Origin: Escherichia coli
Lineage (GTDB): Bacteria > Pseudomonadota > Gammaproteobacteria > Enterobacterales > Enterobacteriaceae
Length of the DNA: 64,000 nt
Strand: one strand, 5' to 3'
Assembly (NCBI RefSeq): GCF_024223415.1
Contig: NZ_CP100503.1
Shown: one piece after another, positions 1 through 64,000 of the stretch
How positions within the stretch are numbered: the stretch's first letter is position 1
How the letters are laid out: each line of letters begins with the position of its first letter
Program-made: the position numbers and the translations under genes
Notes under the pieces: generated by a model
Seen by the model: only the letters and a program-made list of their open reading frames with translations
What the model was told of the DNA's origin: nothing
The model's database searches: none

Positions 1-11555: not shown

Positions 11556-14500
11556 CTATATTTTTCCGCCTACGCCTTTAAACTTCTCAATAAACGAGAC
11601 GATTTTCTGGAAAACTGCCTGTTTTTTCGTTTTATATTGCGGATTCAACGGACTAAGTTTTGGTAATGTTTCGTTTAATTCTGTGCCATTTTCGGTGGCG
11701 TATTCGCGTTTTAAAGACGTGCGAATATAGCGTTTTGCTGCTTCTTCATTGAGATTTTCTTCTTTTATCAATGCTTCTGCTTCACGTTGCTGTTCGCGTT
11801 GAGCAAATGTAAAGAATGCCTCAATGATACTGGCTTTGTCTGGTAAATCATCCAGGTTCGTTTGCTGAATAAAATCGACCACCAGGCCCTCTTTCGCCCG
11901 GTTTCCCAGGCTTGAACGAATTAAGCGTTTGACCTCTTCGATCATTTCGCCCTTGCCTTTATTTTGTCTGTTGTGTTCGAAAATCAGTCCAAGGATATAA
12001 TCCAGGTTTATTTCCTGAGACTTCAGCAAATCGACCTCAAAAACTACGTCATCCCAGTCAGTGGTTGATTTCTCTTTTTTCTCAGCTTCTTTCTCACGGC
12101 GCTGCCAGTCGCGAATATCGTTATAGGCAGAACGATAATCCTGAATCTTGCGATCAGCAGGGAGACGAATTGTTTGCAATTCAGCGAACTTTTCATCATC
12201 CACATAATGTTCTGCTTTGAATTTTTCTACCGCAACAGGATCGCTAAGATCGATTTGTTGCAGGGCTTTTAGCGTGGCAAATTCATCATAGTTTTGCAGG
12301 ATGTTCTCGGCACGCAGGTATTCGCCAAACAGTTTAACGAAGTCTTTCTTCTCTTTTTCACTTTCAATACTGGTAGGGTCAGGGAACCGTTGTTCCAGTT
12401 CTGAAACTACTGTCATGAAGCCGCGTTTAGCTTCACCAGTGGCAGCATCAGTAAAGCCTTCCATATACTCTGCATAACTCTTTTCTAAAACCACATTTTT
12501 GGTATTTTTGTCACCAAACAGCGTTATGGCATCAATGGTTGAGCGTTCCAGATCCCGGAACGTGACGATATTACCGAAGGTTTTAGTCGCGTCATAAATG
12601 CGGTTGGTGCGGGAGAATGCTTGCATCAGGCCGTGAAAACGCAAGTTTTTATCGACGAATAGCGTGTTCAATGTTGGAGCGTCGAATCCGGTTAAAAACA
12701 TCCCAACGACAATTAACAGATCGATATCCTGATTTTTAACCCGTTGGGCTAAATCACGATAGTAGTTCTGAAAACCGTTACTGTCGGTACTGAAGTTAGT
12801 TTTAAAATAGCTGTTATATTCACGAATTGCAGCGTCGAGAAACTCTTTAGCACTGCTGTCCATTGCGCTGGTATCAAAAGTTTCATCGGAAATTTCACCA
12901 ATAGCATTTTGTTCTTCATTAGCGGCAAAGGAGAAGATTGTCGCAACACGTAGTGGTTTATAGGTAGCAGATTTATTAGCGGCTTCCTCTTGTAACCGTT
13001 TAAACGTCGCGTAATAGGCTTTCGCGGCATCCACGCTGCTCACTGCCAGCATGGCATTAAAACCTTTGGAGCCAGGGAAAGTACGGTGGGTTTTCTGGCG
13101 GAAGTTATTCAGGATATATTGCGTAATTTCCTGAATACGCATGGGATGAAGGAACGCCTGCTGATTTTCAGCCGCACTCAGTTTTTTCTCGTCAGTTTCT
13201 GTCTCTAAAGACTTAAACTGTGGCCGCACATCGTTGTAGTCCACCTTGAATTTAAGCACTTTTTCATCACGAATCGCATCGGTAATTACATACGAATGCA
13301 ATTCACGACCAAATACGCTGGCGGTTGTTTCTGAGCCTAAGGCGTTTTCCGGGAAAATAGGGGTGCCGGTAAAACCAAACTGATAATAGCGTTTGAATTT
13401 CTTCTTCAGGTTTTTCTGCGCTTCTCCAAACTGGCTGCGGTGGCATTCATCAAATATAAACACCACTTGCTGATTATATACAGGCAGGTCGCTTTCTGCT
13501 TTCATCAGGTTATTGAGTTTCTGAATAGTAGTGACGATAATTTTGTTATCGTCCTTATCCAGATTTCGTTTAAGGCCTGCGGTATTTTCCGAGCCGTTGA
13601 CGCTGTCTGGCGAAAAACGCTGATATTCCTTCATGGTCTGGTAATCGAGGTCTTTCCTGTCGACCACAAAGAAGACTTTATCAATAAAGTCCAGCTCTGT
13701 TGCCAGACGCGCGGCTTTAAAGCTGGTGAGGGTTTTACCAGAACCGGTAGTGTGCCAGATATACCCACCGCTTTCCGGTTTTGACCAGTTCTTCGCTGTA
13801 AAGGAACTCTTAATTTTCCACAGAATGCGCTCGGTGGCGGCAATCTGGTACGGTCGCATCACCAGTAGCGTCTGACTACTGTCAAAAACGCTGTAGTTCA
13901 CCAGAACATTCAGCAGAGTATGTTTCTGGAAAAAGGTAGCGGTAAAGTCTTTGAGGTCTTTAATCAGCGTGTTGTCTGATTTCGCCCAATTCATGGTGAA
14001 GTCAAAACTGTTTTTATCGCGCTTTGTCGTGTTGGCAAAATAACGGGTATCGGTGCCGTTAGAAATGACAAACAGTTGCAGATACTTAAACAGGGAATTT
14101 TCGCTGTTAAAACTCTCTTTACTGTAACGATGTATCTGGTTGAAAGCCTCACGAATCGCCACCCCGCGTTTTTTTAGTTCGATTTGCACCAGCGGTAAAC
14201 CATTAACCAGGATCGTGACGTCATAACGGTTAGCATGAGAACCCGTCTGTTCAAACTGCTGGATAATCTGCACCTTATTGCGCATGAGATTCTTTTTATC
14301 TATCAAATAGATGTTCTCAAGACGCCCGTCATCAAAAATAAAGTCGCAAATATAGTCGATATGGATATTACGGGTCTTATCCAGAATGCCATCACTCGGG
14401 TTGTCCAGATACTGCTCCGTGAAACGCCGCCACTCGCTGTCATTAAATACCACACCATTGAGGCTCTGAAGCTGTTCCCGAACATTGGACAGCATCGCCA

Positions 14501-14672
14501 ACTGTGATTTTACCGAAATAAATTCATAGCCCTGATTCCGCAGGTCCTGAATCAGTTCCCGTTCCAGGTCCGATTCGCTCTGGTAGCTGTCGCCTGTTTG
14601 CTCAGCTTTGATGTACTTATCAAGGACGATAAAGTTATTGGATTCAGCAATGGTGTGTATCTGATGAGTCAT
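11556..14672 (-). CDS. hsdR: Type I restriction endonuclease subunit R (EcoR124-like, type IC)
   Basis: 1038 aa; Walker A TTGSGKT, DECH box, N-terminal nuclease region; matches my recollection of EcoR124 HsdR. Confidence 0.9.
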
Positions 14673-14793
14673 AGCGCATCCTTTGTCCCGCCTGGCAAGG
14701 GCCGGAAGGGCGTTAAGAGTGACTTCCGGCGCGTAAAAAATAGTCTATATACAGACCGGGTGTTAAGGTGGCCCGGTCGGTAGCAATGGTCAA

Positions 14794-16028
<1,235 letters not shown>

Positions 16029-16032
<4 letters not shown>

Positions 16033-17591
16033 TTCTGCACCTCGCAGCCTTCAATTTCAGCCACAATCGCATCAATATCTTTACGCAATTGGTCGATTTT
16101 GCTGACCGTGGTTTTCAGCTCTGCATTCAACTCAGCGATATCGATAATTTCGCGAGTATCTTTCGCTTCCACATAGCTGCTCACCGACAGGTTATAGTCA
16201 TTAGCTACAACGGTCTCAAACGCGACAGATTTTGCCAGATGAGCAACATCTTCCTTGCTGGTGAATACCTGCATAATTTGTTCGATATGGGCATCGGTCA
16301 GGATATTGTTGTTGGTCTCTTTTTTGAACAGTTCGCTGGCATCAATAAACTGAACGTTGGTATCCGTTTTATGTTTGGACAGAACCAGAATGTTTACGGC
16401 AATGGTGGTGCCAAAGAACAGGTTCGGTGCCAGTGAAATCACGGTTTCGACATAGTTATTGTCAACCAGATACTGACGGATTTTCTGCTCCGCGCCGCCA
16501 CGGTAAAAAATGCCCGGGAAGCAGACAATCGCAGCACGACCTTTGGCAGAAAGATAGTTCAGCGCATGTAATACAAACGCAAAGTCAGCTTTGGATTTGG
16601 GGGCCAGAACGCCAGCCGGGGCAAAACGCTCATCGTTAATCAGCGTCGGGTCATCGCTGCCAATCCATTTCACCGAATACGGCGGGTTAGAAACGATGGC
16701 ATCAAACGGTTTTTCATCTCTGAAGTGCGGTTCAGTCAGCGTATTGCCCAGCTTGATATCAAACTTGTCGTAGTTGATGTTGTGCAAAAACATGTTCATA
16801 CGTGCCAGGTTATAGGTCGTATGGTTGATTTCCTGTCCGAAAAAGCCTTCTTCAATGATATGGTTATCAAACTGCTTTTTAGCCTGCAACAACAGCGAAC
16901 CGGAACCTGCTGCCGGGTCGTAGATTTTGTTAACGTGGGTCTGCCCGTGCATAGCCAGTTGTGCAATCAGCTTAGAGACGTGCTGTGGTGTAAAGAACTC
17001 GCCGCCTGACTTACCGGCATTCGCGGCATAGTTAGAAATCAGAAACTCATAGGCATCGCCAAACAGGTCAATCTGATGTTCGTTAAAGTCGCCAAGCTTT
17101 AATCCTTCAACCCCTTTCAGAACCGCAGCCAGGCGGGCATTTTTATCCTTAACGGTGTTACCCAGGCGGTTACTGGTGGTATCGAAATCAGCAAACAAAC
17201 CTTTGATGTCTGCTTCTGAAGGATAACCGTAAGCAGAACTTTCGATAGCAACGAAGATGCTGTTTAAATCTGCATTCAGTCTGTCATTAGTATTTGCTTT
17301 CGCAGCTACGTTGCAGAAAAGCTGACTTGGGTAGATGAAGTAGCCTTTGGTTTTGATGGCATCGTCTTTAATGTCATCAGTAATTACGCTGTCATCCAGT
17401 TTCGCATAACAGATACTGTCATCACCGGCTTCAATATAGCTGGAAAAATTTTCGCTGATAAAACGGTAGAAAAGTGCGCCCAGAACGTATTGCTTAAAAT
17501 CCCATCCATCGACCGAACCCCTGACATCGTTAGCAATTTGCCAGATTTGACGATGAAGCTCTGCGCGTTGTTGAATACTTGTCATTTTCAT
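16029..17591 (-). CDS. hsdM: Type I R-M N6-adenine methyltransferase subunit M
   Basis: 520 aa; NPPY motif ([10 protein letters not shown]) and AdoMet-binding motif. Confidence 0.9.
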
Positions 17592-17767
17592 CCACTTATT
17601 TCAGGCTTATGTAATTGGCGGTGATTCTACAGCAACTTGGATGCTTTAGCAGTTCGGACATTAGGCTACGAATGATCTGCCTAGAGGTTTGTTAAGCCGC
17701 AAAGTGCTGGTGCTTTATGCCTGTGAAGTTTATAATTGTGTACACATAACGAGTACATGAGGTATTT

Positions 17768-17989
17768 ATGCAATCCATTAACTTCCGTACCGCGCGCGGC
17801 AACCTTTCTGAAGTGCTCAACAATGTTGAGGCCGGGGAAGAGGTTGAAATCACCCGCAGAGGCCGTGAGCCAGCAGTAATTGTCAGCAAGGCTACTTTCG
17901 AAGCCTACAAAAAAGCGGCGCTGGATGCTGAATTTGCATCCCTGTTTGACACCCTGGACTCCACCAACAAGGAACTGGTTAACCGATAA
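17768..17989 (+). CDS. phd: Phd antitoxin (prevent host death)
   Basis: 73 aa; matches P1 Phd as I recall it. Confidence 0.9.
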
Positions 17990-18369
17990 TGAGGCATATA
18001 TCACCGGAAGAACTTATTGCGCTTCATGATGCGAATATAAACCGCTACGGCGGCCTGCCGGGAATGTCAGATCCGGGTAGGGCAGAGGCCATTATCGGGA
18101 GAGTTCAGGCCAGAGTTGCCTACGAAGAGATCACCGACCTTTTCGAAGTCTCCGCCACCTACCTGGTGGCTACAGCGAGAGGGCATATATTCAATGATGC
18201 CAATAAGCGTACCGCGCTAAACAGCGCGCTGCTATTTCTACGCCGTAACGGGGTGCAGGTATTTGATTCACCTGAACTGGCAGACCTTACTGTAGGCGCT
18301 GCGACTGGCGAGATATCTGTATCTTCTGTCGCCGACACGTTACGTAGATTGTATGGTTCTGCGGAGTAG
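17989..18369 (+). CDS. doc: Doc toxin (Fic-fold kinase, death on curing)
   Basis: 126 aa; overlaps phd stop (ATGA); HIFNDANKR Fic-like motif. Confidence 0.9.
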
Positions 18370-18553
18370 ATTAATGGCACGCAAATACAACAAATTGTCC
18401 CGTGAAGCGTTAAAGATGCTTCTTGATGGCGTGAGTCGCCGCGAGGTAAAGCAATACCTGGCTGGTAAGCAAATTGGTGCCAGGACCGCTATTGCTGTGT
18501 TATGCCGTCAGGAAATGGTTGTGCTTAAACAGAGAATGCCGGGCAGCAGATAA
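18353..18553 (+). CDS. pdcA: Post-doc protein A-like
   Basis: 66 aa ORF immediately after doc; named by position. Confidence 0.45.
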
Positions 18554-18580
18554 AGCCCAATCAGTGATGAAAGGTGTGAT

Positions 18581-19624
18581 GTGAAAGCCGTAATTACTCC
18601 CTTTGTACAAAAAGAGCTTGGCGTCGCCACATTCAAAGTGGATCAGGAAGTCAGAAAGCTGGTGGAGGCTGGCCGTAAATTTATTATGGAGCCGGTGCCG
18701 CGTGAGTTAATCGAGCACATGGACGACGGCCTCGTTGTTTCCGAGCAAACTATGGCAACAAATGAGGCGTTGCAGCCGTTTTTTAACAGCGATGAACTGT
18801 TTCGCCGTATTGGTGGAATTGACTCGCTGGTGGCGTGGTTGCGCAGGAAAGAGGGGCAATGCCAGGCCGCAGATCGTAGCTGGTGTGACAACCATATTGT
18901 CCACGCTGAACGAGACAATAGCGCGGTGTTGTTGTGCTGGCATCACGATAACCATTACCGGATGCGTGGTTTTAATGAGCTGAAAGAAACGCTGCACAAT
19001 AATCGCGTTAACTGGATACTGGATGTCGCCCGTCAGGAAATGGGGCTTTCAGATGGCCATGATTTAAGTATTCAGGAACTGTGCTGGTGGGCTTTCATGC
19101 GCAACATGATGCACCTGATGCCGGAAGAAGTTTGCCGTATATCAATAAATAAGATGAAAGCCGCAACGCAGGATAGCGGACCTCTGAAAGAGGCGGATAT
19201 TCGCCCGTATGACGATCGCGCTACAGCATATGTTCAGATGATGGAAGAACGCGCCGCGCCGATGCGTGCAAAAGTATGCCCTGTGGATGTTGACTCCGAC
19301 CCTGGCATGGCGCATTTCAAAATACCAAAACTTCAATCGCTAAAATTGCCCGAGTACATGGACTTTGTGGCTTCCCGTCCATGCTGTGGCTGTGGAGCTG
19401 CGGGAGCTGGCGCTCACATTACGCCTTATATCGTTCGTCATAGTCGATTATGCGCGCATGACATTTATGCTATTCCTCTGTGCCAGTCATGCCAGCGTGA
19501 TATTGAGCGTGACCGCGATAATTGGGAGAAGACGCACGGTAGGCTGGCGATGCATCAACGATTGTTCTTTGATTACGCGCTTGGAGTCGGCGCTATCACA
19601 AGTCATTCGTCGAGCGTTAGATAA
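18581..19624 (+). CDS. pdcB: Post-doc protein B-like (Cys-rich)
   Basis: 347 aa ORF between doc and lpa; named by position. Confidence 0.5.
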
Positions 19625-19625
19625 A

Positions 19626-19642
19626 ATTGCTCTAATGTATTG
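19626..19642 (+). promoter_or_regulatory. C1 operator upstream of lpa
   Basis: ATTGCTCTAATGTATTG. Confidence 0.55.
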
Positions 19643-19712
19643 CTATTTCTTTAATCGAGGGTATTATATCCCACGTTGATTAGTTGACATGGGCTAATCA
19701 GTAGGTGACAGG

Positions 19713-20165
19713 ATGTTACTTAACTGGCAGGGACGCCACTTCATGGAAATAAATCACTCACGAATAACATCGTATGAGATTGCGGATTACATGATCCGCA
19801 CTAAATCTCTTCTATCAGCGAAAGAACTCGCAGCAATCCTTGAAAAGGAATACCCGCATCTGGATGTCGATAAGCGCGATGTTTATCTGCGCTTAAAGGC
19901 TATCGCTGTGTCTAAGTATTCGTCTGTTTTGATTGATGACAGTACACGCCCACGTAGATTTCAGATCCACTCTCTGAATCCTGAATTCTTTCGCCGCAGC
20001 CGCGCGCCGCGCCGGTTTGATGAAAAACTCCAGAACGAACTCTATATGACGCAGGACGAAAAGGAACGCCGGGAGCACCAGCCTTGGGTAATGGCGCGTC
20101 AACTTTTCAATAAGGTGGCCCGTCAGCACCGTCATTACGGTAATGCCACATCCGCACGTATGTGA
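19713..20165 (+). CDS. lpa: Late promoter activator
   Basis: 150 aa ORF downstream of a C1 operator and upstream of pacA; size and position as in P1. Confidence 0.6.
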   Translation: MLLNWQGRHFMEINHSRITSYEIADYMIRTKSLLSAKELAAILEKEYPHLDVDKRDVYLRLKAIAVSKYSSVLIDDSTRPRRFQIHSLNPEFFRRSRAPRRFDEKLQNELYMTQDEKERREHQPWVMARQLFNKVARQHRHYGNATSARM

Positions 20166-20250
20166 TTGATTGCTTGCCCGTTCCGGGCCTTTTGACATGT
20201 GACTTTCGTTACCCTCGCGTCAAAAAGAGTTTTTACGAAAGGAAGCATAA

Positions 20251-21444
20251 GTGACCTGGGACGATCACAAGAAGAATTTTGCTCGCCTGGCGCGAGATGG
20301 TGGTTACACCATCGCACAGTATGCCGCCGAGTTTAATCTTAACCCTAATACTGCACGTCGTTATCTCCGTGCCTTCAAAGAAGACACCAGGACAGCGGAC
20401 AGCCGCAAGCCAAATAAGCCAGTCAGGAAGCCACTAAAAAGCATGATCATTGATCACTCTAATGATCAACATGCAGGTGATCACATTGCGGCTGAAATAG
20501 CGGAAAAACAAAGGGTTAATGCCGTTGTCAGTGCCGCAGTCGAGAACGCGAAGCGCCAGAATAAGCGCATAAATGATCGTTCTGATGATCATGACGTGAT
20601 CACCCGCGCCCACCGGACCTTACGTGATCGCCTGGAACGCGACACCCTGGATGATGATGGTGAACGCTTTGAATTCGAAGCTGGCGATTACCTGATAGAT
20701 AACGTTGAAGCGCGGAAGGCCGCTCGCGCTATGTTGCGTCGGTCCGGGGCTGATGTTCTGGAAACCACTCTTCTGGAAAAGTCTCTCTCTCATCTCCTTA
20801 TGCTGGAGAACGCCAGGGATACGTGTATTCGCCTGGTGCAGGAAATGCGCGATCAGCAAAAAGACGATGATGAAGGGACTCCGCCTGAATATCGTATCGC
20901 GAGCATGCTAAACAGCTGTTCCGCGCAGATAAGCAGCCTGATCAACACCATTTACAGCATCCGGAATAACTATCGAAAAGAAAGCCGGGAGGCGGAAAAG
21001 CACGCTTTATCTATGGGGCAAGCTGGCATTGTTAAGCTGGCATACGAACGAAAGCGTGAAAATAACTGGTCAGTGCTGGAAGCAGCTGAATTCATCGAGG
21101 CGCATGGCGGAAAAGTGCCGCCCCTGATGCTGGAGCAAATCAAAGCCGATCTGCGTGCTCCTAAGACCAATACCGATGATGAGGAAAACCAAACAGCATC
21201 TGGCGCTCCATCACTTGAAGATCTGGATAAAATCGCGCGAGAACGGGCCGCCAGCCGCCGCGCTGATGCCGCATTGTGGATTGAGCATCGTAGAGAAGAA
21301 ATTGCCGATATCGTCGATACAGGTGGTTATGGTGATGTCGATGCGGAAGGCATATCAAACGAAGCATGGCTTGAACAGGATCTGGACGAAGACGAGGAGG
21401 AAGACGAAGAAGTTACCCGCAAACTGTACGGGGATGATGATTAA
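20251..21444 (+). CDS. pacA: Pacase (terminase) small subunit PacA
   Basis: 397 aa; GTG start; contains the pac site within its coding sequence. Confidence 0.8.
20444..20602 (+). other. pac: pac packaging site: 4 + 3 TGATC(A/G) hexamers flanking the cleavage region
   Basis: TGATCA at 20444, 20451, 20463, 20478; TGATCG/TGATCA at 20574, 20586, 20597; each carries a GATC Dam site. Confidence 0.8.
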
Positions 21445-22928
21445 TGGCCAGAAGTTGCGTAACGGACCCACGTTGGCGCGAGCTTGTGGCGCTATATCGT
21501 TATGACTGGATTGCGGCCGCTGATGTGTTGTTTGGGAAGACACCAACCTGGCAGCAGGATGAGATCATTGAGTCCACGCAGCAGGACGGCAGTTGGACAA
21601 GTGTGACCTCCGGCCATGGTACTGGTAAGTCGGATATGACGAGTATCATTGCAATACTCTTCATCATGTTTTTCCCCGGCGCTCGCGTTATTCTGGTCGC
21701 TAACAAAAGACAGCAAGTCCTTGATGGTATTTTCAAATACATAAAGAGCAATTGGGCTACTGCTGTTAGCAGATTCCCGTGGTTGTCGAAGTATTTCATT
21801 CTTACAGAAACGTCTTTTTTTGAGGTGACTGGCAAGGGTGTTTGGACAATATTGATAAAGTCCTGTCGCCCCGGGAATGAGGAGGCGTTGGCTGGTGAAC
21901 ACGCCGATCATCTCTTGTATATCATCGACGAAGCGTCGGGTGTGAGTGATAAAGCATTCAGTGTGATAACAGGTGCGCTGACCGGTAAGGATAACCGTAT
22001 TCTGCTTCTTTCCCAGCCTACGCGACCTTCAGGCTATTTCTACGATTCACACCACAGACTAGCTATTCGCCCGGGAAATCCTGATGGATTGTTTACTGCG
22101 ATAATACTGAATAGTGAAGAATCTCCGCTTGTAGATGCAAAATTTATACGAGCAAAACTTGCGGAGTATGGCGGTCGTGATAACCCCATGTACATGATCA
22201 AAGTACGTGGTGAATTTCCCAAATCTCAAGATGGCTTTCTTCTTGGTCGTGATGAGGTTGAGCGGGCGACGCGGCGAAAGGTCAAGATTGCCAAAGGATG
22301 GGGCTGGGTTGCATGTGTTGACGTTGCTGGTGGCACAGGACGAGATAAGTCCGTTATTAATATCATGATGGTGTCCGGCCAGCGAAATAAACGCCGTGTA
22401 ATCAACTATCGTATGCTGGAATACACAGACGTTACAGAAACGCAGTTAGCCGCCAAGATTTTCGCAGAATGTAACCCAGAACGGTTCCCGAACATAACCA
22501 TAGCTATTGATGGCGATGGCTTGGGGAAATCGACGGCTGATCTAATGTACGAACGCTATGGCATTACCGTCCAGCGTATCCGCTGGGGTAAAAAGATGCA
22601 CAGCCGTGAAGATAAGAGCCTGTACTTTGATAAGCGTGCTTATGCCAACGTTCAAGCCGCAGAGGCCGTAAAATCTGGTCGTATGAGACTGGATAAGGGT
22701 AATGAAACTATTGAGGAAGCGTCGAAAATCCCTGTAGGGATTAACTCCGCAGGTCAATGGAAGGTGATGAGTAAGGAGGATATGAAGAAAAAACTCAACC
22801 TGCACTCACCAGACCATTGGGATACATATTGTTTCGCTATGCTGGCTGATTATGTTCCCCAGGATGAAGTGCTTAGCGTCGAAGACGAAGCGCAGGTTGA
22901 TGAAGCTCTTGCATGGCTTAACGAATAA
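21444..22928 (+). CDS. pacB: Pacase (terminase) large subunit PacB
   Basis: 494 aa; start overlaps pacA stop; ATPase/nuclease-type terminase architecture. Confidence 0.85.
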
Positions 22929-22931
22929 ATA

Positions 22932-22948
22932 TTTGCTCTAATAAATTG
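22932..22948 (+). promoter_or_regulatory. C1 operator of immI-like module A
   Basis: TTTGCTCTAATAAATTG, 4 bp after the pacB stop. Confidence 0.55.
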
Positions 22949-22959
22949 TGTTTTTTGAC

Positions 22960-23100
22960 TGCCGATGTTACATTGAACCTGACCTCTTGCGCCTTGAGGC
23001 TTTTTCGGTTTATGCTTATCAGGCACCTCATTAAAACGGGTGCCGGGATTGGCCTCCCGCTTAAGTCTAAGGCGATACAGACGCCGCTCGCGTCTTTTTT
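22960..23100 (+). ncRNA. c4: Putative c4-like antisense RNA leader of module A
   Basis: Non-coding leader between operator and icd; ends at weak hairpin GACGC-N-GCGTC plus T6 (23080-23100); contains GTCTAAGG element repeated at the icd RBS. Confidence 0.3.
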
Positions 23101-23265
23101 GTATCGGCGTACACGCACACCTCTACAATGGTGGGCTGTATGGGGCTACCTTCGGGTAGGCTGGTTACCTTGGACGCCAGTAAGGCCAACTCCGTACAGT
23201 CCACCGCCAGCAAGATTGGTCTCTTCTGCGGTGGTTACATACCAACGTCTAAGGAGGCTGCCAAT

Positions 23266-23487
23266 ATGGCTACTATCCCTACCCCAACTCATCCTGAATT
23301 TATCTGGCGCTTTTACTCCTGCCAAAAACGTCACTATCACTTCGTTATTGCACCAACAGAAGATGAGGCCCGCTCTCAGCTTCCTGACGCCCCATGTATT
23401 TTCTCTGCCCGTTTTTCCACTGATTCACGCAATTCTCTCAGTTACTGGTGCCTCCCTGTTAACGCTTCTGCTCAGGAGGGACTATGA
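23266..23487 (+). CDS. icd: Icd-like small protein
   Basis: 74 aa from ATG at 23266 with AAGGAGG RBS; shares EFIWRFYSCQKRHYHFVIAPTEDEARSQLPDAPCIFSARF with copies B and C; stop overlaps ant start (ATGA). Confidence 0.6.
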   Translation: MATIPTPTHPEFIWRFYSCQKRHYHFVIAPTEDEARSQLPDAPCIFSARFSTDSRNSLSYWCLPVNASAQEGL

Positions 23488-24599
23488 GAACGTCATTAGT
23501 CACCCGTGAAGAGATGATCGAGGCAATTGAACAGCACACTGCCTGTATCAGTACCAGGGATATACCGGGCGTTATTGCCAACTACTTCATGATCACCAAA
23601 CAACTTTACCGGAGAAAGGACAAGAACGCGGTTCACCGCATTCTGCTAACCGATATCCGCGAATACCTGCTCGAACAGGGTCATCTGAATTACGCAACCG
23701 TCGCAGCCGAAACACGCAAGGAGGCACACAGAATGAAAGCAACTAACGTTAAATCAGAAAAAATTCATGCAACTTCAGTTCAGGAATCAGAGCTGGTGGT
23801 TGTTCAGAATCAGTCTGATGAAATTCCCGTTCTGGAATGGCTGGGAGTGCGTGTAGTGACAACCAAGATCCTTGCTAAGGGGTATGGGACCGATGCGGAT
23901 AACATCAAGAAGAACTTTTCCCGTAATGCTGAACGTTTTTGTGAAGGCAAGCATTTCTATAAAGTTATTGGAGATGATTTGAACAATTTGCGGGTGACTT
24001 TAAGTAACTCACAAAATCCCATCTCTCCTAAAGCCCGTTCACTCATCCTCTGGACAGAACGCGGCGCTGCCCGTCACGCTAAAATGCTCGAAACCGATCA
24101 GGCATGGGCATTCTTTGAAAAACTGGAAGACAGCTACTTCCGGCAAAAAGAACAGCAACCGGTTGCAATCCCCCAAACATTACCAGAAGCCCTACGCCTG
24201 GCTGCCGAACTGGCTGAACAAAAGCAGCTTCTGGAACAGAAAGCCCACCAGCTAAATCAGCAGCTGGTGGCCGCCGCTCCTAAGGTCGATTTTGCCGACC
24301 GGGTATCAGTAGCTAAAGGGATCCTGATTGGGAATTTTGCAAAGGTTGTTGGACTTAAGCAAAACGCGCTGTTTGCCTGGTTACGGGAGAACGGCATCCT
24401 GATAGCGTCCGGTGGACGTAAAAATGTGCCGTTCCAGCAGTACATCAACGCGGGGTATTTCACGGTGAAAGAAGTGGTGCTGGATGATGAAGATGGCTAC
24501 CAGATACGGTTGACGCCTCAATTAACGGGTAAAGGCCAGCAGTGGTTGACGCGTAAACTGCTCGATGCTGGCTTGTTAAAACCGGTGGCGGCTGAATAA
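23484..24599 (+). CDS. ant: Antirepressor Ant paralog A (KilA-C C-terminal domain)
   Basis: 371 aa; translationally coupled to icd; C-terminal domain shared with KilA (43795-44595) and other Ant copies. Confidence 0.7.
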   Translation: MRTSLVTREEMIEAIEQHTACISTRDIPGVIANYFMITKQLYRRKDKNAVHRILLTDIREYLLEQGHLNYATVAAETRKEAHRMKATNVKSEKIHATSVQESELVVVQNQSDEIPVLEWLGVRVVTTKILAKGYGTDADNIKKNFSRNAERFCEGKHFYKVIGDDLNNLRVTLSNSQNPISPKARSLILWTERGAARHAKMLETDQAWAFFEKLEDSYFRQKEQQPVAIPQTLPEALRLAAELAEQKQLLEQKAHQLNQQLVAAAPKVDFADRVSVAKGILIGNFAKVVGLKQNALFAWLRENGILIASGGRKNVPFQQYINAGYFTVKEVVLDDEDGYQIRLTPQLTGKGQQWLTRKLLDAGLLKPVAAE

Positions 24600-24606
24600 T
24601 GGAAGA

Positions 24607-24636
24607 ATGCCCGGTTGATGCCGGGCATAATTTATT
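24607..24636 (+). terminator. Hairpin between convergent ant A and c1
   Basis: ATGCCCGG-TTGATG-CCGGGCAT followed by AATTTATT; same hairpin recurs at 35220. Confidence 0.55.
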
Positions 24637-25483
24637 GCGCGCTTTCGGGGTTGTCGTTTACTGGCTGCCCCTTCTTGGTTTTACGGCTGCGCGTAACTGA
24701 TGCGGCTGACTTAACCTTTTTCTCTTCGCGAGTGATGGCAATTTGTTTTTTTACATTTTCAATATCTGCCAGGCGATATATTTTTGCTTGCGGCCAGCGG
24801 TCGCAGATGATCGGTTCTATGGAGTCATAAAGGCTAAATTTTGCTTTTTCGAATTCACCGTTGATGATAATTCCATCACGGAGAGTTTCATCGCAGATAA
24901 ACACGCCACACAGTGGCACATGGTAACTCACTGATTTACCGTTATTGTAGTTAGGACTACTGGAGATGTAGTGAACGCGCAGCATTGTTTCGCTAAAGCC
25001 GTGTACGCGCATACGGAATTTTTCATCCTCCGGGTACTGCTTCATTAGCTCTTTTGTTGCTTCCAGGTTCTCTATGTATTTCGCACTGTGCTCATTGAAC
25101 CCCGCGCTTTTTTGGATGCGAATGTCCTTATCAATCAGATGAATAATGCGGCCAGCGGTCATGTTGACGCTGTTTACAGCTTCTGTCTGATAGGTCGTAA
25201 CCTTACGCACACCGCGAAGGATGTTAGGCACAGGATATAAAATAGTCTTTGGGATATTGAGGTCTGGGTACTGTTCCAGTTCCCGCGCCATTAAAGTCCA
25301 TTTATCAATTTCAGCCTGAATGCTGTCAGTTTCTTTGAACGGTAGAACGACAACCGGGCGTACAGGACGACCGTCGCTGGCTGTATCAACGTGTTGGGCG
25401 CGTGCAACAGCTTTTTTTAGAAAGAGATCCCTGAAGCTGACGAACTCCTGGTACAGTTGTTCGCCGTAGACATAATTTATCAT
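24632..25483 (-). CDS. c1: C1 primary immunity repressor
   Basis: 283 aa; matches P1 C1 as I recall it; operators cluster upstream. Confidence 0.9.
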   Translation of the reverse strand: MINYVYGEQLYQEFVSFRDLFLKKAVARAQHVDTASDGRPVRPVVVLPFKETDSIQAEIDKWTLMARELEQYPDLNIPKTILYPVPNILRGVRKVTTYQTEAVNSVNMTAGRIIHLIDKDIRIQKSAGFNEHSAKYIENLEATKELMKQYPEDEKFRMRVHGFSETMLRVHYISSSPNYNNGKSVSYHVPLCGVFICDETLRDGIIINGEFEKAKFSLYDSIEPIICDRWPQAKIYRLADIENVKKQIAITREEKKVKSAASVTRSRKTKKGQPVNDNPESAQ

Positions 25484-25577
25484 TGATCCTCCTCCAGAAT
25501 TGACATGGTCAATAACGCCCGGCTGAGAAAACCGGTCATTACTGACCTATATTATAGAGGGATCAAACAAAAATAAT

Positions 25578-25594
25578 AGATTTATTAGTGCATT
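25578..25594 (+). promoter_or_regulatory. Weak C1 operator-like site between coi and c1
   Basis: AGATTTATTAGTGCATT, degenerate match to the reverse-complement consensus. Confidence 0.35.
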
Positions 25595-25803
25595 TATTGT
25601 GAGTCTAACTGGTTAGTTGCCATGAGATATTCGATTGTGTCAGTGAGGTCATCCAGGTCGTCTTGGGTGATGCGGTACTCCTGATTGGATATCTTTGAGT
25701 AGTGTTCAGCAATGGCGCGGGCAGCGTCGGTTTCGGCAGGGTCTACAGATAAAGCGTTAGAGCAATATCTAACGTCGTCGATGGTTGGTTGAATGAAAGC
25801 CAT
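25594..25803 (-). CDS. coi: C1 inactivator Coi
   Basis: 69 aa ORF immediately upstream of c1 on the same strand. Confidence 0.8.
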   Translation of the reverse strand: MAFIQPTIDDVRYCSNALSVDPAETDAARAIAEHYSKISNQEYRITQDDLDDLTDTIEYLMATNQLDSQ

Positions 25804-26043
25804 AATTATGCCTCACTGTATTGACAACACAGAGCCTGAAGCTCTGACCTACTGTTTCACCCATAATCCATGCTGGGGGTAATCTAACAACATTGCGCTG
25901 TGTGTAAGATGAGCAATGCATAGCTGTAATGCCGTTGTATAAGGTTTCCCTGTTTGCTCATTTCCTTCTGAGCCGCTCTACAACGCTGAAGACACATTAA
26001 ATAGTGAATCCAAAGTCGTATTACGTAACGGCGGCAAAACTAT

Positions 26044-26059
26044 AATTTATTAGAGCAAT
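26044..26059 (-). promoter_or_regulatory. C1 operator
   Basis: AATTTATTAGAGCAAT. Confidence 0.6.
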
Positions 26060-26125
26060 TGTCAAACAACTATGAAAAACAATCCAGTTTTTGGCTGGTG
26101 GAGTGGGATTTTTCTCTCAAAATTT

Positions 26126-26142
26126 ATTGCTCTAATAGTTCT
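26126..26142 (+). promoter_or_regulatory. C1 operator
   Basis: ATTGCTCTAATAGTTCT. Confidence 0.6.
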
Positions 26143-26185
26143 TGATCTTTATGCGCAGCTGGACGTAAACTGCTCTTCAGACCTA

Positions 26186-26219
26186 ATAACTTCGTATAGC
26201 AAACATTATACGAAGTTAT
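26186..26219 (+). other. lox: lox recombination site (loxP-like, spacer variant)
   Basis: ATAACTTCGTATA-GCAAACAT-TATACGAAGTTAT: perfect 13-bp Cre arms, spacer differs from canonical GCATACAT at one position. Confidence 0.85.
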
Positions 26220-26381
26220 CTTAAGGGTTATTGAACATGATTAATTTACCTGTAAATCCATACAGTTCAATACCTTATCAGGTCAAATAGTGATCACTTG
26301 ATCATTTGATCAAGGTTGCGCTACGTAAAATCTGCGAAATGTTGGCAGTGTTTGTGCTCCAGATTTCGCGTAGCGCATATA

Positions 26382-26425
26382 TCCCAAGATGGGACTAAAA
26401 AGCTTTACCTAATCCCAGAATGGGA
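26382..26425 (+). promoter_or_regulatory. Two palindromic putative HigA operator sites in the higBA promoter
   Basis: TCCCAAGATGGGA (26382-26394) and TCCCAGAATGGGA (26413-26425), 31 bp apart, just upstream of higB. Confidence 0.45.
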
Positions 26426-26456
26426 CTAATATACTTGCCGGGATAAGGAATATGTA

Positions 26457-26759
26457 ATGAAGATTATTTCGGTAAAAACATTGAGGGATTTTTGGTCTGT
26501 GAATCCCGATGCAGAACAACCATTAAAGGCCTGGGTTGACGAAGTCTCCAAGGCCACCTGGAAAAGCCCGGCTGATATCAAAGCGCAGTACCGATCTGCC
26601 AGCATTCTTAAAAACAGGCGGGTTGTCTTCAACATCAAAGGTAATGACTACAGATTAATTGTTGCAATTGCTTATCAGCGAGGATGGATGTTCGTTAAGT
26701 TTATTGGAACACATAAGGAATACGATGCCATCGACGCGGATACAATAGAGCTGGAGTAA
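26457..26759 (+). CDS. higB: HigB-family type II toxin (RelE/ParE superfamily mRNA interferase)
   Basis: 100 aa; C-terminal THKEYD motif and toxin-first gene order. Confidence 0.7.
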   Translation: MKIISVKTLRDFWSVNPDAEQPLKAWVDEVSKATWKSPADIKAQYRSASILKNRRVVFNIKGNDYRLIVAIAYQRGWMFVKFIGTHKEYDAIDADTIELE

Positions 26760-26762
26760 ATC

Positions 26763-27122
26763 ATGAACATTAAACCTATCCGTACAGAACAAGATTATCA
26801 GGCCGCACTACGCGCGGTCGAACCTATGTTCGATAACGAACCGGAAATGAACACCCCGGAAGGTGATTTCTTTGAGATAATGTGCCTGCTTATTGAAGAG
26901 TATGAAAAAAGACATTACCCAATTGAACCGCCTACACCCATTGAAGCGATTAAGTTCCGTATGGAACAGCAAGGGTTGACAGTGAAAGATCTGGAACCGG
27001 CGATTGGTAAGTCGAACCGTGTTTACGAAGTTCTGAATGGAACGCGAAATTTAACGTTACCAATGATTAGGCGTTTGCACGTACAGTTTGGCATTCCTCT
27101 CGAAAGTCTGGTTGGTGTGTGA
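26763..27122 (+). CDS. higA: HigA-family antitoxin (XRE-type HTH)
   Basis: 119 aa; C-terminal HTH (GKSNRVYEVLNGTRNLTLPMIRRL) resembling E. coli HigA. Confidence 0.7.
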   Translation: MNIKPIRTEQDYQAALRAVEPMFDNEPEMNTPEGDFFEIMCLLIEEYEKRHYPIEPPTPIEAIKFRMEQQGLTVKDLEPAIGKSNRVYEVLNGTRNLTLPMIRRLHVQFGIPLESLVGV

Positions 27123-27128
27123 CTTAAA

Positions 27129-28181
27129 ATGTCTAATGTCCTGACCGTACACCAAAATTTGCCTGCATTACCGGTCGATGCAACGAGTGATGAGGTTCGC
27201 AAGAACCTGATGGACATGTTCAGGGATCGCCAGGCGTTTTCTGAGCATACCTGGAAAATGCTTCTGTCCGTTTGCCGGTCGTGGGCGGCATGGTGCAAGT
27301 TGAATAACCGGAAATGGTTTCCCGCAGAACCTGAAGATGTTCGCGATTATCTTCTATATCTTCAGGCGCGCGGTCTGGCAGTAAAAACTATCCAGCAACA
27401 TTTGGGCCAGCTAAACATGCTTCATCGTCGGTCCGGGCTGCCACGACCAAGTGACAGCAATGCTGTTTCACTGGTTATGCGGCGGATCCGAAAAGAAAAC
27501 GTTGATGCCGGTGAACGTGCAAAACAGGCTCTAGCGTTCGAACGCACTGATTTCGACCAGGTTCGTTCACTCATGGAAAATAGCGATCGCTGCCAGGATA
27601 TACGTAATCTGGCATTTCTGGGGATTGCTTATAACACCCTGTTACGTATAGCCGAAATTGCCAGGATCAGGGTTAAAGATATCTCACGTACTGACGGTGG
27701 GAGAATGTTAATCCATATTGGCAGAACGAAAACGCTGGTTAGCACCGCAGGTGTAGAGAAGGCACTTAGCCTGGGGGTAACTAAACTGGTTGAGCGATGG
27801 ATTTCTGTCTCTGGTGTAGCTGATGATCCGAATAACTACCTGTTTTGCCGCGTCAGAAAAAATGGTGTTGCCGCGCCATCACCCACCAGCCAGCTATCAA
27901 CTCGCGCCCTGGAAGGGATTTTTGAAGCAACTCACCGATTGATTTACGGGGCTAAGGATGACTCTGGCCAGAGGTACCTGGCCTGGTCTGGACACAGTGC
28001 CCGTGTCGGAGCCGCGCGAGATATGGCCCGCGCCGGAGTTTCAATACCGGAGATCATGCAAGCTGGTGGCTGGACCAACGTAAATATTGTCATGAACTAT
28101 ATCCGTAACCTGGATAGTGAAACAGGGGCAATGGTGCGCCTGCTGGAAGTTGACATCCTCCCCCACCTTCGCACTTCGTGA
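27129..28181 (+). CDS. cre: Cre tyrosine recombinase with altered C-terminus
   Basis: 350 aa; matches P1 Cre as I recall it up to ...MVRLLE, then VDILPHLRTS encoded by IS end instead of DGD. Confidence 0.9.
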   Translation: MSNVLTVHQNLPALPVDATSDEVRKNLMDMFRDRQAFSEHTWKMLLSVCRSWAAWCKLNNRKWFPAEPEDVRDYLLYLQARGLAVKTIQQHLGQLNMLHRRSGLPRPSDSNAVSLVMRRIRKENVDAGERAKQALAFERTDFDQVRSLMENSDRCQDIRNLAFLGIAYNTLLRIAEIARIRVKDISRTDGGRMLIHIGRTKTLVSTAGVEKALSLGVTKLVERWISVSGVADDPNNYLFCRVRKNGVAAPSPTSQLSTRALEGIFEATHRLIYGAKDDSGQRYLAWSGHSARVGAARDMARAGVSIPEIMQAGGWTNVNIVMNYIRNLDSETGAMVRLLEVDILPHLRTS

Positions 28182-28200
28182 CTCAGGAGGGGGATTCCCA

Positions 28201-29433
28201 TTAGTGGGTGACGGCTGATTGCTCAGCGTCTGGTTCCTGCTTCAACGGGCGGTCTGACTGCACCGTCCCTCCACAGGCAAGTACGGCGTGCCCCGCCGCT
28301 AAAATGTTGCGAGCGCCGTTTACATCGGCGTTCGCTGTATATCCACAAGCCCGACACACGAATTTACTTTGTGTCAGGCGGTTTTCTTTCGCTGTATGAC
28401 CACAGCACGCGCAACGCTGGCTTGTGTACGCTGGCGGAACAGCAAGCACCTGACCACCACGCCAGAGCTGCTTGTACTCAAGCTGGCGGCGCATTTCATA
28501 CCAGCCCTGATCCAGTATCGAACGGTTTAAACCTGATTTTGCCCGGACATTGCGCCCCGGCTGGCTGACCGTACCCGCTGCTGACTTTGACATGTTGCTG
28601 ACCTTCAAATCCTCAATGACTATCATTGCGTGGTTTTTGCTGACGGTCGTTGTGACTTTGTGAAGGTAGTCCCTGCGGATATTTGCAATACGGGAATGCA
28701 GTTGCTGTATTTTGCGTTTCTGCTTCTGCCAGTTGTTGCTGAATTTGACCCTGCGGCTTAACTGTCGCTGAAGTCTCGCCAGCTTCTTCTGGTTTTTCTG
28801 AAAACTGTTTACAGGTTCAAAGACTGTGCCATCTGACAGCGTGGCGAGTTTAGCCACGCCAGCATCCAGACCGACTATCGTTGTGCTTGTGTGATTTGGT
28901 TCTGCCGTTTCAATTTCAACCTGAAACGAGATATACCACTGTCCCGCTAACTGACTGATTGTCGCATTTTTGATTTTACCGTTCACACGTTGAGATTGCC
29001 GGAATTTTACCCACCCAAGACCTGACGGTAGCTTCACTCTGCGATTTTCAAGGCAGCAATATTTCTCAAAGTTCACAAAACGGATTGAGTCTCTGCCCTC
29101 ATTTTTTCGTTTCCATACCGGAGCCTTAGCTGCGAGCTTTTTATCAAAACAACGTTTCCATGCGGTATGCAGGTCTTTCAGCTTTTGTTGCAGATTGTCG
29201 GTATAAGCATCCTGTAAGAAGATATATTCCGGCATTTTTTTCCACACTGTAATCATCCGGTTCAACTCGAAAGCCGAAGGTAACTTTTCGCCTGAGCCAA
29301 GTACGCGCTTTGTCTCCGCAAGACCTAAATTCCAGACAAAACGGGCGCAACCACATAACTGCCGCAAACGCTGCGACTGTTCATGCGTTGGTTCCAGTCT
29401 GAATTTGTAGGCTTTCAGGATTAGCATCATCAT
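28201..29433 (-). CDS. tnpB: TnpB (OrfB-family RNA-guided nuclease-like protein)
   Basis: 410 aa; C-terminal RuvC-like and zinc-finger region ([13 protein letters not shown]...[18 protein letters not shown]). Confidence 0.85.
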
Positions 29434-29485
29434 TCAGTGTGTAGTAGATTTTCTTGCAATATTACTGTTTTTACGGCCAACCTCA

Positions 29486-29890
29486 ATGCAAAAATACAAA
29501 ATCAATCGTTCAAGACATGCTGCCTTCCTTTTGCATGTTCATCTTGTCTTTGTAACAAAATACCGTCGAAAGATACTGGGAGAGTTACACTGTGCAGCAT
29601 TCCATCAGTATGCAGCAGAAGTCTGCCGTGACTTTGGGGCAGAACTTAAAGAAAGTAACGGAGATGTCGATCATGTCCACATGCTGATCGAATACCCACC
29701 AACAGTGCAGCTTTCGGTACTGGTTAACTCACTGAAAGCAGTGACATCCCGCCGTCTGCGAAACGAATTTCTTGATTTGCGGGGGGCATACGGAAAAGCC
29801 GTGCTCTGGTCGAGGTCATACTTTGCTGGCTCCTGCGGAGGTGCGCCGCTGGAAGTTGTGAAGCAATATATTCAACATCAGCGAGGCTGA
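29486..29890 (+). CDS. tnpA: IS200-type Y1 (HUH) transposase TnpA
   Basis: 134 aa; HVHLVF, HuH motif DHVHMLI, catalytic Tyr region WSRSYFAGS. Confidence 0.85.
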   Translation: MQKYKINRSRHAAFLLHVHLVFVTKYRRKILGELHCAAFHQYAAEVCRDFGAELKESNGDVDHVHMLIEYPPTVQLSVLVNSLKAVTSRRLRNEFLDLRGAYGKAVLWSRSYFAGSCGGAPLEVVKQYIQHQRG

Positions 29891-29995
29891 GCACCCTTCG
29901 GGCTTTTCAAGCCCGTCCAAATTCCCCTGCCGCCTTATGTCGGCGGGAGTACCCTTTGGAAGTTAAGATGGCGATTAGCCATTAACGCGTAAATG

Positions 29996-30012
29996 ATTGC
30001 TCTAATTCTTTG
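29996..30012 (+). promoter_or_regulatory. C1 operator
   Basis: ATTGCTCTAATTCTTTG. Confidence 0.55.
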
Positions 30013-30028
30013 ATATTTATGGTGACAT

Positions 30029-30340
30029 ATGAGAAAGGATTTCAACATCGACGGAAAATATGTAGTGCTGTCTGTAAGCACTAATATTCAGTCGCCAGCC
30101 GTCATTGTCACTGTAAAGCTGAGCGATAGAATACCTGATATTGACTCAATATCCGTTGCGTTCCCTGTCAAAAGTATTCGTAGTGCTGAACATTTCGTGA
30201 TGAATGCCACCGAGGAAGAAGCACGGCGCGGTTTTGCTAAAGTGATGTCTGAGTTTGGCGAACTCTTGGGTAAGGTTAACAATGTCCTTTCAATCAGTTC
30301 AGCAAGGTCCAAAGCGTTAACAGCTTCCATGATGAAATAA
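30029..30340 (+). CDS. Hypothetical protein
   Basis: 103 aa ORF immediately downstream of a C1 operator. Confidence 0.4.
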   Translation: MRKDFNIDGKYVVLSVSTNIQSPAVIVTVKLSDRIPDIDSISVAFPVKSIRSAEHFVMNATEEEARRGFAKVMSEFGELLGKVNNVLSISSARSKALTASMMK

Positions 30341-30471
30341 AAAAAGCCTGGCAAGGAGCCAGGCTGCACAAAAGAGCGGGTTTGTATTCCGCATCCAATC
30401 AATCAAGAAGGAGTATAGCACACAGGTACTGAAGTGAAAAAATGTGATTCGCGATTAACAAAATATCTACC

Positions 30472-30488
30472 ATTGCTCTAATTGATTG
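30472..30488 (+). promoter_or_regulatory. C1 operator with no downstream ORF
   Basis: ATTGCTCTAATTGATTG. Confidence 0.5.
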
Positions 30489-30554
30489 ATATAATTAAGC
30501 CGCAGTTTTTGTCAACTACGAAGACATTGCCATTATAGACTCCGTGACATCATT

Positions 30555-30578
30555 GGCGGCCGAAAGGCCGCCTTTTTT
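30555..30578 (+). terminator. Rho-independent terminator
   Basis: GGCGGCC-GAAA-GGCCGCC followed by TTTTTT. Confidence 0.65.
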
Positions 30579-30580
30579 AA

Positions 30581-31645
30581 TCATTCAGCCGCCACAGGTT
30601 TTAACAAGCCAGCATCGAGCAGTTTACGCGTCAACCACTGCTGGCCTTTCCCCGTTAATTGGGGCGTCAGCCGTATCTGGTAGCCCTCTTCATCATCCAG
30701 CACCACTTCTTTCACTGTGAAATATCCGGCGTTTATGTACTGCTGGAACGGTACATTTTTACGTCCACCGGACGCTATCAGGATGCCGTTCTCCCGTAAC
30801 CAGGCAAACAGCGCGTTTTGCTTAAGTCCAACAACCTTTGCAAAATTCCCAATCAGGATTCCATTAGCCACTGATACCCGGTCGGCAAAATCGACTTTAG
30901 GAGCGGCGGCCACCAGCTGCTGATTTAGCTGGTGGGCTTTCTGTTCCAGAAGTTGCTTTTGTTCAGCCAACTCGGCAGCCAGGCGGAGGGCTTCGGGGAG
31001 TGTCTGGGGGATCGCTGGAGAAGCAGCGCTAACCTGCTGCAACTCCTCCAGCTTGTCGATCAACGAACGGCGGACCGCTTTTGACTCGCGCGCGGCAACT
31101 CGCAGGGCTTGTTTGTAGGTCATGGTTATGACCTCAAAAGAGCGCCCAGCCCTTGTGCCATGGGATTTTACGAAAGTTTCGTAAAATTCCCCATCAAGTT
31201 CATCCTTAATTCTATTGAGAAAATCGTTATTGCGGATCTCATTTTCCCCACATAGCTTGCGCGCCTCATTGACCATCTTTAACAGTGTCTGGCTGTCGAT
31301 TGTGTCGCCCGTACTGGGGATAACATCCATGGCTGGTAGTGGTGTGGATTCTATCAAAGGCTTTGTAACGACAACATCTGGTTTGCTTGCTTTCATTCTG
31401 TGTGCCTCCTTGCGTGCTTCGGCGGTTACGGTTGCATAATCAAGACGACCCTGTTCGAGCAGGTATTCACGGATATCAGTTAGCAGAATGCGGTGAACCG
31501 CGTTCTTGTCCTTTCTCCGGTAAAGTTGTTTGGTGATCATGAAGTAGTTGGCTATAACACCAGGAATGTCCCTGGCGCTGATACAGATTGTGTGCTGTTC
31601 AATAGCCTCGATCATTTCTTCACGGGTAACTAATGACGTTCTCAT
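30581..31645 (-). CDS. ant: Antirepressor Ant paralog B (KilA-C C-terminal domain)
   Basis: 354 aa; N- and C-terminal regions near-identical to Ant A/C, central region resembles Ant D. Confidence 0.7.
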   Translation of the reverse strand: MRTSLVTREEMIEAIEQHTICISARDIPGVIANYFMITKQLYRRKDKNAVHRILLTDIREYLLEQGRLDYATVTAEARKEAHRMKASKPDVVVTKPLIESTPLPAMDVIPSTGDTIDSQTLLKMVNEARKLCGENEIRNNDFLNRIKDELDGEFYETFVKSHGTRAGRSFEVITMTYKQALRVAARESKAVRRSLIDKLEELQQVSAASPAIPQTLPEALRLAAELAEQKQLLEQKAHQLNQQLVAAAPKVDFADRVSVANGILIGNFAKVVGLKQNALFAWLRENGILIASGGRKNVPFQQYINAGYFTVKEVVLDDEEGYQIRLTPQLTGKGQQWLTRKLLDAGLLKPVAAE

Positions 31646-31863
31646 AGCCCCTCCTGAGCAGAAGCGTTAACAGGGAGGCACCAGTAACTGAGAGAGTTGC
31701 GCGAGTCAGTAGAAAAGCGTGCAGAGAAAATGCAGGGAGCGTCAGGAAGCTGAGAACGGGCCTCATCTTCTGTTGGTGCAATGACGAAGTGATAGTGACG
31801 TTTTTGACAAGAATAGAAGCGCCAGATAAATTCCGGGCGTGCGCAAGGATTGGCATTAACCAT
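31642..31863 (-). CDS. icd: Icd-like small protein
   Basis: 73 aa; identical to Icd copy C; overlaps ant B start. Confidence 0.6.
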   Translation of the reverse strand: MVNANPCARPEFIWRFYSCQKRHYHFVIAPTEDEARSQLPDAPCIFSARFSTDSRNSLSYWCLPVNASAQEGL

Positions 31864-32023
31864 AGTTACGGCCTCACAAGTTGAATTAACAACCTGCTAC
31901 CCGCTGTCAAACAGGTGGCAGGACGTGACAGGGTTGACAGACTGGCACTTGTGAAACCAGCAGGCCGAAGCCTCCCCATCACGCCCCACCATAATTCGGG
32001 CGTAACGCGGTTTTACGGACACA

Positions 32024-32170
32024 AAAATACCGCAATAACGGAGTGATGCGGTTGTCCGCACAAGTATTCAGGCTGTCAAACCCGGTCGCAGAATTTGCTA
32101 CGACGCAGGAACTATAAGCCTGAACGACGGGAAGATCAATAGTCTGGCGTCCAATAGTAGTTTATTTGTT
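32024..32170 (-). ncRNA. c4: Putative c4-like antisense RNA of module B
   Basis: Colinear (no indels) with the module C leader; GGTTTGACAGCC element at 32071-32082 (rc). Confidence 0.3.
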
Positions 32171-32181
32171 CCAATAAATCA

Positions 32182-32197
32182 AATTTATTAGAGCAAT
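32182..32197 (-). promoter_or_regulatory. C1 operator of immI-like module B
   Basis: AATTTATTAGAGCAAT on plus strand. Confidence 0.6.
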
Positions 32198-32428
32198 ACA
32201 ATCTGGTTGAATGTTTCCTCTCCGAGGTTGCAATGTGCACACTTATTGTTTTATTTGTATGCACTAATAAATATATTATTTTTAATAATAAATAATTGAC
32301 AACTGACAAGTGACTTCAGTCAGAATCATCACACGCCCGGTACGGATGGATCCCTTTTCAAATATTCCATGGACGGCACAGTCTGAGTACCGGGCGCTAC
32401 CTTCAGTTGTATTGCTAAGCCGCCGCTG

Positions 32429-33097
32429 GTGGCTTTTCTTTTTTGTAGGGGCGCTATGGATAAGAAAATATGCGTTGTTTCAATGTGCGTCGGCAAACCG
32501 GCGTCAATGACTGCTGCATGGATCAACAATGAGCTGATCATGGCTGAGCGGACCAGCTACCCTGAACGCCGCCGCGATATGGAACTCCAGCTGCTGCGCG
32601 AATTGCGAGAAAAAGAGGAAAAGGGTTTTATCGTGCTGGTGGAAGAGGAAAACAGCTTTATTACCGGTCGAGTTGGCCAGCGTGTAAGGTTGCGTGATCC
32701 CTTCATGAACGGCAGACCGGTACTGATTGAAGCAATGCAGATTTACAAGGAATTGGAACGCCAGAAAGCGATCAAGTTACCGCGCAAGGAATCCGGCAAA
32801 TACATCCTTCACCAAAGCATCTTCGATTCCGAACACGATAAAAAAGGCGATGAATTTTTCAACATCAACTGGAGCGAAATAACGACAGAGCACGTTCTGA
32901 CGTTGTTATGCTGCTTCGCAACGGAATATAACAACGTTGCAAGCGCCGACTACATCAGGGCAATGGCTGGAGAAGTTGAGGCACGCCAGGAACCATCGTT
33001 ACTAAGCCCTCTGATTAACATAATTCGCGGCACACAGAGACTTGCGGAAAAAAGCGTTCCACACGGAATCTTAACTGGGAAGGGAAACTATTTTTAA
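32429..33097 (+). CDS. Hypothetical protein
   Basis: 222 aa from GTG; ATG at 32456 (MDKKIC) may be the true start. Confidence 0.4.
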   Translation: MAFLFCRGAMDKKICVVSMCVGKPASMTAAWINNELIMAERTSYPERRRDMELQLLRELREKEEKGFIVLVEEENSFITGRVGQRVRLRDPFMNGRPVLIEAMQIYKELERQKAIKLPRKESGKYILHQSIFDSEHDKKGDEFFNINWSEITTEHVLTLLCCFATEYNNVASADYIRAMAGEVEARQEPSLLSPLINIIRGTQRLAEKSVPHGILTGKGNYF

Positions 33098-33130
33098 CAT
33101 CCCCAAATCCTTTTGGGGAACAACTCATTC

Positions 33131-33448
33131 TTACAATAGCTGCCCCATACATTGTCTCCAGGCACTCCCCTCATTACCGTTATCAAGAAACGTAGAGGTT
33201 GCATAAGGAATGCCTCTGATTTGTGTTGATGTGAATGGACCATCAGACGTCGAAGTTGTGCGCAGTTTTGATGTAAACTCGTAATTTCCACTGATGCCTT
33301 TCTCTGCCAGAGCTTTTGATTTTGTGATAACTAAATCTGCACATTTCTCTGCGGCTACATATTGCGGGTCTTTTTCAGCTTTTCCGGCACATGCAGTTAT
33401 CGTTAAAACGATAGCTGCGGCTAACAAATTACCTAGTTTCATCTGCAT
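33131..33448 (-). CDS. Putative lipoprotein
   Basis: Signal peptide with lipobox LTITAC; likely start MKLGNLL at 33442. Confidence 0.5.
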   Translation of the reverse strand: MQMKLGNLLAAAIVLTITACAGKAEKDPQYVAAEKCADLVITKSKALAEKGISGNYEFTSKLRTTSTSDGPFTSTQIRGIPYATSTFLDNGNEGSAWRQCMGQLL

Positions 33449-33547
33449 ACCTTATTAAGTGCATTAAAAACAGTAGGTTGCCAAGGTTTTAAACAAATTT
33501 CAATCCTCCATGACGCTCAATATGAGCAAAAATAACACACAAACATC

Positions 33548-33564
33548 ATTGCTCTAATAAATTT
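33548..33564 (+). promoter_or_regulatory. C1 operator of immI-like module C
   Basis: ATTGCTCTAATAAATTT, perfect consensus. Confidence 0.65.
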
Positions 33565-33574
33565 GATTTTTTAG

Positions 33575-33721
33575 GGCAAATAAACTACCATTGCGCACTG
33601 CCCTATTGATCTCCTTACCGTTCAGGCTTATATTCATGCCGTCGTAGCAAATTCTGCGACCGGGTTTAGCAGCCTGAATACTTACGCGGACAACCGCAGA
33701 TATCCGATATTGCGGTATTTT
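33575..33721 (+). ncRNA. c4: Putative c4-like antisense RNA of module C
   Basis: Leader with GGTTTAGCAGCC (33663-33674) and hairpin ACCGCAGA-N-TGCGGT plus ATTTTC (33693-33721); complementary element CTGCTAACC at 33805-33813. Confidence 0.3.
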
Positions 33722-33881
33722 CATGTCCGTATAACCGCGTTACGCCCGAATTATGGTGGGGCGTGATGGGGAGGCTTCGGCCTGCTGGTTTCGTAAGTGC
33801 CAGTCTGCTAACCCCGTCACGTCCTGCCACCTGTTTAGCAGCGGGTCGCAGGTTGTTTTATCAACTTACGAGGCCGTAACT

Positions 33882-34103
33882 ATGGTTAATGCCAATCCTT
33901 GCGCACGCCCTGAATTTATCTGGCGCTTTTACTCCTGCCAAAAACGTCACTATCACTTCGTTATTGCACCAACAGAAGATGAGGCCCGCTCTCAGCTTCC
34001 TGACGCCCCATGTATTTTCTCTGCCCGCTTTTCCACTGATTCGCGCAACTCTCTCAGTTACTGGTGCCTCCCTGTTAACGCTTCTGCTCAGGAGGGACTA
34101 TGA
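33882..34103 (+). CDS. icd: Icd-like small protein
   Basis: 73 aa from ATG at 33882; stop overlaps ant C start. Confidence 0.6.
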   Translation: MVNANPCARPEFIWRFYSCQKRHYHFVIAPTEDEARSQLPDAPCIFSARFSTDSRNSLSYWCLPVNASAQEGL

Positions 34104-35212
34104 GAACATCGTTAGTTACCCGTGAAGAGATGATCGAGGCAATTGAACAGCACACTGCCTGTATCAGTACCAGGGATATACCGGGCGTTATTGCCAACTA
34201 CTTCATGATCACCAAACAACTTTACCGGAGAAAGGACAAAAACGCGGTTCACCGCATTCTGCTAACCGATATCCGTGAATACCTGCTCGAACAGGGTCAT
34301 CTGAATTACGCAACCGTCGCAGCCGAAGCACGCAAGGAGGCACACAGAATGAAAGCAACTAACGTTAAATCAGAAAAAATTTATGCACCTTCAGTTCAGG
34401 AATCGGAACTGGTGGTTGTTCAGAATCAGCCGGATGAAATTCCCGTTCTGGAATGGCAGGGAGTACGTGTCGTGACAACCGAAACTCTTGCTAGAGGGTA
34501 TGGGACCGAAACTAATAACATCAAAGTTAACTATACGCGTAATGCTGATCGCTTTGAGGAAGGTAAACATTACTTTCTACTAACTGGTTCAAAATTAAAA
34601 GAATTGAAGGACAAGGTTACTCAAAGTAACTTAGTCGCACCGCGAGCAAAGCACCTCACTCTCTGGACGGAACGCGGCGCAGCCCGCCACGCTAAAATGC
34701 TCGAAACCGATCAGGCATGGGCATTCTTTGAAAAACTGGAAGACAGCTACTTCCGACAAAAAGAACAGCAACCGATCGCAATCCCCCAGACGCTTCCTGA
34801 AGCTCTGCGCCTGGCTGCCGAACTGGCTGAACAAAAGCAACTTCTGGAACAGAAAGCCCACCAGCTAAATCAGCAGCTGGTGGCCGCAGCCCCTAAAGTC
34901 GAGTTTGCCGACCGGGTATCAGTGGCCAAGGGGATCCTGATTGGGAATTTTGCAAAGGTTGTTGGACTTAAGCAAAACGCGCTGTTTGCCTGGTTACGGG
35001 AGAACGGCATCCTGATAGCGTCCGGTGGACGTAAAAATGTGCCGTTCCAGCAATACATCAACGCCGGGTATTTCACGGTGAAAGAAGTGGTGCTGGATGA
35101 TGAAGATGGCTACCAGATACGGTTGACGCCCCAGCTAACTGGGAAAGGCCAGCAGTGGTTGACGCGTAAACTGCTCGATGCTGGCTTGTTAAAACCGGTG
35201 GCGGCTGAATAA
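34100..35212 (+). CDS. ant: Antirepressor Ant paralog C (KilA-C C-terminal domain)
   Basis: 370 aa; closest to Ant A throughout. Confidence 0.7.
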   Translation: MRTSLVTREEMIEAIEQHTACISTRDIPGVIANYFMITKQLYRRKDKNAVHRILLTDIREYLLEQGHLNYATVAAEARKEAHRMKATNVKSEKIYAPSVQESELVVVQNQPDEIPVLEWQGVRVVTTETLARGYGTETNNIKVNYTRNADRFEEGKHYFLLTGSKLKELKDKVTQSNLVAPRAKHLTLWTERGAARHAKMLETDQAWAFFEKLEDSYFRQKEQQPIAIPQTLPEALRLAAELAEQKQLLEQKAHQLNQQLVAAAPKVEFADRVSVAKGILIGNFAKVVGLKQNALFAWLRENGILIASGGRKNVPFQQYINAGYFTVKEVVLDDEDGYQIRLTPQLTGKGQQWLTRKLLDAGLLKPVAAE

Positions 35213-35219
35213 TGGAAGA

Positions 35220-35245
35220 ATGCCCGGTTGATGCCGGGCAAAAGG
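35220..35245 (+). terminator. Hairpin after ant C (same as at 24607)
   Basis: ATGCCCGG-TTGATG-CCGGGCA. Confidence 0.5.
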
Positions 35246-35254
35246 GCGGAAAGT

Positions 35255-35503
35255 TTAATCAGCATTCAGGAGCAATGCGTTATCTATGATGATCTGCTCC
35301 CATTCTTCGAATGCCCGGTCGCGGACGCCCTGGGGAACACTGTTAGTTTTGAAATCGACGACCATACGCCATTTCCCGTCCGGACGGTACATGCGCAGAG
35401 CTTTACTTCCCCCTTCCCTGCGCACCTCAACGTTATGCTTGTCAGCAAACTCTTGTAATGCTCGTAGCGTCCCATGCTTTACTGTGTAGTATCGCTTTTT
35501 CAA
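35255..35503 (-). CDS. Hypothetical protein
   Basis: 82 aa; last gene of the minus-strand operon headed by the giant helicase gene. Confidence 0.4.
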   Translation of the reverse strand: MKKRYYTVKHGTLRALQEFADKHNVEVRREGGSKALRMYRPDGKWRMVVDFKTNSVPQGVRDRAFEEWEQIIIDNALLLNAD

Positions 35504-35940
35504 GTTTTCTCTCCAGCCTGTGCCAAGGCTTCAACTTCCAAATCGTAAGACTCAAACTCATAGTCCTGGTCGTCAACTTCTTCAGGCACTGGCAGTAAGT
35601 GCCAGGCTGAGTATATCTGACCATTATCAAAACGCTCCTGGCTGTAGAGCGTCGCGGCTATGAGTGTTAGCGCCGGGCGGTCATAACGGTAAATTTTGCG
35701 AACGTCACGGTCAACGAGACGACCGAAATTACCATAACCGCGCTCCAGTAATAATTTTTTAATTTCCGGCCAGTATGGACCATAGCTGCGGTACAGGCGG
35801 TGATTTTTCAGTAATCGCCCGCGTAGCCCTGACAGGAAGAAATCAACGTATTCGTCTTCTGTCTTTCCTAACAACGCTGTACGGAGTACCGCCTCAAGAT
35901 ATGTTTTATTCGGTTTTATTGTATCAGATAGTGTGGCCAT
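35500..35940 (-). CDS. Hypothetical protein
   Basis: 146 aa; overlaps downstream ORF by 4 bp. Confidence 0.4.
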   Translation of the reverse strand: MATLSDTIKPNKTYLEAVLRTALLGKTEDEYVDFFLSGLRGRLLKNHRLYRSYGPYWPEIKKLLLERGYGNFGRLVDRDVRKIYRYDRPALTLIAATLYSQERFDNGQIYSAWHLLPVPEEVDDQDYEFESYDLEVEALAQAGEKT

Positions 35941-35973
35941 ATTATGCGACGCCCGGCGAACCGGGCGCTCCTG

Positions 35974-38900
35974 TTATGCGTATTGTTGGATGACGGCCAG
36001 AACGTCCGCCACGTTGTGTTTTGTCTCGATAATCCACCAGTTACCCGGGAAATCGCTGTTCTTCGCCTTCGCTGGCAGCCAGCGAGCGCCGAATTTCGCC
36101 TTGATTGCGTCTTTCGCACGGAAAAGAACCCCTTTCATGCCTGAGGCTTCCTGAAGCCCAAATACCTCGCCAGCGGCGAATTTTGGTGCGTACATCATCT
36201 TCAGGTCGGCGGTGGATACGCGATAATTCAGGCCAAGAGACTGAGCTATGCTGGTGGCATCACCCTGTATTGATGATAACTCTTCTTGTTTCTCGTTTCT
36301 GGCGGCAATCTCTTCCTCCGTGATGTTGCCAAGGGCCAGGTTTATCCGATCAGCGTCGGCCTGTTTCTCTTCATCGGTGCGCCCGGCAAGAACCGTGTTA
36401 ATTCTCTGCAATATCTCCACATGATTCTTGCGCATGCTGAGCAATTCCGGCGTAACCTCGTTAAGATCCACCAGCCCAAGGATGGCAAGGTCGGAAAACA
36501 TTGATACCAGGTTGTAGGTCATGCGATAGCTGAGTTGACCATAGGCTGATGGCAACTTCACCGCATCCATTTGATAGGCATCCATAAATTTAGAGCCGTC
36601 GTTTACGACATCCGCTATTGCAGGTGTGATTTTCCCTGTGGTGGCGGCCTCCCTGATTGCTGTTACCCACGATTGAGTCAGCGCGGCGACTGCATGATTC
36701 AGATTGGCTTTCCGTTCTGCTGCGATGCGCGCGCTTGCTGCGTCCATTGCCTGCTTGATCTCGGCTTTATTGCTGTAAATGCCAATGGTGCCAAACTGTG
36801 CTGTGGTGATCTCATAATCTGACGCCCGGAACTCATTGGTACCGAAAATGGCATTGGTGACTTCAAGTTCAGAATCCCCGTTACGAGTAGCCCCCTGGCT
36901 TGTTTTTTCCGGCATTCTGGCGATCGCATCCGCTATTTTCTCCTGAATTGCTTCAGGGGATAGCGTATCTCCGTATGACGCGATTACATCGCCATAATTG
37001 GAGCCAAACAATTCAACCAGGAATGTTTCTGCCGAACGGATCTGGCGGTTATTCCCTTCCGACATCATACCAAGCACCCATTTTGCAATTGACGACTTCA
37101 GCGCGCCGTCACGGCGATCCGGGTAAACCGCATGCTTCAGTGGGTCCGTATAGGTACCAACAAAATCAATGCTATAGCCTGACTCTGTAGTCTGAACGCC
37201 GTATGAGTCAGTGATTTTGATCATGCCGCGCTGCTGGAAACGGTAGAAATCGTCACAGGAAATGATGTCGTTAATCCCGGCGATGGAGACGCCACCACTG
37301 ATTTTCTGCATAACAGCATCTTCATCGGGAGTTACATCCACCTGTTTATCCAGCGTCTTCACATCCCAGTTACCCGATTTGGTGCCTTTGAAGGTAAAGA
37401 TGATCTCCACGTCTGCGCGCTGGCTGTCGAAGTCCAGCGACTTAATGCGAACGATATCACCGGCACAATCGTAGTATTGGCCTACACGCCATGAGCGATC
37501 GCCGATAACAAGGAACTCACTCGCATGGTTAACCAGGTCAGGATCAACATCCAGAATGCCTTTATTTATTGCATCCTCCACCAGCGGGCGCAGGCGTTTG
37601 ATATCCGTCGCGGCCTTCTGAGTACGGTTCAATAATTTCTCATAGCGGGAGATGGCTTGAGAGATATTAGCCTTGCGCTGAATGGCGTTTTTCAACGACG
37701 CGCGATACTGTGCTAACAACATACGGTCTGTGTGATGGACGCTCCCCCAGCGGGCCTTCCAGTCTGCGTTATCAGCTGCTTTGGCCATTACCGCCTGTTT
37801 GAATTTAGCTACCTCGGCGGTGGTCTTTTCAAGTTCCGCTTTGCTTCGCTCTAATTCAGCGGTAAGTACCTCCACATCCTCGCCAGCTGCGTGCTGCGCC
37901 TTGATGTAGTTCTGAAGGTCGATAGTAGCCTGTTCTTTCTGGCGAGCGCGTTGCGCGGCTTTCGCCTTATCCATTTGAACCTGCATCATTGCCAGACGTT
38001 CGCCATCATCCTTAGCGGTATACATCTGCATTTCGATCATATCGTTGGCGTCGGCGTTCTCCATTTCAGACTTATCTGAGCGGAGGATATCGGAGATCCA
38101 GCCTGCTTTACGCTTCAGCGTCTTCAGTCGGTATTCATCGAAAGAACCCTTGCCGCAGTAGTAGTGAACGCGAACGCTTGCACGGTTGGAACCAACTCGG
38201 GCACCGCGACCGTTACGCTGTGCGATACTGGCTGGTGTCCATGGCAACGTCAGATGATGGATGTCAGTCGTTCCTCGATGCAGGTTGATACCCACCTCTG
38301 CCTTTTTGTTGCAGATGATGATCGGAGTCCGGCCCTCCTGGAAGTCGGCAGCAATCTTTTCCAGCCCACCCAGCGACATTTCATTTTGCTGCGCGATATA
38401 GGCGTCATACAGAGCCATTTGCTCGTTGTATTTCGCTATCTGTGCATCTGTTGGTTCATCCGGTAGCTCTTTCGGCGGTTTAACCGCTTTCAGTTTCTTA
38501 CCGGTTTTACCTGCCTCGGCAACCGTCTGAGCATTCAGGATCCCCACCTTTGAAGGTTCAAGGTTAAGAGCATTGCAGATAATGCGCTTGAGCTTCTGGT
38601 GTTGCGTTTTTTCATCGGTGAAGATGATTTGCTTACCTTCCGGGAAAAACTCCTTCAGCGTGGCGATCAGCTTCGCGTATTTCGGCGTAACGGGGTGAGT
38701 TACGGTCTGTTCGTCAATGCCAAACCTGGCCAGGCGCTTATTCACTTCCTGCTCGAACGCTTCCGGAACCTGCAACTGAATAAACTCGCCCTTATCTATC
38801 AGGGAGTATTGCGATTGCTGCGTGATCGAATCATCACTGTCGTCGTCTTCGCTGGTGGCTTGTTTAGGCAAACTGTCCGCCAGCTGCTGCACCGCATCGG

Positions 38901-40863
38901 CGTACTCCGGCAGGAAACGATAGGTGATCCTGCGATAGTACAGGTCCATGTCAGTACATACGCGGTCCATATCCCTGATTATTGAGAAGATCGGACGGGC
39001 TTTCTCGTGCTCAATCACGCCGTCTTCATTGACCGAGGTCGTTACGCCATTGTTGGCTTTGGCTGCCGCTTCCGCCTGCTGACGCAATTCTTCATACGCC
39101 GCCAGTTGTTCTTCCGTAAGTGGTGCATCCTGCTGGTGTTCGTCCAGTTCCGGGATCTCCACGGTATCCTTAACGTCTTCCGCCGTTTTAAGCGTTGTCC
39201 AGCGATGGAATATGCCGCGCAGCGCATCAAGGTTTTCAAAGCCCACCAGCGCCATTTTTTCTTCAACTTCACCGCTAATTTTCTGTACCGTTTCCAGCCT
39301 GGTCTTGCCGAAGAATTTAACGAAGTCATCAGGACCGTAGATCCCCATCTTCTGCCAGTATTCCTTCGGCAGCACATGAGAAAGCATGTTGTATGCATCG
39401 ATCGGGGTGTTAACGACTGGCGTTGCAGTCAGGAGAACCGGTCCGCGCCCACCATTCTTTTTCATCAGGTACGCGTTTTTAATTGCCATATCCCGCGCCG
39501 ATTGCGCCACCGCGCTGGTGGGCAGATAGGCCAGTTGTGACGCTTCGCGACCATTTTTATAGCTATTGCGGTAGTTGTGACCTTCGTCAGCGATCACACT
39601 ATCGAAGCCCATATCCTCAAAGTACGGATACTTCTCTGCTTTTTCGGTGCCGGTATCTGAATACTCCGACAATACCCGGCGACGCGCGGCCTCTTTGCGG
39701 TGGGAGTCGGAGTCCATTGCGCTGGCTACGCGCCCGGCGGCAACGAAGTCATAAAGCATATCCTGTGCATGCTCATCTACGGTGTCATCACGTAGCGGAA
39801 TGCGGGCGTATTGTTCTTTGGTAAACACGACTGCACGGTAATTTGAGTGCGGGATCGCGTTCATCCGCGCCGTGATAGTGGCTTCATCTGCCAGCTTAAG
39901 AGCATCGCGCATAACTGGAGTGCCATCAGTACCAAGAACAGGTTTACCGTTCTCATTGAGCACCGGCACCTGGCGAATCTGATCGCCATCCATCAGCACA
40001 TCAAGACCGACGAACAGGTAGTTACTGAATGCCTCTTCACTCAGGAACTCTTTTGCTTCGTAATACCAGTTTTCCAGCACTGATTTAGGCACTACATACG
40101 CAGTACGGGTGGAACGACCGTTCTCATAGTTGAACGCCTCAAGCGCCAGCGCGGTCGTGGTTTTACCCAGCCCGGTACCGAAGCCCAGGATGCCGCGCCC
40201 ATCTTCGGACAGTCGGCGCACCTCGCTATTCTGGTAATCAAATGGCTGTCGCTTACCGCTTAATCCCTTCAACCCAAGCGGATCGCCAGAGTGTTCATAC
40301 GGGATATTGCTATTGAACACATCGTTGTATTTGGCAACCAGCTCATCGTAGCGATCGTGCGTCTTGATCCACTTATTGAACTGGTCCTCAAGCAGTGCCA
40401 TCTGCTCGCGGTAGCCGTTCGCCGTCGCGCTATCTTTGCCACCGATACGCGCACCATTGAGATACTTTTCCAGCTGTGCCGGGAACCCGGTCGCGTTTTC
40501 ACCTGATTTACGGTCCCACTCGTAGCGGATCTCGCCTGTTTCTTTATCCTTGCGCTGGACGACACCGTATCGGTGCCCGACGAACAGACCATCACCACCG
40601 TGATAGGTGTCAGAAACCATTTCGTCGCCTTCCAGCTGCACTGACTGCACATAGCGAAGATCCGGATAGCCGTTTTCCTGCAAAAATTCCAGAATGACGG
40701 AACGGTCGAACCAACGGCTATTGAGCTTAAAGCGGATATTCTCTGCTGGCGTCTTGATGCGCTTCTCTTCGATCGCTGCCAGCTGATTAAGGACGTTGTT
40801 CTTTACCCAGTGCGCCGTAAAGCCCCGTCCTTCAGGTCGGGGATATAAGGCGCGGTTTTCCAC
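35974..40863 (-). CDS. Large SF2 helicase-domain protein, 5'-truncated by IS insertion (DarB-like anti-restriction candidate)
   Basis: 1629 codons; Walker A GFGTGLGKTT, DEGH box, TATP, QRNGRGARVGS; first 19 codons (40807-40863) are IS left-end sequence, host-derived part starts at 40806. Confidence 0.5.
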   Translation of the reverse strand: MENRALYPRPEGRGFTAHWVKNNVLNQLAAIEEKRIKTPAENIRFKLNSRWFDRSVILEFLQENGYPDLRYVQSVQLEGDEMVSDTYHGGDGLFVGHRYGVVQRKDKETGEIRYEWDRKSGENATGFPAQLEKYLNGARIGGKDSATANGYREQMALLEDQFNKWIKTHDRYDELVAKYNDVFNSNIPYEHSGDPLGLKGLSGKRQPFDYQNSEVRRLSEDGRGILGFGTGLGKTTTALALEAFNYENGRSTRTAYVVPKSVLENWYYEAKEFLSEEAFSNYLFVGLDVLMDGDQIRQVPVLNENGKPVLGTDGTPVMRDALKLADEATITARMNAIPHSNYRAVVFTKEQYARIPLRDDTVDEHAQDMLYDFVAAGRVASAMDSDSHRKEAARRRVLSEYSDTGTEKAEKYPYFEDMGFDSVIADEGHNYRNSYKNGREASQLAYLPTSAVAQSARDMAIKNAYLMKKNGGRGPVLLTATPVVNTPIDAYNMLSHVLPKEYWQKMGIYGPDDFVKFFGKTRLETVQKISGEVEEKMALVGFENLDALRGIFHRWTTLKTAEDVKDTVEIPELDEHQQDAPLTEEQLAAYEELRQQAEAAAKANNGVTTSVNEDGVIEHEKARPIFSIIRDMDRVCTDMDLYYRRITYRFLPEYADAVQQLADSLPKQATSEDDDSDDSITQQSQYSLIDKGEFIQLQVPEAFEQEVNKRLARFGIDEQTVTHPVTPKYAKLIATLKEFFPEGKQIIFTDEKTQHQKLKRIICNALNLEPSKVGILNAQTVAEAGKTGKKLKAVKPPKELPDEPTDAQIAKYNEQMALYDAYIAQQNEMSLGGLEKIAADFQEGRTPIIICNKKAEVGINLHRGTTDIHHLTLPWTPASIAQRNGRGARVGSNRASVRVHYYCGKGSFDEYRLKTLKRKAGWISDILRSDKSEMENADANDMIEMQMYTAKDDGERLAMMQVQMDKAKAAQRARQKEQATIDLQNYIKAQHAAGEDVEVLTAELERSKAELEKTTAEVAKFKQAVMAKAADNADWKARWGSVHHTDRMLLAQYRASLKNAIQRKANISQAISRYEKLLNRTQKAATDIKRLRPLVEDAINKGILDVDPDLVNHASEFLVIGDRSWRVGQYYDCAGDIVRIKSLDFDSQRADVEIIFTFKGTKSGNWDVKTLDKQVDVTPDEDAVMQKISGGVSIAGINDIISCDDFYRFQQRGMIKITDSYGVQTTESGYSIDFVGTYTDPLKHAVYPDRRDGALKSSIAKWVLGMMSEGNNRQIRSAETFLVELFGSNYGDVIASYGDTLSPEAIQEKIADAIARMPEKTSQGATRNGDSELEVTNAIFGTNEFRASDYEITTAQFGTIGIYSNKAEIKQAMDAASARIAAERKANLNHAVAALTQSWVTAIREAATTGKITPAIADVVNDGSKFMDAYQMDAVKLPSAYGQLSYRMTYNLVSMFSDLAILGLVDLNEVTPELLSMRKNHVEILQRINTVLAGRTDEEKQADADRINLALGNITEEEIAARNEKQEELSSIQGDATSIAQSLGLNYRVSTADLKMMYAPKFAAGEVFGLQEASGMKGVLFRAKDAIKAKFGARWLPAKAKNSDFPGNWWIIETKHNVADVLAVIQQYA

Positions 40864-41280
40864 CTAACCAGGTGTTTGCTGTTGTTCAATGTATTGGCGG
40901 ATGATGGATATTGGTGCGCCACCGCAGCTACTGGCAAAATAGCTGGGACTCCATAAAACGCCTTTGTAGTAATATCGGGCTGCAATATCTGGTCGATCTC
41001 GTCGCAATAATCTACTCGATACGCCCTTGAGACTGTTCACCAGGCTGGATATCGCCAATTTGGGGGGATAGTTAATTAGCAGGTGAACGTGATCTCGTTC
41101 TCCATCCATTTCAACCAGTTCAGCTTCAAAATCAGCACATACACTTGAAAAGTAAGTGCGTAGTTTTTCTATTGCGTCATGGTCAAAAATCTGACGTCGG
41201 TATTTTGCGACAAAGACCAGGTGAACGTGCATCAGGAAGACGCAGTGTCTTCCACGTCGGATATCAGTTTCTTTTTTTAT
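40864..41280 (-). pseudogene. tnpA: IS200-type transposase tnpA with start codon changed to ATA
   Basis: Copy 3 has ATG at the equivalent position (63558-63560); copy 2 has ATA at 41278-41280; ORF track only finds a TTG-initiated 178-aa extension. Confidence 0.5.
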
Positions 41281-42511
41281 GGACCAAAGTATAATTTGGC
41301 TTATGAAACGACTACAAGCTTTCAAATTCCAGTTAAGACCAAATGGACAGCAGGAGCGTGAAATGAGGCGCTTCGCGGGCGCATGTCGTTTCGTTTTCAA
41401 TCGTGCTCTGGCGCTTCAGAATGAGAATCATGAGGCCGGGAACAAATATATTTCTTATGCAAAGATGACTTCCTGGCTGGTTGAATGGAAAAATGCTACT
41501 GAAACGCAATGGCTTAAAGATTCTCCCTCACAGCCATTGCAGCAGTCACTGAAAGACCTTGAGCGAGCCTACAAAAATTTCTTTCAGAAGCGTGCCTCTT
41601 TTCCCCGCTTCAAAAAGCGGGGACAGAATGATGCATTCCGCTATCCGCAGGGCGTTAAGCTCGACCAAGGGAACGGTCGTATTTTTCTGCCAAAACTTGG
41701 CTGGATGCACTACCGGAACAGCCGTCAGGTCTCGGGGATTGTGAAAAACGTCACTGTCAGCCAGTCCTGCGGTAAGTGGTACATCAGTATTCAGACAGAA
41801 AGTGAAGTATCAACTCCGGTTCACCCTTCAGCATCAATAGTCGGTCTGGATGCAGGCGTGGCTAAACTCGCCACGCTGTCAGATGGCACAGTCTTTGAGC
41901 CTGTAAACAGTTTTCAGAAAAACCAGAAGACGCTGGCGAGACTTCAGCGACAGTTAAGCCGCAAGGTCAAATTCAGCAACAACTGGCAGAAGCAGAAATG
42001 CAAAATACAGCGACTGCATTCCCGTATCGCAAATATCCGCAGGGACTACCTTCACAAAGTCACAACGACCGTCAGCAAAAACCACGCCATGATAGTCATT
42101 GAGGATTTGAAGGTCAGTAACATGTCAAAGTCAGCAGCGGGTACGGTCAGCCAGCCGGGGCGCAATGTCCGGGCAAAATCAGGTTTAAACCGTTCGATAC
42201 TGGATCAGGGCTGGTATGAAATGCGCCGTCAGCTTGAGTACAAGCAGCTCTGGCGAGGCGGTCAGGTGCTTGCGGTTCCGCCAGCGTACACAAGCCAGCG
42301 TTGCGCGTGCTGTGGTCATACAGCGAAAGAAAACCGCCTGTCACAAAGTCAATTCAGATGCCAGGTATGTGGATATACAGCGAACGCCGATGTAAACGGC
42401 GCTCGTAACATTTTAGCGGCGGGGCACGCCGTTCTTGCCTGTGGAGGGATGGTGCAGTCAGGCCGCCCGTTGAAGCAGGAACCCACCGAAATGATTCAGG
42501 CGACAGCCTGA
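41279..42511 (+). CDS. tnpB: TnpB
   Basis: 410 aa; C-terminal 230 aa nearly identical to tnpB at 28201-29433, N-terminal half divergent. Confidence 0.85.
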
Positions 42512-42592
42512 ACGTAGCAGGAATCCACGTCCTTCAGGGCGTGGAGGATGTCAATGGAGCCTCCCCTTCTCTGCCGACGTTCAGGGGGGTTT

Positions 42593-43630
42593 ATGAAAAC
42601 ACCTCTCGTCACCCGTAATGACATAGCCGAAGCGATCGCCCTGCATACTGCCTGTATGCCGACACGGGAGATCCCCGGCGCAATTGCCAACTATTTCATG
42701 ATAACCAGACGTTTTTATACCCGAACAGATAAGGCTGTGATCAACAAGCTACTGATAGCCGAGATCAGGGATTATTTGATTGAACAAGGACGTCTACGTT
42801 ACGCAACAGTGGCAGCAGAAATGAGAAAGGAGGCACATAGAATGACCGGTAATAATTTAAATGTTGAAAAACCAGCACCTGTTGCTTCAGCTACGCCAGC
42901 ACCAGCCGTGAATATCATCCCCAACACCGGAGACACAATCGACAGCCTGACACTGTTAAAGATGGTCAATGAAGCGCGTAAGTTATGTGGGGAACCAGAG
43001 GTTCGGAACAACAAATTCATCGAAAAAATACTCGATGAGCTTGATGGTGAGCACTACACAAAAAGTGTAGTGGAAAAAATGAACAAAACATCAATGCTTG
43101 TCATAACCATGACTTTCAAACAAGCCCTGCGAGTCGCCGCGCGCGAGTCAAAAGCGGTCCGCCGTTCGCTGATCGACAAACTGGAAGAATTACAGCAGGC
43201 AAACTCACCTACCCCATCGATCCCCCAGACATTACCAGAAGCCCTACGCCTGGCTGCCGAGTTGGCAGAACAGAAAATGCAGCTGGAACAACAGCTGGTG
43301 GCCGCAGCCCCTAAAGTCGATTTTGCCGACCGGGTATCAGTGGCCAATGGAATCCTGATCGGGAACTTTGCAAAGGTCGTTGGACTTAAGCAAAACGCCC
43401 TTTTCTCATGGTTGCGCCAGAACGGCATTCTCATGGCTTTTGGTGCGCGCAAAAACGTACCGCGCCAACAGTACATCAACGCCGGGTATTTCACGGTGAA
43501 AGAAGTGGTGCTGGATGATGAAAATGGCTACCAGATACGGCTGACGCCCCAATTAACGGGTAAAGGCCAGCAGTGGTTAACTCGCAAGCTACTTGATGCT
43601 GGTTTGTTAAAACCAGTAGCAATAGGTTAA
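42593..43630 (+). CDS. ant: Antirepressor Ant paralog D at the native position upstream of kilA
   Basis: 345 aa from MKTPLVTRND; preceded by 38 bp remnant of icd 3' end (…LPFSADVQGGL*) then the IS right end. Confidence 0.7.
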   Translation: MKTPLVTRNDIAEAIALHTACMPTREIPGAIANYFMITRRFYTRTDKAVINKLLIAEIRDYLIEQGRLRYATVAAEMRKEAHRMTGNNLNVEKPAPVASATPAPAVNIIPNTGDTIDSLTLLKMVNEARKLCGEPEVRNNKFIEKILDELDGEHYTKSVVEKMNKTSMLVITMTFKQALRVAARESKAVRRSLIDKLEELQQANSPTPSIPQTLPEALRLAAELAEQKMQLEQQLVAAAPKVDFADRVSVANGILIGNFAKVVGLKQNALFSWLRQNGILMAFGARKNVPRQQYINAGYFTVKEVVLDDENGYQIRLTPQLTGKGQQWLTRKLLDAGLLKPVAIG

Positions 43631-43643
43631 CAAAAGAAAAAAA

Positions 43644-43667
43644 CCTGCCAGCAAACTGGCAGGTTTC
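43644..43667 (+). terminator. Rho-independent terminator after ant D
   Basis: CCTGCCAG-CAAA-CTGGCAGG followed by TTTC. Confidence 0.6.
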
Positions 43668-43708
43668 TGAGCAGATCGTCCAACCCGATCTGGATCGAGC
43701 CAGAAAAA

Positions 43709-43725
43709 TTTGCTCTAATAAATTT
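43709..43725 (+). promoter_or_regulatory. C1 operator upstream of kilA-repL
   Basis: TTTGCTCTAATAAATTT. Confidence 0.65.
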
Positions 43726-43794
43726 CGTTTTCTAAGTGCAAAGAATCACCATTTCGAGCTGGTGATTGAAGGTTGATGCAAATTTGGAGAAAAA

Positions 43795-44595
43795 ATGCAA
43801 CAAACATTCAATGCGGATATGAATATATCAAACCTTCATCAAAATGTCGATCCTTCAACCACTCTGCCTGTTATTTGTGGTGTTGAAATTACGACCGACC
43901 GCGCTGGCCGTTACAACCTTAATGCTCTACACAGAGCGAGCGGACTCGGTGCCCATAAAGCGCCAGCTCAATGGCTAAGAACGCTGTCAGCCAAACAGCT
44001 CATCGAAGAGCTGGAAAAAGAAACTATGCAGAATTGCATAGTTTCGTTCGAAGGCCGTGGCGGCGGCACTTTTGCCCATGAATTGCTCGCTGTGGAGTAC
44101 GCAGGCTGGATTTCTCCCGCGTTTCGGCTGAAGGTAAACCAGACATTTATCGACTATCGAACCGGAAGATTACAACCTGCTATTCCGCAGAGTCTCCCTG
44201 AAGCTCTCCGTTTGGCTGCCGACCTGGCAGAGCAAAAGCAACGGCTGGAGCAAAAAATGCTTATGGATGCACCTAAAGTCGAATTCGCTGAACGCGTTGC
44301 TACCGCCAGCGGGGTTCTAATCGGCAACTATGCCAAAGTGCTCGGCCTGGGCCAAAACTATCTCTTCACCTGGTTGCGTGATAACGGAATTCTGATCGCA
44401 ACCGGTGAACGCAGGAACGTCCCCAAACAAGAATACATATCTCGTGGGTATTTCACCCTTAAAGAAACCGTGATCGATACAAGCAATGGAAGCAGGATTT
44501 CTTTCACGACTCGTATAACCGGCAAAGGTCAGCAGTGGCTGATGAAGCGATTGCTTGATGCTGGTGTGCTGGTACCTGTCGCGGCAACGCGCTAA
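43795..44595 (+). CDS. kilA: KilA (KilA-N domain plus KilA-C domain)
   Basis: 266 aa, size and position as in P1; C-terminal domain homologous to Ant C-termini. Confidence 0.75.
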   Translation: MQQTFNADMNISNLHQNVDPSTTLPVICGVEITTDRAGRYNLNALHRASGLGAHKAPAQWLRTLSAKQLIEELEKETMQNCIVSFEGRGGGTFAHELLAVEYAGWISPAFRLKVNQTFIDYRTGRLQPAIPQSLPEALRLAADLAEQKQRLEQKMLMDAPKVEFAERVATASGVLIGNYAKVLGLGQNYLFTWLRDNGILIATGERRNVPKQEYISRGYFTLKETVIDTSNGSRISFTTRITGKGQQWLMKRLLDAGVLVPVAATR

Positions 44596-44624
44596 CAGAC
44601 GTAGTAAGAACCACCAGCATTGTA

Positions 44625-45470
44625 ATGCTGGCTAAAGTCACTTTCCTGAGCTGTATAACGATGAGCGATTTTACTTTTTCTGGCTATGAATTGGCCTGCT
44701 TTGTAACACACTCCGGTCTATCCCGTAGCGCCGGGCATATCCTGTCGCAATGTGCAAATCTCGCGGCAACAACCAGTGAATACTTCATTCACAAGCCTCA
44801 CCGCCTGATCGCGGCAGAAACTGGTTATAGCCAATCAACCGTCGTTCGTGCATTCCGTGAAGCTGTAAACAAAGGAATTCTGTCTGTAGAGATTGTTATC
44901 GGCGATCACCGTGAACGTCGCGCTAACCTGTACCGGTTTACACCATCCTTTTTGGCCTTCGCACAACAAGCCAAAAATGCGCTGATTGAAAGCAAATTAA
45001 AGATCTCTTCAGCGGCAACCAAGGTTAAAGCTGTTCTCGCTAAGACATTGGCTTTATTTAATTTTTTATCCACACCCCCATGTCAAAATGATACCCCCTC
45101 CCCCTGTCAGGATGACGTGGCAATAAAGAATAAGAAGTCAGAAATTAAAAAAACAAAAAGATCAGTTTCCGGCGGTGCCGGAACGACCAGCCTCAAAAAA
45201 CTGACTTCATGGATCGCCGAGGCAAAAGCAAAGGCTGACAATCTGCGGTTATCCAAAAAACGCGCTCAAAAACATGAGTTCAAGCAGAAAGTAGAGGCGG
45301 CAGCGCGGAAATATGCTTACCTGAAGGACAAGCGTTCTCCTGATATTGGCGGGATATCAAACTTCGATAATCTGCCGCATTGCATGACAGTAAACGAAGC
45401 TCTTAATGCGGTATTAGCCAAAAATAAAGATAACGAACAATGGGGTATACCGGCAGGATTCAGAGGGTGA
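44625..45470 (+). CDS. repL: Lytic replication initiator RepL
   Basis: 281 aa ORF directly after kilA; size and position as P1 RepL. Confidence 0.7.
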   Translation: MLAKVTFLSCITMSDFTFSGYELACFVTHSGLSRSAGHILSQCANLAATTSEYFIHKPHRLIAAETGYSQSTVVRAFREAVNKGILSVEIVIGDHRERRANLYRFTPSFLAFAQQAKNALIESKLKISSAATKVKAVLAKTLALFNFLSTPPCQNDTPSPCQDDVAIKNKKSEIKKTKRSVSGGAGTTSLKKLTSWIAEAKAKADNLRLSKKRAQKHEFKQKVEAAARKYAYLKDKRSPDIGGISNFDNLPHCMTVNEALNAVLAKNKDNEQWGIPAGFRG

Positions 45471-45473
45471 TAG

Positions 45474-45490
45474 ATTGCTCTAATCTGGAG
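45474..45490 (+). promoter_or_regulatory. C1 operator at the repL stop
   Basis: ATTGCTCTAATCTGGAG. Confidence 0.5.
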
Positions 45491-45520
45491 TCACCTGGCG
45501 TTTTCAGTTTGAGGTCGGAG

Positions 45521-45766
45521 ATGCAATCTGATTTTTTACAGTTAGCGATCGCTTTTGCAGGATATGTTTGTATTGGCTTCTGTGTATACATGATCAGCCG
45601 AAGAATGCTTGTCGATATCGACCGCAAAGAACGAACAGAGGAGATCTTAGTATGGATTTTCTTTGGCGCGGTCTGGCCATTAGGGATCATGTTTGCTGCA
45701 ACATTTCTTCTGATGTGGATATTCACCCTTCCTGGTGATTTCTATAGAAAAAAAGCCAGACATTGA
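45521..45766 (+). CDS. Small membrane protein (two predicted TM helices)
   Basis: 81 aa from ATG at 45521 with GAGGTCGGAG RBS; the ORF track starts it upstream at 45440. Confidence 0.4.
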   Translation: MQSDFLQLAIAFAGYVCIGFCVYMISRRMLVDIDRKERTEEILVWIFFGAVWPLGIMFAATFLLMWIFTLPGDFYRKKARH

Positions 45767-45948
45767 TACAATCGTTACGGGTGCTTGAGGCTATCTGCTT
45801 CAGGCATTACCCGAAAAGCAGATAGAAGAAAGCCCCAGATAACATTACGCGTCCTGCAAGACGCTTAACATTAATCTGAGGCCATCTCTATGCTTAGCAT
45901 ACGTAGATTAACCCTCTCCCCTTTTAAGGAGCAAGGAATTTTTTACTG

Positions 45949-46581
45949 CTATGCCGCATTTCCAATTATGGATTCAGCGACCAGAACAACCCCATGCTTA
46001 CTTCGATCTGGGTGTTCACTCCATATCTCGGATTCAGGAATACTTACCCCGTCATAGCAAACACGTTCGCCGTCAAACGGGTAATACTGAGCGGCATCGG
46101 TGTCAAGGATAAACACTTTTAGCTCGGAAGAGCGACGGGCGATGTGTTGCCAAAGAGCTTTTCCACCTTCGTATTGCTCATTATCACTGAGCAAAACAAC
46201 ACCAGCTTTTGAGGCTACGGTTTCGTAAACAAAAGTAGCTAAACCGACATCCCGGACGGTTCCATCAACCACGATACCTTCAATCTGGGCAACATCGCTA
46301 TCCTCCCAGAACTTCCTTACCAGTACGCCTTCAAGCTGCGGGCGACGTTGAAGTTCAAGAGTAGCGACAACCTTATGGCGCATATCACCATCGATAATAG
46401 AAGGCGCAGCCTCTATTACAGCTGCAAATGGGGTTTTGGAATCCCATATAACCTGGTAAAGCACACCCTGGATGGTAACTCCGTCCAGGATCGAAAATCG
46501 ACGAGCGACAGTACCCGGGGAGTACGACATTGGAATCACAGCCATTTTAGAGTCCCCCTTTAACAGTACAGGCACAAACAT
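45949..46581 (-). CDS. Hypothetical protein
   Basis: 210 aa ORF. Confidence 0.4.
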   Translation of the reverse strand: MFVPVLLKGDSKMAVIPMSYSPGTVARRFSILDGVTIQGVLYQVIWDSKTPFAAVIEAAPSIIDGDMRHKVVATLELQRRPQLEGVLVRKFWEDSDVAQIEGIVVDGTVRDVGLATFVYETVASKAGVVLLSDNEQYEGGKALWQHIARRSSELKVFILDTDAAQYYPFDGERVCYDGVSIPESEIWSEHPDRSKHGVVLVAESIIGNAA

Positions 46582-46673
46582 CTACCTCAATAATTGTAGT
46601 TTATTAGAACATTAATAATCTAACATAAAACTCCAGACAATGTTATCGATGCATGTTTATATAAAATAGTTAT

Positions 46674-46697
46674 AAAAAAAGCTCCCGAAGGAGCTTT
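46674..46697 (-). terminator. Rho-independent terminator
   Basis: On minus strand hairpin AGCTCC-TTCG-GGAGCT followed by T7. Confidence 0.6.
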
Positions 46698-46716
46698 AAA
46701 ATACAAGGGATGACTC

Positions 46717-47226
46717 TTAATCCCACTCAATCCAGTTGTAGACGATACGAAGTGACGGGCGCACAGCGGCAGTCACATCTTCGGTACTAAAGTCGATTGC
46801 ATCACTGTAGATTTTGCAGTCCAACATTTCAATTGTTGTAGCAGCTTTTGTCACAGCGTTAACCCCGGAAGATTTGGATTCAGGGGTCGCAGCCATCGTG
46901 ATATCAACATAGTCCTTCGCCGCAATGCGATCCTTGATGAACTGAAGAATATCGCCTTCGATAGTCTCCACGCACTGGACCTGGATTTCCCCAGAGTTTC
47001 GAATTGGTCCGTGCTGGTTGAACTTCACACCATTCGGACCATAGTCCTCCACATCCTCGCGGGTCATTTCAGGAATTTGCGACGTGCGAACCAGTACGCT
47101 GATATCTTCATGGCCTGCAAAAGTGAGCTGGAATTCAGAAGATACCAGTCGTTCGCCTTTGGCCGCGTTGGCAGTATAGCGGCCCTTAATAAATTTACGG
47201 TTTCCCTTAGTGTTATTGTGCCCCAT
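46717..47226 (-). CDS. Hypothetical phage structural protein (tail tube-sized)
   Basis: 169 aa; last gene of operon starting near parS. Confidence 0.35.
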   Translation of the reverse strand: MGHNNTKGNRKFIKGRYTANAAKGERLVSSEFQLTFAGHEDISVLVRTSQIPEMTREDVEDYGPNGVKFNQHGPIRNSGEIQVQCVETIEGDILQFIKDRIAAKDYVDITMAATPESKSSGVNAVTKAATTIEMLDCKIYSDAIDFSTEDVTAAVRPSLRIVYNWIEWD

Positions 47227-47237
47227 ATAAAATCCTT

Positions 47238-47819
47238 TTACTGGAACGCCCGAACAATATCGGAGCTGTTATATATCGAAGAACCGGTCAACTGGAGGTT
47301 GACGGTGTTTTTCAGGAAATGCCCATTGCTGTCCCTGGGCGCATCGAGATCGAAACTTATGTCCTGGATAGCGACATCAATGATGTTGATCCGGCGACCA
47401 ATGTTTAGCGTCACACGCTCCGGGATTCGACCACCAATACTGGCATCTTTGAGTTCCGGGCTAATCATCGCTGACAATGCGGCGATAGCTCCTGAAACCT
47501 CCGTGAATGGGTCAAACAAAGCGATGAAAGTTACTGGCAGCGTGAAAGTCGGCGGTGTTCCCCCTTCCCAAACCATTAAGCTGTTCCAACGAGCAACAGA
47601 CGTTGTTTCAGTACCAACCTGCGCAAAACCACTGAAGGCACCAGCAACAGAACCCATGGACATACCAGTAAAAGGTGCTTCCCAATTCTGGGCCATGTTC
47701 ATTGCCGCCCCCTGGCTGATATATCCGGTAACCTGGTACTGAGAGTTCGTTAAAGTAACTTTCAGAAATGGCGATACACCGTCAGCCTGGCTGTAAACCC
47801 CATAAGGTATAGGTGCCAT
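47238..47819 (-). CDS. Hypothetical phage structural protein
   Basis: 193 aa. Confidence 0.35.
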   Translation of the reverse strand: MAPIPYGVYSQADGVSPFLKVTLTNSQYQVTGYISQGAAMNMAQNWEAPFTGMSMGSVAGAFSGFAQVGTETTSVARWNSLMVWEGGTPPTFTLPVTFIALFDPFTEVSGAIAALSAMISPELKDASIGGRIPERVTLNIGRRINIIDVAIQDISFDLDAPRDSNGHFLKNTVNLQLTGSSIYNSSDIVRAFQ

Positions 47820-47854
47820 TCAAGTTAAAGGCCGGAGTTCTCCGGCCTCCTCCT

Positions 47855-48670
47855 TTAGCCGAGGCGCTTACGGCGCAGTTTCATTGACTTTTTGCGGGCC
47901 AGTTTTGCCGCGCCGGTCTGGGCTTTACGACGCGCTTTTTTCAGCGCCGATTTTTGAGCCGCAGTCAGACGTTTTTTACGCAGGCGTTTACGGATGAGTT
48001 TGATCTCACCGTTACGAACAACCTTCTTAAATGCTTCAGTCAGCATTTCATCAGAAGTGCCAGCAACAACAAACGCCGCTTCCAGTTCGTCACGGTCGTC
48101 GCTATCTAAACCAGCGATAGAGGCACCAACATCAGCAGCTGCGTCGTCGTCTTCATCGTCAGCCAGTGCTTCGATCAGGTCATCATCTACACCGCATGCT
48201 GCGAGGAAGTCAGCAACATTTGCCCATGCTTCGTTATAGGCATCGTCCTGTTCTTCTGTAACTTCGGAGTCGTCGTCATCAGAGATACCAGCGATAGCCT
48301 GAACGAAACCATCAAGGGAGTCGAAAGTCAGATCACCGCTATCAGCCCAGGCGAAAACGGCGTCGGCCGCATCACTCAACGCATTCTGCATAGCACTTCG
48401 ATTTGCAGCTTCCAGAATCATCTGGTGCGCCTGTTCGACGGTCCATTCTTTACCGTCTTTCCCTTCCAGGATTTGCTCAGGAGCCGGGGCAGATGGAACG
48501 TTATCGTTAGTCTGTGCCGCCGGTTCCGGATTATTATTAATAACCGGATCTGTTGGCGGTTCGGCGCTTGCTCGGGCAGACTCCATCAGCTGCACAGGAT
48601 CAGAGTTCAAAGCGAAACGGGACAGTCCATTCCCCAAAAATGCCCCGGATTGAAAAAAGTTTTTGCTCAT
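47855..48670 (-). CDS. Hypothetical protein with acidic centre and basic K/R-rich C-terminus
   Basis: 271 aa. Confidence 0.35.
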   Translation of the reverse strand: MSKNFFQSGAFLGNGLSRFALNSDPVQLMESARASAEPPTDPVINNNPEPAAQTNDNVPSAPAPEQILEGKDGKEWTVEQAHQMILEAANRSAMQNALSDAADAVFAWADSGDLTFDSLDGFVQAIAGISDDDDSEVTEEQDDAYNEAWANVADFLAACGVDDDLIEALADDEDDDAAADVGASIAGLDSDDRDELEAAFVVAGTSDEMLTEAFKKVVRNGEIKLIRKRLRKKRLTAAQKSALKKARRKAQTGAAKLARKKSMKLRRKRLG

Positions 48671-48679
48671 TGTATTCCC

Positions 48680-50269
48680 TTACTTAATAAGCAGCGGTAC
48701 GCCCTGGATACGACGGGCTACGCCAGTCGGGCAGCAGGCCCAGACTACTTCCCATTTATCGAATTCCGCCTGCGTAACTTTCAGCACATACGGTTCTGTA
48801 CCGTCAGCATCGGGATCACGAGGAGCCACCAGAGCGCCGGAGGCGACAAAGCGATCTAAAAGTTTGGTCATCCCTTTAGTCAGGCCAGCCGCAGTAATAC
48901 CGTCCGGGCTATGCTTCATCTGTCGGGCTAACTGGACAAAGAAACGGCTGATTGCATTCATCAGGGATGGGACGTGCTGGAAGTGCAGATAGTTATCCTG
49001 CGTGCAGCAAGTTAAAGCATCGTCGATGATCATCTGGCCAGAGGTGCCAACAGATACTTTATTGAGACGGCCCTTGACCATTGCTTCTTCGTCCGGGGTA
49101 TCTTCCGGATACAGCGGTTGAATTGACGCACGAGCAATGACGGCACGTTCTTCACCAGCCGGTGAGTAATGCCAACCGCCGACATCAGAGTTTTTCTTGA
49201 CGCCATGAGCTTTCGCCGCATACGCCACGCCAGACAGACCAAAGACCACACGGGATTGGGTCCATTTGTCTTTGCAGGAGAACGGATAGTGATAGAAAGA
49301 ACAGCTTACATAATCGGTACCAAGTAAACCGGTATCTTCAACAGCAGACAGCGCTTCCGTATACGTCAATGTCGGTTTGACATCAAAGAAGCCATCAATC
49401 AGGCGATCAGAACAGATATTACCTAACGCGGTGATAGCCGCATTGTCATAGCAGCCCAGGCCAAGAACAGCGGTGTACATGTACGGCGCATTGTTCAGCA
49501 CTTTCACCGCACGCAGGTACGCAGCGGTTGAGATTTTCGACTGATCACCGTTGGTACCACCAGTGAACGCCAACGATTTTTTGTTTGTTACTTTCGCTGT
49601 AGAAATCAGATCTTCATTAACAACCGCGCGCAGATATTTAGAACGGGCTTCCAGAGCCGTAGGCAGATAACACAAGCGGCCCATATCATCTTTCGCTTCT
49701 TCCGCCAAAGACACAGTGTGTGTCTCCAGGGTCGTTACCACGCCGAGCGAAGTCGTCTGGGTCAGTTTCAGGAGGAAGCGTTCATTACCTGCGCTGTCCG
49801 CTGTTGCCATTTCGATGGTTAACTCACGGGTAGGTGAAATACACGGATCACCATCATCAACGTAGATAGCAAAGGCTTCGCCGCTATCAAGTTCAATTTC
49901 AGAACCGTATGGCAACGCACTGTAAGCCGGTTCGCCTGATTCATCGAACATAATAACCGGGAACTTCGCATCATCCGGAACAGCACGGACAACATAACCA
50001 GACGTTTGCTGAATAGCTTCGTATACATGGCGAATTGGTTCGAACTGTGAGCCGGAAGACGGCTTCAGCGGTTCGCCGAGAACATCTTCGTAATTGGACT
50101 CAGTAACCGCAAGAACAGTAAACGGCTTGCCACGCGCAAATACGCCAATACCAGCCCACAAGCTGCTATTTAATGCAACACCGGTAGATAACATCGCATC
50201 GGTATTGATCGGGCTAACCGCGACGCCGGATGCATTACCTAATGACTGTTGAATTGAATATTGAGACAT
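48680..50269 (-). CDS. Putative tail sheath protein
   Basis: 529 aa; size and position (between major structural gene and smaller tail genes); assignment tentative. Confidence 0.4.
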   Translation of the reverse strand: MSQYSIQQSLGNASGVAVSPINTDAMLSTGVALNSSLWAGIGVFARGKPFTVLAVTESNYEDVLGEPLKPSSGSQFEPIRHVYEAIQQTSGYVVRAVPDDAKFPVIMFDESGEPAYSALPYGSEIELDSGEAFAIYVDDGDPCISPTRELTIEMATADSAGNERFLLKLTQTTSLGVVTTLETHTVSLAEEAKDDMGRLCYLPTALEARSKYLRAVVNEDLISTAKVTNKKSLAFTGGTNGDQSKISTAAYLRAVKVLNNAPYMYTAVLGLGCYDNAAITALGNICSDRLIDGFFDVKPTLTYTEALSAVEDTGLLGTDYVSCSFYHYPFSCKDKWTQSRVVFGLSGVAYAAKAHGVKKNSDVGGWHYSPAGEERAVIARASIQPLYPEDTPDEEAMVKGRLNKVSVGTSGQMIIDDALTCCTQDNYLHFQHVPSLMNAISRFFVQLARQMKHSPDGITAAGLTKGMTKLLDRFVASGALVAPRDPDADGTEPYVLKVTQAEFDKWEVVWACCPTGVARRIQGVPLLIK

Positions 50270-50329
50270 AACTTTCCCTGTTATGCGCCCCGCACGGGGG
50301 CGCTATGTTAAACGGAGAACTTCCCCTGA

Positions 50330-52057
50330 TTACTCAGAGTCACCGGCATCAATCGTGTCGCCGCTTATGAAGTTAAGCCCGCCTTTTTTGGCCATTGTCA
50401 GCGTTACACGAGTGAAGTAATCAGCGCCGTTGCGTGGGTGCATATCGTTGATAGCCGAACCCCACAGCGTGGTACGGTTGACCAGCGCCGGAGTGGTCGG
50501 ATGCTGGAACGGGATGGCCGGGACAGCATCACCAGTCACGAAGCCTGCTTTACCCGGATTTTCATCACGGACGTAGCACAGCACATCCATCGAGCTGAAC
50601 TGAATGTTCTCTGTCGTTAAGTTCTTACAAATACCAGCAGGTACTTCGTACACTTTCACGTTACCGAACAGGGTACCGATGTAGTGAACATACGGAGTCT
50701 GGATATAGTCTTCGGCTGGCTGGAAGAAATCCTTCGGCAACTGTTTGAAGAAAGATGCTGCATCAGCACCAGCAAACATCCCCATCGCACCAGAAGATTT
50801 AACGCGCTCAATAATGTCGCGATATACAGTCTGGAATTTGCCACGAATGATGGTTGCCCATACATCAAAGGACTGGTTAACCGGCAGAGCGATGTCAAAG
50901 GTGTCGTTCGCAAGAGTACGCCAGATCATGATGCGAAGACGCAGCATATCCTGTTCATGAGACAGGTATTCCTTCAGGGTGCGGAACTGTAGGGAACCCA
51001 GGTCCAGACCAAATTCACGCTGTGCTTCATACGCCGCCTGTACCGTGTGCTCAGCCGCGATAACGAACTGGCTTGGGAACAGGGTGTATTTCTTCATTTC
51101 GTGGTTGATCAGCGGGATCAGCTCAGGAGCGGCTTCAATATTGATTTCCGTCTCAATTGCGATCTCAGTGCCTTTATCCGGCGCTTTGGAGAACGACAGG
51201 GCAATCTGACCAATGTTGTAGTTCAGAGAGCAGGTAACAGTGATTTGCTCACCAGCAGCATTAGTAAACGAGTGAAGTAGGCTGCCGGAACCGTTATCAA
51301 CAACAGACTTAATACGGTTAACGTAGATATTAGTGCGACCTTTTCGGATTGGTACATTCTGGCCTTCGAAGTCTTCCATCTTGAAGGTTGCGGTTTTGCT
51401 GGTGCCATCGGAGCTTGCCACCAGCACATAGCGGCGGCGTAACTGGCTGTACACACCGACGGATTGCATGTCCAGAACATCACCAGCAGCATAAGAACCA
51501 AAAGAGGAACCTGCCACGTTAAAGACTTCATAGATGTCGGACTGGTCACGCGTAACCGGAATGAAGGTACACGCATCAGCGGTAGCTGCCCCCAACTGAA
51601 CAGGCAGGATCATCGCGAGGAATAAAGGCAGACGCATAACACCGTCAGAAACGCTCATCATCTCTGCTGCGACGGATTCCAGCATCGCTTTATTAGTGGC
51701 ATCCATGCTATTGCGGGTAGACTCAATCAGGCAGTTTTCCAGCGTCTGGTGGCAGGAGGCCAGAATTTCCGGACGCGGCATAGATTTATGTGCTGCGGCG
51801 TAGTCAGCCAGTGCACTTGCCCACGCTGTAGCGATTTGAGCGGTGGCATTATCAGAGATACCCGCAAAAACCGGGTCTTTACGTGCAGCTTCAAGGATAG
51901 ATGCGGCACGCGCGGCATCATCTTTAATGAATTGGTTATCAGTACCGAACTGCGCAGTGCTTGCCCAGCCAAGCACAGCTTTAGAGCGTTTTGCGATATC
52001 TGCAATACGATTCTGGTATTCGCGTAAGTTACTCAATTTACTCTTCCTTAAACACAA
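50330..52057 (-). CDS. Putative major head/structural protein (gene adjacent to parS, P1 gene 23 position)
   Basis: 575 aa ORF starting next to parS; assignment by position only. Confidence 0.4.
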   Translation of the reverse strand: MCLRKSKLSNLREYQNRIADIAKRSKAVLGWASTAQFGTDNQFIKDDAARAASILEAARKDPVFAGISDNATAQIATAWASALADYAAAHKSMPRPEILASCHQTLENCLIESTRNSMDATNKAMLESVAAEMMSVSDGVMRLPLFLAMILPVQLGAATADACTFIPVTRDQSDIYEVFNVAGSSFGSYAAGDVLDMQSVGVYSQLRRRYVLVASSDGTSKTATFKMEDFEGQNVPIRKGRTNIYVNRIKSVVDNGSGSLLHSFTNAAGEQITVTCSLNYNIGQIALSFSKAPDKGTEIAIETEINIEAAPELIPLINHEMKKYTLFPSQFVIAAEHTVQAAYEAQREFGLDLGSLQFRTLKEYLSHEQDMLRLRIMIWRTLANDTFDIALPVNQSFDVWATIIRGKFQTVYRDIIERVKSSGAMGMFAGADAASFFKQLPKDFFQPAEDYIQTPYVHYIGTLFGNVKVYEVPAGICKNLTTENIQFSSMDVLCYVRDENPGKAGFVTGDAVPAIPFQHPTTPALVNRTTLWGSAINDMHPRNGADYFTRVTLTMAKKGGLNFISGDTIDAGDSE

Positions 52058-52169
52058 GGCACTTGTGTGAATCCCTTTTCGGAAGAGATTTTATTGAAAG
52101 TCACTTGTTGACTTTCTCGTGACAAGCAATTTTTTTATTTTTTTCGGGAGTAGGGGAGGAAGGTAAAAT

Positions 52170-52261
52170 CCAAGGTGAAATCGTGGCGATTTCACCTTGA
52201 AATTTTAGATGGATTTACTTTAAAAACAGTAGGTTAATAGTGAAATTTGAATGGCGAAAGT
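52170..52261 (-). other. parS: parS partition site
   Basis: GTGAAAT-CGTGGCGA-ATTTCAC (box A heptamers and box B hexamer TCGCCA) at 52174-52196, A/T-rich IHF-like centre, second GTGAAAT...TGGCGA at 52240-52258; immediately downstream of parB stop. Confidence 0.75.
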
Positions 52262-53263
52262 TTAAGGCTTCGGCTTTTTATCGAGGCTCTTTCTAAGGAT
52301 ATGCCCAATCATCCTGTCGAGTTCTTCCTGTAGCTCTTTTGAAAGTCGATTAAACTCATAAGAAAATGCACGGCCTTTCACGCGCTTCCTTGCAAAGCGA
52401 TCCTTGTCCTCAAATTTCCATAATTCAGTAACTACGGACTTATCTTTAGAACCTTTATCCGTGAGTAGTGAGGCTTCCTTTGTTATCAAGCGCAGGATTT
52501 TATTTTTAACTTCATCTTCGGCCATTTCTTCAATGGATAAGATGTCGTTTATTTCCGGGGATATGTTTTGAATAAGCTGATCAAACTCTAAATTCTTGTT
52601 CCCCATTTCGTCGCCAACAGCACAAAGCGTTTTGTAGTCCGAAAAGGTTAATTCCGACTGCACAGGGAAAAGGGCGACTAATTCTTCCGGAGCACTCGCT
52701 GCCTGGAGAGCACGCGTGACCTTCGCCTGAGACAGCCCTTCTTTGGCTGCAATATCCTTCTGACTCATCCCATCATTTTTCATTCGCATCAAACGCAGAC
52801 CTATTTCTCGAATGCTGTGCTGCAATGCTGTCTGAACGTCTTTCGCTAAATTTTGCGCTTCCTGAACGCTGATCTCCTGGTCCGTGACTAAAACCCGCAA
52901 CCCTACGTTCTCTAAGATGGCAGAAGCTCGACGCCGGGAACCATCCAAAATTTCAATTTTCCCTGTAGCCTGTCTAACACCTATTGCAGGGTAAAATTGC
53001 TGATGCTTAATAGTGCTTCGGATACTTTTTAATGATTTTGGCGTAAGAGATGCCTGGTCACGCCCGTTGTTATGCTGATCAACAAAGGTATCGCTTTCTA
53101 CCTGGTTCGGAGGTATTACCTCTTCAATAAATGTGGCCTGGCGACCAGTTGATAACTTGAATACCTGCTCGACTCGATCGCCAGAGGCTGAAGAACTATC
53201 AAATCCGCTTAATATTGAAGGATTAAGGGTTCGCCCAATTGTTGGTCTGTTTTTCTTTGACAT
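52262..53263 (-). CDS. parB: Partition protein ParB
   Basis: 333 aa; size and position as P1 ParB. Confidence 0.9.
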   Translation of the reverse strand: MSKKNRPTIGRTLNPSILSGFDSSSASGDRVEQVFKLSTGRQATFIEEVIPPNQVESDTFVDQHNNGRDQASLTPKSLKSIRSTIKHQQFYPAIGVRQATGKIEILDGSRRRASAILENVGLRVLVTDQEISVQEAQNLAKDVQTALQHSIREIGLRLMRMKNDGMSQKDIAAKEGLSQAKVTRALQAASAPEELVALFPVQSELTFSDYKTLCAVGDEMGNKNLEFDQLIQNISPEINDILSIEEMAEDEVKNKILRLITKEASLLTDKGSKDKSVVTELWKFEDKDRFARKRVKGRAFSYEFNRLSKELQEELDRMIGHILRKSLDKKPKP

Positions 53264-53279
53264 GGGGGTTTCTTACTCC

Positions 53280-54476
53280 TCAGTTAGATCTGATAAATTC
53301 AATACGGTCAAAAACTGCTTTAGCAAAATCTTCCGCAGCAATTCGCGCGTTCTTCAATGCATCAGCACTACCAACATACGTTGCCGGGTTAGCTGAAATA
53401 ACAGTGTCAAAAGACTCGCCGCAGCGTTCAAAACCGTCAAGGCGAGGGAGGACGACATCAAGCATATCCCCACCGAACACTTCTTTAGCCAGGCTATGGC
53501 AATACTTATGGTCTGCCTTGTTACTCAACTTGGACATAAAACCAATGTTAGTCGCAAGCTGGCACTCGCAGCCTTCATCCGAAATGAGTTTCACCAACTC
53601 AGGAAGGCGAGCAACATATTTAAGCGATGAGTGGAAATCAACCGTTGCAGGCGGCAGAGGTGTAAACAGTATATTGGCCGAGGCCAAAGCATTTTTCAGG
53701 AAGGCGTCAAGGTGAGGACCACTATCAACGAGGATAAAGTCATAATCGCTCTTCAGCTTATCAATCACATTTTCTTTCAGGACTGCATGGATGTTCTGAC
53801 CCGGTAGATGCTCATTGCACAGCTCTCTCCAATCGGATGCAATAAAGGCATCGTCAATCGACGCAGGCATAACGTCAACCCCAGGTACAACAGAAGGAAC
53901 AATAAACTCCTCTAACAGCTCTTCACGGCTTACATTCTGCAACATAGCCTGTGCAGATGTTGCGTTTACGATACCAATAGAGTGTTTATGGCTTAAAAAC
54001 ATCGTTGCTGAAGATTGCGGATCAAGGTCAATAACCAGAATCCTTAAATCTTCCATCAGAAGATGAGGGTGAGCACGCATTGCATGCGCCAGAGAAACCG
54101 TCGATACAGTTTTTGACACACCGCCTTTAAGATTGGAGATGAAAATCACATACGCTTCGCTGTAGCGATCCCGGTATTTTGGCACTCCGCGATGTTCATA
54201 TATGTCAATGATGTTCTGAATTGACATCGCATATTTCATTGAAGAGCCAGCAGGGCGTTTATCGAAAACATAACCCTTTTCTTCCATTTCACTTACGGCA
54301 TAGTCAACGTTCGCTCGAGTCAGTAGAGGCAATTTTGCCAGTGCCGCTTTCGCATAGACTTGGTAAAACTCGTTCGCGTGTAGCTCATCCTTTTGCAACT
54401 GTACTTGTTCAGTCAGAACATTGAGCATTCTGTTTGCTCTTTGAGCAACCTTGTGAAGCTGGCTGGAATCACTCAT
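53280..54476 (-). CDS. parA: Partition ATPase ParA (type Ia, with N-terminal HTH)
   Basis: 398 aa; deviant Walker A KGGVSKT. Confidence 0.9.
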   Translation of the reverse strand: MSDSSQLHKVAQRANRMLNVLTEQVQLQKDELHANEFYQVYAKAALAKLPLLTRANVDYAVSEMEEKGYVFDKRPAGSSMKYAMSIQNIIDIYEHRGVPKYRDRYSEAYVIFISNLKGGVSKTVSTVSLAHAMRAHPHLLMEDLRILVIDLDPQSSATMFLSHKHSIGIVNATSAQAMLQNVSREELLEEFIVPSVVPGVDVMPASIDDAFIASDWRELCNEHLPGQNIHAVLKENVIDKLKSDYDFILVDSGPHLDAFLKNALASANILFTPLPPATVDFHSSLKYVARLPELVKLISDEGCECQLATNIGFMSKLSNKADHKYCHSLAKEVFGGDMLDVVLPRLDGFERCGESFDTVISANPATYVGSADALKNARIAAEDFAKAVFDRIEFIRSN

Positions 54477-54644
54477 CGAAAGTCATCCTTTATGCTGTAT
54501 TTTTGAATTTACTTAAAAATGCTGCATAAAATAATAATGTATGCACAGATGCTTGTACATAGCATTCTCTGCATGTTTGGTTCATTTTGCACGATTGAGA
54601 GTTACAAGGAGGACACAAAAAAGCCCCGTTCAGGGGCATCAGTG

Positions 54645-55454
54645 TTATTTGCTAAGAGCAGCGAATAATCGTTCGAAATCGATAGTATCTATAGCACGCG
54701 TAAGCGCCGGAAGTTCAGTCTCAAAGTACCCGTGTCGATCGTAAAAGAAGGGACCGAAGAGCGAGGCATGTTGGATTCTACTTCGCCCCAGCCCGGACAC
54801 ACAGTTAAGCCCATTACCGGCTAAAAGGCTAAAAAACTTCTCTGGATTATCGTGGTAAAGCTGGGAATCAATGGTGGCGGTTAACTCTTCCATAGGGAAG
54901 CACACCCGCCCTGTCTCCCAGGGATATTTAGTCCGAAGCATAAACACTGCTTTCAGCAATTCACATTGAGCGCGGATCGCGTCCGGTTCATAGCCAGATA
55001 TGGAGACATAAGCCACGTCCCTCATTCCTGCGTCATCTTTGAAAGTCACGATAGAAGTAACATCCAACTCTTTTTCGAAAGAGCGAGCAGCATCTACTGG
55101 ACGCTGAAGTAAATCATTCGACTTAATGCGCTCGAGAATCCCTCCCCACATATCATTTAGATATTCGATATGAGCCAAAACCTTATCAAGACACTCTCGT
55201 GTAAACCATTCAGTATGCCCGCCACCGGCGCTTTTCTCCCACGGCGCATTCCAGGGGAAAAAGGTTGCGTGTAAAGCCCGCTCAAGATTAACTATTGCCA
55301 AACGCGTACCACGATAGACCCGTGAAAGCGCAAAATCGGGACTCACTTGTAGCCCTTTAAACCGTGCCAATGGACCACATGAAATGCCGATTTTAAAAGT
55401 ATCTCCATTCTCCGGCACCAGAACGTAGAGGTAGTGTTGTTTCTCTTCTTGCAT
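54645..55454 (-). CDS. T5orf172 / GIY-YIG-like domain protein
   Basis: 269 aa; YLYVL...FKIGIS...GGHTEWF pattern at N-terminus; sits between incA iterons and parA. Confidence 0.5.
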   Translation of the reverse strand: MQEEKQHYLYVLVPENGDTFKIGISCGPLARFKGLQVSPDFALSRVYRGTRLAIVNLERALHATFFPWNAPWEKSAGGGHTEWFTRECLDKVLAHIEYLNDMWGGILERIKSNDLLQRPVDAARSFEKELDVTSIVTFKDDAGMRDVAYVSISGYEPDAIRAQCELLKAVFMLRTKYPWETGRVCFPMEELTATIDSQLYHDNPEKFFSLLAGNGLNCVSGLGRSRIQHASLFGPFFYDRHGYFETELPALTRAIDTIDFERLFAALSK

Positions 55455-55488
55455 ATCAATACCACTGCTTGATGAGAACCGCGCAAAT

Positions 55489-55745
55489 GTTGACTATGCG
55501 CGAAAGTTAATGTGAATAGTTGACTATGCGCGATGTGACTACAGTAAAAAGTTGACTGTAGTCGATTTAACTCCACCAAAGATCGACTATGTAAGATATT
55601 GTCGGGAGAAACGTTGACTATACGCGATGAAATGACCCTAAAAGCCATCTCAATAGCGACTTGCAGAATATTGACGCCAGCAAAAATCCACCAGCGTCAA
55701 CGAATGTCGCCTATAGTCAACTTCTCGCTATCGCATATAGTCAAT
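55489..55745 (-). repeat. incA: incA-like iteron array downstream of repA
   Basis: About 8 copies of GTTGACTATGCGCGA-like 15-mers in both orientations (55489, 55519, 55551, 55581, 55613, 55706, 55731). Confidence 0.7.
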
Positions 55746-55746
55746 A

Positions 55747-56631
55747 TTATGGATTACGCTTATGGATCTGGAAGCCGATTTTCCTGCCGTTTTTTATCTC
55801 TGAAAATTTAAGATATTCAATAGCTTCCAAATCTTTCATGGCTTTTCTGATAACGCTATTTTGCACGCTAACGGATGATTTGAGATTAAGCCTTGCTCTA
55901 AGGCGCTCAATGCTGACAGGTGCCGGGTTGGCGGGTAGAGCCTCAAAGAATGTATACAGTACCTTGGCCGTCTCTTTGCGCCCGAGCTTATCCAGCATCT
56001 TCAGCTTCAGGATTCGCTTATAGTCAACATAGTAAAGTTCAGATAGCTGTTTCTGCGGCTGGATCTCGATAACATCAAGCTCGGTATTCAGGCTGCTATA
56101 TGCCAACAAGTTGACGTTAATGTTATTGAGATGACCTTTTGCCGCCGGGAAGCGGAATTTGACAACTGTCTGCTGAATGCGTGTCAGAGAGTCATCAATA
56201 CTTTTACGGAACGCCTTTGAAAGGCGCTTACGTGGATAGCCGCATCGATCGGCAAACTCGGAGAATGGCAGGGTGATTATGCCGTCATCATCAGGTGCGT
56301 AGTCAAACAACGCGGAGGTTATGCCCACCCACACCTTAAAATCAGTATCCATATCCAGGCGTGGACCATGAATTTCAATTCCCTCATAGCCTTCCTGCTC
56401 AACAATTTTGAGGCTTGATAGTTCTTCGGTTGCGTTCGTTGTGTTTGTAGTAACTGACGATCCGCGACGTAGTGCCACATTGGTAGATTTTAAGGTTGGC
56501 ACAAACACACCTAAGCGCAACAAAGCGATGGGTTGTATAGTGCTATTGTTATTGGGTTTCAGGCTGTGGATTTCTCCTGTATTTCCTGCAACTTCTTCAA
56601 CGCTAAGGAAGCCTTTATTTTCTTCCGGCAT
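55747..56631 (-). CDS. repA: Plasmid replication initiator RepA
   Basis: Flanked by iteron arrays; start set at MPEENKG (294 aa), ORF track extends to a TTG at 56688. Confidence 0.75.
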   Translation of the reverse strand: MPEENKGFLSVEEVAGNTGEIHSLKPNNNSTIQPIALLRLGVFVPTLKSTNVALRRGSSVTTNTTNATEELSSLKIVEQEGYEGIEIHGPRLDMDTDFKVWVGITSALFDYAPDDDGIITLPFSEFADRCGYPRKRLSKAFRKSIDDSLTRIQQTVVKFRFPAAKGHLNNINVNLLAYSSLNTELDVIEIQPQKQLSELYYVDYKRILKLKMLDKLGRKETAKVLYTFFEALPANPAPVSIERLRARLNLKSSVSVQNSVIRKAMKDLEAIEYLKFSEIKNGRKIGFQIHKRNP

Positions 56632-56693
56632 CGTGGTTTCTCCATATGTGGCGCGGCCTGGCGTCATCTGGATTGCAGTTATCAACAACTGTG

Positions 56694-56811
56694 AATAGTC
56701 AGGCTCTAAAATCGCGTACAGTCAATGTTTCTGTCGCGTATAGTCAACAATAAATCGCGTGCAGTCAACAATAAATCGTGCACAGTCAACATAAAATCGC
56801 GTATAGTCAAT
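56694..56811 (-). repeat. oriR: oriR iteron array upstream of repA
   Basis: Five direct repeats of TCGCGTATAGTCAAC-like units at about 21-bp spacing. Confidence 0.7.
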
Positions 56812-56964
56812 GTTAATCCCATTTCAGGCCAGAAATGGCGCGGCTTACAGCGATCCGGGATCTTCTTTGGATCTTCCTGGGTTCTCTTTAGGATCTGTTT
56901 ATTGGATCTATGCTGTGGATAAGTTGAATAAACCGGCCAACATAGCCGGTTGGAAGGAAGGGTA

Positions 56965-57357
56965 TTATTCTACGCTTTCGATAAGAAGACCATGTTCATA
57001 ACATTTAAGCTCATCGCCTTCGTACAGGAATTGGTATCCAATACCACCATTTTCATGGACATTAGGGAATAACTCATAACTCACTGAAGAGCAAATCACA
57101 CCAATGCAACGATCAACGCCTTCTCGTTCTTCAGTGCTGAAAAAATCCTCTTCGGTAAGAACATGAGTACATTGCTCATCAGCATAGGTCGGAAATACAT
57201 GCTCGATGCAATCCGGGTGTTTTAAACCAAGCTGATCGGCAAGCTCGAAAGCATGACGGTATTGTTCAGATCCTGGCTTGCCAACAGTGATGTGCTCAAT
57301 TTTGTAGATTGAAGTCGCTTTGTTGATAGTTTGCTTTACTGTTACTTTATCAGACAT
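56965..57357 (-). CDS. Hypothetical protein (upfA position)
   Basis: 130 aa ORF upstream of oriR. Confidence 0.4.
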   Translation of the reverse strand: MSDKVTVKQTINKATSIYKIEHITVGKPGSEQYRHAFELADQLGLKHPDCIEHVFPTYADEQCTHVLTEEDFFSTEEREGVDRCIGVICSSVSYELFPNVHENGGIGYQFLYEGDELKCYEHGLLIESVE

Positions 57358-57368
57358 AAAAATCCCTT

Positions 57369-57701
57369 TTAGTTACCGCTGATAGCGCGGTTGTAATCAT
57401 TAACGTTGCGATTCTTCCTGTTAATCCCCTTCAGCATCGTTTCTGTATCAAGGATATAGGCTGGCAGATCATCAAAATATTCACTGCTAAATTCTGGCAT
57501 CCTGCACATAAATGCACTTTTGGGGGCAGGGTGGTTAACCTTTGTCGGCGTCGGCGTTAAATTCGCTGATCGACTCCCGGAGCAACCGCTGAGTGTCAGC
57601 AGGAATACGCTGGCGAACATTACCCGCCGCAACCAGTTGTTTCTGAACTTCAGCTTTTCGTTCCATTTGCCTGTCAGCATACTTGGCTTGTTCTGATTCA
57701 T
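57369..57701 (-). CDS. Putative membrane lipoprotein (mlp position)
   Basis: Lipobox LTLSGC; true start probably internal, so the gene is shorter than the ORF. Confidence 0.45.
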   Translation of the reverse strand: MNQNKPSMLTGKWNEKLKFRNNWLRRVMFASVFLLTLSGCSGSRSANLTPTPTKVNHPAPKSAFMCRMPEFSSEYFDDLPAYILDTETMLKGINRKNRNVNDYNRAISGN

Positions 57702-57957
57702 TTTTCACTTCCTGGCTGTGAAAATGTTGCTCTGCTTTGTTCATCGTCTCAATGGCCTGGTTAAGATCCATTATTGACTTATCACGTTCCTTAACAGCCT
57801 GATCAAGACTGCCAATTTTCTCCATGGCTTGCTTTAGCTGATGACGTTCCCATGCAAACCCAGCACCAACAAGTGCGCAAATCAGAACAAGAACACCAGT
57901 AGCAGCAAGTTTCTCCTTCAAAGACAAAGCTGTTTTTAACGTAGAAAAGAATGACAT
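57535..57957 (-). CDS. Membrane-anchored coiled-coil protein (ppfA position)
   Basis: Start at MSFFST with AGGAGG RBS; N-terminal TM segment. Confidence 0.4.
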   Translation of the reverse strand: MSFFSTLKTALSLKEKLAATGVLVLICALVGAGFAWERHQLKQAMEKIGSLDQAVKERDKSIMDLNQAIETMNKAEQHFHSQEVKNESEQAKYADRQMERKAEVQKQLVAAGNVRQRIPADTQRLLRESISEFNADADKG

Positions 57958-57996
57958 GTCTTCCTCCTGAAGAAAAATTATCAATGAAGTCCTTTG

Positions 57997-58842
57997 TTAC
58001 TGTGCCGCTTTGTTTAATTCATCAAGAACAGAATCAGGAACCAAAGCGGCAACTGCGCTGGCTGTGCTGGCCTTATTTGCTGATGCTTCCGCAAGCGCGG
58101 TACCGATAGCATGGTTATAAGCAGTTATGGCTACGTTGGCGCTTTCATTCGCTCGTTCATACTGCTGTTGTAACGCAGTTGTGGGCGCTGTTGTCTGGTT
58201 GAAAACAACCCCAAACTGTTCAGTTGCTACTTTCAGAGATTCAATTTGCTCTTCTGTTAGTGCTGGTGGGGGAATGGCAGTGCCGCCGCCTGAACCAGAG
58301 CCTGACGAGCTTCCTGAACCAGTGTTAAGGGTCTGGTTAATCTCCCCCATAGCAGCGACTAAACTTGATGTATTAAGCGCGTTAACAGCGTCCTCAAGCG
58401 ATTTAGTAATATTCACATCACCAATGGCAATAGAGATCAGCAGTTCTGAAACTTCTCGCTCATTAGCACGGCAGTAAACATCCCAACCAATATCGAGTTG
58501 AAGCAGCATTGACAGATCTGCATAACCAGCCAACAGGTCCGCGTGCTTAGTTGCCAGTTCTCCAATGTTCGTTAAGCCGGTTGTGGTTGTTCTGATCGTT
58601 GAAACATAGCTGGTAATAGTGTCGGGATAGACAATTGTATCCAGAATTAATCCGGTCAATTCTTCTGCAAGCTGTTTTGCCGTGTTAGCACTGTTTCGTG
58701 CCGATGTTATGGCACCAGGTGTTTTCATCCCACCGGCAGCGGCCAATTTTTTATATGCGGATAACTGGTAGTCTTTTTCCAGCATGATATCTCCTAACTT
58801 ACCTGAACCAGGCCGTCTCCTGACGCTACGGTAGAGCCGCAT
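57997..58842 (-). CDS. Hypothetical protein with Gly/Ser-rich linker
   Basis: 281 aa ORF; start may be internal (MLEKDY at 58785). Confidence 0.35.
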   Translation of the reverse strand: MRLYRSVRRRPGSGKLGDIMLEKDYQLSAYKKLAAAGGMKTPGAITSARNSANTAKQLAEELTGLILDTIVYPDTITSYVSTIRTTTTGLTNIGELATKHADLLAGYADLSMLLQLDIGWDVYCRANEREVSELLISIAIGDVNITKSLEDAVNALNTSSLVAAMGEINQTLNTGSGSSSGSGSGGGTAIPPPALTEEQIESLKVATEQFGVVFNQTTAPTTALQQQYERANESANVAITAYNHAIGTALAEASANKASTASAVAALVPDSVLDELNKAAQ

Positions 58843-59078
58843 GAAACAGGGTCACCAACGCATACGACCCCTTTACCATTGACGGTAAACCATGCCCTGG
58901 TTGATATAGCTTGCCCACCGTGCGTACTGTTTCCATCGGTATGCTGTGCATATTGCTTACCATCAACTAACACTTCGACTCCGTTGACTTTAAGTAGTGG
59001 TTCACTCTCTACAGGAGGCCTGGATGGGAATCCTCCGTGCCCCGAACAAATGCTGTCTTTTGTTGCAATACTTGCCAC
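58794..59078 (-). CDS. Small Cys/Gly-rich protein, possible PAAR-like spike tip
   Basis: 94 aa; VNGxxVxVxGD...CG pattern; weak assignment. Confidence 0.3.
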   Translation of the reverse strand: MASIATKDSICSGHGGFPSRPPVESEPLLKVNGVEVLVDGKQYAQHTDGNSTHGGQAISTRAWFTVNGKGVVCVGDPVSCGSTVASGDGLVQVS

Positions 59079-59158
59079 GTCATCACCAATTATTTGCTCT
59101 GGTTTTTGTTATTTTAACTTAGGTTACTTGTGGTCTAAATGGCGTTAACTATTGCATA

Positions 59159-59175
59159 ATTGCTCTAATAAATAT
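59159..59175 (+). promoter_or_regulatory. C1 operator upstream of uhr-hrdC-dmt
   Basis: ATTGCTCTAATAAATAT. Confidence 0.65.
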
Positions 59176-59531
59176 TGTTTTTTATGTCGTGTTTTCGGTA
59201 CCATTCAGCCATCGCCCTTCAATGGGCATTTGTTTGGAGTCGTCAGATGCAGATGGAGCTAATAAGCCGCAAGGAGTTCGATAGCCGTGTAACCAGCGGT
59301 GAACTCGACAACTTGCAGGCTATCAAGGTGAAAGAAGGCTTTTGCCTCATTGGGAATCAGAGCGGAACAAATCGCGTTTTTATGCTTCGCCGTACGGATT
59401 TGAAGCCATTTGTCTGGAAGAACGAAATTGGTCCCAGCTCATACGCTCAAACGAGGGGGTGCCACAACCTGGCCTTTTTCTACAAAGACGAGCTTTCTGT
59501 GGTTGATATTCAAGGGTTACAACATGTTTAA
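59175..59531 (+). CDS. uhr: Hypothetical protein upstream of hrdC
   Basis: ORF overlapping hrdC start by 8 bp; start may be internal. Confidence 0.4.
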
Positions 59532-60429
59532 GCACTGGAAAAACATTACTATTTATAAACTTTCTCGTGAGGCGGATCTGACCGACTTAGAAGATAAAAA
59601 GAAAATGATCCTTTTCACGCCATGCGGTAGTCAGGATATGGCCAAGTTCGGTTTTGTATCTCCATTTGGTGATAATTCCGAAGTTATCGCTATGCATGGA
59701 AATGGTTTTATCCTTGTTGAAGCAAAGCGCGAAACAAAAATTCTTCCCCCGCCGGTTATCCAGCGAGCTATTCAAGAAAAAATTGAAAAACTTGAGCAAG
59801 AACAAGCGCGTAAACTGAAGAAAACAGAGAAGGACTCCCTGAAAGACGAAGTTCTGCATTCTCTTCTGCCACGGGCTTTTTCAAAGTTTTCTGTTATCCA
59901 GGCGATCTACGACGGTTCAACTAAACGTATCTATATCAATGCCAGCACGCGGCAGGCAGAGGATATGCTCGCGCTTATGCGTAAGTCTCTGGGTTCTCTT
60001 CCTGTTGTTCCCCTGAGTGTTGAAAATCCCATTGAATTAACGCTGACCGACTGGGTACGTGATGGTAGTGCTCCACAGGGATTTCAAATGGGGGATGCGG
60101 CAGAACTTAAGGCAGTGCTTGAGGATGGCGGTATTGCCCGAGTGAAAAAGCAGGATTTGGGAAGCGATGAAATTTCCACACACCTGGAAGCTGGCAAGCT
60201 CGTCACTAAGTTGGCACTCGACTGGCAGAACCGCATTAAATTTACACTGGACCATAACTTCAGCCTTACCAGCGTCAAATTTGCGGATGAATTGCTTGAG
60301 CAGAACTCTGATATTGATAGTGAAGATGTAGCGCAGCGACTGGACGCAGATTTCTTCCTGTTGACCAGTGAAATTTCGTGCCTGGTTGATGCTCTGGTAA
60401 ATGCCCTTGGTGGAGAGGCTAAGCAGTGA
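59524..60429 (+). CDS. hrdC: RdgC-homologous recombination-associated protein
   Basis: Start at MFKHWKNIT; strong similarity to E. coli RdgC as I recall it ([11 protein letters not shown]..., [13 protein letters not shown]). Confidence 0.8.
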
Positions 60430-63128
60430 AAGAGCTGTGCTATGGATCTGTTTGCAGTGGAATTGAAGCCGCGAGTATTGCCTGGGAACCGTTGGGTATG
60501 CGTCCGGCGTGGTTTGCTGAAATCGAGCCTTTTCCATCAGCCGTTCTTGCGCACCGCTGGCCCCATGTCGCCAACCTTGGCGACATGACAAAACTTGCCA
60601 AAAAAGTCCTGGCTGGGGAAATCGAATCCCCTGATGTGCTGGTGGGAGGGACACCATGTTTTACCGCGGGCCATATGGTTCTTTGTAAAAATGGTTATAA
60701 ACCAATAGAAGATGTTTGCCCTGGCGATTACGTAGTCAGTCATCTCGGGCGGTTACAACAAGTAAAAAAAGTTGGTTCAAAAATAGCTAATACGGGGTTA
60801 CTTAATGCCGTTGGGCAGCCTTTAGGTATAAGAACAACCAACGACCATCCCTTCCTGGCGGTTCGGTGGAAAGCCCAAAACACCCGGAAAAATGGCACAT
60901 ATTTTAAGAGAGAGTTGTTGTCTGAACCGGAATGGCGAGCAGCATGTGATATGCCGGGATATCAATGGTGTGCTCTAACTAATTTCAATATTGCATCTCC
61001 AGATATTTGTTCTCGGTTCTTGTCTGAAGAACAGGCTATGTATCTTGCGGGCGCTTATGTTGGCGATGGATATATTAGGAGATGGAGAGGTAAATCTAAG
61101 AAGGCGGTTGTTTTTGGCATAAATTGCCAGAAATTGAGAAAGTTTCATTGCCGCATATCAGAAAACATATTTTCCGTGGCAAGCGAAATCCGAGGGAGCA
61201 TCAAAGTAACCTTGAATGATACGTGTTATGCCAATTGGCTTAATGAACATTTTGGCGAGTTAAGCCATGCTAAGCGTATCCCTGCATGGGTGATGTCGCA
61301 TCCATTGCGTCATGTGTTTTTACAAGGCTATCTTGATACTGATGGGACACCAAGTGGTAAAGCGGGATTTAGAATTAATAGTGTTAGTCCTGCGCTTGCT
61401 TGGGGCGTTGCGGAGTTGTCACAGACTTGTGGTTATGTTTCTTCGGTCAGCTTTATTGAAGTTGAGCCCAAAAAAGTGATTGAGGATCGCGTGGTAAATC
61501 AACGGAATTATTATCAGGTAACAATCTGCCCGCAGAAATTGTCACGTAAATCAAGATTGGCTCATGGAATGCTTTTACGAACAGTCAAAGAGTTTAAATC
61601 GGTAGGCCTAGATACTGTATACAACATAGAAGTCGAAGGTGATCATTCCTATATCCTCAATGGTGCGGTGGTCCATAACTGTCAGGCATTCAGTATCGCT
61701 GGATTACGTGGCGGGCTTGATGATGAGCGTGGCGCGCTAACTTTAAAGTATGTGGAGCTTGCAAATGCAATTGACGACAAACGGGCTGAGTCATTTCTCA
61801 AACCAGCCGTTATCGTCTGGGAAAATGTCCCAGGAGTCTTGTCATCGGCAGATAACGCCTTCGGATGTTTCCTTGCCGGATTGGCTGGAGAAGATGTGCC
61901 ATTTGAACCAGGTGATCGACCTGAATCAGGAAAAAGCAACGCGTTCTGGCGGTGGGATGGCAAAACCGGTTGCCATGTTCCAAAGTGGCCGCAGTGTGGT
62001 TGTATTTATGGACCGCAGCGAAAGGTGGCCTGGAGAATCCTTGATGCCCAATACTTCGGAGTGGCACAACGACGCCGACGCGTGTTTGTTGTCGCAAGTG
62101 CTCGAACAGACCTCGATCCCGCAACGGTACTTTTTGAGTTCGAAGGCGTGCGCCGGAATATTGCGCCGAGCCGAAAAAAGAAGGAAATCGCTTCCGCCAT
62201 TACTGCAAATGGCGCTGCAATCAGTGGCGAAAGCCTAAATCCATGCCTACACGCTGGCATGTCCCCCGGTATGAAATCGACGAAAGCCGTAAACGCTTTC
62301 AGGATGGCAGCATTTGGGGAATATATTGACGATGAAACCGCATCGACAGTAAAGGCAAGAGATTTTAAAGATGCCACTGACCTTGCCGTTTTTAGCAGCA
62401 CAGGAGCAGGTTTTTGGTCAGAAGGGCATGGTACATTGCGGGCACGTGAGCAAGAAAGCCATGAGCATCTTGTTACATTGGCTTTTCCTGAGCGTATGAG
62501 CGGTACACAACATGCTGCAACTAAGAATACTTCACCATCTCTAATGGCTAAAAATCCAACAGCTGTTTGCTATGAAGTAAGAAACGCAGAAGTAGCTGTC
62601 CGCCGTCTTACCCCTGTCGAATGTGAAAGGCTGCAAGGTTTTCCTGATGGGCATACGTTGATCCCGACGGAAAAGCGTAAAAAAGTTAATTCAGATGAAC
62701 TGGCATATCTTCGCAATCACTATCCAGATTTAAGCGAAGAAGAGGCCGCGATGCTTGCAGCTGACGGACCGCGTTACAAAGCGATCGGCAATAGTATGGC
62801 AATACCAGTAATGCGCTGGATTGGCGATCGGATTACTAAGGCCGTATGTCGGCAGAAAGAAGGAAGTGAAACAAAAGAGCGAAAAGTTAAACCAGCGGCA
62901 GAATTCGAACGGTCCATATTCAAATGGGCTGGTGGAAAATTTGGTGTTCTGGAACAAATCTTTCGCTATTTGCCAGAAGGGAAGCGCCTGATTGAACCTT
63001 TTGTCGGTGGCGGAGCTGTCTTCACGAATGCCGGATACCAGGAAAATCTGCTAAATGATGTGAATGCTGACCTGATTAACTTTTACCCAGTGCGCCGTAA
63101 AGCCCCGTCCTTCAGGTCGGGGATATAA
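60426..63128 (+). CDS. dmt: Bifunctional DNA methyltransferase Dmt (C5-cytosine MTase domain with intein, Dam-like domain), 3'-interrupted by IS
   Basis: Motif [14 protein letters not shown] split by intein; ENV, QRRRVF motifs; Dam-like FKWAGGKF...[10 protein letters not shown]...DLINFY; last 14 codons are IS-derived from 63087. Confidence 0.8.
60657..61679 (+). other. Intein (341 aa) with LAGLIDADG homing endonuclease domain
   Basis: Begins Cys (CFTAGH...), block [17 protein letters not shown] motifs [12 protein letters not shown] and [11 protein letters not shown], ends ...[21 protein letters not shown] followed by +1 Cys. Confidence 0.85.
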
Positions 63129-63143
63129 GGCGCGGTTTTCCAC

Positions 63144-63560
63144 CTAACCAGGTGTTTGCTGTTGTTCAATGTATTGGCGGATGATGGATATTGGTGCGCC
63201 ACCGCAGCTACTGGCAAAATAGCTGGGACTCCATAAAACGCCTTTGTAGTAATATCGGGCTGCAATATCTGGTCGATCTCGTCGCAATAATCTACTCGAT
63301 ACGCCCTTGAGACTGTTCACCAGGCTGGATATCGCCAATTTGGGGGGATAGTTAATTAGCAGGTGAACGTGATCTCGTTCTCCATCCATTTCAACCAGTT
63401 CAGCTTCAAAATCAGCACATACACTTGAAAAGTAAGTGCGTAGTTTTTCTATTGCGTCATGGTCAAAAATCTGACGTCGGTATTTTGCGACAAAGACCAG
63501 GTGAACGTGCATCAGGAAGACGCAGTGTCTTCCACGTCGGATATCAGTTTCTTTTTTCAT
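63144..63560 (-). CDS. tnpA: IS200-type Y1 transposase TnpA (intact ATG start)
   Basis: 139 aa from ATG at 63558-63560 (MKKETDIRRGRHCVFLMHVHLVF...); HuH motif DHVHLLI. Confidence 0.8.
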   Translation of the reverse strand: MKKETDIRRGRHCVFLMHVHLVFVAKYRRQIFDHDAIEKLRTYFSSVCADFEAELVEMDGERDHVHLLINYPPKLAISSLVNSLKGVSSRLLRRDRPDIAARYYYKGVLWSPSYFASSCGGAPISIIRQYIEQQQTPG

Positions 63561-64000
63561 GGACCAAAGTATAATTTGGCTTATGAAACGACTACAAGCT
63601 TTCAAATTCCAGTTAAGACCAAATGGACAGCAGGAGCGTGAAATGAGGCGCTTCGCGGGCGCATGTCGTTTCGTTTTCAATCGTGCTCTGGCGCTTCAGA
63701 ATGAGAATCATGAGGCCGGGAACAAATATATTTCTTATGCAAAGATGACTTCCTGGCTGGTTGAATGGAAAAATGCTACTGAAACGCAATGGCTTAAAGA
63801 TTCTCCCTCACAGCCATTGCAGCAGTCACTGAAAGACCTTGAGCGAGCCTACAAAAATTTCTTTCAGAAGCGTGCCTCTTTTCCCCGCTTCAAAAAGCGG
63901 GGACAGAATGATGCATTCCGCTATCCGCAGGGCGTTAAGCTCGACCAAGGGAACGGTCGTATTTTTCTGCCAAAACTTGGCTGGATGCACTACCGGAACA
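63559..64000 (+). CDS. tnpB: TnpB (5' part, continues beyond window)
   Basis: Same sequence as tnpB at 41279; divergent from tnpA with overlapping CATG starts. Confidence 0.8.
   Translation, partial: MDQSIIWLMKRLQAFKFQLRPNGQQEREMRRFAGACRFVFNRALALQNENHEAGNKYISYAKMTSWLVEWKNATETQWLKDSPSQPLQQSLKDLERAYKNFFQKRASFPRFKKRGQNDAFRYPQGVKLDQGNGRIFLPKLGWMHYRN

Follow-up and report, generated by a model that had tools for sequence, protein, structure and literature searches.

At least three c4 antisense-RNA switches, each with its own matched target, on a P1-like phage-plasmid of Escherichia coli

In phages P1 and P7, the c4 RNA blocks expression of the antirepressor gene ant, and the immI region that encodes it underlies the heteroimmunity between the two phages (PMC8198154, PMC12197685, PMC6906374). 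A 64,000-nt stretch of Escherichia coli contig NZ_CP100503.1, referred to here as the window, contains two c4-icd-ant modules in inverted orientation. This raises the question of whether one replicon carries two immunity specificities, and what it would gain from them. A preliminary description made from the letters alone had taken the two leaders to be colinear and free of indels, and to differ by one AGC/GAC exchange repeated at three short elements in each.

Two divergent operons and a third module

Alignment bore out the colinearity of modules B and C. From the C1 operator (33548 in C, 32197 in B) to approximately 34358, 811 nt aligned with 0 indels, and each B coordinate equals 65745 minus the C coordinate, base-for-base. 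A repeat search returned the same stretches as inverted arms (31387-32197 and 33548-34358; 811 nt, 90%), together with a second pair (30570-31015 and 34778-35223; 446 nt, 93%). The two modules and the segment that separates them are arranged as follows:

30581-32197, minus: module B, c4-icd-ant
32456-33448: segment between the divergent modules, with mat and a small lipoprotein-like ORF inside
32456-33097, plus: mat, maturation control protein
33131-33448, minus: small lipoprotein-like ORF
33548-35212, plus: module C, c4-icd-ant

Module B is bordered by a cra-like gene and mat, and module C by the lipoprotein gene and an Ulx-like gene, so that B and C flank mat, near cre. The parts of module C are:

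33548-33564, plus: C1 repressor operator, a perfect match to ATTGCTCTAATAAATTT, aligning with P1 Oc4/Op51
33606-33634, plus: sigma-70 promoter-like site, TTGATC-17-TATATT, where P1 has its promoter P1c4 (P51b)
33666-33672, plus: leader target a1, TTAGCAG, within the Rfam c4-a1b1 match 33628-33680
33680-33686, plus: leader target b1, ACTTACG, reported within the c4-a1b1 match 33628-33680
33693-33721, plus: leader hairpin, then a T run (ACCGCA...TGCGGTATTTT), read from the sequence
33755-33831, plus: c4 antisense RNA, 77 nt, Rfam RF01695, 70.8 bits (gathering score 45)
33792-33798, plus: b', CGTAAGT, 9-nt hairpin loop of the predicted fold
33805-33811, plus: a', CTGCTAA, 7-nt junction of the predicted fold
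33835-33841, plus: mRNA target a2, TTAGCAG
33864-33870, plus: mRNA target b2, ACTTACG, abutting and overlapping the icd Shine-Dalgarno GAGG (33870-33873)
33882-34103, plus: icd, 73 aa, PHROG 1426 (E = 7e-47), its stop overlapping the ant start (ATGA)
34100-35212, plus: ant (Ant1), 370 aa, PHROG 63 anti-repressor Ant (E = 9e-135)

Those of module B are:

32181-32197, minus: C1 operator, a perfect match
32111-32139, minus: promoter-like site, TTGATC-17-TATAGT
32073-32079, minus: leader target a1, TTGACAG, within the Rfam c4-a1b1 match 32065-32117
32059-32065, minus: leader target b1, ACTTGTG, reported within the c4-a1b1 match 32065-32117
31914-31990, minus: c4 antisense RNA, 77 nt, Rfam RF01695, 68.6 bits
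31947-31953, minus: b', CACAAGT, hairpin loop of the predicted fold
31934-31940, minus: a', CTGTCAA, junction of the predicted fold
31904-31910, minus: mRNA target a2, TTGACAG
31875-31881, minus: mRNA target b2, ACTTGTG, adjoining the icd Shine-Dalgarno
31642-31863, minus: icd, 73 aa, with an ATGA overlap with ant
30581-31645, minus: ant, 354 aa, PHROG 63 (E = 4e-114), central domain of the P1 Ant type

At the sequence level, both modules have the layout of one operon, with c4, icd and ant behind a C1 operator and a promoter-like site. Eight C1 operator matches with up to two mismatches occur in the window against 0.01 expected, and the promoter-like sites of B and C align with P1c4. A scan of the coding strand called no terminator-like sites between c4 and ant in either module. 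The leader hairpin of C was absent from the scan's calls because its loop exceeds 8 nt; by analogy, it is the counterpart of the IsrK terminator (PMC4825925), and a short decoy RNA with a1 and b1 may end there. Rfam C4 (RF01695) scored above its gathering score of 45 in modules A (below), B and C, and c4-a1b1 (RF03163) matched B and C at 56.8 and 54.6 bits (gathering score 46.7). In both B and C, icd and ant are intact and overlap at ATGA, a predicted translational coupling; b2 adjoins GAGG, 8 nt upstream of the icd ATG; and an in-frame ATG at ant codon 84 lies behind AAGGAGG, giving nested Ant1/Ant2 starts (in C the internal start is at 34349, the Ant2 equivalent). The central domain of C Ant is of a non-P1 type common to module A. 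Processing of c4 out of its leader by RNase P is plausible in B and C because the c4 flanks and ends are identical to those of P1. We consider it very likely that B and C each constitute a complete P1 immI operon under its own control, and that the two copies lie divergently on either side of mat in a P1-like phage-plasmid.

The preliminary description recognized B and C but overlooked a third c4 module in the window, between pacB and c1, as well as a canonical fourth in the closest relative. The third module comprises:

22932-24599, plus: module A, immI-like
22932-22948, plus: operator with 2 mismatches
23023-23100, plus: isrK-type leader, Rfam isrK (RF01394), 60.8 bits (gathering score 50)
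23049-23055, plus: a1, TTGGCCT
23065-23072, plus: b1, GTCTAAGG
23130-23205, plus: c4, with b' CCTTGGAC and a' AGGCCAA, Rfam C4, 75.9 bits
23216-23222, plus: a2, TTGGTCT
23247-23254, plus: b2, GTCTAAGG
23266-23487, plus: icd
23484-24599, plus: ant

The key of module A is a third a/b pair, unrelated to those of B and C. The c4 switch is thus present on the phage-plasmid in three or more complete copies, each with its own matched RNA key and target.

Recognition elements and their covariation

All six short elements previously singled out in B and C were present with the letters and positions assigned to them. They are the annotated P1/P7 sites a1, a' (inside c4) and a2: the leaders align base for base with the P1 and P7 records, and GenBank annotates a1, b1, c4, a2 and b2 of these phages at positions matching our leaders. 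The same swap was found at a1, a' and a2, and the analogy drawn with P1 versus P7 held, as TTGACAG versus TTAGCAG is the polymorphism that separates the two phages: B has the P1 allele of a and C the P7 allele. This list of elements was correct for the a set but incomplete, since a second compensatory triple had been missed at b1, b' and b2 (ACTTGTG/CACAAGT in B, ACTTACG/CGTAAGT in C). The b alleles of B and C match neither P1 (GTTAGTG) nor P7 (GATTGTG). Across the transcribed leader (33641-33881) B and C differ at 25 of 241 nt, and 12 of these differences are the two-base swaps at the six a and b elements. Within c4, two bases differ in a' and two in b', as many as between P1 and P7.

The predicted folds of the c4 RNAs of C (-45.7 kcal/mol, z = -5.2) and B (-42.8 kcal/mol, z = -4.4) conform to one minimum-energy fold shared by all five c4 RNAs compared (z-scores -4.3 to -5.2), in which hairpin 2 exposes b' in its 9-nt loop and a' lies in the 7-nt junction. 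The swapped c4 bases (positions 39-40 and 54-55) are all unpaired in this conserved, predicted fold. As pairing with a target in trans needs unpaired c4 bases, the condition set in the preliminary description, that the substitutions fall in paired regions of a conserved structure, is to be taken as one of intermolecular pairing. The a2 and b2 targets of B and C are exact 7-nt complements of the c4 elements, and in a 5 x 5 matrix of c4/target duplexes each cognate pair was more stable than all the other pairs in its row and its column. By these crude energies, the c4 of C on the B target reached -17.2 versus -19.6 to -20.0 for cognate pairs; P7 c4 on the P1 target gave a similar near-cognate value (-16.1) in a pair reported to be heteroimmune. 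From these sequences we infer that B and C would be heteroimmune and orthogonal.

Relatives were surveyed among 118 P1-type modules from IMG/VR viral contigs. Two alleles of a were found in combination with seven or more of b, and 11 of the 12 possible combinations with the six common b alleles occur. All six elements were matched in 114 of 115 complete modules; the sole exception (L039), situated at the end of its contig, resembles an assembly chimera. In 41 distinct related leaders, c4 paired with a2/b2 in 97.9% of cells and with a1/b1 in 99.8%, compared to 79-80% after column shuffles and 23-51% when the partner was slid by 1-3 columns. Changes on both sides numbered 137 (a2/b2) and 144 (a1/b1), with 0 one-sided changes, and 0 of 500 shuffles reached the observed percentage paired, number of cells changed on both sides, or covariation score. 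As the covariation in the population is far above the shuffle and slide controls, chance is excluded.

Proposed mechanism and relation to known switches

By analogy with studies of P1 and P7, the 77-nt c4 RNA would be cut from the leader of its own transcript, and its loop b' and junction a' would base-pair with b2 and a2 on transcripts of the same kind, covering the icd ribosome-binding site. As translation of ant is coupled to that of icd, antirepressor would not be made and C1 repression would hold. Specificity would reside in the two short helices, a and b; as A, B and C have different a/b pairs, each c4 is predicted to act on its own operon and on incoming operons of its type, but on no others. 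The upstream a1/b1 copies covary as strictly as the downstream copies and are probably bound by c4 as well; they may act as a decoy on a leader RNA that terminates early, as demonstrated for the homologous IsrK RNA.

As a prophage, an element with several c4 keys would keep repression when relatives of any such type superinfect; as an invader with several ant operons, it would oblige a resident to match all of them to remain repressed. The phage-plasmid therefore probably recognizes several immunity types at once and may escape several. The broader protection suggested in the preliminary description is one side of this expected outcome, the other being escape from the c4 of a resident prophage.

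Modules B and C resemble P1/P7 immI in the order of their parts (C1 operator, promoter, a1, b1, c4, a2, b2, icd, ant) and in a 77-nt c4 of the same fold, identical outside the recognition bases and one stem position. They differ in that the b alleles of B and C occur in neither phage, the central domain of C Ant diverges, none of A, B and C occupies the canonical P1 site (sim genes to kilA-repL), and the window holds three modules and the closest plasmid four, as opposed to one. The mechanism is already known, whereas the specificities are new; no description of a multi-key layout was found in the literature searched.

The isrK-orf45-anrP operon of Gifsy-1 (Salmonella) is similar in that module A has an isrK leader directly upstream of c4, a short upstream ORF is coupled (AUGA) to the antirepressor, and the leader is complementary to a downstream structured segment. 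The published mechanism, however, is activation in trans by a short leader RNA via translational coupling (PMC4825925), not repression by a processed c4. Furthermore, B and C match c4-a1b1 and not isrK in Rfam, an isrK-type leader being found in A only, and an AntQ partner is not evident in the window.

In P22, a second immunity region also named immI limits synthesis of the antirepressor (ant) by means of the sar RNA. Sar is a true cis-antisense RNA from the opposite strand of the ant leader, with neither an a/b loop code nor icd, and belongs to a family unrelated to the c4 modules. The CI RNA of P4 and phiR73 is processed from the leader of its own operon, its seqB pairs with seqA upstream and seqC downstream, and compensatory changes set heteroimmune relatives apart. 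Its effect is to terminate transcription of replication genes prematurely, as opposed to the translational block of icd-ant. These RNAs and the c4 modules are alike in logic and are not known to be related in sequence. The SeqA RNA has been called a structural homolog of IsrK (PMC4825925).

Multiplicity of modules and its explanations

Why a replicon should hold several modules is less certain than their presence. We tentatively propose a two-helix code (two alleles of a by seven or more of b, together with the isrK type) in which both helices must match for repression, selection accumulates up to four or five orthogonal modules per genome as weapons in an arms race among relatives, and a1/b1 serves as a type-specific decoy, titrating c4 and setting off the release of antirepressor. 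If so, each extra c4 would widen resident immunity and each extra ant operon would let an invader break a resident that has no matching key.

A rather unlikely alternative is neutral mosaicism, in which the modules are functional but their number is unselected, A, B and C being leftovers, at a few hot spots, of recombination among P1-like relatives, with types that differ by donor. Type is indeed not tied to site, as modules of the C type are found beside mat as well as at the canonical sim-kilA site, and the positions are variable regions common to P1-like plasmids (Venturini et al., PMC6906374). Two or more modules occur in only approximately 20-30% of P1-like replicons; as most (approximately 70-80%) have a single module, multiplicity is not required. 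Of 848 complete E. coli genomes positive for P1, just 4 had the divergent B-mat-C arrangement, and one contig carries a tandem duplicate of identical A-type modules. Against this, operator, promoter, c4, icd and ant are intact in every module, and none of 29 co-resident P1-type pairs shared a type versus 3.6 expected (P = 0.018; 13 isolate genomes with at least two modules), a statistic biased by repeat collapse in draft assemblies. The closest plasmid, pMTY1886, has four modules, including the canonical copy (module D) outside the part covered by the window. Its module B differs from that of the window at b1, b' and b2 while a1, a' and a2 are kept; at least three crossovers would be needed, yet the set is coherent, which points to selection on each module.

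Another alternative is cross-talk: if one matching helix (a or b) sufficed for repression, modules with an allele in common would regulate one another, and the array would be a partly redundant network rather than a set of separate locks. We regard this as unlikely. Co-resident pairs share a in 10 of 29 cases and b in 2 of 29; in pMTY1886, a is the only difference between B and C, which have the same b, and B has a in common with module D. In addition, a second TAGCAG in the target spacer of B, P1 and P7 can pair with a P7-type a'. The B and C of the window have neither helix in common, as is the case for P1 and P7, so that such cross-talk is inapplicable to this pair, and the a and b alleles reassort almost freely while both are kept three-way complementary, as expected if both contribute.

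That one module is a dead duplicate, or the inverted pair an assembly error, is highly improbable: B and C have full-length ORFs, perfect operators, matched elements and Rfam scores that exceed the gathering score by more than 20 bits, and the same pair recurs in the same arrangement in an IMG/VR contig and in four independent complete plasmids from Japan and the USA, whose strains are human, bovine and porcine.

Recognition sites and integrity of modules B and C

The preliminary description presented the leaders of modules B (minus strand) and C (plus strand), both immI-like c4-icd-ant operons, as collinear without indels. We found that the modules align base for base from 33548/32197 to approximately 34358/31387 on opposite strands (B coordinate = 65745 minus C coordinate), forming inverted arms of 811 nt with 90% identity. 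A second arm pair, of 446 nt (93%), spans the 3' ends of both ant genes. The transcribed leaders differ at 25 of 241 nt. Rfam placed a C4 antisense RNA in each module, with the c4-a1b1 motif (RF03163) directly 5' of it, all above the respective gathering scores:

31911-31996, minus strand: C4 antisense RNA (RF01695), module B
33749-33834, plus strand: C4 antisense RNA (RF01695), module C

All six short elements quoted earlier for B and C are present where they had been placed. Alignment with the P1 and P7 GenBank records identified the three element positions, proposed as antisense specificity sites, with the annotated a1 (leader copy), a' (inside c4) and a2 (mRNA target before icd). In this alignment, B has the P1 a allele (TTGACAG/CTGTCAA) and C the P7 a allele (TTAGCAG/CTGCTAA). 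The list of swapped elements was thus correct for the three a sites, but it overlooked a second compensatory triple at b1, b' and b2. The b alleles of B and C are neither that of P1 nor that of P7.

Alleles at the b sites
Source; b1 and b2; b'
P1; GTTAGTG; CACTAAC
P7; GATTGTG; CACAATC
B; ACTTGTG; CACAAGT
C; ACTTACG; CGTAAGT

Each of the two recognition helices therefore differs by two bases between B and C, as many as separate P1 from P7. The other c4 difference between them, at 33815, changes a closing-stem G-C pair to G-U. The a2-b2 spacer of B (31885-31900), P1 and P7 contains a second TAGCAG, which can pair with a P7-type a'; the C spacer (33842-33856) has TCGCAG where these have TAGCAG. 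Owing to this second TAGCAG in the spacer, duplex energies of c4 did not set cognate duplexes cleanly apart from non-cognate ones on the a side; the energies served as a rank check only.

Both modules appear intact. B and C start with perfect 17-bp C1 operators (8 operator-like sites in the window, against 0.01 expected by chance), and the promoter-like sites of the modules lie at the position of the P1 promoter P1c4. When folded, the c4 RNAs of A (a third module, described below), B, C, P1 and P7 adopted one minimum-energy shape, with z-scores of -4.3 to -5.2. The predicted fold consists of a long closing stem, a UUCG hairpin and a second hairpin with b' in its 9-nt loop, while a' lies in a 7-nt junction. 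Each icd has 73 codons, its stop overlapping the ant start in ATGA, and codon 84 of every ant is an in-frame start preceded by a strong Shine-Dalgarno sequence, as in P1 ant2. The Ant proteins of A, B and C all belong to PHROG 63. Their central third resembles that of P1 Ant in B (31020-31395) and is of another antirepressor type in C (34350-34770) and A, so that the target of the protein, and not only its RNA control, may vary between modules.

Covariation of recognition sites among relatives

To collect relatives, IMG/VR was scanned for exact matches to a conserved 25-nt segment of c4, and the 118 modules recovered were typed. The a sites fell into two alleles and the b sites into seven or more; with the six common b alleles, 11 of the 12 possible a x b combinations occur. 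Of the 115 complete modules, 114 have a1 identical to a2 and complementary to a', and b1 identical to b2 and complementary to b'. Covariation was assessed in an alignment of 41 distinct leaders, with column shuffles and with the partner slid by 1-3 columns as controls.

Covariation of c4 with its two sets of partner sites
Quantity; c4 with a2/b2; c4 with a1/b1
Observed share of paired cells; 97.9%; 99.8%
Share paired after column shuffling; 79%; 80%
Share paired after sliding the partner by 1-3 columns; 27-51%; 23-37%
Double-sided changes (cells); 137; 144
One-sided changes (cells); 0; 0

Such a pattern marks the sites as discrete specificity alleles under selection. Covariation of the leader copies a1/b1 was as strict as that of the true targets a2/b2. 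In the P1 GenBank record a1/b1 are still labelled "putative", and their strict covariation is, to our knowledge, the first population-level case for a function of these sites.

The sole mismatched module in the survey, L039 (IMG/VR 2565956613_000015), combines b' CATTCGT with b2 GTTAGTG. It lies at the end of its contig, which stops at the very base where a sister contig of that isolate (L038, of type P7a/P1b) also stops, and L039 is therefore probably an assembly chimera. Given this common end base, a natural escape mutant is less likely than a chimera. The other way to account for L039, if it is not a chimera, is that the module is under the control of the other copy's c4.

Two more distant sequences with the same c4 core carried further alleles: a third a allele in L011 (TTAGTCG/CGACTAA) and a seventh b allele in L014 (GTTCAAG/CTTGAAC).

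Additional modules and their co-residence

The window belongs to a P1-like phage-plasmid and encodes PacA/PacB, C1 and Cre besides further P1 genes. The preliminary description counted two modules; B and C are indeed present, but a third c4 module, A (22932-24599), had been overlooked and was recognized by its Rfam C4 and isrK matches. It sits between pacB and c1 and has its own operator, icd and ant.

20251-22928: PacA/PacB terminase
23023-23100: isrK-type leader (Rfam), 5' of the module A C4
23124-23211: C4 (Rfam), module A
24632-25483, minus strand: C1
27129-28181: Cre

The sites of module A are a1 TTGGCCT, b1 GTCTAAGG, b' CCTTGGAC, a' AGGCCAA, a2 TTGGTCT and b2 GTCTAAGG; two of its recognition pairs are G-U. 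All 31 A-type c4 copies in IMG/VR had identical a' and b', a uniformity to which the exact-match pattern of the scan may have contributed. One contig (L148, IMG/VR 2698536372_000019) carries two same-strand A-type modules 1566 bp apart with identical leaders, a tandem duplicate of the same specificity.

The nearest public record is the E. coli TUM1886 plasmid pMTY1886_untypable_1 (NZ_CP128972.1 = AP026456.1; 97,409 bp), with 99.6% identity to the window across 30581-35212. Its canonical immI, in a portion of the replicon that falls outside the window, adjoins kilA-repL and is of pure P1 type (P1a/P1b; NZ_CP128972.1 75577-76950, L122 27578-29000); that replicon therefore has four modules. Module B of pMTY1886 (L001 21276-21620) has the P1 a allele at a1, a' and a2 together with the C-type b allele at b1, b' and b2 and the C-type spacer. 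Such a mosaic would require several crossovers, yet the set stays coherent.

P1-like plasmids occur in approximately 16% of complete E. coli genomes, and PLSDB holds 675 P1-type c4 copies in 570 plasmids. In an even sample of 60 PLSDB records, 47 had one copy, 12 had two and 1 had three. Eight of 26 IMG/VR contigs of at least 80 kb carry two to five modules, A type included. Extra modules recur at four sites (sim-kilA, cra|mat, mat-lipoprotein|ulx-like and pacB|c1), and a strict link between c4 type and insertion site was sought but not found. Few genomes have the divergent pair flanking mat: it was present in 4 of the 848 complete E. coli genomes positive for P1, one of them with a bovine O111:H11 plasmid whose B and C types match those of the window.

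Thirteen isolate genomes had at least two P1-type modules, and none of their 29 co-resident pairs shared the same (a, b) type (3.6 expected, P = 0.018 by permutation); ten pairs were alike at a only and two at b only. When distinct types were counted per contig (16-19 pairs), a rough estimate from type frequencies gave P of approximately 0.07-0.11. A tendency of co-resident modules to differ in type is suggestive only, because draft assemblies collapse identical repeats.

Proposed roles of multiple specificities

Heteroimmunity of P1 and P7 is a classic case of antisense-RNA specificity determined by a few bases. In work from the Schuster laboratory, c4 was reportedly processed from the operon leader and paired with a2/b2, blocking icd translation. 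Expression of ant is blocked as a result, and P1 and P7 are heteroimmune through their differences in immI (PMC8198154, PMC12197685, PMC6906374). The mechanism predicted for the present modules is the known one. Observed here were the parts, their order, complementarity and covariation, and a predicted fold that leaves a' and b' exposed. The Rfam C4 and c4-a1b1 matches, the P1/P7 site alignment and the covariation support, at the sequence level, the antisense-specificity interpretation first put forward for B and C.

If the c4 RNAs ("keys") of A, B and C are mutually orthogonal, as their sites suggest, a lysogen would therefore make several keys and would resist induction by several types of superinfecting relative. 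Conversely, an invader with several ant operons could escape any resident missing one key. The a1/b1 leader may act as a type-specific decoy, a role that is plausible because a1/b1 covary strictly and because translation at the homologous Gifsy-1 locus is switched on in trans by a short, terminated leader RNA that acts on a structure downstream (PMC4825925).

In the literature searched, extra copies are mentioned at the annotation level only: for the res-mod region of pSvP1, "homologs of P1 icd-ant1/2", and for pTZ20_1P and RCS47, an ant gene located between pacB and c1 (Venturini et al., PMC6906374), and a second c4-icd in a D6-like plasmid (PMC6799933). Full-text searches found no c4 specificity typing and no multi-specificity replicons, and an earlier description may exist. 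Judged from sequence, what is new would be the pair of b alleles, the presence in one replicon of three (probably four) modules with different keys, and the combinatorial use of alleles across the population. Natural P1 relatives hold many more specificities than the two of P1 and P7, and a single replicon can carry three or four together. Many P1-like plasmids bear resistance genes. Should the keys be orthogonal, the array would predict which P1-like plasmids coexist, mutually induce or exclude one another, and synthetic biology would have in the allele set a ready collection of short RNA regulators that act orthogonally.

Other features of the replicon were noted near cre and further downstream. 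An IS200/IS605-type element of approximately 1.8 kb (28150-29964) sits in the final cre codons, and through this insertion the Cre tail ...LLEDGD of pMTY1886 becomes ...LLEVDILPHLRTS in the window:

28201-29433, minus strand: tnpB
29486-29890, plus strand: tnpA

Immediately 5' of cre, two small ORFs (26457-27122) match a HigB-family toxin and a transcriptional regulator, a pair annotated at the same position in pMTY1886. An Rfam match to the sok antitoxin RNA (45779-45953, 91.4 bits) indicates a hok/sok-type addiction module on the plasmid.

Follow-up and report, generated by a model that had tools for sequence, protein, structure and literature searches.

The 64,000-nt stretch of DNA analysed here, hereafter the window, carries an open reading frame of 1629 codons with a GTG start codon on the reverse strand at 35974–40863, which begins inside an insertion sequence (IS) and continues into a large helicase, and the question is whether this frame is a helicase gene in its own right or the residue of a rearrangement. 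A sequence-only reading had proposed that the frame runs from 19 IS codons into a helicase lacking its true 5′ part, had guessed at a DarB-like protein (a methyltransferase-helicase minus its N-terminal methyltransferase), and had left a deletion, an inversion or a misjoined contig as explanations for IS flanks that it took to be non-contiguous. The maintenance genes of the window comprise homologues of repA and parAB, phd/doc, cre/lox and c1. We consider that the window is probably most of a defective derivative of a P1-like phage-plasmid, in which the IS sits at a real deletion of ~32–33 kb that likely arose through same-orientation insertions and recombination. The 1629-codon frame is a by-product of this deletion history, a recently stranded remnant of darB and not a new helicase gene.

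The fused reading frame and the darB remnant

The first 57 nt of the frame (40807–40863, reverse strand) are 19 codons derived from the left end of the IS, from the stop codon of tnpA to the IS tip. The remaining part (35974–40806, reverse strand) corresponds to codons 646–2255 of P1 DarB followed by the stop codon, retaining the helicase and the C-terminal part with loss of the methyltransferase domain. Window positions 35248–40806 are collinear with P1 9743–15301 at 98.5% nucleotide identity, and at DarB codon 646 the IS joins darB in phase 0. The comparison with P1 DarB for which the sequence-only reading had called gives 99.3% amino acid identity over residues 646–2255, so that both its description of the frame and its guess of a DarB-like identity proved correct. 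Residues 20–1629 of the frame also match PHROG profile 1685 at positions 646–2278, and Pfam finds SNF2-rel_dom (2.3e-5) and Helicase_C (5.9e-6) in the retained part, with N6_Mtase/Eco57I confined to the missing 645 residues, at P1 DarB residues 90–290. These N-terminal 645 residues have no tblastn match anywhere in the window, and the collinearity with DarB thus covers codons 646–2255 instead of the full length. Since the 1610 darB codons contain no frameshift or stop and differ from those of P1 at mostly synonymous positions (49 synonymous and 12 nonsynonymous codon differences), the truncation appears to be recent. Of the native lxc-ulx-darB-prt context, lxc (35255–35503, reverse strand) and ulx (35500–35940, reverse strand) lie intact downstream of darB; prt, pro and darA are missing from the window in tblastn searches. 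In annotation the frame is best entered as a pseudogene, a truncated darB joined to the end of an IS, and the replicon as a P1-derived plasmid unable to form particles.

The insertion sequence and its junctions

The IS joined to darB (copy A, 40807–42554, forward strand) is 1748 bp long, with its ends placed by the P1 alignment and by the other copies, and is an IS609-like member of the IS200/IS605 group. It contains tnpA and tnpB, with neither terminal inverted repeats nor a target duplication, and is 99.7% identical to copies on pPEC422_6 and CP128966; its nucleotide identity is ~93.7% to chromosomal copies whose IS609 family label comes from PGAP. A subterminal imperfect palindrome forms a hairpin at the left end (40812–40853, forward strand; DNA fold −14.8 kcal/mol, z = −3.7), and a second hairpin lies at the right end (42524–42545; DNA fold z = −3.3). 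The tnpA gene (40864–41280, reverse strand, 138 codons) encodes a Y1/HUH transposase (NCBIfam NF033573; 146.9 bits, cutoff 55) with the motifs HVHLL and SPSYF in its translation, and begins with ATA instead of ATG: position 41278 is T here and C in copy B (described below) and in two unrelated copies of the element, L003 and L004. The tnpB gene (41303–42511, forward strand) is intact and encodes a 402-residue protein of the RNA-guided endonuclease family (NCBIfam NF040570; 390.9 bits, cutoff 100) with a CxxC...CxxC motif; PGAP calls the same frame in L003 and L004. The Y1 TnpA, the TnpB, the subterminal hairpins at both ends and a left end lying 3′ of a fixed tetranucleotide together place the element in IS200/IS605. 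Copy A is not a simple insertion, because 33,348 bp separate its flanks in P1, as do 32,039 bp in pMTY1886_untypable_1, the closest intact relative.

The right flank of copy A begins at window position 42555, equal to P1 48650 and to codon 61 of icd, and continues into ant1/ant2, kilA and repL. The icd remnant (42555–42596, forward strand) consists of codons 61–73 and the stop codon, with no in-frame start codon upstream within the IS, and the ant1/ant2 antirepressor gene (42593–43630, forward strand) is separated from c4, the 5′ part of icd and its native promoter. The exact 345-residue ant protein is widespread on ~90-kb P1-like contigs with an intact icd. Both the non-contiguity of the IS flanks and the icd remnant and ant on the far side of the IS, as stated in the sequence-only reading, are thereby borne out. 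The two flanks are collinear with P1 in orientation and order, and the missing interval is P1 15302–48649. Twelve proteins from this interval have no tblastn match in the window, where the controls gp23 and RepA do match. The lost genes are the 5′ part of darB, the portal, head protease and lysis genes, ssb, the darA operon, cin, the tail fibre, baseplate, sit, tail tube and sim genes, c4 and the 5′ part of icd. Among the three explanations previously left side by side, the deletion is favoured by the collinear flanks and by the absence of all 12 tested proteins. These two findings, the P1 orientation on either side of the IS and no match for the missing genes in the window, also reject the inversion.

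Both breakpoints of copy A sit just 3′ of TTAC, the target site of the element. The tetranucleotide at 40803–40806 (forward strand) belongs to darB and directly precedes the left end of the IS; this TTAC/left-end junction recurs in copy B, L003 and L004. On the other side, TTAC precedes the icd flank in P1, in pMTY1886_untypable_1 and in 10 further intact contigs. In IS608-type elements, as PMC5027513 describes, the left end inserts 3′ of TTAC on one strand. A guide-RNA link between the paired breakpoints was considered and rejected: TGGA-CC is all that the flank in darB has in common with that in icd, and no sequence is common to those in dmt and dbn.

A second copy of the element lies at the window ends. 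Copy B (nucleotides 1–914 of the IS; 63087–64000, forward strand) is cut by the window end, is 99.9% identical to copy A with its sole difference at IS nucleotide 472, and follows a TTAC in dmt (P1 68049), truncating the Dam (D12) domain of Dmt. At the other end, the last 38–39 nt of an IS right end (1–39, forward strand), belonging to copy B or to a further copy, are joined to dbn at P1 73030, a position preceded by TTAC in P1. The second IS copy spanning the window ends thus appears to bridge a second gap of ~5 kb from dmt to dbn, a block of 5,562 bp in pMTY1886_untypable_1, and its junctions (dmt TTAC/left end and right end/dbn) repeat the TTAC-to-TTAC pattern. With a TTAC frequency of 0.004 per position on that strand, the probability that both right-end-side breakpoints fall on TTAC by chance is ~1.6e-5. 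The start and end of the window inside an IS fit a circular record linearised in copy B, and also a contig broken at a repeat; copy B and the tip at 1–39 could be two copies with the dmt-to-dbn segment between them. Whether the 38-nt tip that opens the window reflects the k-mer size of an assembler was also considered, an idea dropped because the figures did not match. A third IS200/IS605 element at ~28150–29964 is a simple insertion.

Origin of the gaps and fate of the fused frame

The arrangement would probably have arisen in two steps. An IS would first insert 3′ of TTAC in darB and another 3′ of TTAC in icd in the same orientation, and the resulting pair of 1.7-kb direct repeats would then recombine homologously, deleting one copy together with the intervening DNA. 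The outcome would be the 3′ 1610 codons of darB fused to the left end of the IS and icd codon 61 fused to its right end, and the second copy would have followed the same course between dmt and dbn. This route calls for as many as four insertions, all in the same orientation, within a single lineage of the plasmid. Were the lost block still present, the two insertions would be recognised by the junctions of the right end with the 5′ part of darB (right end + TGGACCGTCGG...) and of the 5′ part of icd with the left end (...CACTTAGTTAC + left end). Not one of the four junctions, and no single-insertion precursor for any of the sites, turned up in the public records searched, and the intermediates of the recombination route are therefore hypothetical. 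With the IS and its flanks as query, megablast searches of the phages in INPHARED, the plasmids in PLSDB and complete genomes of E. coli recovered the IS alone (46% coverage) and no junction, and a synthetic query of the copy B junctions likewise returned none. Exact 28–30-mers over the junctions had 0 matches in genome, viral and metagenome contig sets, and an exact-protein look-up found no record of the fusion frame (1629 or 1548 aa) or of the Dmt-IS fusion (900 aa).

An assembly artefact is an unlikely explanation, according to which the true plasmid would be ~100 kb with simple IS insertions at darB, icd, dmt and dbn, and the segments of 32–33 kb and 5 kb would have been omitted. An assembly path that skips segments at identical repeats yields exactly these TTAC/left-end and right-end/flank junctions, the start of the window lies 39 nt ahead of an IS right end and its finish within an IS copy, in the manner of repeat-broken contigs, and the arrangement occurs in no other record searched. 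However, the two visible copies differ at IS nucleotide 472, so the assembly kept them apart. The contig also passes undisrupted through copy A, the third element and several ant modules of 80–95% identity, where a repeat-limited short-read assembly normally breaks, and the artefact likewise demands four same-orientation copies on one plasmid. Furthermore, PLSDB holds complete P1-like plasmids of 66–68 kb, and published cases (PMC6906374) include IS-bounded losses from the P1 backbone as well as P1-like plasmids with IS609 insertions. If the artefact were true, the locus would be a caution on IS repeats in phage-plasmid assemblies.

Two roles for the proteins of the element itself, either that TnpA made the TTAC-to-TTAC gaps or that TnpB-guide RNAs target intact P1-like competitors, are taken together and judged quite unlikely. 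For the TnpB role, the presumed omega/reRNA region (42384–42574, forward strand) would comprise the 3′ end of tnpB, the right end and 20 nt of icd flank (42555–42574) as the would-be guide, following the concept of flank-derived TnpB guides (Karvelis 2021, PMC8612924). Rfam gives no family-level match for an omega RNA and only sub-threshold HgcC, sot0042 and RAGATH-18 at 42384–42565. The presumed targets, TTAC+TGGAGCCTCCCCTTCTCTGC in intact icd and TTAC+TGTCCGCGATGATACCTGGC in intact dbn, occur exactly in 10 intact P1-like contigs and in P1 and pMTY1886, respectively. If this were true, the defective plasmid would be armed with an RNA-guided system directed at competing intact P1-like elements.

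A one-step deletion by TnpA is a reading to which we give little credence. In this scheme TnpA, acting on one DNA strand, would cut a single inserted copy at its right end as well as a TTAC far away, and join the right-end 3′-OH to the sequence past that TTAC. The intervening DNA would leave as a circle, much as in a normal integration directed at the same molecule. The far breakpoint is exactly TTAC in both bridged gaps, half the insertion events of the recombination route would suffice, and single-insertion precursors are found in no collection searched. Against this, sites 32–33 kb apart must be single-stranded simultaneously, and tnpA of copy A has no ATG, though copy B has one. The product sequence is identical to that of two-copy recombination, and the data do not separate the two routes. 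We know of no description of direct deletion formation by IS200/IS605 TnpA. The chemistry would be the same that TnpA uses on its target (PMC5027513), and neither of the two mentions of deletion in that paper deals with a right-end-to-TTAC reaction.

Last, we find it highly improbable that the fused frame is an expressed, functional stand-alone helicase, DarB minus the methyltransferase, produced by read-through from tnpA and re-initiation at TAG-GTG. All 1610 DarB codons are intact, transcription of tnpA points toward the remnant, and the tnpA stop TAG (40866–40864) directly precedes the GTG (40863–40861) in the same frame; an ATG at codon 82 also has a GGAAGG-like motif upstream. However, the GTG is merely the first start-type codon past the tnpA stop, no convincing Shine-Dalgarno sequence was found before it, and the ATA start of tnpA in copy A makes translational coupling unlikely. 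No promoter-like site faces the remnant within 40300–41400, and the site count in this region is no higher than in shuffles. The intactness of the frame is accounted for by the recency of the event. P1 DarB is a capsid-packaged protein that requires functions of the darA operon, and the darA, portal and head-protease genes are missing here.

Comparison with known systems

The kind of event favoured here, deletion through IS insertions and recombination, is ordinary prophage decay and already known, but the junctions are unusually tidy. The window is a clean example of a P1-type phage-plasmid turned into a plain plasmid, its morphogenesis and lysis blocks having been lost between IS-bounded breakpoints, with an IS200/IS605-type element involved in place of the usual DDE-type IS. 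With an exact TTAC-to-TTAC geometry at as many as four breakpoints, it lends itself to testing whether TnpA can make deletions, and putative natural TnpB guides matching wild-type P1 sequences are on offer.

In the case of P1 DarB (YP_006479, 2255 aa), an N6-methyltransferase and SF2 helicase of restriction defence, the match covers residues 20–1629 of the frame and 646–2255 of DarB. The remnant resembles it in having ulx and lxc downstream and in its SNF2-related and Helicase_C domains. Unlike P1 DarB, it lacks the first 645 residues (N6_Mtase/Eco57I) and the PdarB promoter region and opens with 19 IS-encoded codons, in an element without the portal, protease and darA-operon genes.

The IS shares with IS609 and IS608 a Y1 HUH TnpA accompanied by TnpB, subterminal hairpins, and the lack of terminal inverted repeats and target duplication. 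As in IS608, TTAC immediately precedes its left end, and its right end terminates in TCAA as in the IS609 of pJIE250-3 (PMC6906374), whereas the left cleavage site reported for that IS609 is TTAT instead of TTAC (PMC6906374). Compared with IS609 and IS608, tnpA and tnpB are divergent in the window IS, and the two flanks of its copies are not contiguous in intact relatives.

The closest intact backbone, pMTY1886_untypable_1 of E. coli TUM1886 (NZ_CP128972.1, 97,409 bp), is 98–99% identical over the retained segments and shares with the window a HigB-type toxin gene and the additional icd/ant modules. In contrast to the window, it retains both missing blocks (32,039 and 5,562 bp), all four of its TTAC sites are free of an IS, and the window's type I R-M block, Dmt intein and third IS are absent from it.

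The plasmids pTZ20_1P and pSvP1 (Venturini et al. 2019, PMC6906374) likewise have P1-like backbones with IS-mediated loss of the tail-fibre, baseplate and tail-tube modules or of the dmt-tRNA-ban region. The elements involved are ISEc84/IS3 in pSvP1 and IS26 in pTZ20_1P, besides an IS186B insertion with a small deletion (PMC6906374), whereas that of the window is of the IS200/IS605 type. Unlike in pTZ20_1P and pSvP1, each breakpoint in the window coincides with the TTAC target of the IS that bridges it.

The truncated darB gene and its insertion sequence

The minus-strand ORF at 35974..40863 was confirmed and comprises 1629 codons. In a megablast search of phage records, ulx and darB from P1 and related phages aligned with window 35500-40806; identity was 98.6% for P1 and 99.1% for Salmonella phage SJ46. 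The minus-strand darB gene of P1 (10469-17236) specifies a 2255-aa product; the match ends at P1 15301, in phase 0 at codon 646. Accordingly, in the comparison with P1, the ORF opens with 19 codons read from foreign (IS) DNA (40863-40807, minus strand), and the remainder consists of DarB codons 646-2255 (n=1610) on the same strand. This DarB part shows 99.3% protein identity to P1 with zero frameshifts or stops, and its codon differences from P1 darB are 49 synonymous and 12 nonsynonymous. Positions 646-2278 of the PHROG 1685 profile correspond to ORF residues 20-1629, and in Pfam searches SNF2-rel_dom and Helicase_C fell within the kept part and N6_Mtase/Eco57I within the absent 645 residues. 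The sequence-only reading had described 19 IS-derived codons followed by a truncated helicase protein and had guessed a DarB without its N-terminal methyltransferase; the description was right, and the identity, profile and domain split bear out the guess. The protein is a truncated DarB family member that matches the family in its helicase part and departs from it in the methyltransferase part, in length and in genomic context. The apparent start is the first start-type codon past the tnpA stop (TAG then GTG, same frame), and neither a clear ribosome-binding site at this GTG nor a promoter-like site facing it was found. The TAG and GTG adjoin in frame at 40861-40866, where amber read-through would give a TnpA-DarB 646-2255 fusion, and this adjacency is probably a coincidence.

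Window 40807-42554 (1748 bp; copy A) is an insertion sequence of the IS200/IS605 family, with tnpA for a Y1/HUH transposase at 40864-41280 on the minus strand (NF033573, 146.9 bits; cutoff, 55) and tnpB for a TnpB RNA-guided endonuclease at 41303-42511 on the plus strand (NF040570, 390.9 bits; cutoff, 100). Copy A has a subterminal hairpin at each end, without terminal inverted repeats or a target duplication; its right end terminates in ...GTCAA, and the left end lies directly 3' of TTAC, as it does in two unrelated copies. Copies on unrelated E. coli plasmids share 99.7% identity with it, and chromosomal copies labelled IS609 by PGAP share ~93.7%. IS608-type elements likewise always place the left end 3' of one particular tetranucleotide and on a single strand, matching copy A after TTAC (PMC5027513), and P1-like plasmids carrying IS609, with the right cleavage site TCAA, were described by Venturini et al. 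(PMC6906374). Copy A displays all structural features of the family but one, the simple insertion.

Missing P1 segments and TTAC junctions

When the entire window was aligned to P1 by blastn, window 40-40806 (S1) follows P1 from 73030 through the end and from 1 to 15301, with substitutions; copy A (40807-42554), an IS609-like element, has no P1 counterpart; and window 42555-63086 (S2), which begins at icd codon 61, follows P1 48650 to 68049. Both flanks of copy A keep P1 order and orientation, which indicates a deletion of P1 15302-48649 (33,348 bp) and rules out an inversion. The flanks are thus non-contiguous through an IS-bounded deletion, as one option of the sequence-only reading had it, and the inversion it also allowed falls away. 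Within the window, tblastn found no match for the DarB N-terminus, Prt, Pro, Lyz, Ssb, DarA, Cin, S, BplA, Sit, Tub or SimC, and the controls gp23 (99.8%) and RepA matched. The closest intact relative, E. coli plasmid pMTY1886_untypable_1 (97,409 bp; hereafter pMTY1886), is 98-99% identical to the retained parts but keeps the absent block (32,039 bp there) and carries no IS at the darB or icd site.

A second copy (copy B) spans the window ends, which the earlier reading overlooked. IS nucleotides 1-914 recur at window 63087-64000 with 99.9% identity, interrupted by the window end, and nucleotides 1711-1748 recur in the same orientation at window 2-39. The single difference over the 914 nt (window 41278 versus 63558) changes the tnpA start from ATG to ATA in copy A, with ATG kept in copy B and the two unrelated copies; copy A may therefore not make its own transposase. 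The left end of copy B lies 3' of TTAC within dmt (P1 68049), and the right-end tip at the window start abuts dbn at P1 73030, a position preceded by TTAC in P1 and pMTY1886. If these pieces are one copy, they suggest a circle of ~64.8 kb with the order S1-IS-S2-IS, and a second block of ~5.0-5.6 kb (S4: the dmt 3' part, tRNAs, tciABC, ban and the dbn 5' part) is absent; Ban and TciA gave no tblastn match within the window. Alternatively, S4 could be retained between two separate IS copies beyond base 64000.

TTAC also precedes the right-end flank of copy A, TGGAGCCTCC..., in P1, pMTY1886 and 10 further intact P1-like contigs, all encoders of an identical Ant1 protein; hence the darB and icd breakpoints both lie exactly 3' of a same-strand TTAC. 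Given a TTAC frequency of 0.004 per position on that P1 strand, the chance of two right-end-side breakpoints both falling on TTAC is ~1.6e-5; the far ends therefore arose from the site specificity of the element itself and not from random illegitimate recombination.

Origin of the arrangement

The arrangement very probably reflects a real deletion, by either recombination or a one-step TnpA reaction, and recombination between two IS copies is the likely route. Two ordinary same-orientation insertions, at darB and icd, would have been followed by homologous recombination between the resulting 1.7-kb direct repeats, which is the classical route to such a deletion. Several insertions in one lineage are required, which is plausible given local hopping within a replicon; IS-mediated rearrangements and deletions are on record for P1-like plasmids (PMC6906374).

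An assembler that left out segments on its way through identical IS repeats would yield the same sequence as either deletion route, and IS sequence does stand at both window ends. Moreover, all four junctions and the single-insertion precursors were missing from the collections searched (zero in INPHARED phages, PLSDB plasmids and complete E. coli genomes), as were exact junction matches in genome, viral and metagenome contig sets. However, copies A and B, distinguishable by one base, were kept apart in the assembly, the contig is continuous through copy A, a related third element and several ant modules of 80-95% identity, and complete P1-like plasmids of 66-68 kb exist in PLSDB, all of which make such an artefact unlikely. 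A single TnpA reaction, joining the right-end 3'-OH after a distant same-strand TTAC and releasing the interval as a circle, invokes known chemistry and fewer events, but two sites 32-33 kb apart must be single-stranded together and a limited literature search found no description of such a deletion; we consider it quite improbable.

Consequences for the plasmid

DarB of P1 is a capsid-packaged protein that depends on portal, head-protease and darA-operon functions. The remnant has lost the methyltransferase domain, promoter and start, and the plasmid has no portal, head-protease or darA-operon genes, so the remnant is best read as a recent pseudogene, with its intact codons pointing to recency; an expressed, functional remnant is highly implausible. 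Also lost with the deleted block were c4 and icd codons 1-60, and the IS offers the icd remnant no in-frame start; thus, ant1/ant2 stand behind tnpB without native control. Three extra ant-like modules (23293-24599; 30581-32141, inverted; 33550-35212), with 71-81% identity to c4/icd/ant of P1, bring the antirepressor modules to four per plasmid; two of the extra modules lie near c1 and mat and the other stands in for res/mod, and pMTY1886 has the same set with icd-like genes annotated beside them.

The replicon retains repA and parAB homologues, phd/doc, cre/lox, c1, and capsid and sheath genes but lacks portal, lysis, tail-fibre, baseplate, tape-measure and tail-tube genes, and appears to be a plasmid no longer able to be a phage. 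Its RepA homologue (55747-56688) has only 39.5% identity to P1 RepA, so the replicon type differs from P1. The ORF at 54645-55454, without an NCBIfam match, occupies the place of a GIY-YIG nuclease gene annotated between rep and parA in pMTY1886. Two small ORFs between lox and cre (26457-27122) have no equivalents at that place in P1; their pMTY1886 counterparts carry annotations for a HigB-family toxin and a transcriptional regulator. Between cre and c8, at ~28150-29964, lies the third, different IS200/IS605 element (tnpB 28201-29433, minus strand; tnpA 29486-29890, plus strand), a simple insertion relative to pMTY1886 whose left end does not adjoin TTAC. It shares 647 bp with copy A at 96% identity in inverted orientation, a repeat that could support inversions. 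Dmt (ORF 60426-63128), also cut by copy B in its Dam (D12) domain, contains a ~340-aa intein at ~60660-61679 (Pfam Hint_2, LAGLIDADG_3, Intein_splicing) that splits the C5 cytosine-methyltransferase domain at the catalytic motif, between GGTPC and QAFS, and is absent from P1 and pMTY1886. A type I restriction-modification operon at 11556-17591 (hsdR 1038 aa, hsdS 412 aa, hsdM 520 aa) stands in place of P1 84482-87970 (pmgT to humD), and a comparable substitution is on record in other P1-like plasmids (PMC6906374).

TnpB guide RNAs draw a ~16-nt guide from the DNA beside the right end, and the target site of the transposon acts as the TAM (PMC8612924). The expected guide-RNA region of copy A gave sub-threshold Rfam matches only. 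If TnpB is active, the right ends at 42554 and at window 2-39 would each specify a guide directed at a wild-type P1 sequence: the target TTAC+TGGAGCCTCCCCTTCTCTGC in intact icd has an exact match in the 10 intact contigs, and TTAC+TGTCCGCGATGATACCTGGC in intact dbn in P1 and pMTY1886. Both putative targets are present in wild-type P1-like phages and missing from the plasmid, and guides against wild-type P1 sequences are, on that condition, a speculative prospect.

IS-bounded deletion derivatives of P1-like plasmids are already known (PMC6906374), and the event is ordinary in kind with neat junctions; what is distinctive here is the type of the bridging element and the exact TTAC-to-TTAC geometry.

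Follow-up and report, generated by a model that had tools for sequence, protein, structure and literature searches.

The window, a 64,000-nucleotide stretch of DNA from Escherichia coli, was collinear with P1 when the two were aligned, IS copies being the only exceptions. Judging from this alignment, it is a P1-type phage-plasmid with two kinds of IS200/IS605 "peel-and-paste" elements. The first kind is represented by copy 2, an IS609-like element of 1748 bp (40807–42554, plus strand) between P1 darB and P1 icd. Both of its ends are exact, as the P1 match runs up to 40806 and resumes at 42555. Copy 3, in P1 dmt after TTTTAC, is cut by the window end at 64000, so that its first 914 bp are visible (63087–64000, plus strand). 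A third piece, the copy 1 fragment, consists of the final 39 bp of a right end with identical sequence (1–39, plus strand) and is followed by P1 sequence lying directly after TTTTAC in intact P1; this fragment is probably the tail of copy 3 read across the junction of a circular molecule. The second kind is a cre-type element of 1818 bp (28150–29967, minus strand), delimited by comparison with the empty site of P1 at the coordinates that the preliminary description had given.

Copy 2 begins directly after TTAC (40803–40806, plus strand) at the end of the retained part of darB, where two P1 reference genomes have gttcTTTAC|tggacc. Its ends carry subterminal imperfect palindromes and not terminal inverted repeats. 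The left-end palindrome (40812–40853, plus strand; DNA fold z -3.6) includes the tetranucleotide AAAG (40819–40822, plus strand) 5' of the inner stem. The right end (42521–42554, plus strand; z -3.5) consists of GAAT, a hairpin (approximately 42524–42545), and AGGATGTCAA, which ends in the TCAA cleavage site. The palindromes of the cre-type element gave z scores of -3.1 at the left end and, more weakly, -1.4 at the right end. Between the ends of copy 2 lie two divergent genes whose start codons are separated by 22 bp, and a promoter scan around the start codons found nothing above background. The tnpA gene (40864–41280, minus strand) has 138 codons, intact except that codon 1 is ATA, and encodes a Y1 HUH transposase. 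Pfam Y1_Tnp was matched with E values of 3.5e-42 (copy 2 TnpA) and 6.6e-38, NCBIfam transpos_IS200 was also matched, and IS608 TnpA (2a6m) aligned with copy 2 TnpA at E 4.5e-21, including the HUH (HxH) motif and the catalytic tyrosine (QY motif). The tnpB gene (41303–42511, plus strand) encodes a protein of 402 aa that matched Pfam OrfB_IS605 and Cas12f1-like_TNB as well as NCBIfam guided_TnpB, the E values for the last being 7e-117 (copy 2 TnpB) and 8e-108. The RuvC D/E/D motifs and a zinc finger are present in the TnpB of both copy 2 (D181/E266/D361, two CxxC) and the cre-type element. The corresponding tnpA of copy 3 lies at 63144–63560 on the minus strand.

The preliminary description had noted TTTAC before both left ends, as is seen at copies 2 and 3, and had proposed IS608-type targeting. 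The sequence bears this out, with TTAC on the left, TCAA on the right 10 nt 3' of the hairpin, and AAAG as the guide; in IS608, AAAG guides TTAC (PMC3201880). Insertion took place 3' of a fixed tetranucleotide, and the empty site in cre shows no target-site duplication. TTAC was found 5' of five copies of the copy 2/3 lineage and at four P1 sites, and TTAT 5' of three IS609 copies. Across the relatives, the guide AAAG occurs with a TTAC target and AAAA with a TTAT target, which matches the IS608 rule. The copy 2/3 lineage would thus insert after TTAC because its left-end guide reads AAAG. Relative to oriR, the five sites, considered by hand, have mixed orientations, and their number is too small for judging a lagging-strand bias.

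Copy 2 resembles IS609 in its length of 1748 bp, its divergent tnpA and tnpB, its right end (96–99% identical over 71 bp), its TCAA cut, and the 3' half of its tnpB (98% identical). In contrast, the left 1 kb is 90.6% identical, and the target and guide are TTAC and AAAG instead of TTAT and AAAA; for IS609, the published left cleavage site is TTAT and the right one TCAA (PMC6906374). The tnpA start has also moved, from an upstream ATG plus GTG in IS609 to an ATG at codon 1. Two copies on E. coli plasmids were 99.7% identical to copy 2. Isoforms in ISfinder usually share nucleotide identity of about 95% or more; the overall identity of copy 2 to IS609 (PGAP-named and chromosomal copies) is only 93.6–93.8%, and its target differs. 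By these comparisons, copies 2 and 3 belong to an IS609-related lineage carried on plasmids. The similarity to IS608 of Helicobacter pylori lies in the TTAC left site and target, in TCAA 10 nt past the hairpin foot, in the AAAG guide, and in a homologous TnpA. However, tnpA and tnpB of IS608 run in the same direction and overlap, whereas those of copy 2 are divergent as in IS605; TTAC is 16 nt from the inner hairpin foot in copy 2 and 19 nt in IS608, and there is no nucleotide similarity between the two. ISEc46, annotated near ant1 in phage RCS47, was considered as a name for either element and rejected, since the sole match of RCS47 to copy 2 and the cre element is at its insQ near ddrA.

Considered by themselves, a start-codon change in a single IS copy and a mosaic IS are unremarkable; both are ordinary transposon biology in a known family. 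A position-by-position comparison of copies 2 and 3 from 40802 and 63082 found one mismatch in 919 bp of common sequence, a span made up of 5 bp of flank and 914 bp of the 1748-bp element (52% of copy 3 is visible). This mismatch, T at 41278 against C at 63558, is the single-base difference previously proposed to remove the tnpA start of copy 2. Read on the minus strand, codon 1 is ATA in copy 2 (41280–41278) and ATG in copy 3 (63560–63558), and reading through the N-termini gives S-I-KKETD and S-M-KKETD, respectively. Codon 1 is ATG in the four related plasmid copies (H1, H2, L007, and L008), and all relatives fetched have either ATG at codon 1 or GTG plus an upstream ATG; PGAP annotation of close relatives begins tnpA at the codon-1 ATG. 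Canonical IS609 has GTG at codon 1 and ATG five codons upstream, the latter codon being ATT in the copy 2/3 lineage. No ATG, GTG, or TTG lies near the tnpA N-terminus in copy 2, and the next in-frame ATG, Met17, falls within the region homologous to IS608 TnpA, which begins at residue 11. A loss of TnpA expression from copy 2 is therefore plausible, and so is the earlier suggestion that copy 2 is non-autonomous. Because AUA initiates translation in E. coli at approximately 1–2% of the AUG level (10.1101/063800) and the same protein is encoded by copy 3 in trans, copy 2 would be crippled yet mobilizable, and not dead. A C-to-T change on the top strand would have turned its only usable tnpA start into ATA and left it with about 1–2% of the normal amount of transposase, reliant on copy 3 and with its ends and tnpB intact.

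Alternatively, ATA may be a sequencing or polishing error, in which case copies 2 and 3 would be truly identical and both autonomous. The T at 41278 follows six T residues, so that the change from TTTTTTC to TTTTTTT at the end of a homopolymer could be a consensus error, and copy 2 shows no other decay. An exact match to the ATA variant was found in none of five collections (complete E. coli genomes, PLSDB, IMG/VR, GTDB representative genomes, and JGI metagenomes). The ATG version was present in six plasmids each in complete E. coli genomes and PLSDB, largely the same records, and had no exact match in IMG/VR, GTDB representative genomes, or JGI metagenomes. However, the change is a substitution, whereas homopolymer errors are typically ones of length; the assembler held the two copies apart; and a very recent mutation is equally expected to be unique and unaccompanied by decay. 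We thus regard an error as unlikely, if still worth bearing in mind, and a genuine start-codon mutation as the better reading; a SNP landing on the start codon is a 3-in-1748 event, seen here once.

The cre-type element carries tnpA at 29486–29890 (plus strand) and tnpB at 28201–29427 (minus strand), both with Pfam and NCBIfam matches, and interrupts cre 11 nt short of its stop codon. Its target is CCAT (29968–29971, minus strand; ATGG on the plus strand), which precedes seven of seven cre-type copies, at unrelated sites. GGTA in the left end as the guide for CCAT is suggestive only, since the hairpin foot must then be placed two bases further out than the predicted stem. An element in the filamentous phage If1 (U02303, 5311–7137) matches the cre element at 97.3% identity across the full 1818 bp; it differs in its insertion site and is annotated only as "ORF348", not as an IS. 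By these likenesses, the cre element is a separate IS of the If1 type with CCAT as its target.

The two kinds of element share a sharply bounded segment of tnpB. A 652-nt block of the cre element (28232–28883, minus strand), derived from an IS609-like sequence, is 96% identical in nucleotides to 41832–42483 (plus strand) of copy 2, where it encodes the RuvC and zinc-finger half of TnpB (aa 177–394), and identity outside the block is approximately 50%. At the protein level, TnpB of the two elements is 93.6% identical over aa 177–394 and 37.6% identical over aa 1–176, and TnpA is 52.6% identical. The preliminary description was thus right in calling the N-terminal half of TnpB and tnpA divergent; its value of about 95% for the last 230 residues of TnpB was slightly generous, although identity there is indeed high. 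The last 8 aa of TnpB and the right end are divergent again, and identity matrices gave approximately 50% for the left part, 94–97% for the block, and 57% for the right end. The boundaries of the block are abrupt, within about 10 nt, and the step from approximately 50% to 96% and back is far beyond chance. All E. coli copies of the cre-type element have the block, the one in phage If1 included, whereas in Salmonella and wastewater relatives it is only about 84% identical. This distribution shows that an ancestral transfer ran from an IS609-like donor to the cre-type lineage and, by this evidence, predates the present plasmid. The recombination between related elements that had been proposed is therefore supported by the sharp mosaic, but not as an event between these two copies. 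In a cre-type ancestor, gene conversion would have replaced the nuclease half of tnpB with 652 nt of an IS609-like element, and the ancestor would have retained its own ends, tnpA, and N-terminal half of TnpB.

The block could instead have stayed alike through strong purifying selection on a region coding for both protein and RNA. Even in relatives taken as unconverted, it is about 84% identical against approximately 50% elsewhere, the segment 42174–42480 is 95–98% identical in all lineages, and a guide-RNA scaffold probably overlaps the last 100–130 nt. However, outside the block the SKent and ECO95 elements are the nearer relatives of the cre type (left part 95% and 89% identical, respectively), whereas within it they are no nearer than IS609 (84%); selection could not create such a phylogenetic conflict. 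The abrupt boundaries also argue against selection, and the block is not unusually constrained, because half of the differing codons are non-synonymous. Selection without recombination is accordingly very improbable. The transfer reading suggests that the nuclease half, exchanged at least once, is an interchangeable cassette. IS609-like chromosomal sequence was detected in 5015 of 5426 E. coli genomes and would be a ready donor for it. The N-terminal half, which by analogy with solved TnpB structures would read the TAM, has remained with the ends and transposase of its own element. The close relatives form a natural series, in which the target (TTAC or TTAT) shifts in step with one guide base (AAAG or AAAA) and a third element has a different left end with CCAT; this is a wild counterpart of the engineered "retargeting" of IS608.

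Neither IS609-like copy appears to be a simple insertion when compared with P1; both are at deletion junctions, a point missed in the preliminary description. Copy 2 joins darB to icd with 34 kb missing, its flanks corresponding to positions 8782 and 42879 of MH422554, and copy 3 together with the fragment at 1–39 flanks a 5.4-kb gap. All four breakpoints lie directly after TTAC in intact P1. As TTAC occurs once per 269 nt, the two right-hand coincidences would arise by chance with a probability of about 1.4e-5. The history that we infer starts from four insertions at TTAC sites in darB, in icd, in dmt, and 5.4 kb beyond dmt. Homologous recombination between directly repeated copies would then have removed segments of 34 kb and 5.4 kb, and what remained would be a defective plasmid of about 65 kb. 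Had the source assembly mis-joined flanks across the 1.75-kb repeats, the deletions would not be real. The same darB-IS-icd junction was found neither in complete E. coli genomes nor in IMG/VR. Neither these searches nor one with a concatenated junction query found a P1-like plasmid in which one of the four sites held an insertion that had not recombined; the junction query was confounded, in that left- and right-end pieces of ordinary copies were merged into one match. CP043746, the best candidate for an intermediate, proved to carry an unrelated tnpA-less derivative at another TTAC site.

That no four-insertion intermediate was found in these searches fits another route as well, in which there were only ever two insertions and TnpA itself made the deletions; in such a one-ended "adjacent deletion", it would link one inserted copy, by its right end, to a TTAC lying far off on the same strand. 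TnpA joining predicts right-hand breakpoints directly after TTAC in intact P1, as both are, and integration by IS608 joins the TCAA 3'-OH to the DNA 3' of the TTAC that the left-end guide recognizes (PMC3201880). However, an identical sequence is expected if two ordinary insertions underwent homologous recombination. Moreover, the TnpA reaction needs single-stranded DNA, and 34 kb far exceeds the single-stranded stretch at a replication fork. No transposase-made adjacent deletion was found described for the IS200/IS605 family in the literature searched. We consider the TnpA route distinctly improbable; if true, IS200/IS605 elements would be able to delete tens of kilobases without host recombination. 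With homologous recombination as the preferred route, the picture as a whole, comprising start-codon loss, AAAG/TTAC targeting, an ancestral tnpB mosaic, and recombinational deletions, is in our judgment likely to be correct. Two small IS copies would then account for the loss of about 40 kb, and since the 34-kb segment held all head, tail, and lysis genes, this loss of particle-building genes would turn a phage-plasmid into a plain plasmid.

The TnpB proteins may add a further relation to P1. They belong to the same family as ISDra2 TnpB, with the same RuvC D/E/D motifs and zinc finger, and by analogy with ISDra2 (PMC8612924) a guide RNA (omega/reRNA) would be expected from the tnpB 3' end, the right end, and the flank, with a TAM equal to the transposon target. 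In copy 2 the predicted region is 42384–42570 (plus strand), with approximately 16 nt of flank (TGGAGCCTCCCCTTCT...) as the guide. The predicted TAM is TTAC for copy 2 and CCAT for the cre type, unlike the TTGAT of ISDra2. The RNA fold of this region gave a z score of -2.3, and Rfam matches to HgcC (E 0.008; 24 bits against a cut-off of 50) and sot0042 (E 0.05; 19 against 88), both RNAs overlapping tnpB 3' ends, were below threshold. Each of the three predicted guide RNAs has its match in an intact sequence of wild-type P1 (icd, cre, or the 5.4-kb site), and an active TnpB would thus be expected to cut incoming unmodified relatives of P1.

Comparison with related elements and with the phage-plasmid P1 bore out the observations of the preliminary description and supported its interpretation overall, with refinements. 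It had stated that two IS200/IS605 copies differ by a single base that removes the tnpA start codon; these are IS609-like and lie at 40807-42554 (copy 2; 1748 bp, with tnpA on the minus strand and tnpB at 41303-42511 on the plus strand) and from 63087 to the window end (copy 3). In a base-by-base comparison of the sequence from 40802 with that from 63082 to the window end, which spans 914 of the 1748 element bp because copy 3 is cut there, T at 41278 versus C at 63558 was indeed the sole mismatch, and it changes codon 1 of copy 2 tnpA (minus strand, 40864-41280) from ATG to ATA. The four relatives nearest to copy 2, of which two are E. coli plasmids sharing 99.7% identity and the others share 97.8% and 96.6%, all have ATG here, and PGAP starts a tnpA of 417 nt at it. 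Canonical chromosomal IS609 has GTG at this codon and an annotated ATG start five codons upstream; the plasmid lineage has ATT at that upstream codon, so that copy 2 retains neither start. The next in-frame ATG is Met17, and because homology to the crystallised IS608 TnpA begins at residue 11 and the NCBIfam model begins at residue 8, a product initiated at Met17 would be truncated. The proposed non-autonomy of copy 2 is thus plausible insofar as the only usable start is lost, but since AUA initiation in E. coli reaches about 1-2% (0.02-3%) of AUG (10.1101/063800), the mutation would be a strong knock-down rather than a null. Copy 2 is otherwise unaltered in tnpA, in tnpB, and at both ends, and with the same TnpA protein encoded by copy 3 it should still be mobilisable in trans. 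The exact ATA sequence was not found in complete E. coli genomes, PLSDB, IMG/VR, GTDB representative genomes, or JGI metagenomes, and the change is therefore either very recent or an error beside a T run. The 22 bp separating the divergent tnpA and tnpB start codons contain a small palindrome, CCAAAGTATAATTTGG (41284-41299), with a perfect TATAAT; it received no call in a promoter scan, and it might mask the ribosome-binding region of tnpA or provide the -10 element of a near-leaderless tnpB transcript.

Copy 2 is 93.6-93.8% identical to elements named IS609 by PGAP, and, of 5426 complete E. coli genomes, 5015 contain IS609-like sequence. Its TnpA is a Y1_Tnp, its TnpB is a guided TnpB with D/E/D motifs and two CxxC, and single-strand folds place subterminal hairpins at both ends. 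The right end is laid out as GAAT-hairpin-AGGATGTCAA, which puts TCAA 10 nt past the foot of the hairpin, at just the spacing seen in IS608 (PMC3201880). On the left, TTAC precedes five copies of the copy 2 lineage and TTAT precedes three chromosomal IS609 copies; Venturini et al. likewise gave TTAT as the left site of IS609 and TCAA as its right site (PMC6906374). Immediately 5' of the inner left hairpin, the TTAC lineage has the tetranucleotide AAAG, whereas IS609 has AAAA. Since IS608 uses AAAG as its guide to TTAC and can be retargeted predictably by guide changes (PMC3201880), the earlier analogy with IS608-type insertion proved right in mechanistic detail. Copy 2 and its lineage represent a naturally retargeted IS609 relative, not an IS609 isoform. 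Both this element and the one in cre are members or variants in a well-understood family, and one main point of interest is this natural covariation of guide and target. In a 97.8% relative (L007; NZ_CP095127.1, 301-340), the left-end guide region reads TTATAT, not GTAAAG; with this change the left palindrome has its internal loop perfectly paired with ATATAA, and the guide is possibly destroyed. The flank has one extra C. Derivatives in which a left end of about 60 bp is fused directly to tnpB occur in other phage-plasmids (L021, CP043746.1, 2530-3867; RCS47, 31248-32480; SJ46, 38229-39461), so the IS609-like plasmid lineage commonly loses tnpA while keeping tnpB. The tnpA-less derivative in L021 lies after TTAC.

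P1 is collinear with the window, which keeps cre, the 3' 70% of darB, icd/ant1, kilA, repL, parAB, repA, and phd/doc. Positions 1-39 are identical to the final 39 bp of the IS609-like right end; the window thus starts 39 bp short of an IS right-end terminus and breaks off after the first 914 bp of an IS copy. Because the P1 map is crossed exactly once, the simplest reading is that the window probably makes up almost all of a circle of about 64.8 kb, and that copy 3 and the fragment at 1-39 ('copy 1') may be one element. Where P1 has ref and res/mod, there are several diverged c4-icd-ant/kilA-type immunity modules (23293-24610, 30570-32197, 33548-35223, and 42893-44541) in both orientations, with repeat families D1-D4 and I1-I8; their identity is 78-95% to one another and 80-88% to the icd/ant module of P1 itself.

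Comparison with P1 (MH422554 numbering) placed a deletion junction at each IS609-like copy. At 40806/42555, darB runs up to the left end of copy 2 and stops at P1 position 8782, and the sequence on the right resumes at 42879, in icd; the intervening 34 kb, from the darB N-terminus through c4/icd with the portal, lysis, tail-fibre, baseplate, tail-tube, and sim/c4 genes, is not in the window. At 63086/(1-39)40, copy 3 comes after P1 position 61651 in dmt, and P1 resumes at 67007 after the right-end fragment, with loss of 5.4 kb from the 3' part of dmt through the ban region. In intact P1, all four breakpoints lie directly after TTAC (gttcTTTAC, cttagTTAC, aacTTTTAC, and attacTTTTAC), as checked in two reference genomes for darB and icd. 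On the breakpoint strand, TTAC has a frequency of one per 269 nt. The probability of finding it by coincidence before both right-hand breakpoints is about 1.4e-5, which argues that the deletions are IS-dependent. An assembly mis-join across the 1.75-kb repeats would mimic such deletions. The simplest history would be that four copies inserted and direct repeats then recombined homologously, although plasmids with unrecombined insertions at any of the four sites were not found in complete E. coli genomes or IMG/VR. Joining of the right end to a distant TTAC by the transposase would give the same sequence, and we consider this route improbable. The deletions at both copies make the replicon a defective P1 derivative without the head, tail, and lysis genes of the 34-kb segment, and such IS-dependent loss of phage morphogenesis genes is a second main point of interest.

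The element in cre (28150-29967) lies 11 nt ahead of the cre stop codon, with a 3-nt ambiguity relative to intact P1 that six other copies of its lineage (cre-type) at unrelated sites settle: the element starts CTTAACTTCC, terminates GGAGGATGTCAA, and is always preceded by CCAT. Target duplication is absent at the cre insertion, and from end to end the element shares 97.3% identity with an unannotated one in filamentous phage If1. GGTA just 5' of the left hairpin would pair position by position with CCAT; because the predicted left stem begins two bases further in than this pairing needs, a guide role for GGTA is suggestive only. At the cre 3' end (28140-28180, plus strand), ten IS-encoded codons (VDILPHLRTS-stop) take the place of the final three codons of Cre (DGD-stop); the rest of Cre is intact, and the protein may still function.

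By global alignment, copy 2 and the cre element are about 50% identical to 41831, 96% identical over 41832-42483, and again about 50% identical to the end, except for the final 12 nt. Their TnpB proteins share 37.6% identity over aa 1-176 and 93.6% over aa 177-394, and their TnpA proteins share 52.6%. The block begins at the first RuvC aspartate motif and ends past the zinc finger. Its codon differences comprise 12 synonymous and 12 non-synonymous ones, which argues against selection alone as the explanation of the mosaic. Outside the block, two relatives of the cre element on wastewater contigs (SKent and ECO95) match it at 95% and 89%, but inside the block at only about 84%, no closer than IS609, whereas every E. 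coli cre-type copy, like the If1 copy, carries the IS609-like block at 94-97%. These identities show that the cre-type lineage obtained the block from an IS609-like donor before the E. coli and If1 copies diverged. The proposed recombination between related elements is thus upheld by the sharp 96% block, but it was ancestral and not an exchange between these copies inside this replicon. SKent shares only 42174-42480 with IS609-like elements (95-98%), and identity between copy 2 and IS609 is 98% within the block versus 90.6% on the left, which suggests repeated conversion tracts ending near 42483, where the element-specific right end begins. This modular exchange of the TnpB nuclease half is a third main point of interest.

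The ISDra2 guide RNA derives from the 3' end of tnpB together with the right end and about 16 nt of flanking sequence, and the ISDra2 TAM is the same as the target of the transposon (PMC8612924). By analogy, guide RNAs of the same origin, with TAM equal to target, are predicted for copy 2 and the cre-type element. Rfam matches to HgcC and sot0042 at 42384-42565 were sub-threshold and fold z-scores were modest. A RAGATH-18 match, also sub-threshold (28 bits, cut-off 44.9), falls within the shared block of both elements, close to the 3' end of tnpB (42438-42481, plus strand; 28234-28277, minus strand). The predicted guides TGGAGCCTCCCCTTCT (42555-42574), TGTCCGCGATGATACC (40-59), and CTTCCAGCAGGCGCAC (28130-28149, minus strand) are identical to unoccupied sites of wild-type P1 in icd, 5.4 kb beyond dmt, and in cre, which adjoin TTAC, TTAC, and CCAT, respectively. 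Hence, if TnpB is active, unmodified P1 relatives would be targeted.

Follow-up and report, generated by a model that had tools for sequence, protein, structure and literature searches.

The native immI locus of the phage-plasmids P1 and P7 is arranged in the order Oc4 - P51a/b - c4 - icd - ant1/ant2. The mechanism of icd and ant has been treated by Citron & Schuster (1990), Biere et al. (1992) and Riedel et al. (1993). According to the P1 annotation, C4 RNA acts on the a2/b2 sites located before icd, and the neighbouring gene kilA is lethal when derepressed. Expression of ant apparently requires icd (P1 annotation; PMC8201110), and permanent or enhanced expression of ant1 has been linked to the obligate virulence of P1vir (PMC8201110).

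Insertion sequences (IS) of the IS608 group insert 3' of a TTAC tetranucleotide, end in TCAA and leave no target duplication, and the last 16 nt or so of the TnpB guide RNA (reRNA) are copied from the flank of the right end (PMC8612924). Insertions of IS609 have been described in P1-like plasmids, together with extra icd-ant modules and IS-mediated loss of the tail or immI regions (Venturini et al. 2019; PMC6906374). In these plasmids, the ends of IS609 were given as TTAT/TCAA (PMC6906374).

Here we describe the immI locus beside kilA (locus D) in a 64-kb stretch of Escherichia coli DNA, hereafter the window, in which an IS stands directly upstream of an otherwise intact ant gene (ant D). We consider it probable that this locus is the joint of a deletion of approximately 33.3 kb with an IS at the joint, that ant D has been stranded there and is silent or leaky, and that the plasmid is probably defective. 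An earlier sequence-only reading, which saw in the locus an immI module decapitated by an IS and an antirepressor freed from control, is partly supported.

A P1-type phage-plasmid with three IS200/IS605 copies

P1 (NC_005856) covers nearly the entire window in BLAST comparisons (Table 1), which identifies the window, at the level of sequence, as a P1-type phage-plasmid. Matches to the C1 operator number 15 in the whole window against 0.32 expected by chance and include those at 22932, 32181 (minus strand), 33548 and 43709; the window scan found none in 35000-43700. The C1 operator closest to ant D is OrepL, which is located downstream of ant and controls kilA-repL, the C1-controlled lytic replicon adjoining ant D. 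In a domain search, the kilA product contains KilA-N plus ANT domains. The hairpin between ant D and OrepL terminates leftward transcription that starts at the kilA antisense promoter; on the plus strand it is at best a weak terminator.

Besides locus D, the window contains three extra immI modules (A-C), each with its own C1 operator, C4 RNA, icd and ant. One is situated between pacB and c1, and the other two replace ref and res-mod. An Rfam scan detected C4 RNAs at 23124-23211, 31911-31996 (minus strand) and 33749-33834 only, and none near 42.5 kb; c4-a1b1 hits were likewise confined to modules A-C.

Three IS200/IS605 copies (A, B and C) are present. Copy A (28153-29964) is a different IS200/IS605 element, which creates a Cre-IS fusion ORF. 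This ORF was found exactly in 227 index blocks, and five of the six places shown lie on contigs of 91-98 kb, the sixth on one of 51 kb. Most contigs with the Cre-IS fusion share the three extra immI modules of the window (among the six, one is without the third module and one has the first truncated), and five of the six have darB called at 2,255 aa. A multi-immI backbone therefore appears to be common, as judged from these contigs. Copy C, oriented like copy B, begins at 63087, where it interrupts dmt (P1 68049), and runs past the window end. Copies B and C have one mismatch in 914 nt, which argues for recent activity of the IS.

Copy B, the element next to ant D, shares approximately 93% of its DNA sequence with IS609 copies in E. 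coli and 99.7% with copies found on plasmids of about 64 kb. It encodes a Y1 TnpA and a TnpB with HTH_OrfB_IS605, OrfB_IS605 (RuvC) and Cas12f1-like Zn-ribbon TNB domains, and an alternative ATG for tnpB is found at 41279. Residues 3-376 of TnpB match the ISDra2 TnpB structures 8BF8/8EXA (E=5.6e-57). Imperfect subterminal hairpins occur at each end, CCCCG-N10-CGGGG on the left (40823-40842) and CCACG-N10-CGTGG on the right (42525-42544), and the loops of both begin with TCCTTCAGG; there are no terminal inverted repeats and no target duplication. The right end reads ...GGAGGATGTCAA, also given as ...CCACGTCCTTCAGGGCGTGGAGGATGTCAA, with the final TCAA at 42554. Y1 TnpA, the TnpB domains, TTAC/TCAA and the subterminal hairpins together place copy B in the IS608/IS609 group of the IS200/IS605 family.

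Table 1. Features of the window and their coordinates
Feature	Position in window	Strand	Basis
P1 73030-84482	40-11480		BLAST vs P1
phd through pacB	17692-22928		BLAST vs P1
c1, coi, lox	24633-26377		BLAST vs P1
cre	27127-28152		BLAST vs P1
mat	32259-33098		BLAST vs P1
lxc, ulx, 3' two-thirds of darB (P1 9743-15301)	35248-40806		BLAST vs P1
darB', C-terminal 1,610 codons of DarB	35974..40806	-	98.5% identity to P1 9743-15301
TTAC target tetranucleotide, part of darB, directly 5' of IS left end	40803..40806	+	P1 homology extends to 40806
IS609-like IS200/IS605 element, copy B, 1,748 bp	40807..42554	+	Limits set by break in P1 homology
tnpA, Y1 HUH transposase	40864..41400	-	PF01797 Y1_Tnp, E=4.6e-42, profile positions 1-121 of 121; coordinates of the longest ORF, true start codon uncertain
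tnpB, RNA-guided nuclease homologue, 402 codons, pointing to ant1	41303..42511	+	PF12323, PF01385, PF07282
Candidate guide-RNA (omegaRNA/reRNA) scaffold, tnpB 3' end and IS right end into flank	42384..42565	+	Sub-threshold Rfam hits
Junction ATG (last IS base plus TG of icd), in frame with ant1, adds 13 codons	42554..42556	+	Sequence
icd remnant, last 13 codons (WSLPFSADVQGGL) and stop overlapping ant1 ATG	42555..42596	+	Alignment to P1 and intact relative L004
icd tail, ant1/2, kilA, repL (P1 48650-51585)	42555-45484		BLAST vs P1
ant1 (Ant D), 345 codons, intact; Shine-Dalgarno GGGGGG at 42584-42589	42593..43630	+	94% identity to P1 Ant1
ant2, in-frame internal start, own AGGAGG ribosome site	42842..43630	+	Equals P1 ant2 at 48937
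13-bp hairpin, T run on minus strand only	43639..43668	-	Terminator scan; sequence
C1 operator OrepL (formerly Op53), controls kilA-repL	43709..43725	+	One mismatch to operator consensus; P1 annotation
kilA (43795-44595), repL (44625-45470)	43795..45470	+	97% identity to P1
pmgF to parA	46675-54578		BLAST vs P1
oriR to dmt	56828-63086		BLAST vs P1

The flanks of copy B

The two flanks of copy B come from different parts of the P1 map. On the left, the IS adjoins darB (P1 15301) with the junction TTAC/CCAGTG at 40803-40812, which is identical to the corresponding junction of copy C. On the right, the IS ends in ...GATGTCAA and is joined directly to the base found just after TTAC of icd in P1 and in the intact relative L004 (P1 48650). 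Indeed, both P1 and L004 read ...CACTTAGTTAC/TGGAGCC... (AGTTAC/TGGAGCC) exactly where homology of the window restarts at 42555. Copy B thus bears a canonical insertion signature on either side, each independent of the other: a TTAC in darB and a TTAC in icd, at sites that lie 33.3 kb apart in P1.

According to BLAST against P1, no part of P1 15302-48649 is present anywhere in the 64-kb window. The missing interval comprises the 5' third of darB, prt, pro, lyz, lydA-E, ssb, the dar operon and cin; the S/U/R tail-fibre genes, gene 16, bplA, sit, tub, pmgA-C and sim; and Oc4, the c4 promoters, c4, the C4 target sites and icd codons 1-60. In terms of function, portal, protease, lysis, dar, cin, tail-fibre, baseplate, tube and sim genes are missing from the window, and what remains is probably a P1 derivative that is defective and exists as a plasmid only. 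The remaining darB' is devoid of the N-terminal ~645 codons (the methyltransferase part) and of the PdarB promoter; its product has SNF2/helicase domains only in a domain search, and DarB of relatives is 2,255 aa long.

The proposal that the IS decapitated immI thus stands as far as the loss of the immI head is concerned, but a simple insertion into immI is rejected, as the left flank is darB at P1 15301 and the two flanks are not contiguous in P1. Because each flank has its own TTAC signature, the sequence points to the IS as the scar of a recombination between two copies, or of an assembly collapse across them.

What remains of immI, and the Ant D protein

The module beside kilA has lost the C1 operator Oc4 (formerly Op51), both c4 promoters, c4 and the a/b target sites, as well as the ribosome site of icd and 60 of the 73 icd codons, and with them a complete icd coupled to ant1. 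The operator/promoter head of immI (P1 48140-48223) is absent from the window. What is retained is the distal half of the operon, with nested ant1/ant2, the ant1 Shine-Dalgarno sequence, an ANT (KilAC) domain and the position upstream of kilA-repL.

Most structural claims of the sequence-only reading hold. The IS right end is at 42554, where homology to P1 and to intact relatives restarts on the next base, and 38 bp (42555-42592) separate it from the ant1 ATG at 42593. The absence of c4, of the C1 operator and of most of icd is confirmed by the Rfam scan, the operator scan and the alignment to P1, and ant D does keep a ribosome-binding site of its own. The count of 12 residual icd codons has to be corrected, since translation of 42555-42596 in the icd frame gives 13 sense codons and a stop.

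The same reading had allowed that Ant D might be inactive. This suggestion is not supported by the protein itself, which is exactly identical to the allele located behind a full icd in intact P1-like contigs of about 90 kb. The exact protein occurs in 554 index blocks of public assemblies, and in all ten places displayed it is encoded on a P1-like contig (89-94 kb; one of 55 kb) directly behind a 73-codon icd. By its sequence, Ant D is a wild-type allele, with an ANT/KilAC domain (E=1.3e-30); the in-frame ant2 start with its AGGAGG site has also been conserved, and decay to a pseudogene is rejected on the basis of exact identity to a widespread allele. Ant D would be expected to bind and inactivate C1, a property predicted only from its 94% identity to P1 Ant1.

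It had also been supposed that the other immI modules might compensate, which through C4 is not the case: no C4 target motif is present on any possible ant D transcript. C4 target heptamers or motifs were not found in 42500-42900, and the C4 RNAs of modules A-C have a'/b' loops different from those of the native D-type c4 of L004. Since the a2/b2 sites are deleted at locus D, C4 RNA cannot regulate ant D, and compensation by the C4 RNAs of modules A-C is rejected on account of both the missing sites and the differing loops.

Would ant D be expressed?

A wild-type antirepressor gene whose C4 targets are all gone invites the interpretation proposed in the sequence-only reading. In an extended form of that interpretation, read-through from tnpB and its guide RNA would express Ant D constitutively, outside C1/C4 control; C1 would be partly titrated, kilA-repL and other C1-controlled genes would be partly derepressed, and the plasmid would tolerate this because the lysis and morphogenesis genes are deleted. 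We regard this model as unlikely, even though several observations speak for it.

As had been claimed, tnpB is directed at ant1 with no intervening terminator. The terminator scan found no plus-strand terminator-like site between the tnpB stop and ant1 (42511-42593), and the right-end hairpin is rejected as an intrinsic terminator because no T run follows it. Furthermore, the reRNA biology reported for TnpB (PMC8612924) implies transcription across the right end: as the guide RNA includes the flank, transcription must cross 42554. Weak guide-RNA-like Rfam hits on the plus strand, all below the gathering score, are consistent with such a transcript: HgcC (E=0.007, 24.1 bits vs a gathering score of 50), which reaches 42565, RAGATH-18 (E=0.015, 28.1 bits vs 44.9) and sot0042 (E=0.049). 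The fold of the IS right end has a z-score of only -0.98 and is not distinctive, and RNA-structure predictions in general are weak evidence. Two possible entry points for ribosomes can also be named, the ant2 ribosome site, which is predicted to be open (opening energy 4.1 kcal/mol), and the junction ATG, which is in frame with ant1 and follows an IS-borne GGAGGA (42543-42548) by 5 nt.

Against constitutive expression stands, in the first place, the lack of a credible plus-strand promoter in the IS: none was found at 9 of 12 consensus matches, and only 8/12 matches occur, far upstream. Transcription of the flanking darB' operon is directed away from the IS. Translation of ant1 would also meet obstacles, as its Shine-Dalgarno sequence is predicted to be paired (unpaired probability 0.05; opening energy 14.0 kcal/mol here vs 13.7 in the native context) and that of the junction ATG is predicted to be mostly paired (unpaired probability 0.10; opening energy 19.7 kcal/mol). 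The coupling to icd is gone, and a paired ant1 Shine-Dalgarno sequence fits the reported dependence of ant on icd. In addition, the region 42560-42740 is mildly C-rich and might allow Rho termination if untranslated. Finally, the adjoining kilA, lethal when derepressed, is intact, and the link between enhanced ant1 expression and the obligate virulence of P1vir argues against strong expression of Ant D from a plasmid that is maintained. Ant made without regulation would be expected to be toxic.

According to these predictions, ant D is most likely a wild-type gene that was stranded not long ago and is silent or, at most, leaky. The only rightward transcription to reach ant1/ant2 would be read-out from tnpB and the guide RNA, which would probably be weak and would favour Ant2 over Ant1. 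C1/Lxc would hold repression, and each of the three complete immI modules would stay under the control of its own C1 operator and C4 RNA. The word 'silent' is possibly too strong, and some synthesis of Ant is plausible, because guide-RNA transcription would cross the right end, no terminator intervenes and the ant2 site is predicted to be open. Were Ant D to be expressed without C1/C4 control, the plasmid would represent a natural experiment in which a P1-type plasmid tolerates an unregulated antirepressor beside an intact kilA-repL. Such expression of ant D would, moreover, be a natural example of a gene driven by guide-RNA read-out from an adjacent IS200/IS605 element.

A possible guide RNA derived from icd

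The position of the IS right end suggests a further possibility. The guide RNA of copy B would correspond to the icd tail (TGGAGCCTCCCCTTCT...), and TAM plus target (TTAC+TGGAGCC) would together constitute the uninterrupted icd site as it occurs in common wild-type P1-like plasmids. The nuclease would then be aimed at the immI locus of relatives and lead to exclusion or IS homing, accompanied by low, unregulated synthesis of Ant2/Ant1 from read-out. TTAC followed by the 20-nt tail TGGAGCCTCCCCTTCTCTGC occurs once in each of ten intact relatives (L004-L013) and in a reduced relative (L020; CP122667.1), and within the window only sites with five mismatches are found, in modules A-C. If this were true and TnpB active, a plasmid without native c4 immunity would cut the intact immI of competing or superinfecting P1-like elements. 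Proposed from sequence correspondence, this scenario is distinctly unlikely.

Origin of the joint

The simplest origin compatible with the sequence is that two copies inserted in one orientation and later underwent homologous recombination. The flanks show that one IS copy had inserted 3' of TTAC in darB and a second, in the same orientation, 3' of the TTAC that is conserved at icd codon 60. Recombination between these homologous copies would have left a single IS, with the darB flank at its left end and the icd flank at its right end, and would have removed P1 15302-48649, approximately 33.3 kb.

Neither the product nor the intermediates of this pathway were encountered elsewhere. No ancestor was found in which only icd or only darB is interrupted by an IS, and exact look-up of the predicted Icd(1-60)-IS fusion protein gave no record. 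No megablast record in phages, PLSDB plasmids or complete E. coli genomes spans either junction, and an exact-pattern scan for GGATGTCAATGGARCCTCCCCTTCTC showed it to be absent from the viral, genome and metagenome contigs searched. Similarly, exact look-ups of the 360-aa and 358-aa fusion ORFs, of the 1,629-aa DarB' and of the 410-aa/402-aa TnpB returned no record, and a protein homology search with the DarB' N-terminus retrieved fragments only. A 1,625-aa DarB (L016) was considered as a trace of this junction and dropped, as there is no start codon 15 codons upstream; it is probably a frameshift or nonsense variant. The darB-IS-icd joint (darB codon ~646 to icd codon 61) has no second instance in the collections searched.

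The absence of the junction, of the fusion ORFs and even of the TnpB allele from all collections searched, and with it of independent confirmation, speaks for the joint being an assembly artefact, in which near-identical IS copies in darB and icd flank the 33 kb and were merged by the assembler. At least two nearly identical IS copies, with one mismatch in 914 nt, do occur in the window. However, three IS200/IS605 copies within one continuous 64-kb sequence suggest that repeats were resolved, and reduced P1-like plasmids of approximately 66-78 kb are real and common. We consider an artefact very unlikely; even in that case, ant D would remain cut off from c4 and icd by the IS at icd codon 60. 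Least probable of all is a relocation of the 33-kb segment, for instance by re-integration at copy C, which would make the phage rearranged but complete and only the decapitation of ant D real: the window does end inside the same-orientation copy C, the right flank of which is outside it, but two successive recombination events would be required, the excised circle would have neither the plasmid replicon (repA/oriR) nor the lytic replicon (repL/oriL), both of which are outside P1 15302-48649, and the c4-icd5' fragment would stay unlinked from ant D.

Comparison with known systems

We thus return to a joint formed by recombination as the preferred reading of the locus. With immI of P1/P7, locus D shares the site by kilA-repL with OrepL, the nested ant1/ant2, the ATGA overlap with the icd stop, the ant1 Shine-Dalgarno sequence and an Ant protein 94% identical to that of P1. 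It differs in that nothing upstream of icd codon 61 is left, including a1/b1, a2/b2 and the ribosome site and start of icd. Because the operator, the promoters, c4, the target sites and the icd start are missing, locus D is unable to function as an immI module.

Uncoupling of ant from C4 through a lesion in the leader of immI, as at locus D, is also known from P1vir/P1 virs (PMC8198154, PMC8201110). In contrast to locus D, where both are deleted, these mutants keep the promoters and icd and overexpress ant. Given this deletion, the expected default at locus D is loss of ant expression, not gain.

Copy B shares with the IS609/IS608 group the Y1 TnpA and TnpB, the hairpins, TTAC, TCAA and the lack of target duplication. 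In simple insertions of this group the flanks would be contiguous in a relative, whereas those of copy B (darB and icd) are not contiguous in any relative. Their distance of 33.3 kb in P1 points to copy B as a recombinant between two insertions.

The closest parallels are reduced P1-like plasmids. pJIE250-3, pSvP1 and pTZ20_1P (Venturini et al. 2019) and CP122667.1 have a P1 backbone with IS-associated loss of the tail, the C-segment or immI. Additional icd-ant modules, replacing res-mod and lying between pacB and c1, are a further feature that the Venturini derivatives and CP122667.1 share with the window. In pJIE250-3, immI was lost together with repL, whereas in the window repL-kilA and ant are kept and c4 and icd are lost. 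CP122667.1, a reduced 66-kb P1-like derivative, has an intact native immI. In annotation, it would be wrong to score the element in the window as an intact, inducible P1-like prophage, and ant D is to be regarded as an orphaned gene. As the evidence stands, the locus documents the erosion of P1-like phage-plasmids into plasmid-only derivatives by IS609-like elements, a process already described, and the joint itself is probably an IS-IS recombination scar of an ordinary kind.

Extra immI modules and IS insertions

Apart from the native immI locus (D) upstream of kilA, the window contains three extra immI modules (A, B and C), all of them complete, and the features that accompany them are listed below.

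Features of the window outside the native immI locus
Feature	Position	Strand	Remark
Block without P1 counterpart	11480-17692	-	Between P1 84482 and P1 87970
Extra immI module	22932-24599	+	Between pacB and c1
IS copy A	28153-29964	-	IS200/IS605 element distinct from copy B
Extra immI module	30581-32197	-	Replaces ref
Extra immI module	33548-35212	+	Replaces res-mod
darB remnant	35974-40806	-	N-terminal ~645 codons (methyltransferase part) and promoter gone
Region replacing P1 rlfA and rlfB	45485-46675		
IS copy C	63087-64000	+	Third IS in the window; extends past its end

A C1 operator, a C4 RNA recognised by Rfam and the genes icd (73 codons) and ant are present in each of the three extra modules. 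The a' and b' loops of their C4 RNAs are combinatorial variants: module B carries the P1 version of the a' loop and module C the version of the native D type, and the b' loop differs in every immI module. The same three-module layout is present in most of the relatives identified by an exact match to the Cre-IS fusion protein described below (227 index blocks). Just 5' of the module A C4 RNA lies an Rfam match to the Hfq-binding RNA isrK (23023-23100, + strand; 60.8 bits). Additionally, precomputed Pfam hits place an ORF6N domain besides ANT in the Ant proteins of relatives that match modules A and C.

Copy A is inserted 8 nt before the stop codon of cre, which alters the C-terminus of the protein and gives a Cre of 350 aa. 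This insertion is old and widespread, since 227 index blocks list the exact fusion protein. Copy A has a left part and a tnpA unrelated to those of copy B, the IS609-like element between the darB remnant and the icd tail; the tnpB genes of the two copies are ~96% identical in their 3' halves. Between copies B and C there is a single mismatch in 914 nt. Copy C lies within dmt, which encodes the Dam-like methyltransferase of P1, and disrupts this gene at P1 68049, 3' of TTAC. The remaining darB ORF extends into copy B, where it reaches a GTG at 40863 that immediately follows the stop codon of tnpA.

Comparison with P1

The block without P1 counterpart contains three large ORFs on the - strand (1,038, 412 and 520 aa), which resemble those of a type I restriction-modification system; in relatives, an HsdM of 518 aa is encoded beside phd. 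Within the region replacing rlfA and rlfB, Rfam identifies the sok antitoxin RNA (45779-45953; 91.4 bits), and a Hok/Gef peptide is encoded by relatives at this position. The repA/incA region (54578-56828) gave no match to P1 by megablast or blastn, and the plasmid replicon is of another type than that of P1. The right end of copy B (42415-42554) aligns in inverted orientation with P1 61346-61484 at 79% identity over 140 nt; in the P1 reference, this stretch lies between parA and incA. The similarity suggests that P1 itself carries an old IS609-like right-end relic there.

Follow-up and report, generated by a model that had tools for sequence, protein, structure and literature searches.

The C1 operators of P1-like phage-plasmids follow a 17-bp asymmetric consensus, ATTGCTCTAATAAATTT (PMC8546580), and C1 bound at one of them, Op53, represses the promoter P53 (PMC9948254). 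In the GenBank annotation of P1, this promoter, also termed PkilA, uses the TCTAAT of the operator as its −10 element, with TGc directly in front of it. Another operator is annotated in P1 (NC_005856) three bases after the stop codon of repL, where the protein_bind feature at 51575-51591 is named Orlf ("former Op55") and reads ATTGCTCTAATTATAAC. The equivalent operator of P7 (NC_050152) is annotated as Op(rap) and has the same offset from the repL stop. Literature text searches on the operator names (Op55, Op53, etc.) returned unrelated papers only; hence, operator status rests on the GenBank annotations. The P1 genes that follow, rlfA-rlfB-pmgF, constitute region 5 of the eight that are highly variable among P1-like phage-plasmids (PMC9603915), and in one plasmid their place is taken by "3 orfs between repL and bplB" (PMC6906374). 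All three genes of P1 were non-essential in a CRISPRi screen (PMC10695390).

The corresponding locus was analyzed in a 64,000-nt stretch of Escherichia coli DNA, the whole of which is termed the window (features are listed in Table 1). Among plasmid sequences, 657 records matched the query, 300 of which covered at least 80% of it, and one record, IncY plasmid NZ_CP057563.1, was 100% identical to it; positions 45440 to 45960 of the window matched Escherichia fergusonii plasmid pRHB23-C02_3 with 100% identity. The DNA belongs to a phage-plasmid of the P1-like (IncY) kind. A 17-mer, ATTGCTCTAATCTGGAG, was present on the plus strand at 45474-45490, with the trinucleotide TAG separating it from the repL stop. 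The first-pass annotation of this DNA had described a C1 operator starting 4 bp after repL, and the placement was correct, the first base of the 17-mer being the fourth after the stop. Position and strand were those of the monovalent C1-controlled operators Orlf of P1 and Op(rap) of P7, the first 11 bases were identical to theirs, and the repL backbone was 98 to 99% identical, all of which identifies the 17-mer, at the level of sequence, as the local copy of the already cataloged operator Orlf/Op55.

The identity to P1 and P7 (98 to 99%) extended from 44600 through 45484, where the 11-mer ends (megablast and blastn). No similarity to either phage was detected by blastn after this base until position 46675, on the 3′ side of bplB. 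These boundaries indicate that only the 11-bp core belongs to the conserved repL backbone and that everything from base 12 onward is cargo. Bases 12 to 17 accordingly differ from those of P1 Orlf, and orf81 and hok/sok-type cargo occupy the DNA downstream, where P1 has rlfA-rlfB. A comparison with the P1 region after repL had been proposed in the first-pass annotation; it placed Orlf at the same site and also revealed the replacement of rlfA/rlfB and the junction inside the operator, both of which had been missed.

Table 1. Positions of the features discussed, in window coordinates
Feature	Position	Strand	Basis or remarks
Op53/OrepL-type C1 operator TTTGCTCTAATAAATTT	43709..43725	+	One mismatch to consensus; overlaps kilA-repL promoter; homologue of P1 OrepL/PkilA
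repL, lytic replication initiator, oriL inside	44625..45470	+	ORF list; stop TGA 45468-45470; 98-99% DNA identity to P1/P7
Orlf/Op55 conserved 11-bp core ATTGCTCTAAT	45474..45484	+	Exact core match; contains TGnTCTAAT element
Non-consensus 3′ portion of 17-mer, CTGGAG	45485..45490	+	0/6 vs AAATTT; first bases of cargo slot; TATAAC in P1/P7
Variable cargo slot replacing P1/P7 rlfA-rlfB-pmgF	45485..46674	.	blastn boundaries vs P1/P7 at 45484 and 46675
GAGG, Shine-Dalgarno-like	45511..45514	+	Read from sequence; 6 nt upstream of orf81 ATG
orf81, 81 codons	45521..45766	+	ATG 45521; stop TGA 45764-45766
Promoter-like site TAGAAA-16-TACAAT with upstream TG	45745..45772	+	Promoter scan; inside 3′ end of orf81, placed to start the hok-type leader
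hok/sok-type leader RNA remnant	45779..45953	+	Rfam RF01794, 91.4 bits, E = 8e-21
orf210, probably 198 aa from ATG 46545	45949..46581	-	phrog_7522, E = 7e-147; convergent with orf81

The window contained 15 sites with three or fewer mismatches to ATTGCTCTAATAAATTT, compared with 0.32 expected for 64,000 nt. The site at 45474 lay outside this set, having six mismatches, all in positions 12 to 17. Matches to ATTGCTCTAAT with no more than one mismatch numbered 16 where 1.6 were expected. As a sequence match, the site at 45474 therefore exceeds chance, but for its first 11 bases only: core positions 1 to 11 agreed exactly with the operator consensus (11/11), while the A/T-rich bases expected at positions 12 to 17 were absent and position 15 was a G. 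A position weight matrix (PWM) was trained on the remaining annotated operators of P7, 20 in number, which do not vary at positions 3, 5, and 7 to 10 and of which 19 have T at position 15; the set is small, and the scores depend on the pseudocount. With this matrix, the left 11 positions of the site contributed +19.9 bits, the maximum possible, and the right six contributed −15.2 bits, giving a total of 4.7 bits. The score of P1 Orlf was 15.5 bits, and the weakest annotated P7 operators scored 7.6 and 11.2 bits in leave-one-out tests, so that the window site fell below all 20. By the PWM, it is outside the score range of the curated operators. P1 Orlf itself has no consensus 3′ portion (1/6 match, with A at position 15) and yet is curated as an operator, indicating that C1 might be able to bind the core alone, above all when assisted by the co-repressor Lxc. 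Useful binding of C1 at 45474 is, from these scores, a real possibility but not a probable one. The description of the site as a C1 operator was thus borne out for the 11-bp core and for the position shared with Orlf/Op55 and Op(rap) but not for positions 12 to 17 or for the overall score. A further weak operator-like sequence, AATGTTCTAATAAACTA, at 46597-46613 on the minus strand just upstream of orf210, scored 9.6 bits with four mismatches, including those at the invariant C5 and at T15, and is probably not an operator.

Natural variation at the junction was examined in IMG/VR by using the last 24 bases of repL as an anchor, the operator being excluded; the 51 loci recovered, together with the window and the five reference loci in which the anchor is present, gave a set of 57. 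The core ATTGCTCTAAT was unchanged in all 57, with variation on both sides of it. The left six bases were TGATAG, TAATGA, or TGATAA, and the right side was of the window type in 50 loci (CTGGAG, with CTGGGG once) and of the P1/P7 type, TATAAC, in 7. P7 joined a window-type left flank to a P1-type right side. By this count of sequenced loci, the window-type arrangement is the commoner natural form and the rlf genes of P1 are not universal, cargo of the orf81-hok/sok kind being the more usual occupant of the slot. In the window, the slot held orf81, a hok/sok leader without a hok gene, and a weakly GNAT-like minus-strand ORF, and its GC content was 0.41 compared with approximately 0.46 to 0.50 in the surrounding backbone, as is typical of acquired cargo. 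The slot is the same repL-bplB interval, with non-essential exchangeable cargo, as that of the published descriptions (PMC9603915, PMC6906374), but the content differs, and those descriptions include neither orf81 nor a left junction at the operator core. At the right edge of the slot, after bplB, a strong terminator-like hairpin was observed at approximately 46672-46697, with a partial sub-threshold match to Rfam STnc130, in its 3′ terminator stem.

The first gene of the slot, orf81, had been described in the first-pass annotation as an 81-aa frame with its own ribosome-binding site (RBS), and the GAGG motif and the stop at 45766 agreed with this; the coordinates given also held apart from the start codon, which had been placed at 45522 rather than 45521. 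The product was matched over its full length by phrog_3772, a family of function not known (residues 1 to 81 to profile positions 1 to 81 of 81; E = 3.2e-53), and is called by PGAP as a hypothetical protein of 81 aa (WP_032313323.1). An extended frame of 108 aa (45440-45766) was rejected; the added codons overlap both repL and the operator, lack an RBS, and are absent from the allele of Salmonella phage SJ46, and the PGAP call is 81 aa. Hydropathy analysis detected two hydrophobic segments, at approximately residues 5 to 26 and 42 to 70, with a mixed-charge loop between them, and the C terminus is a basic tail, RKKARH. An AlphaFold2 model (mean pLDDT of 70.6) contained helices at residues 2 to 31 and 38 to 80. 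These analyses agree with the two-helix hydrophobic protein for which a topology prediction had been suggested, and the product is probably an inner-membrane helical hairpin. Lysine and arginine residues numbered five in the loop, four in the C-terminal tail, and none in the N-terminal tail, counts that do not settle the orientation.

Small phage proteins of the inner membrane with two transmembrane segments include the class II holins and the T4 Imm-type superinfection-exclusion proteins. The orf81 product resembles these in that it is ∼80 aa long, has two hydrophobic helices, ends in a short basic tail, and is likely to be expressed during lytic growth, but it has no sequence, profile, or informative structural similarity to any named family and is not encoded in a lysis cassette; the likeness is one of analogy and not of membership. 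Searches of Pfam, NCBIfam, PADLOC, and PDB sequences gave nothing above threshold, no defense family was matched in PADLOC-DB, and Foldseek against viral models gave no match with an E value of 0.001 or less, as expected for a two-helix hairpin. Several specific assignments were rejected. For a holin, no holin family of Pfam, PHROG, or NCBIfam was matched and the neighbors are repL and a hok/sok leader rather than a lysis cassette; for a Hok-like toxin, the sequence is unrelated and the gene lies upstream of the leader; for a lipoprotein, there is no lipobox.

A word-indexed search with orf81 recovered 19 clusters, and a profile search that exhaustively covered 1.84 billion representatives recovered eight proteins of the same family; all derived from P1-like elements of Escherichia or Salmonella. 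In the searches made, the family is thus an orphan confined, on present sequences, to P1-like phage-plasmids. The SJ46 allele (83 aa) was 44% identical to orf81 and kept the two-helix architecture; its N-terminal half was divergent but equally hydrophobic, and residues 46 to 76 were identical at 29 of 31 positions, a pattern indicative of a real, architecture-constrained protein. Among the 50 window-type loci, 39 copies of orf81 were intact and 11 (∼22%) were broken by IS elements or frameshifts. Fourteen intact alleles contained 7 synonymous and 14 non-synonymous polymorphisms (pN/pS of ∼0.52), indicative of weak constraint. orf81 is a real but dispensable accessory gene encoding two hydrophobic helices. 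In RCS47 (L006, 4408-5738) and three IMG/VR loci (L009, L010, and L011), an IS element (transposase orfB) was found directly after GTTTTCAG, corresponding to window position 45507/45508; this insertion, between the operator and the start of orf81, deletes the 5′ part of the gene.

orf81 was always followed by a hok/sok-type leader. In relatives, the leader ATG is followed by a sequence encoding Hok, MKQQKAMLIALIVICLTVIV..., whereas in the window the 3′ end of a convergent ORF is present instead and, among the ORFs listed for the window, none after the ATG at 45951 was Hok-like. Relatives with a complete hok gene (MokW is annotated in MH422554) diverge from the window from 45914 on. A complete Hok gene followed the leader in 29 of the 50 window-type loci, and a leader remnant with a minus-strand ORF, as in the window, was found in 10; the others were one intact copy of orf81 whose contig was too short for classification past the leader and 10 of the 11 disrupted copies. 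The DNA directly 3′ of orf81 is therefore comparable with known type I toxin-antitoxin loci in having a bona fide hok/sok-type leader, with a toxin gene that is complete in most relatives, but differs in that orf81 is unrelated to Hok and the Hok frame is missing in the window. The convergent frame, orf210, is called by PGAP as a hypothetical protein of 198 aa. Its family, phrog_7522, is widespread in Enterobacteriaceae, and an 87%-identical homologue is named N-acetyltransferase by one source. The Pfam GNAT signal was below threshold for orf210 and for 9 of 15 homologues, the best Foldseek matches of its AlphaFold2 model (pLDDT of 78.9) in the PDB were GNAT enzymes with E values of 0.056 or worse, and no defense family was matched in PADLOC-DB.

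The first-pass annotation had also proposed that the membrane protein is under separate repressor control downstream of repL. Such separate control may exist but is the less likely arrangement. A terminator scan made no call in the interval that separates repL from orf81, and RNA of this interval folded no better than shuffled sequence (z = 0.14). In SJ46, an Op53-type operator is kept before kilA and none is found after repL, where a gene for a lom-like outer-membrane protein and then the 83-aa homologue of orf81 are located; the presence of a membrane-protein gene without a post-repL operator argues against a strict coupling of the two. As no terminator separates repL from orf81, the kilA-repL operon, which C1 represses, most likely includes orf81 as its final gene, and co-transcription with kilA-repL is the default expectation from the arrangement of the genes. 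The Op53-type operator at 43709 is, by its homology to the P1 site, likely to be the primary point of C1 control for all transcription through repL. A strong terminator-like hairpin was also seen at 43639-43668, between ant and the kilA promoter.

Since the −10 element of PkilA lies inside its operator, a weak operator-embedded promoter at 45474 is conceivable. The site at 45474 is likewise oriented with transcription, and its TGcTCTAAT could serve as a −10 element. Op53, however, has the full consensus 3′ portion and a better −35 element, TGGATC (3/6); the site at 45474 is a candidate promoter. A promoter scan made no call overlapping 45474 or in the 320 bp upstream of orf81, but the scan is strict and misses the established PkilA, so that its silence at 45474 is uninformative with regard to an independent promoter. 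In the control region (43691-43725 and 43822-43850), the antisense promoter PaskilA was detected and PkilA (P53) was missed. The −10 element of PkilA, TCTAAT, does not have an A at its second position, and hence the operator-embedded promoters of this phage are invisible to such a scan.

These results are best explained by a half-operator core with exchangeable cargo, in which orf81 would be read from PkilA, behind kilA and repL at the end of their operon, and would encode an accessory membrane factor; we favor this explanation with moderate confidence. The Orlf core would have been retained with the repL backbone while the cargo behind it was replaced in a single past exchange, and the two cargo forms would now be spread by homologous recombination in the flanks. 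Transcription of orf81 would start at PkilA, C1 at the Op53-type operator at 43709 would keep the gene silent in lysogens, and derepression or infection would lead to early production of the protein, probably with KilA and RepL. The half-operator at 45474 would provide at most a weak second layer of control, as a roadblock or by occlusion of a weak TGcTCTAAT-based promoter. The protein may then act as a dispensable accessory factor at the membrane during lytic growth; our best guess, by analogy, is that it excludes superinfecting DNA or modulates the integrity of the membrane.

It is unlikely that the 17-mer is, instead, a fully functional C1 operator over a dedicated promoter, in which TGcTCTAAT would be the extended −10 element and transcription would begin near 45491, such that orf81 would form an independent C1-repressed unit. 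The perfect core, invariant in 57 of 57 loci, does occupy the position of the curated Orlf/Op55, the orientation and the −10-in-operator layout are those of PkilA in the GenBank annotation, and the geometry is sensible, with the RBS ∼20 nt and the ATG ∼30 nt beyond the start. None of the six 3′ bases matches, however, and a score of 4.7 bits is below those of all 20 annotated operators; the −10 element, TCTAAT, is without an A at the second position, and the candidate −35 elements, GGATTC or AGGATT, are poor (0 to 2 of 6 positions vs TTGACA) and inferior to the TGGATC of PkilA. In addition, SJ46 has a membrane-protein gene without any operator after repL, and the curators of P1 put the predicted promoter PrlfA 94 bp downstream of the operator and not on it.

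The anti-consensus right half with its very low PWM score, and the location of the junction inside the operator, would also be consistent with the 11-mer being a non-functional relic of a recombination junction. orf81 would in that case be cargo expressed in lysogens from an unrecognized promoter, functioning, for example, in phage exclusion or, together with hok/sok, in plasmid maintenance; the gene does accompany a hok/sok plasmid-stabilization module in 29 of 50 window-type loci, and the low GC content is that of acquired DNA. We consider this decidedly unlikely, given a core that is perfectly conserved across variants while both flanks vary, the absence of any call by the strict scan for promoter-like sites in the 320 bp upstream of orf81, and the lack of a terminator after repL, which leaves expression linked to the operon under C1 control. 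That orf81 is an ORF without function, present by chance in filler DNA that separates repL from the hok/sok module, is scarcely credible. The disruption of ∼22% of natural copies, the weak constraint, and the restriction of homologues to P1-like elements could be read in this manner, but the frame has a good RBS and ATG, a full-length PHROG match, and a PGAP call, and the SJ46 allele combines a wholly different N-terminal half that still forms an equally long hydrophobic helix with near identity over residues 46 to 76.

The favored explanation, of a retained core and exchanged cargo, implies little novelty. The position of the operator (Orlf/Op55) and the variable slot were already known, and the cargo gene was cataloged, albeit uncharacterized. 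The locus is an ordinary, widespread example of C1-operator-flanked accessory cargo in a P1-like phage-plasmid and not a new regulatory arrangement; what can be read as an operator is merely the core of a known one, and the locus matters little on its own. The border between backbone and cargo is useful for annotating IncY/P1-like phage-plasmids, which are carriers of resistance genes. If the core alone does bind C1, a minimal operator would be defined and the phase regulation of newly acquired cargo would be explained.

In a more far-reaching interpretation, the 11-bp core would be both a minimal site for C1 (plus Lxc) and an extended −10 element, a "plug" that would place incoming cargo under lytic-phase control and would also act as a micro-homology linker for cassette exchange. 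We regard this as very unlikely. If true, orf81 would represent a new family of membrane effectors of the lytic phase and might, for example, block DNA entry or counter host defense. Some support for this interpretation came from the breakpoints between the window and P7, of which 4 of ∼34 (22935, 32259, 33550, and 45484) lay within 6 bp of the edge of a C1 operator, compared with ∼0.3 expected. At three of these four, the inserted or divergent module begins with its own operator. A recombination hot spot at the operator was not adopted as the main explanation of the junction at 45484; only two cargo types share this junction, for which a single past event is enough. In a spacer of 50 to 170 bp, a junction placed at random would strike a 17-bp site 10 to 34% of the time.

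Other differences from P7 were observed elsewhere in the window. Segments at 24258-24583, 30597-32127 (minus strand), and 33550-35196 were 80 to 88% identical to the immI region of P7 (c4/icd/ant) and were additional to the regular ant-kilA-repL block at 42555-45484, which suggests the presence of several antirepressor-type modules, each adjoining a C1 operator (22932, 32181, and 33548). Between 40806 and 42555 of the window, collinearity with P7 skips from P7 coordinate 19058 to 51364. The ∼32 kb of the P7 map not found between those points includes pro, lyz, ssb, the dar operon, lyd, cin, the tail fibers, sit, tub, and sim, and this block is rearranged or absent in the element.

What the first reader, a model, noticed from the sequence alone, without database searches (positions are those of the whole stretch)
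54645..55454. T5orf172/GIY-YIG-like gene between the incA iterons and parA
In P1 as I recall it, the incA iterons are followed directly by the par operon. Here a 269-aa protein with an N-terminal T5orf172-type (GIY-YIG-like) motif set and an unassigned C-terminal domain is inserted at that point. The gene is co-oriented with repA and parAB. This may be an accessory nuclease-like function (defence or anti-defence) riding on the replication/partition transcript.
Basis: inference. Interest (0 to 1): 0.6.

Follow-up and report, generated by a model that had tools for sequence, protein, structure and literature searches.

The report
Nuclease gene riding a swapped plasmid replicon
A 269-residue gene with an intact-looking DNA-cutting domain and a probable DNA-binding domain shaped like a replication initiator sits at the edge of an alternative plasmid-replication cassette ('p0111') in a P1-like phage-plasmid; it is common, already annotated, dispensable and untested, and most likely a selfish or competitive site-specific nuclease.

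Summary
The ORF is real: window 54645-55454, minus strand, 269 aa. Residues 8-85 match Pfam T5orf172, and every GIY-YIG-type motif residue is kept. P1 itself lacks the gene.

It is not an insertion behind P1's incA iterons. The window is a SJ46/JL22/RCS47-type P1-like element. A 2,249-bp cassette (54579-56827) replaces P1's incA-repA-incC block. The cassette holds new iterons, repA' of PlasmidFinder type 'p0111', and this gene with its own terminator. P1's Ppar promoter and the DnaA-box/GATC half of oriR are kept.

The gene is linked almost 1:1 to repA'. It occurs in about 400 PLSDB plasmids and 411 of 5,426 complete E. coli genomes. The only divergent homologue found (43% identity) lies at the same position in another P1-like lineage.

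It evolves under relaxed constraint (piN/piS 0.29, against 0.002-0.03 for its neighbours). It has been inactivated at least five separate times.

The C-terminal domain has no sequence relatives. A moderate-confidence model resembles winged-helix domains, mainly those of iteron-type replication initiators.

Best reading: a homing-endonuclease-like site-specific nuclease at a module boundary. It may be an origin-directed nuclease like phage ICP1's Odn, aimed at rival replicons. No activity or target is shown.

The parts
54645..55454 (-). ORF269: two-domain protein (T5orf172 nuclease domain plus winged-helix-like domain), 269 aa
   Evidence: ORF list; Pfam and PHROG hits; named 'GIY-YIG nuclease family protein' in RefSeq records
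55200..55433 (-). N-terminal T5orf172 (GIY-YIG superfamily) domain, residues 8-85
   Evidence: Pfam PF10544 iE 1.3e-5. Y8, Y10, K21, G23, R31, E58, H62 and E82 are invariant in an alignment with the 43% homologue and three phage T5orf172 endonucleases
54648..55067 (-). C-terminal domain (about residues 130-269), no sequence relatives, predicted winged-helix fold like Rep initiators
54615..54637 (-). Intrinsic terminator of ORF269 (GCCCC-UGAAC-GGGGC plus U6), 8 nt after the stop codon
   Evidence: Terminator scan; fold dG -13.2 kcal/mol, z -3.25
54579..56827 (.). p0111-type replicon cassette that replaces P1 61316-62806 (incA, repA, incC iterons)
   Evidence: blastn window vs P1: homology is 99.1% up to 54578 and resumes at 56828 at 94.1%. 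The same breakpoint occurs in about 390 plasmids
55485..55745 (.). Downstream iteron array: four iterons in one orientation (55485-55627) and two in the other (55705-55745); the last iteron ends 31 bp before the ORF269 ATG
   Evidence: Repeat families D3 and D5 and inverted pairs I2-I25; conserved in L004
55747..56631 (-). repA' (p0111 type), Rep3-family iteron initiator, 294 aa
   Evidence: Pfam Rep3_N/WH1 7e-4 and Rep3_C/WH2 1.3e-5; phrog_775; 44-47% identical to RepFIB-type RepA of plasmids; 'p0111' naming from PMC9603915
56707..56815 (.). Upstream array of five iterons at 21-bp spacing (origin and repA' promoter region)
   Evidence: Repeat families D1 and D2
56828..56925 (-). Retained P1-type half of oriR: GATC cluster and DnaA box TTATCCACA (56914-56922)
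   Evidence: Homology to P1 62807 onward; P1 annotation of Dam sites and DnaA box; sequence read
54531..54559 (-). Retained P1 Ppar promoter (TGTACA-17-TATTAT), 19 bp inside the P1-homologous flank
   Evidence: Promoter scan; P1 annotation Ppar 61268-61296; alignment
52262..54476 (-). parA-parB operon, P1 type (99% identical to P1)

Best explanation
ORF269 is a free-standing, two-domain, site-specific DNA endonuclease of the T5orf172 (GIY-YIG superfamily) type. The catalytic domain is N-terminal. A fast-evolving winged-helix domain at the C-terminus supplies DNA recognition. It is a homing-endonuclease-like passenger at the par-proximal edge of the p0111 replicon cassette of P1-like phage-plasmids, and it is not part of the replication or partition machinery. 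Inferred mechanism: when a p0111-type element meets a related element that lacks the cassette (an IncY-type P1-like plasmid), the nuclease cuts the rival in or near the alternative replicon allele. The break is then either repaired from the p0111 element, carrying the nuclease gene and the linked repA' and iterons into the rival between the conserved flanks (Ppar on one side, the DnaA/GATC half of oriR on the other), or the rival is lost. What is shown: the domain make-up, the intact catalytic motif, the exact module-boundary position, the tight linkage to repA', the gene's own terminator, its dispensability, and relaxed or rapid evolution. What is inferred: nuclease activity, the target, and any homing or conversion.
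For: 1) Nuclease domain. Pfam T5orf172 iE 1.3e-5 and phrog_681 'endonuclease' 1e-9. Its weak relatives (31-36% identity) are endonuclease genes of lytic Vibrio, Kuttervirus and Klebsiella phages. Y8/Y10, K21-x-G23, R31, E58, H62 and E82 are invariant across these and across the 43%-identical homologue. The equivalent Glu is needed for Odn activity (PMC8263062).
3) Boundary position. P1 homology ends 36 bp beyond the terminator's T-run (54578/54579) and resumes 12 bp beyond the outermost iteron (56827/56828). About 390 plasmids share the same break. T5orf172 homing endonuclease genes are documented at boundaries of genetic exchange, next to essential 'cargo' genes (PMC10448857).
4) Linkage and absence elsewhere. 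About 400 plasmids carry the ORF and 397 carry repA' at 80% identity or more. All 44 IMG/VR loci have repA'-ORF-parA. IncY elements with either P1-type or other par genes have no gene at this site.
5) Dispensable and decaying, as in a homing-endonuclease life cycle. piN/piS is 0.29 against 0.024 (repA'), 0.002 (parA) and 0.033 (parB). Seven of 43 full-length copies carry premature stops (W68*, S112*, Q228*). There is also one IS200/IS605 disruption and one frameshift. The split products have 151 and 229 member sequences, against 1,241 for the intact protein.
6) Fast evolution of the targeting domain. In L004 the neighbours are 84% (RepA), 89% (ParA) and 80% (gp23) identical, but this protein is only 43% overall and 30% in the C-terminal domain.
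Against: No cleavage activity, target site or conversion event is shown. There is no pair of otherwise identical genomes with and without the gene: presence is perfectly confounded with the replicon type, so independent mobility is not demonstrated. No paralogues or copies at other loci were found, unlike the expanded T5orf172 homing-endonuclease families of ICP1 or T5. Rep and par modules also swap at this ~170-bp junction in elements that lack any nuclease gene, so the boundary position may simply reflect modular recombination. No clean deletions of the gene were seen among about 400 p0111 elements. The gene has been kept at the same site in two lineages whose flanking genes are only 67-89% identical, which suggests some selected benefit beyond pure selfishness. 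The N-terminal part of the full-length AF2 model is low confidence, so the GIY-YIG fold is supported by sequence only.
Confidence: 0.42

Rival explanations
1. Origin-directed nuclease like Odn ('replicon warfare'). The C-terminal domain derives from, or mimics, a winged-helix domain of a Rep initiator. It either reads the iterons of a competing replicon or docks onto a Rep protein bound there. The T5orf172 domain then cuts the rival's origin and eliminates the competing plasmid or phage-plasmid, rather than promoting homing.
Confidence: 0.22
2. Domesticated DNA-binding regulator. The protein no longer acts mainly as a nuclease. It binds DNA at or near the replicon (for example the adjacent iterons) to tune repA' expression, copy number or par expression, in the way that PLE CapR or I-TevI autorepression use endonuclease-derived proteins.
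For: It sits 31 bp from the downstream iteron array, and this arrangement is conserved in L004. It has a winged-helix-like domain. There are precedents for domesticated proteins related to T5orf172 homing endonucleases (PMC8096241). The gene has been kept at the same site in two diverged lineages.
Against: The catalytic-motif residues are all conserved, which a pure regulator would not need. Five or more independent knockouts occur in naturally maintained plasmids, and piN/piS is 10 to 100 times that of repA' and parA. The C-terminal domain is only 30% conserved while the iterons and RepA are conserved.
Confidence: 0.1
3. Anti-phage defence or anti-defence effector carried as cargo next to the replicon.
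For: Nucleases are common in defence. P1-like elements carry variable defence cargo (bioRxiv 10.1101/2025.09.12.675607). The gene shows accessory-type evolution.
Against: No PADLOC model matches and no NCBIfam model matches. It is a single gene with no partner genes. It is never found outside this one replicon context, unlike mobile defence genes. It is not in any of the known variable cargo regions of P1-like elements apart from the replicon region itself (PMC9603915).
Confidence: 0.12
4. Functionless relic. The ORF is a leftover from the plasmid ancestor of the p0111 replicon and drifts toward pseudogenisation with no present activity.
For: About 16% of copies are truncated, there are IS and frameshift disruptions, and piN/piS is raised.
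Against: piN/piS of 0.29 is still well below 1. About 84% of copies are intact. The catalytic residues are invariant. An intact homologue is kept at the same site in a lineage with saturated synonymous divergence. No clean deletions were seen among about 400 elements.
Confidence: 0.14

Closest known systems
T5orf172-type free-standing homing endonuclease genes of lytic phages (ICP1 gp53/gp121/gp130 family, T5-like phages; PMC10448857)
   Same: A T5orf172 catalytic domain with the conserved Tyr, Lys-x-Gly, Arg, Glu/His and Glu residues. The nuclease domain is at one terminus and a separate DNA-recognition region at the other. The gene sits next to an essential gene and exactly at a boundary of genetic exchange. 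It shows signs of decay.
   Different: In the phage relatives examined, and in the ICP1 family as described by Netter et al. (PMC8096241), the T5orf172 domain is C-terminal. Barth et al. (PMC10448857) report that most such genes carry CapR, DUF723 or DUF4397 Zn-finger DNA-binding domains. Here the nuclease is N-terminal and the partner is a winged-helix-like domain with no sequence relatives. It is a single copy in one locus of a plasmid-replicon cassette, with no paralogue family, and homing has not been demonstrated.
Odn (ICP1 gp88), origin-directed nuclease (PMC8263062)
   Same: A T5orf172 nuclease fused to a domain resembling a replication initiator's DNA-binding domain. The setting is a conflict between replicons. 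The catalytic Glu is conserved.
repA'(p0111) + 'gp57' module of P1-like phage-plasmids JL22, SJ46 and RCS47 (PMC9603915)
   Same: This is the same module at 98.7-99.1% DNA identity. The gene is JL22 'gp57', called an unknown protein in that paper.
   Different: Nothing differs structurally. The published descriptions stop at 'unknown protein' or 'GIY-YIG nuclease family protein'. They do not report the exact junctions, the chimeric oriR, the decay pattern or the Rep-like C-terminal fold.
P1 IncY plasmid replicon (oriR/incC - repA - incA - Ppar parAB)
   Same: The same overall layout: iterons, an initiator gene, a second iteron array, then par. The Ppar-parAB region and the DnaA-box/GATC half of oriR are shared at 94-99% identity.
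   Different: The initiator is different (41% aa identity). The iterons differ (TCGCGYATAGTCAAC core against P1's 19-mers). There are six rather than nine downstream iterons, in two orientations. An extra nuclease gene with its own terminator lies between the downstream iterons and Ppar.

Membership tests
T5orf172 domain (Pfam PF10544; GIY-YIG clan) | Significant match to the family profile over most of its length | tested here: met
   iE 1.3e-5, score 26.0, model 2-87 of 101, residues 8-85. The precomputed Pfam label PF10544 is on the database cluster. phrog_681 'endonuclease' 1e-9
T5orf172 domain (Pfam PF10544; GIY-YIG clan) | Conserved motif residues: Tyr in strand 1, [KY]-[IV]-G in strand 2, catalytic Arg, Glu/His helix, catalytic Glu (E-W-F) | tested here: met
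   Y8, Y10, K21, G23, R31, E58, H62 and E82 are invariant in the alignment with P0004 and three phage T5orf172 endonucleases. None is polymorphic in 43 natural copies
T5orf172 domain (Pfam PF10544; GIY-YIG clan) | GIY-YIG alpha/beta fold | tested here: inconclusive
   The full-length AF2 model has pLDDT 58.6. The secondary-structure order beta-beta-alpha-beta-alpha-beta-alpha is compatible, but Foldseek against PDB gave nothing significant
T5orf172 domain (Pfam PF10544; GIY-YIG clan) | Endonuclease activity dependent on the conserved Glu | not testable with these tools
   Needs purified protein and an E82A control
Free-standing homing endonuclease gene | Nuclease domain plus a separate DNA-recognition domain in one small ORF with its own expression signals | tested here: met
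   T5orf172 domain plus a winged-helix-like domain. Own terminator. Promoter not identified
Free-standing homing endonuclease gene | Presence/absence polymorphism at one locus between otherwise homologous genomes | tested here: inconclusive
   Present in p0111-type and absent from IncY-type P1-like elements that share flanks at 94-99% identity. However, presence is completely linked to a different repA and different iterons, so no allele pair differs by the nuclease gene alone
Free-standing homing endonuclease gene | Located at a recombination or mosaic boundary next to an essential gene | tested here: met
   The junction 54578/54579 lies 66 bp beyond the stop codon, and the same break occurs in about 390 plasmids
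Free-standing homing endonuclease gene | Evidence of mobility: copies at other loci, or paralogues | tested here: not met
   Only this locus, with one 90% cluster and one 43% homologue at the same site, in 5.8 billion and 1.84 billion protein collections, PLSDB and IMG/VR
Free-standing homing endonuclease gene | Cleavage of the allele that lacks the gene, and gene conversion | not testable with these tools
   Requires in vitro cleavage assays and co-residence crosses
Odn-like origin-directed nuclease (Rep-derived DNA-binding domain + T5orf172) | DNA-binding domain homologous to a replication initiator | tested here: inconclusive
Odn-like origin-directed nuclease (Rep-derived DNA-binding domain + T5orf172) | Iteron-dependent cleavage of a rival replicon's origin | not testable with these tools
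   Needs nuclease assays on IncY, RepFIB and p0111 origin fragments with and without iterons
Known anti-phage defence systems (PADLOC-DB v2) | Match to a defence-system protein model | tested here: not met
   No family at E <= 1
   There is no DNA homology to P1 61316-62806. The iteron core is TCGCGYATAGTCAAC. RepA' is 41% identical to P1 RepA
Rep3-family iteron replicon ('p0111', RepFIB-like) as the host cassette | Rep3 WH1 + WH2 initiator flanked by direct-repeat iterons | tested here: met
   Rep3_N 7e-4 and Rep3_C 1.3e-5. Five upstream and six downstream iterons. 44-47% aa identity to RepFIB-type RepA of plasmids

The most novel reading that the evidence does not exclude
ORF269 is a plasmid-encoded counterpart of ICP1's Odn: a T5orf172 nuclease whose targeting module is a winged-helix domain of the Rep-initiator (WH1) type. 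It directs cleavage to the iteron origin of competing replicons, for example IncY P1-like elements or RepFIB plasmids, either by reading their iterons or by docking onto Rep bound there. The p0111 replicon would then carry its own weapon for nuclease-mediated plasmid exclusion and/or replicon conversion. This would help explain why two replicon types coexist at roughly equal frequency on one phage-plasmid backbone.
Probability: 0.25. Interest if true: 0.8.

Novelty: new variant of a known kind. Interest (0 to 1): 0.5.

Why it matters
P1-like phage-plasmids are common carriers of resistance and virulence genes. This cassette is in 411 of 5,426 complete E. coli genomes. They come in two replicon types, IncY and p0111 (31 and 24 of 55 in PMC9603915). 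What drives replicon switching on a conserved phage backbone is not known. One possibility is a site-specific nuclease hard-wired to one of the two replicons, whose targeting domain looks like a replication initiator. That would give a concrete, testable mechanism for replicon replacement or for nuclease-mediated exclusion between plasmids. It would also extend the Odn principle of an initiator-derived nuclease from one Vibrio phage-satellite system to enterobacterial plasmids. If the gene instead proves to be an ordinary decaying homing-endonuclease passenger, it remains a clean example outside lytic phages of a nuclease gene marking a boundary of genetic exchange.

Tried and rejected
1) 'Simple insertion into the P1 replicon' is rejected. 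blastn against P1 shows a 2.25-kb replacement, not an insertion.
2) Origin from a non-P1 plasmid that carries the same gene: not found. Large or 'conjugative' records with the gene are co-integrates that still carry P1 parAB and gp23 next to it. The nearest outside RepA (Providencia, 53% identity) has no such gene downstream.
3) Sequence homologues of the C-terminal domain: the 1.84-billion representative search returned only fragments of the same family. Pfam, PDB sequence, NCBIfam and PADLOC all returned nothing.
4) Sequence similarity of the C-terminal domain to RepA of P1 or to repA': hhalign prob < 1%. The best local alignment (RepA 55-120) does not match Pfam's WH1 span (113-228) and is treated as noise.
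5) The full-length AF2 model was too weak (pLDDT 58.6), and its Foldseek PDB search was uninformative. Only the C-terminal domain modelled alone was usable.
6) A word-indexed homologue search with the N-terminal domain returned only fragments of the same family.
7) A structured RNA in the cassette: no Rfam hit at E <= 1.
8) Compositional evidence for foreign origin: GC is 46-49%, like the flanks.
9) pSvP1 (MN510446), reported to have '2 orfs inserted between repA and parA' (PMC6906374), could not be examined because the record is not in the collections.
10) An independent promoter for ORF269: no convincing sigma-70 match on the coding strand between repA' and the ATG. A 13-bp hairpin after repA' with a poor U-tract leaves read-through open.
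11) Polymorphism avoids the catalytic residues, but with 35 of 269 variable sites this is not statistically meaningful.
Full report
**What is there**

The window region is a P1-like phage-plasmid of the SJ46/JL22/RCS47 type. A 3.6-kb query around the finding matches these phages at 98.7-99.1% over its full length. True P1 (NC_005856) matches only the par side.

On the minus strand the order is:
- five iterons (56707-56815)
- repA' (55747-56631)
- six iterons (55485-55745)
- ORF269 (54645-55454)
- a GC hairpin plus U6 terminator (54615-37)
- Ppar, parA and parB

**Domain assignment**

Pfam finds T5orf172 (PF10544) at residues 8-85 (iE 1.3e-5). It gives only sub-threshold hits to clan-mates and nothing for the C-terminal half. 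PHROGs gives a dedicated family of unknown function (phrog_2876) and a 1e-9 hit to phrog_681 'endonuclease'. NCBIfam and PADLOC have no model. RefSeq calls the protein 'GIY-YIG nuclease family protein'.

tblastn with the N-terminal domain finds weak relatives (31-36% identity) in lytic Vibrio, Kuttervirus and Klebsiella phages. There the T5orf172 domain sits at the C-terminus of proteins annotated as 'endonuclease' or hypothetical.

I aligned these with ORF269 and its one divergent homologue. Y8, L9, Y10, K21, G23, R31, E58, H62, G79 and E82 are invariant. These correspond to the GIY/YIG strands and to the catalytic Arg and Glu. The equivalent Glu (E180) is required for the nuclease activity of the T5orf172 protein Odn (PMC8263062). 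So the 'T5orf172/GIY-YIG-like' part of the finding is confirmed, and the catalytic motif is intact.

**Not an insertion but a cassette replacement**

blastn of the window against P1 shows two blocks of homology:
- window 52001-54578 = P1 58738-61315, at 99.1%
- window 56828-59200 = P1 62807-65186, at 94.1%

Between them, 2,249 bp (54579-56827) replace P1's 1,491-bp incA-repA-incC block.

The left junction lies 19 bp upstream of the -35 of P1's Ppar, which is retained. It is 36 bp beyond the terminator's T-run. The right junction lies about 12 bp beyond the outermost new iteron. P1's GATC cluster and DnaA box (TTATCCACA, 56914-56922) are therefore retained. The origin is chimeric: P1's DnaA/GATC half plus foreign iterons.

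The iterons (core TCGCGYATAGTCAAC) are unrelated to P1's 19-mers. RepA' is a Rep3-family initiator: WH1 7e-4, WH2 1.3e-5. It is 41% identical to P1 RepA and 44-47% identical to RepFIB-type RepA of plasmids.

The literature calls this replicon 'p0111'. [quoted passage not shown] So the gene's existence at this place is known. Its nature is not.

**Distribution and linkage**

- PLSDB: 400 plasmid records contain the ORF, all at 90% aa identity or more. 397 contain repA' at 80% or more, and the next best RepA is 53%.
- Complete E. coli genomes: 411 of 5,426 carry the iteron-ORF segment, with 413 places on plasmids and 7 on chromosomes.
- IMG/VR: all 44 loci have repA'-ORF-parA.
- Large or 'conjugative' carriers are co-integrates that retain the P1 par and capsid genes next to the gene.
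- The 53%-identical Providencia replicon has no such gene.
- IncY elements, whether with P1-type or another par, have nothing between incA and parA.

In a 5.8-billion-protein collection, the only homologue below 90% identity is P0004 (43%). It lies at the same position in a different P1-like lineage (L004). There RepA is 84% identical, ParA 89%, ParB 67% and gp23 80%.

**Module junction**

I searched PLSDB with a P1 probe spanning parA, Ppar, incA and repA. The plasmids split into three classes:
- 143 records match the whole probe.
- About 390 match only up to the p0111 break.
- About 240 match only from incA iteron 1 onward (an IncY replicon with a different par).

The ~170-bp spacer P1 61316-61486 is therefore a general rep/par module junction, and ORF269 sits on the rep-module side of it. 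This cuts both ways. The gene marks a boundary of exchange, as T5orf172 homing endonuclease genes do in phages (PMC10448857). But exchange at this junction also occurs without any nuclease gene.

**Selection**

I compared 39 loci together with the window copy. piN/piS values:

| Gene | piN/piS |
|---|---|
| repA' | 0.024 |
| parA | 0.002 |
| parB | 0.033 |
| ORF269 | 0.29 (similar in both domains) |

There are 22 distinct ORF269 proteins, against 2-6 for the neighbours.

Seven of 43 full-length copies have premature stops:
- W68*
- S112* in five near-identical copies (one clade)
- Q228*, which is the SJ46 copy

One further copy is split by an IS200/IS605 element with loss of about 85 codons. 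One plasmid copy is frameshifted.

In the protein database the 111-aa and 168-aa products of split alleles have 151 and 229 member sequences. The intact form has 1,241.

The gene is therefore dispensable for maintenance of the phage-plasmid. This excludes an essential role in replication or partition. It is not neutral either: piN/piS is below 1, 84% of copies are intact, the motif residues are invariant, and an intact homologue survives in a lineage whose synonymous sites are saturated. Between the two lineages the nuclease domain is 65% identical and the C-terminal domain 30%. This is far below the flanking genes, a pattern typical of specificity domains in genetic conflicts.

**C-terminal domain**

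This domain has no sequence relatives. A profile search of 1.84 billion representatives returns only fragments of the same family.

Modelled alone (12 sequences, 2 lineages), it gives pLDDT 72.6 and pTM 0.71.

- TcpK bound to oriT
- Cdc6/ORC
- the MSBI1.176 Rep WH1 domain (103 of 129 residues)
- RctB
- pPS10 RepA WH1

Foldseek against AFDB50 gives no hit at E <= 1e-3. However, about 38 of the top 50 hits are iteron-type plasmid initiators: RepA, RepB family, 'RepFIB replication protein A', TrfA and 'Initiator Rep protein WH1'. Their E-values run from 2.4e-3 to 6.7e-2, with prob 0.9-1.0 and TMq 0.35-0.50.

Sequence-level tests are all negative. My estimates are about 0.85 that this is a winged-helix DNA-binding domain and about 0.6 that it is specifically Rep-initiator-like. 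Both rest on a predicted structure.

**Expression**

The terminator directly after the stop (dG -13.2 kcal/mol, z -3.25) and the intact Ppar show the gene is not on the par transcript. No convincing promoter lies between repA' and the ATG. The last iteron ends 31 bp upstream of the ATG here, and about 25 bp upstream in L004. Expression by read-through from the autoregulated repA' promoter, or from a weak promoter covered by iterons, is an inference. If it is right, it predicts de-repression on entry into a naive cell.

**Interpretation**

The best-supported reading (0.42) is a homing-endonuclease-like, site-specific T5orf172 nuclease at the edge of the p0111 cassette. It would cut related DNA that lacks the cassette, leading to conversion or loss of the rival.

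The most novel reading not excluded (about 0.22-0.25) is an origin-directed nuclease like Odn, with a Rep-like targeting domain.

The remaining readings are less likely, for the reasons given under each rival explanation:
- a domesticated regulator (0.10)
- a defence or anti-defence effector (0.12)
- a functionless relic (0.14)

Nuclease activity, the target and any conversion are all unshown.

**Verdict**

The gene is common and already annotated as a GIY-YIG family nuclease, and it was noted in the literature as an unknown ORF that accompanies repA'(p0111).

What is added here:
- the exact cassette junctions and the chimeric oriR
- the decay and relaxed-selection pattern
- a tentative Rep-like winged-helix assignment for the C-terminal domain

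It is best filed as a new variant of a known kind (T5orf172 homing-type or origin-directed nucleases). Interest is moderate because it gives a directly testable mechanism for replicon competition in P1-like phage-plasmids.

Noticed in passing
window 56828-56925 and 56707-56815: The plasmid origin is chimeric. P1's DnaA box (TTATCCACA, 56914-56922) and GATC cluster are kept at about 94% identity, while the five adjacent iterons are of the foreign p0111 type. The junction lies about 12 bp beyond the outermost iteron.
   Followed up: partly
P1 61316-61486 (L003 5380-5550), corresponding to window ~54579: A ~170-bp spacer between Ppar and incA is a shared module junction in P1-like plasmids. About 390 PLSDB records break at its par side (p0111 rep with P1 par). 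About 240 break exactly at incA iteron 1 (IncY rep with a different, 401-aa ParA par system). 143 are P1-like throughout.
   Followed up: partly
L046 4294-6084: An IS200/IS605-family element (TnpB 389 aa, TnpA 141 aa) is inserted in the nuclease gene, with loss of about 85 codons.
   Followed up: yes
L013, L014, L016, L018, L019 (codon 112 of the gene); proteins P0009 and P0003: A widespread S112* allele splits the gene. It yields a 111-aa nuclease-domain ORF and an overlapping 168-aa ORF that starts at M102 and encodes the C-terminal domain. Whether the two halves still work together is unknown.
   Followed up: partly
L004 (Logan ERR2144811 contig 21, 95.7 kb): A more distant P1-like phage-plasmid lineage with a p0111-like replicon (RepA 84%, ParA 89%, ParB 67%, gp23 80% identical). 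It has no close match in PLSDB. Its nuclease homologue was called with a start 41 codons too early; the true start is probably M42.
   Followed up: partly
Records OR339795.1 (phage phi456) and several PLSDB entries: Annotation problems. The gene is labelled 'terminase small subunit' in phi456. NC_ phage records label RepA/RepA' as 'replication helicase'. MOB-suite types the p0111 replicon as IncHI1B or IncFIB in PLSDB.
   Followed up: no
window 55665-55700 (minus strand): A 13-bp hairpin (UUGACGCUGGUGG...CUGGCGUCAA) lies just after the two direct iterons downstream of repA'. Its 5' arm, including a GGTGGATTTT motif, is conserved in L004. It could be a weak repA' terminator or a protein-binding site.
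   Followed up: no
E. coli chromosomes, e.g. NZ_CP178203.1 3511499-3512680: Seven chromosomal copies of the iteron-nuclease segment exist among 5,426 complete E. coli genomes. A preprint also mentions chromosomally integrated p0111 repA in S. Agona without phage genes (10.1101/2025.09.12.675607). The context was not examined.
   Followed up: no
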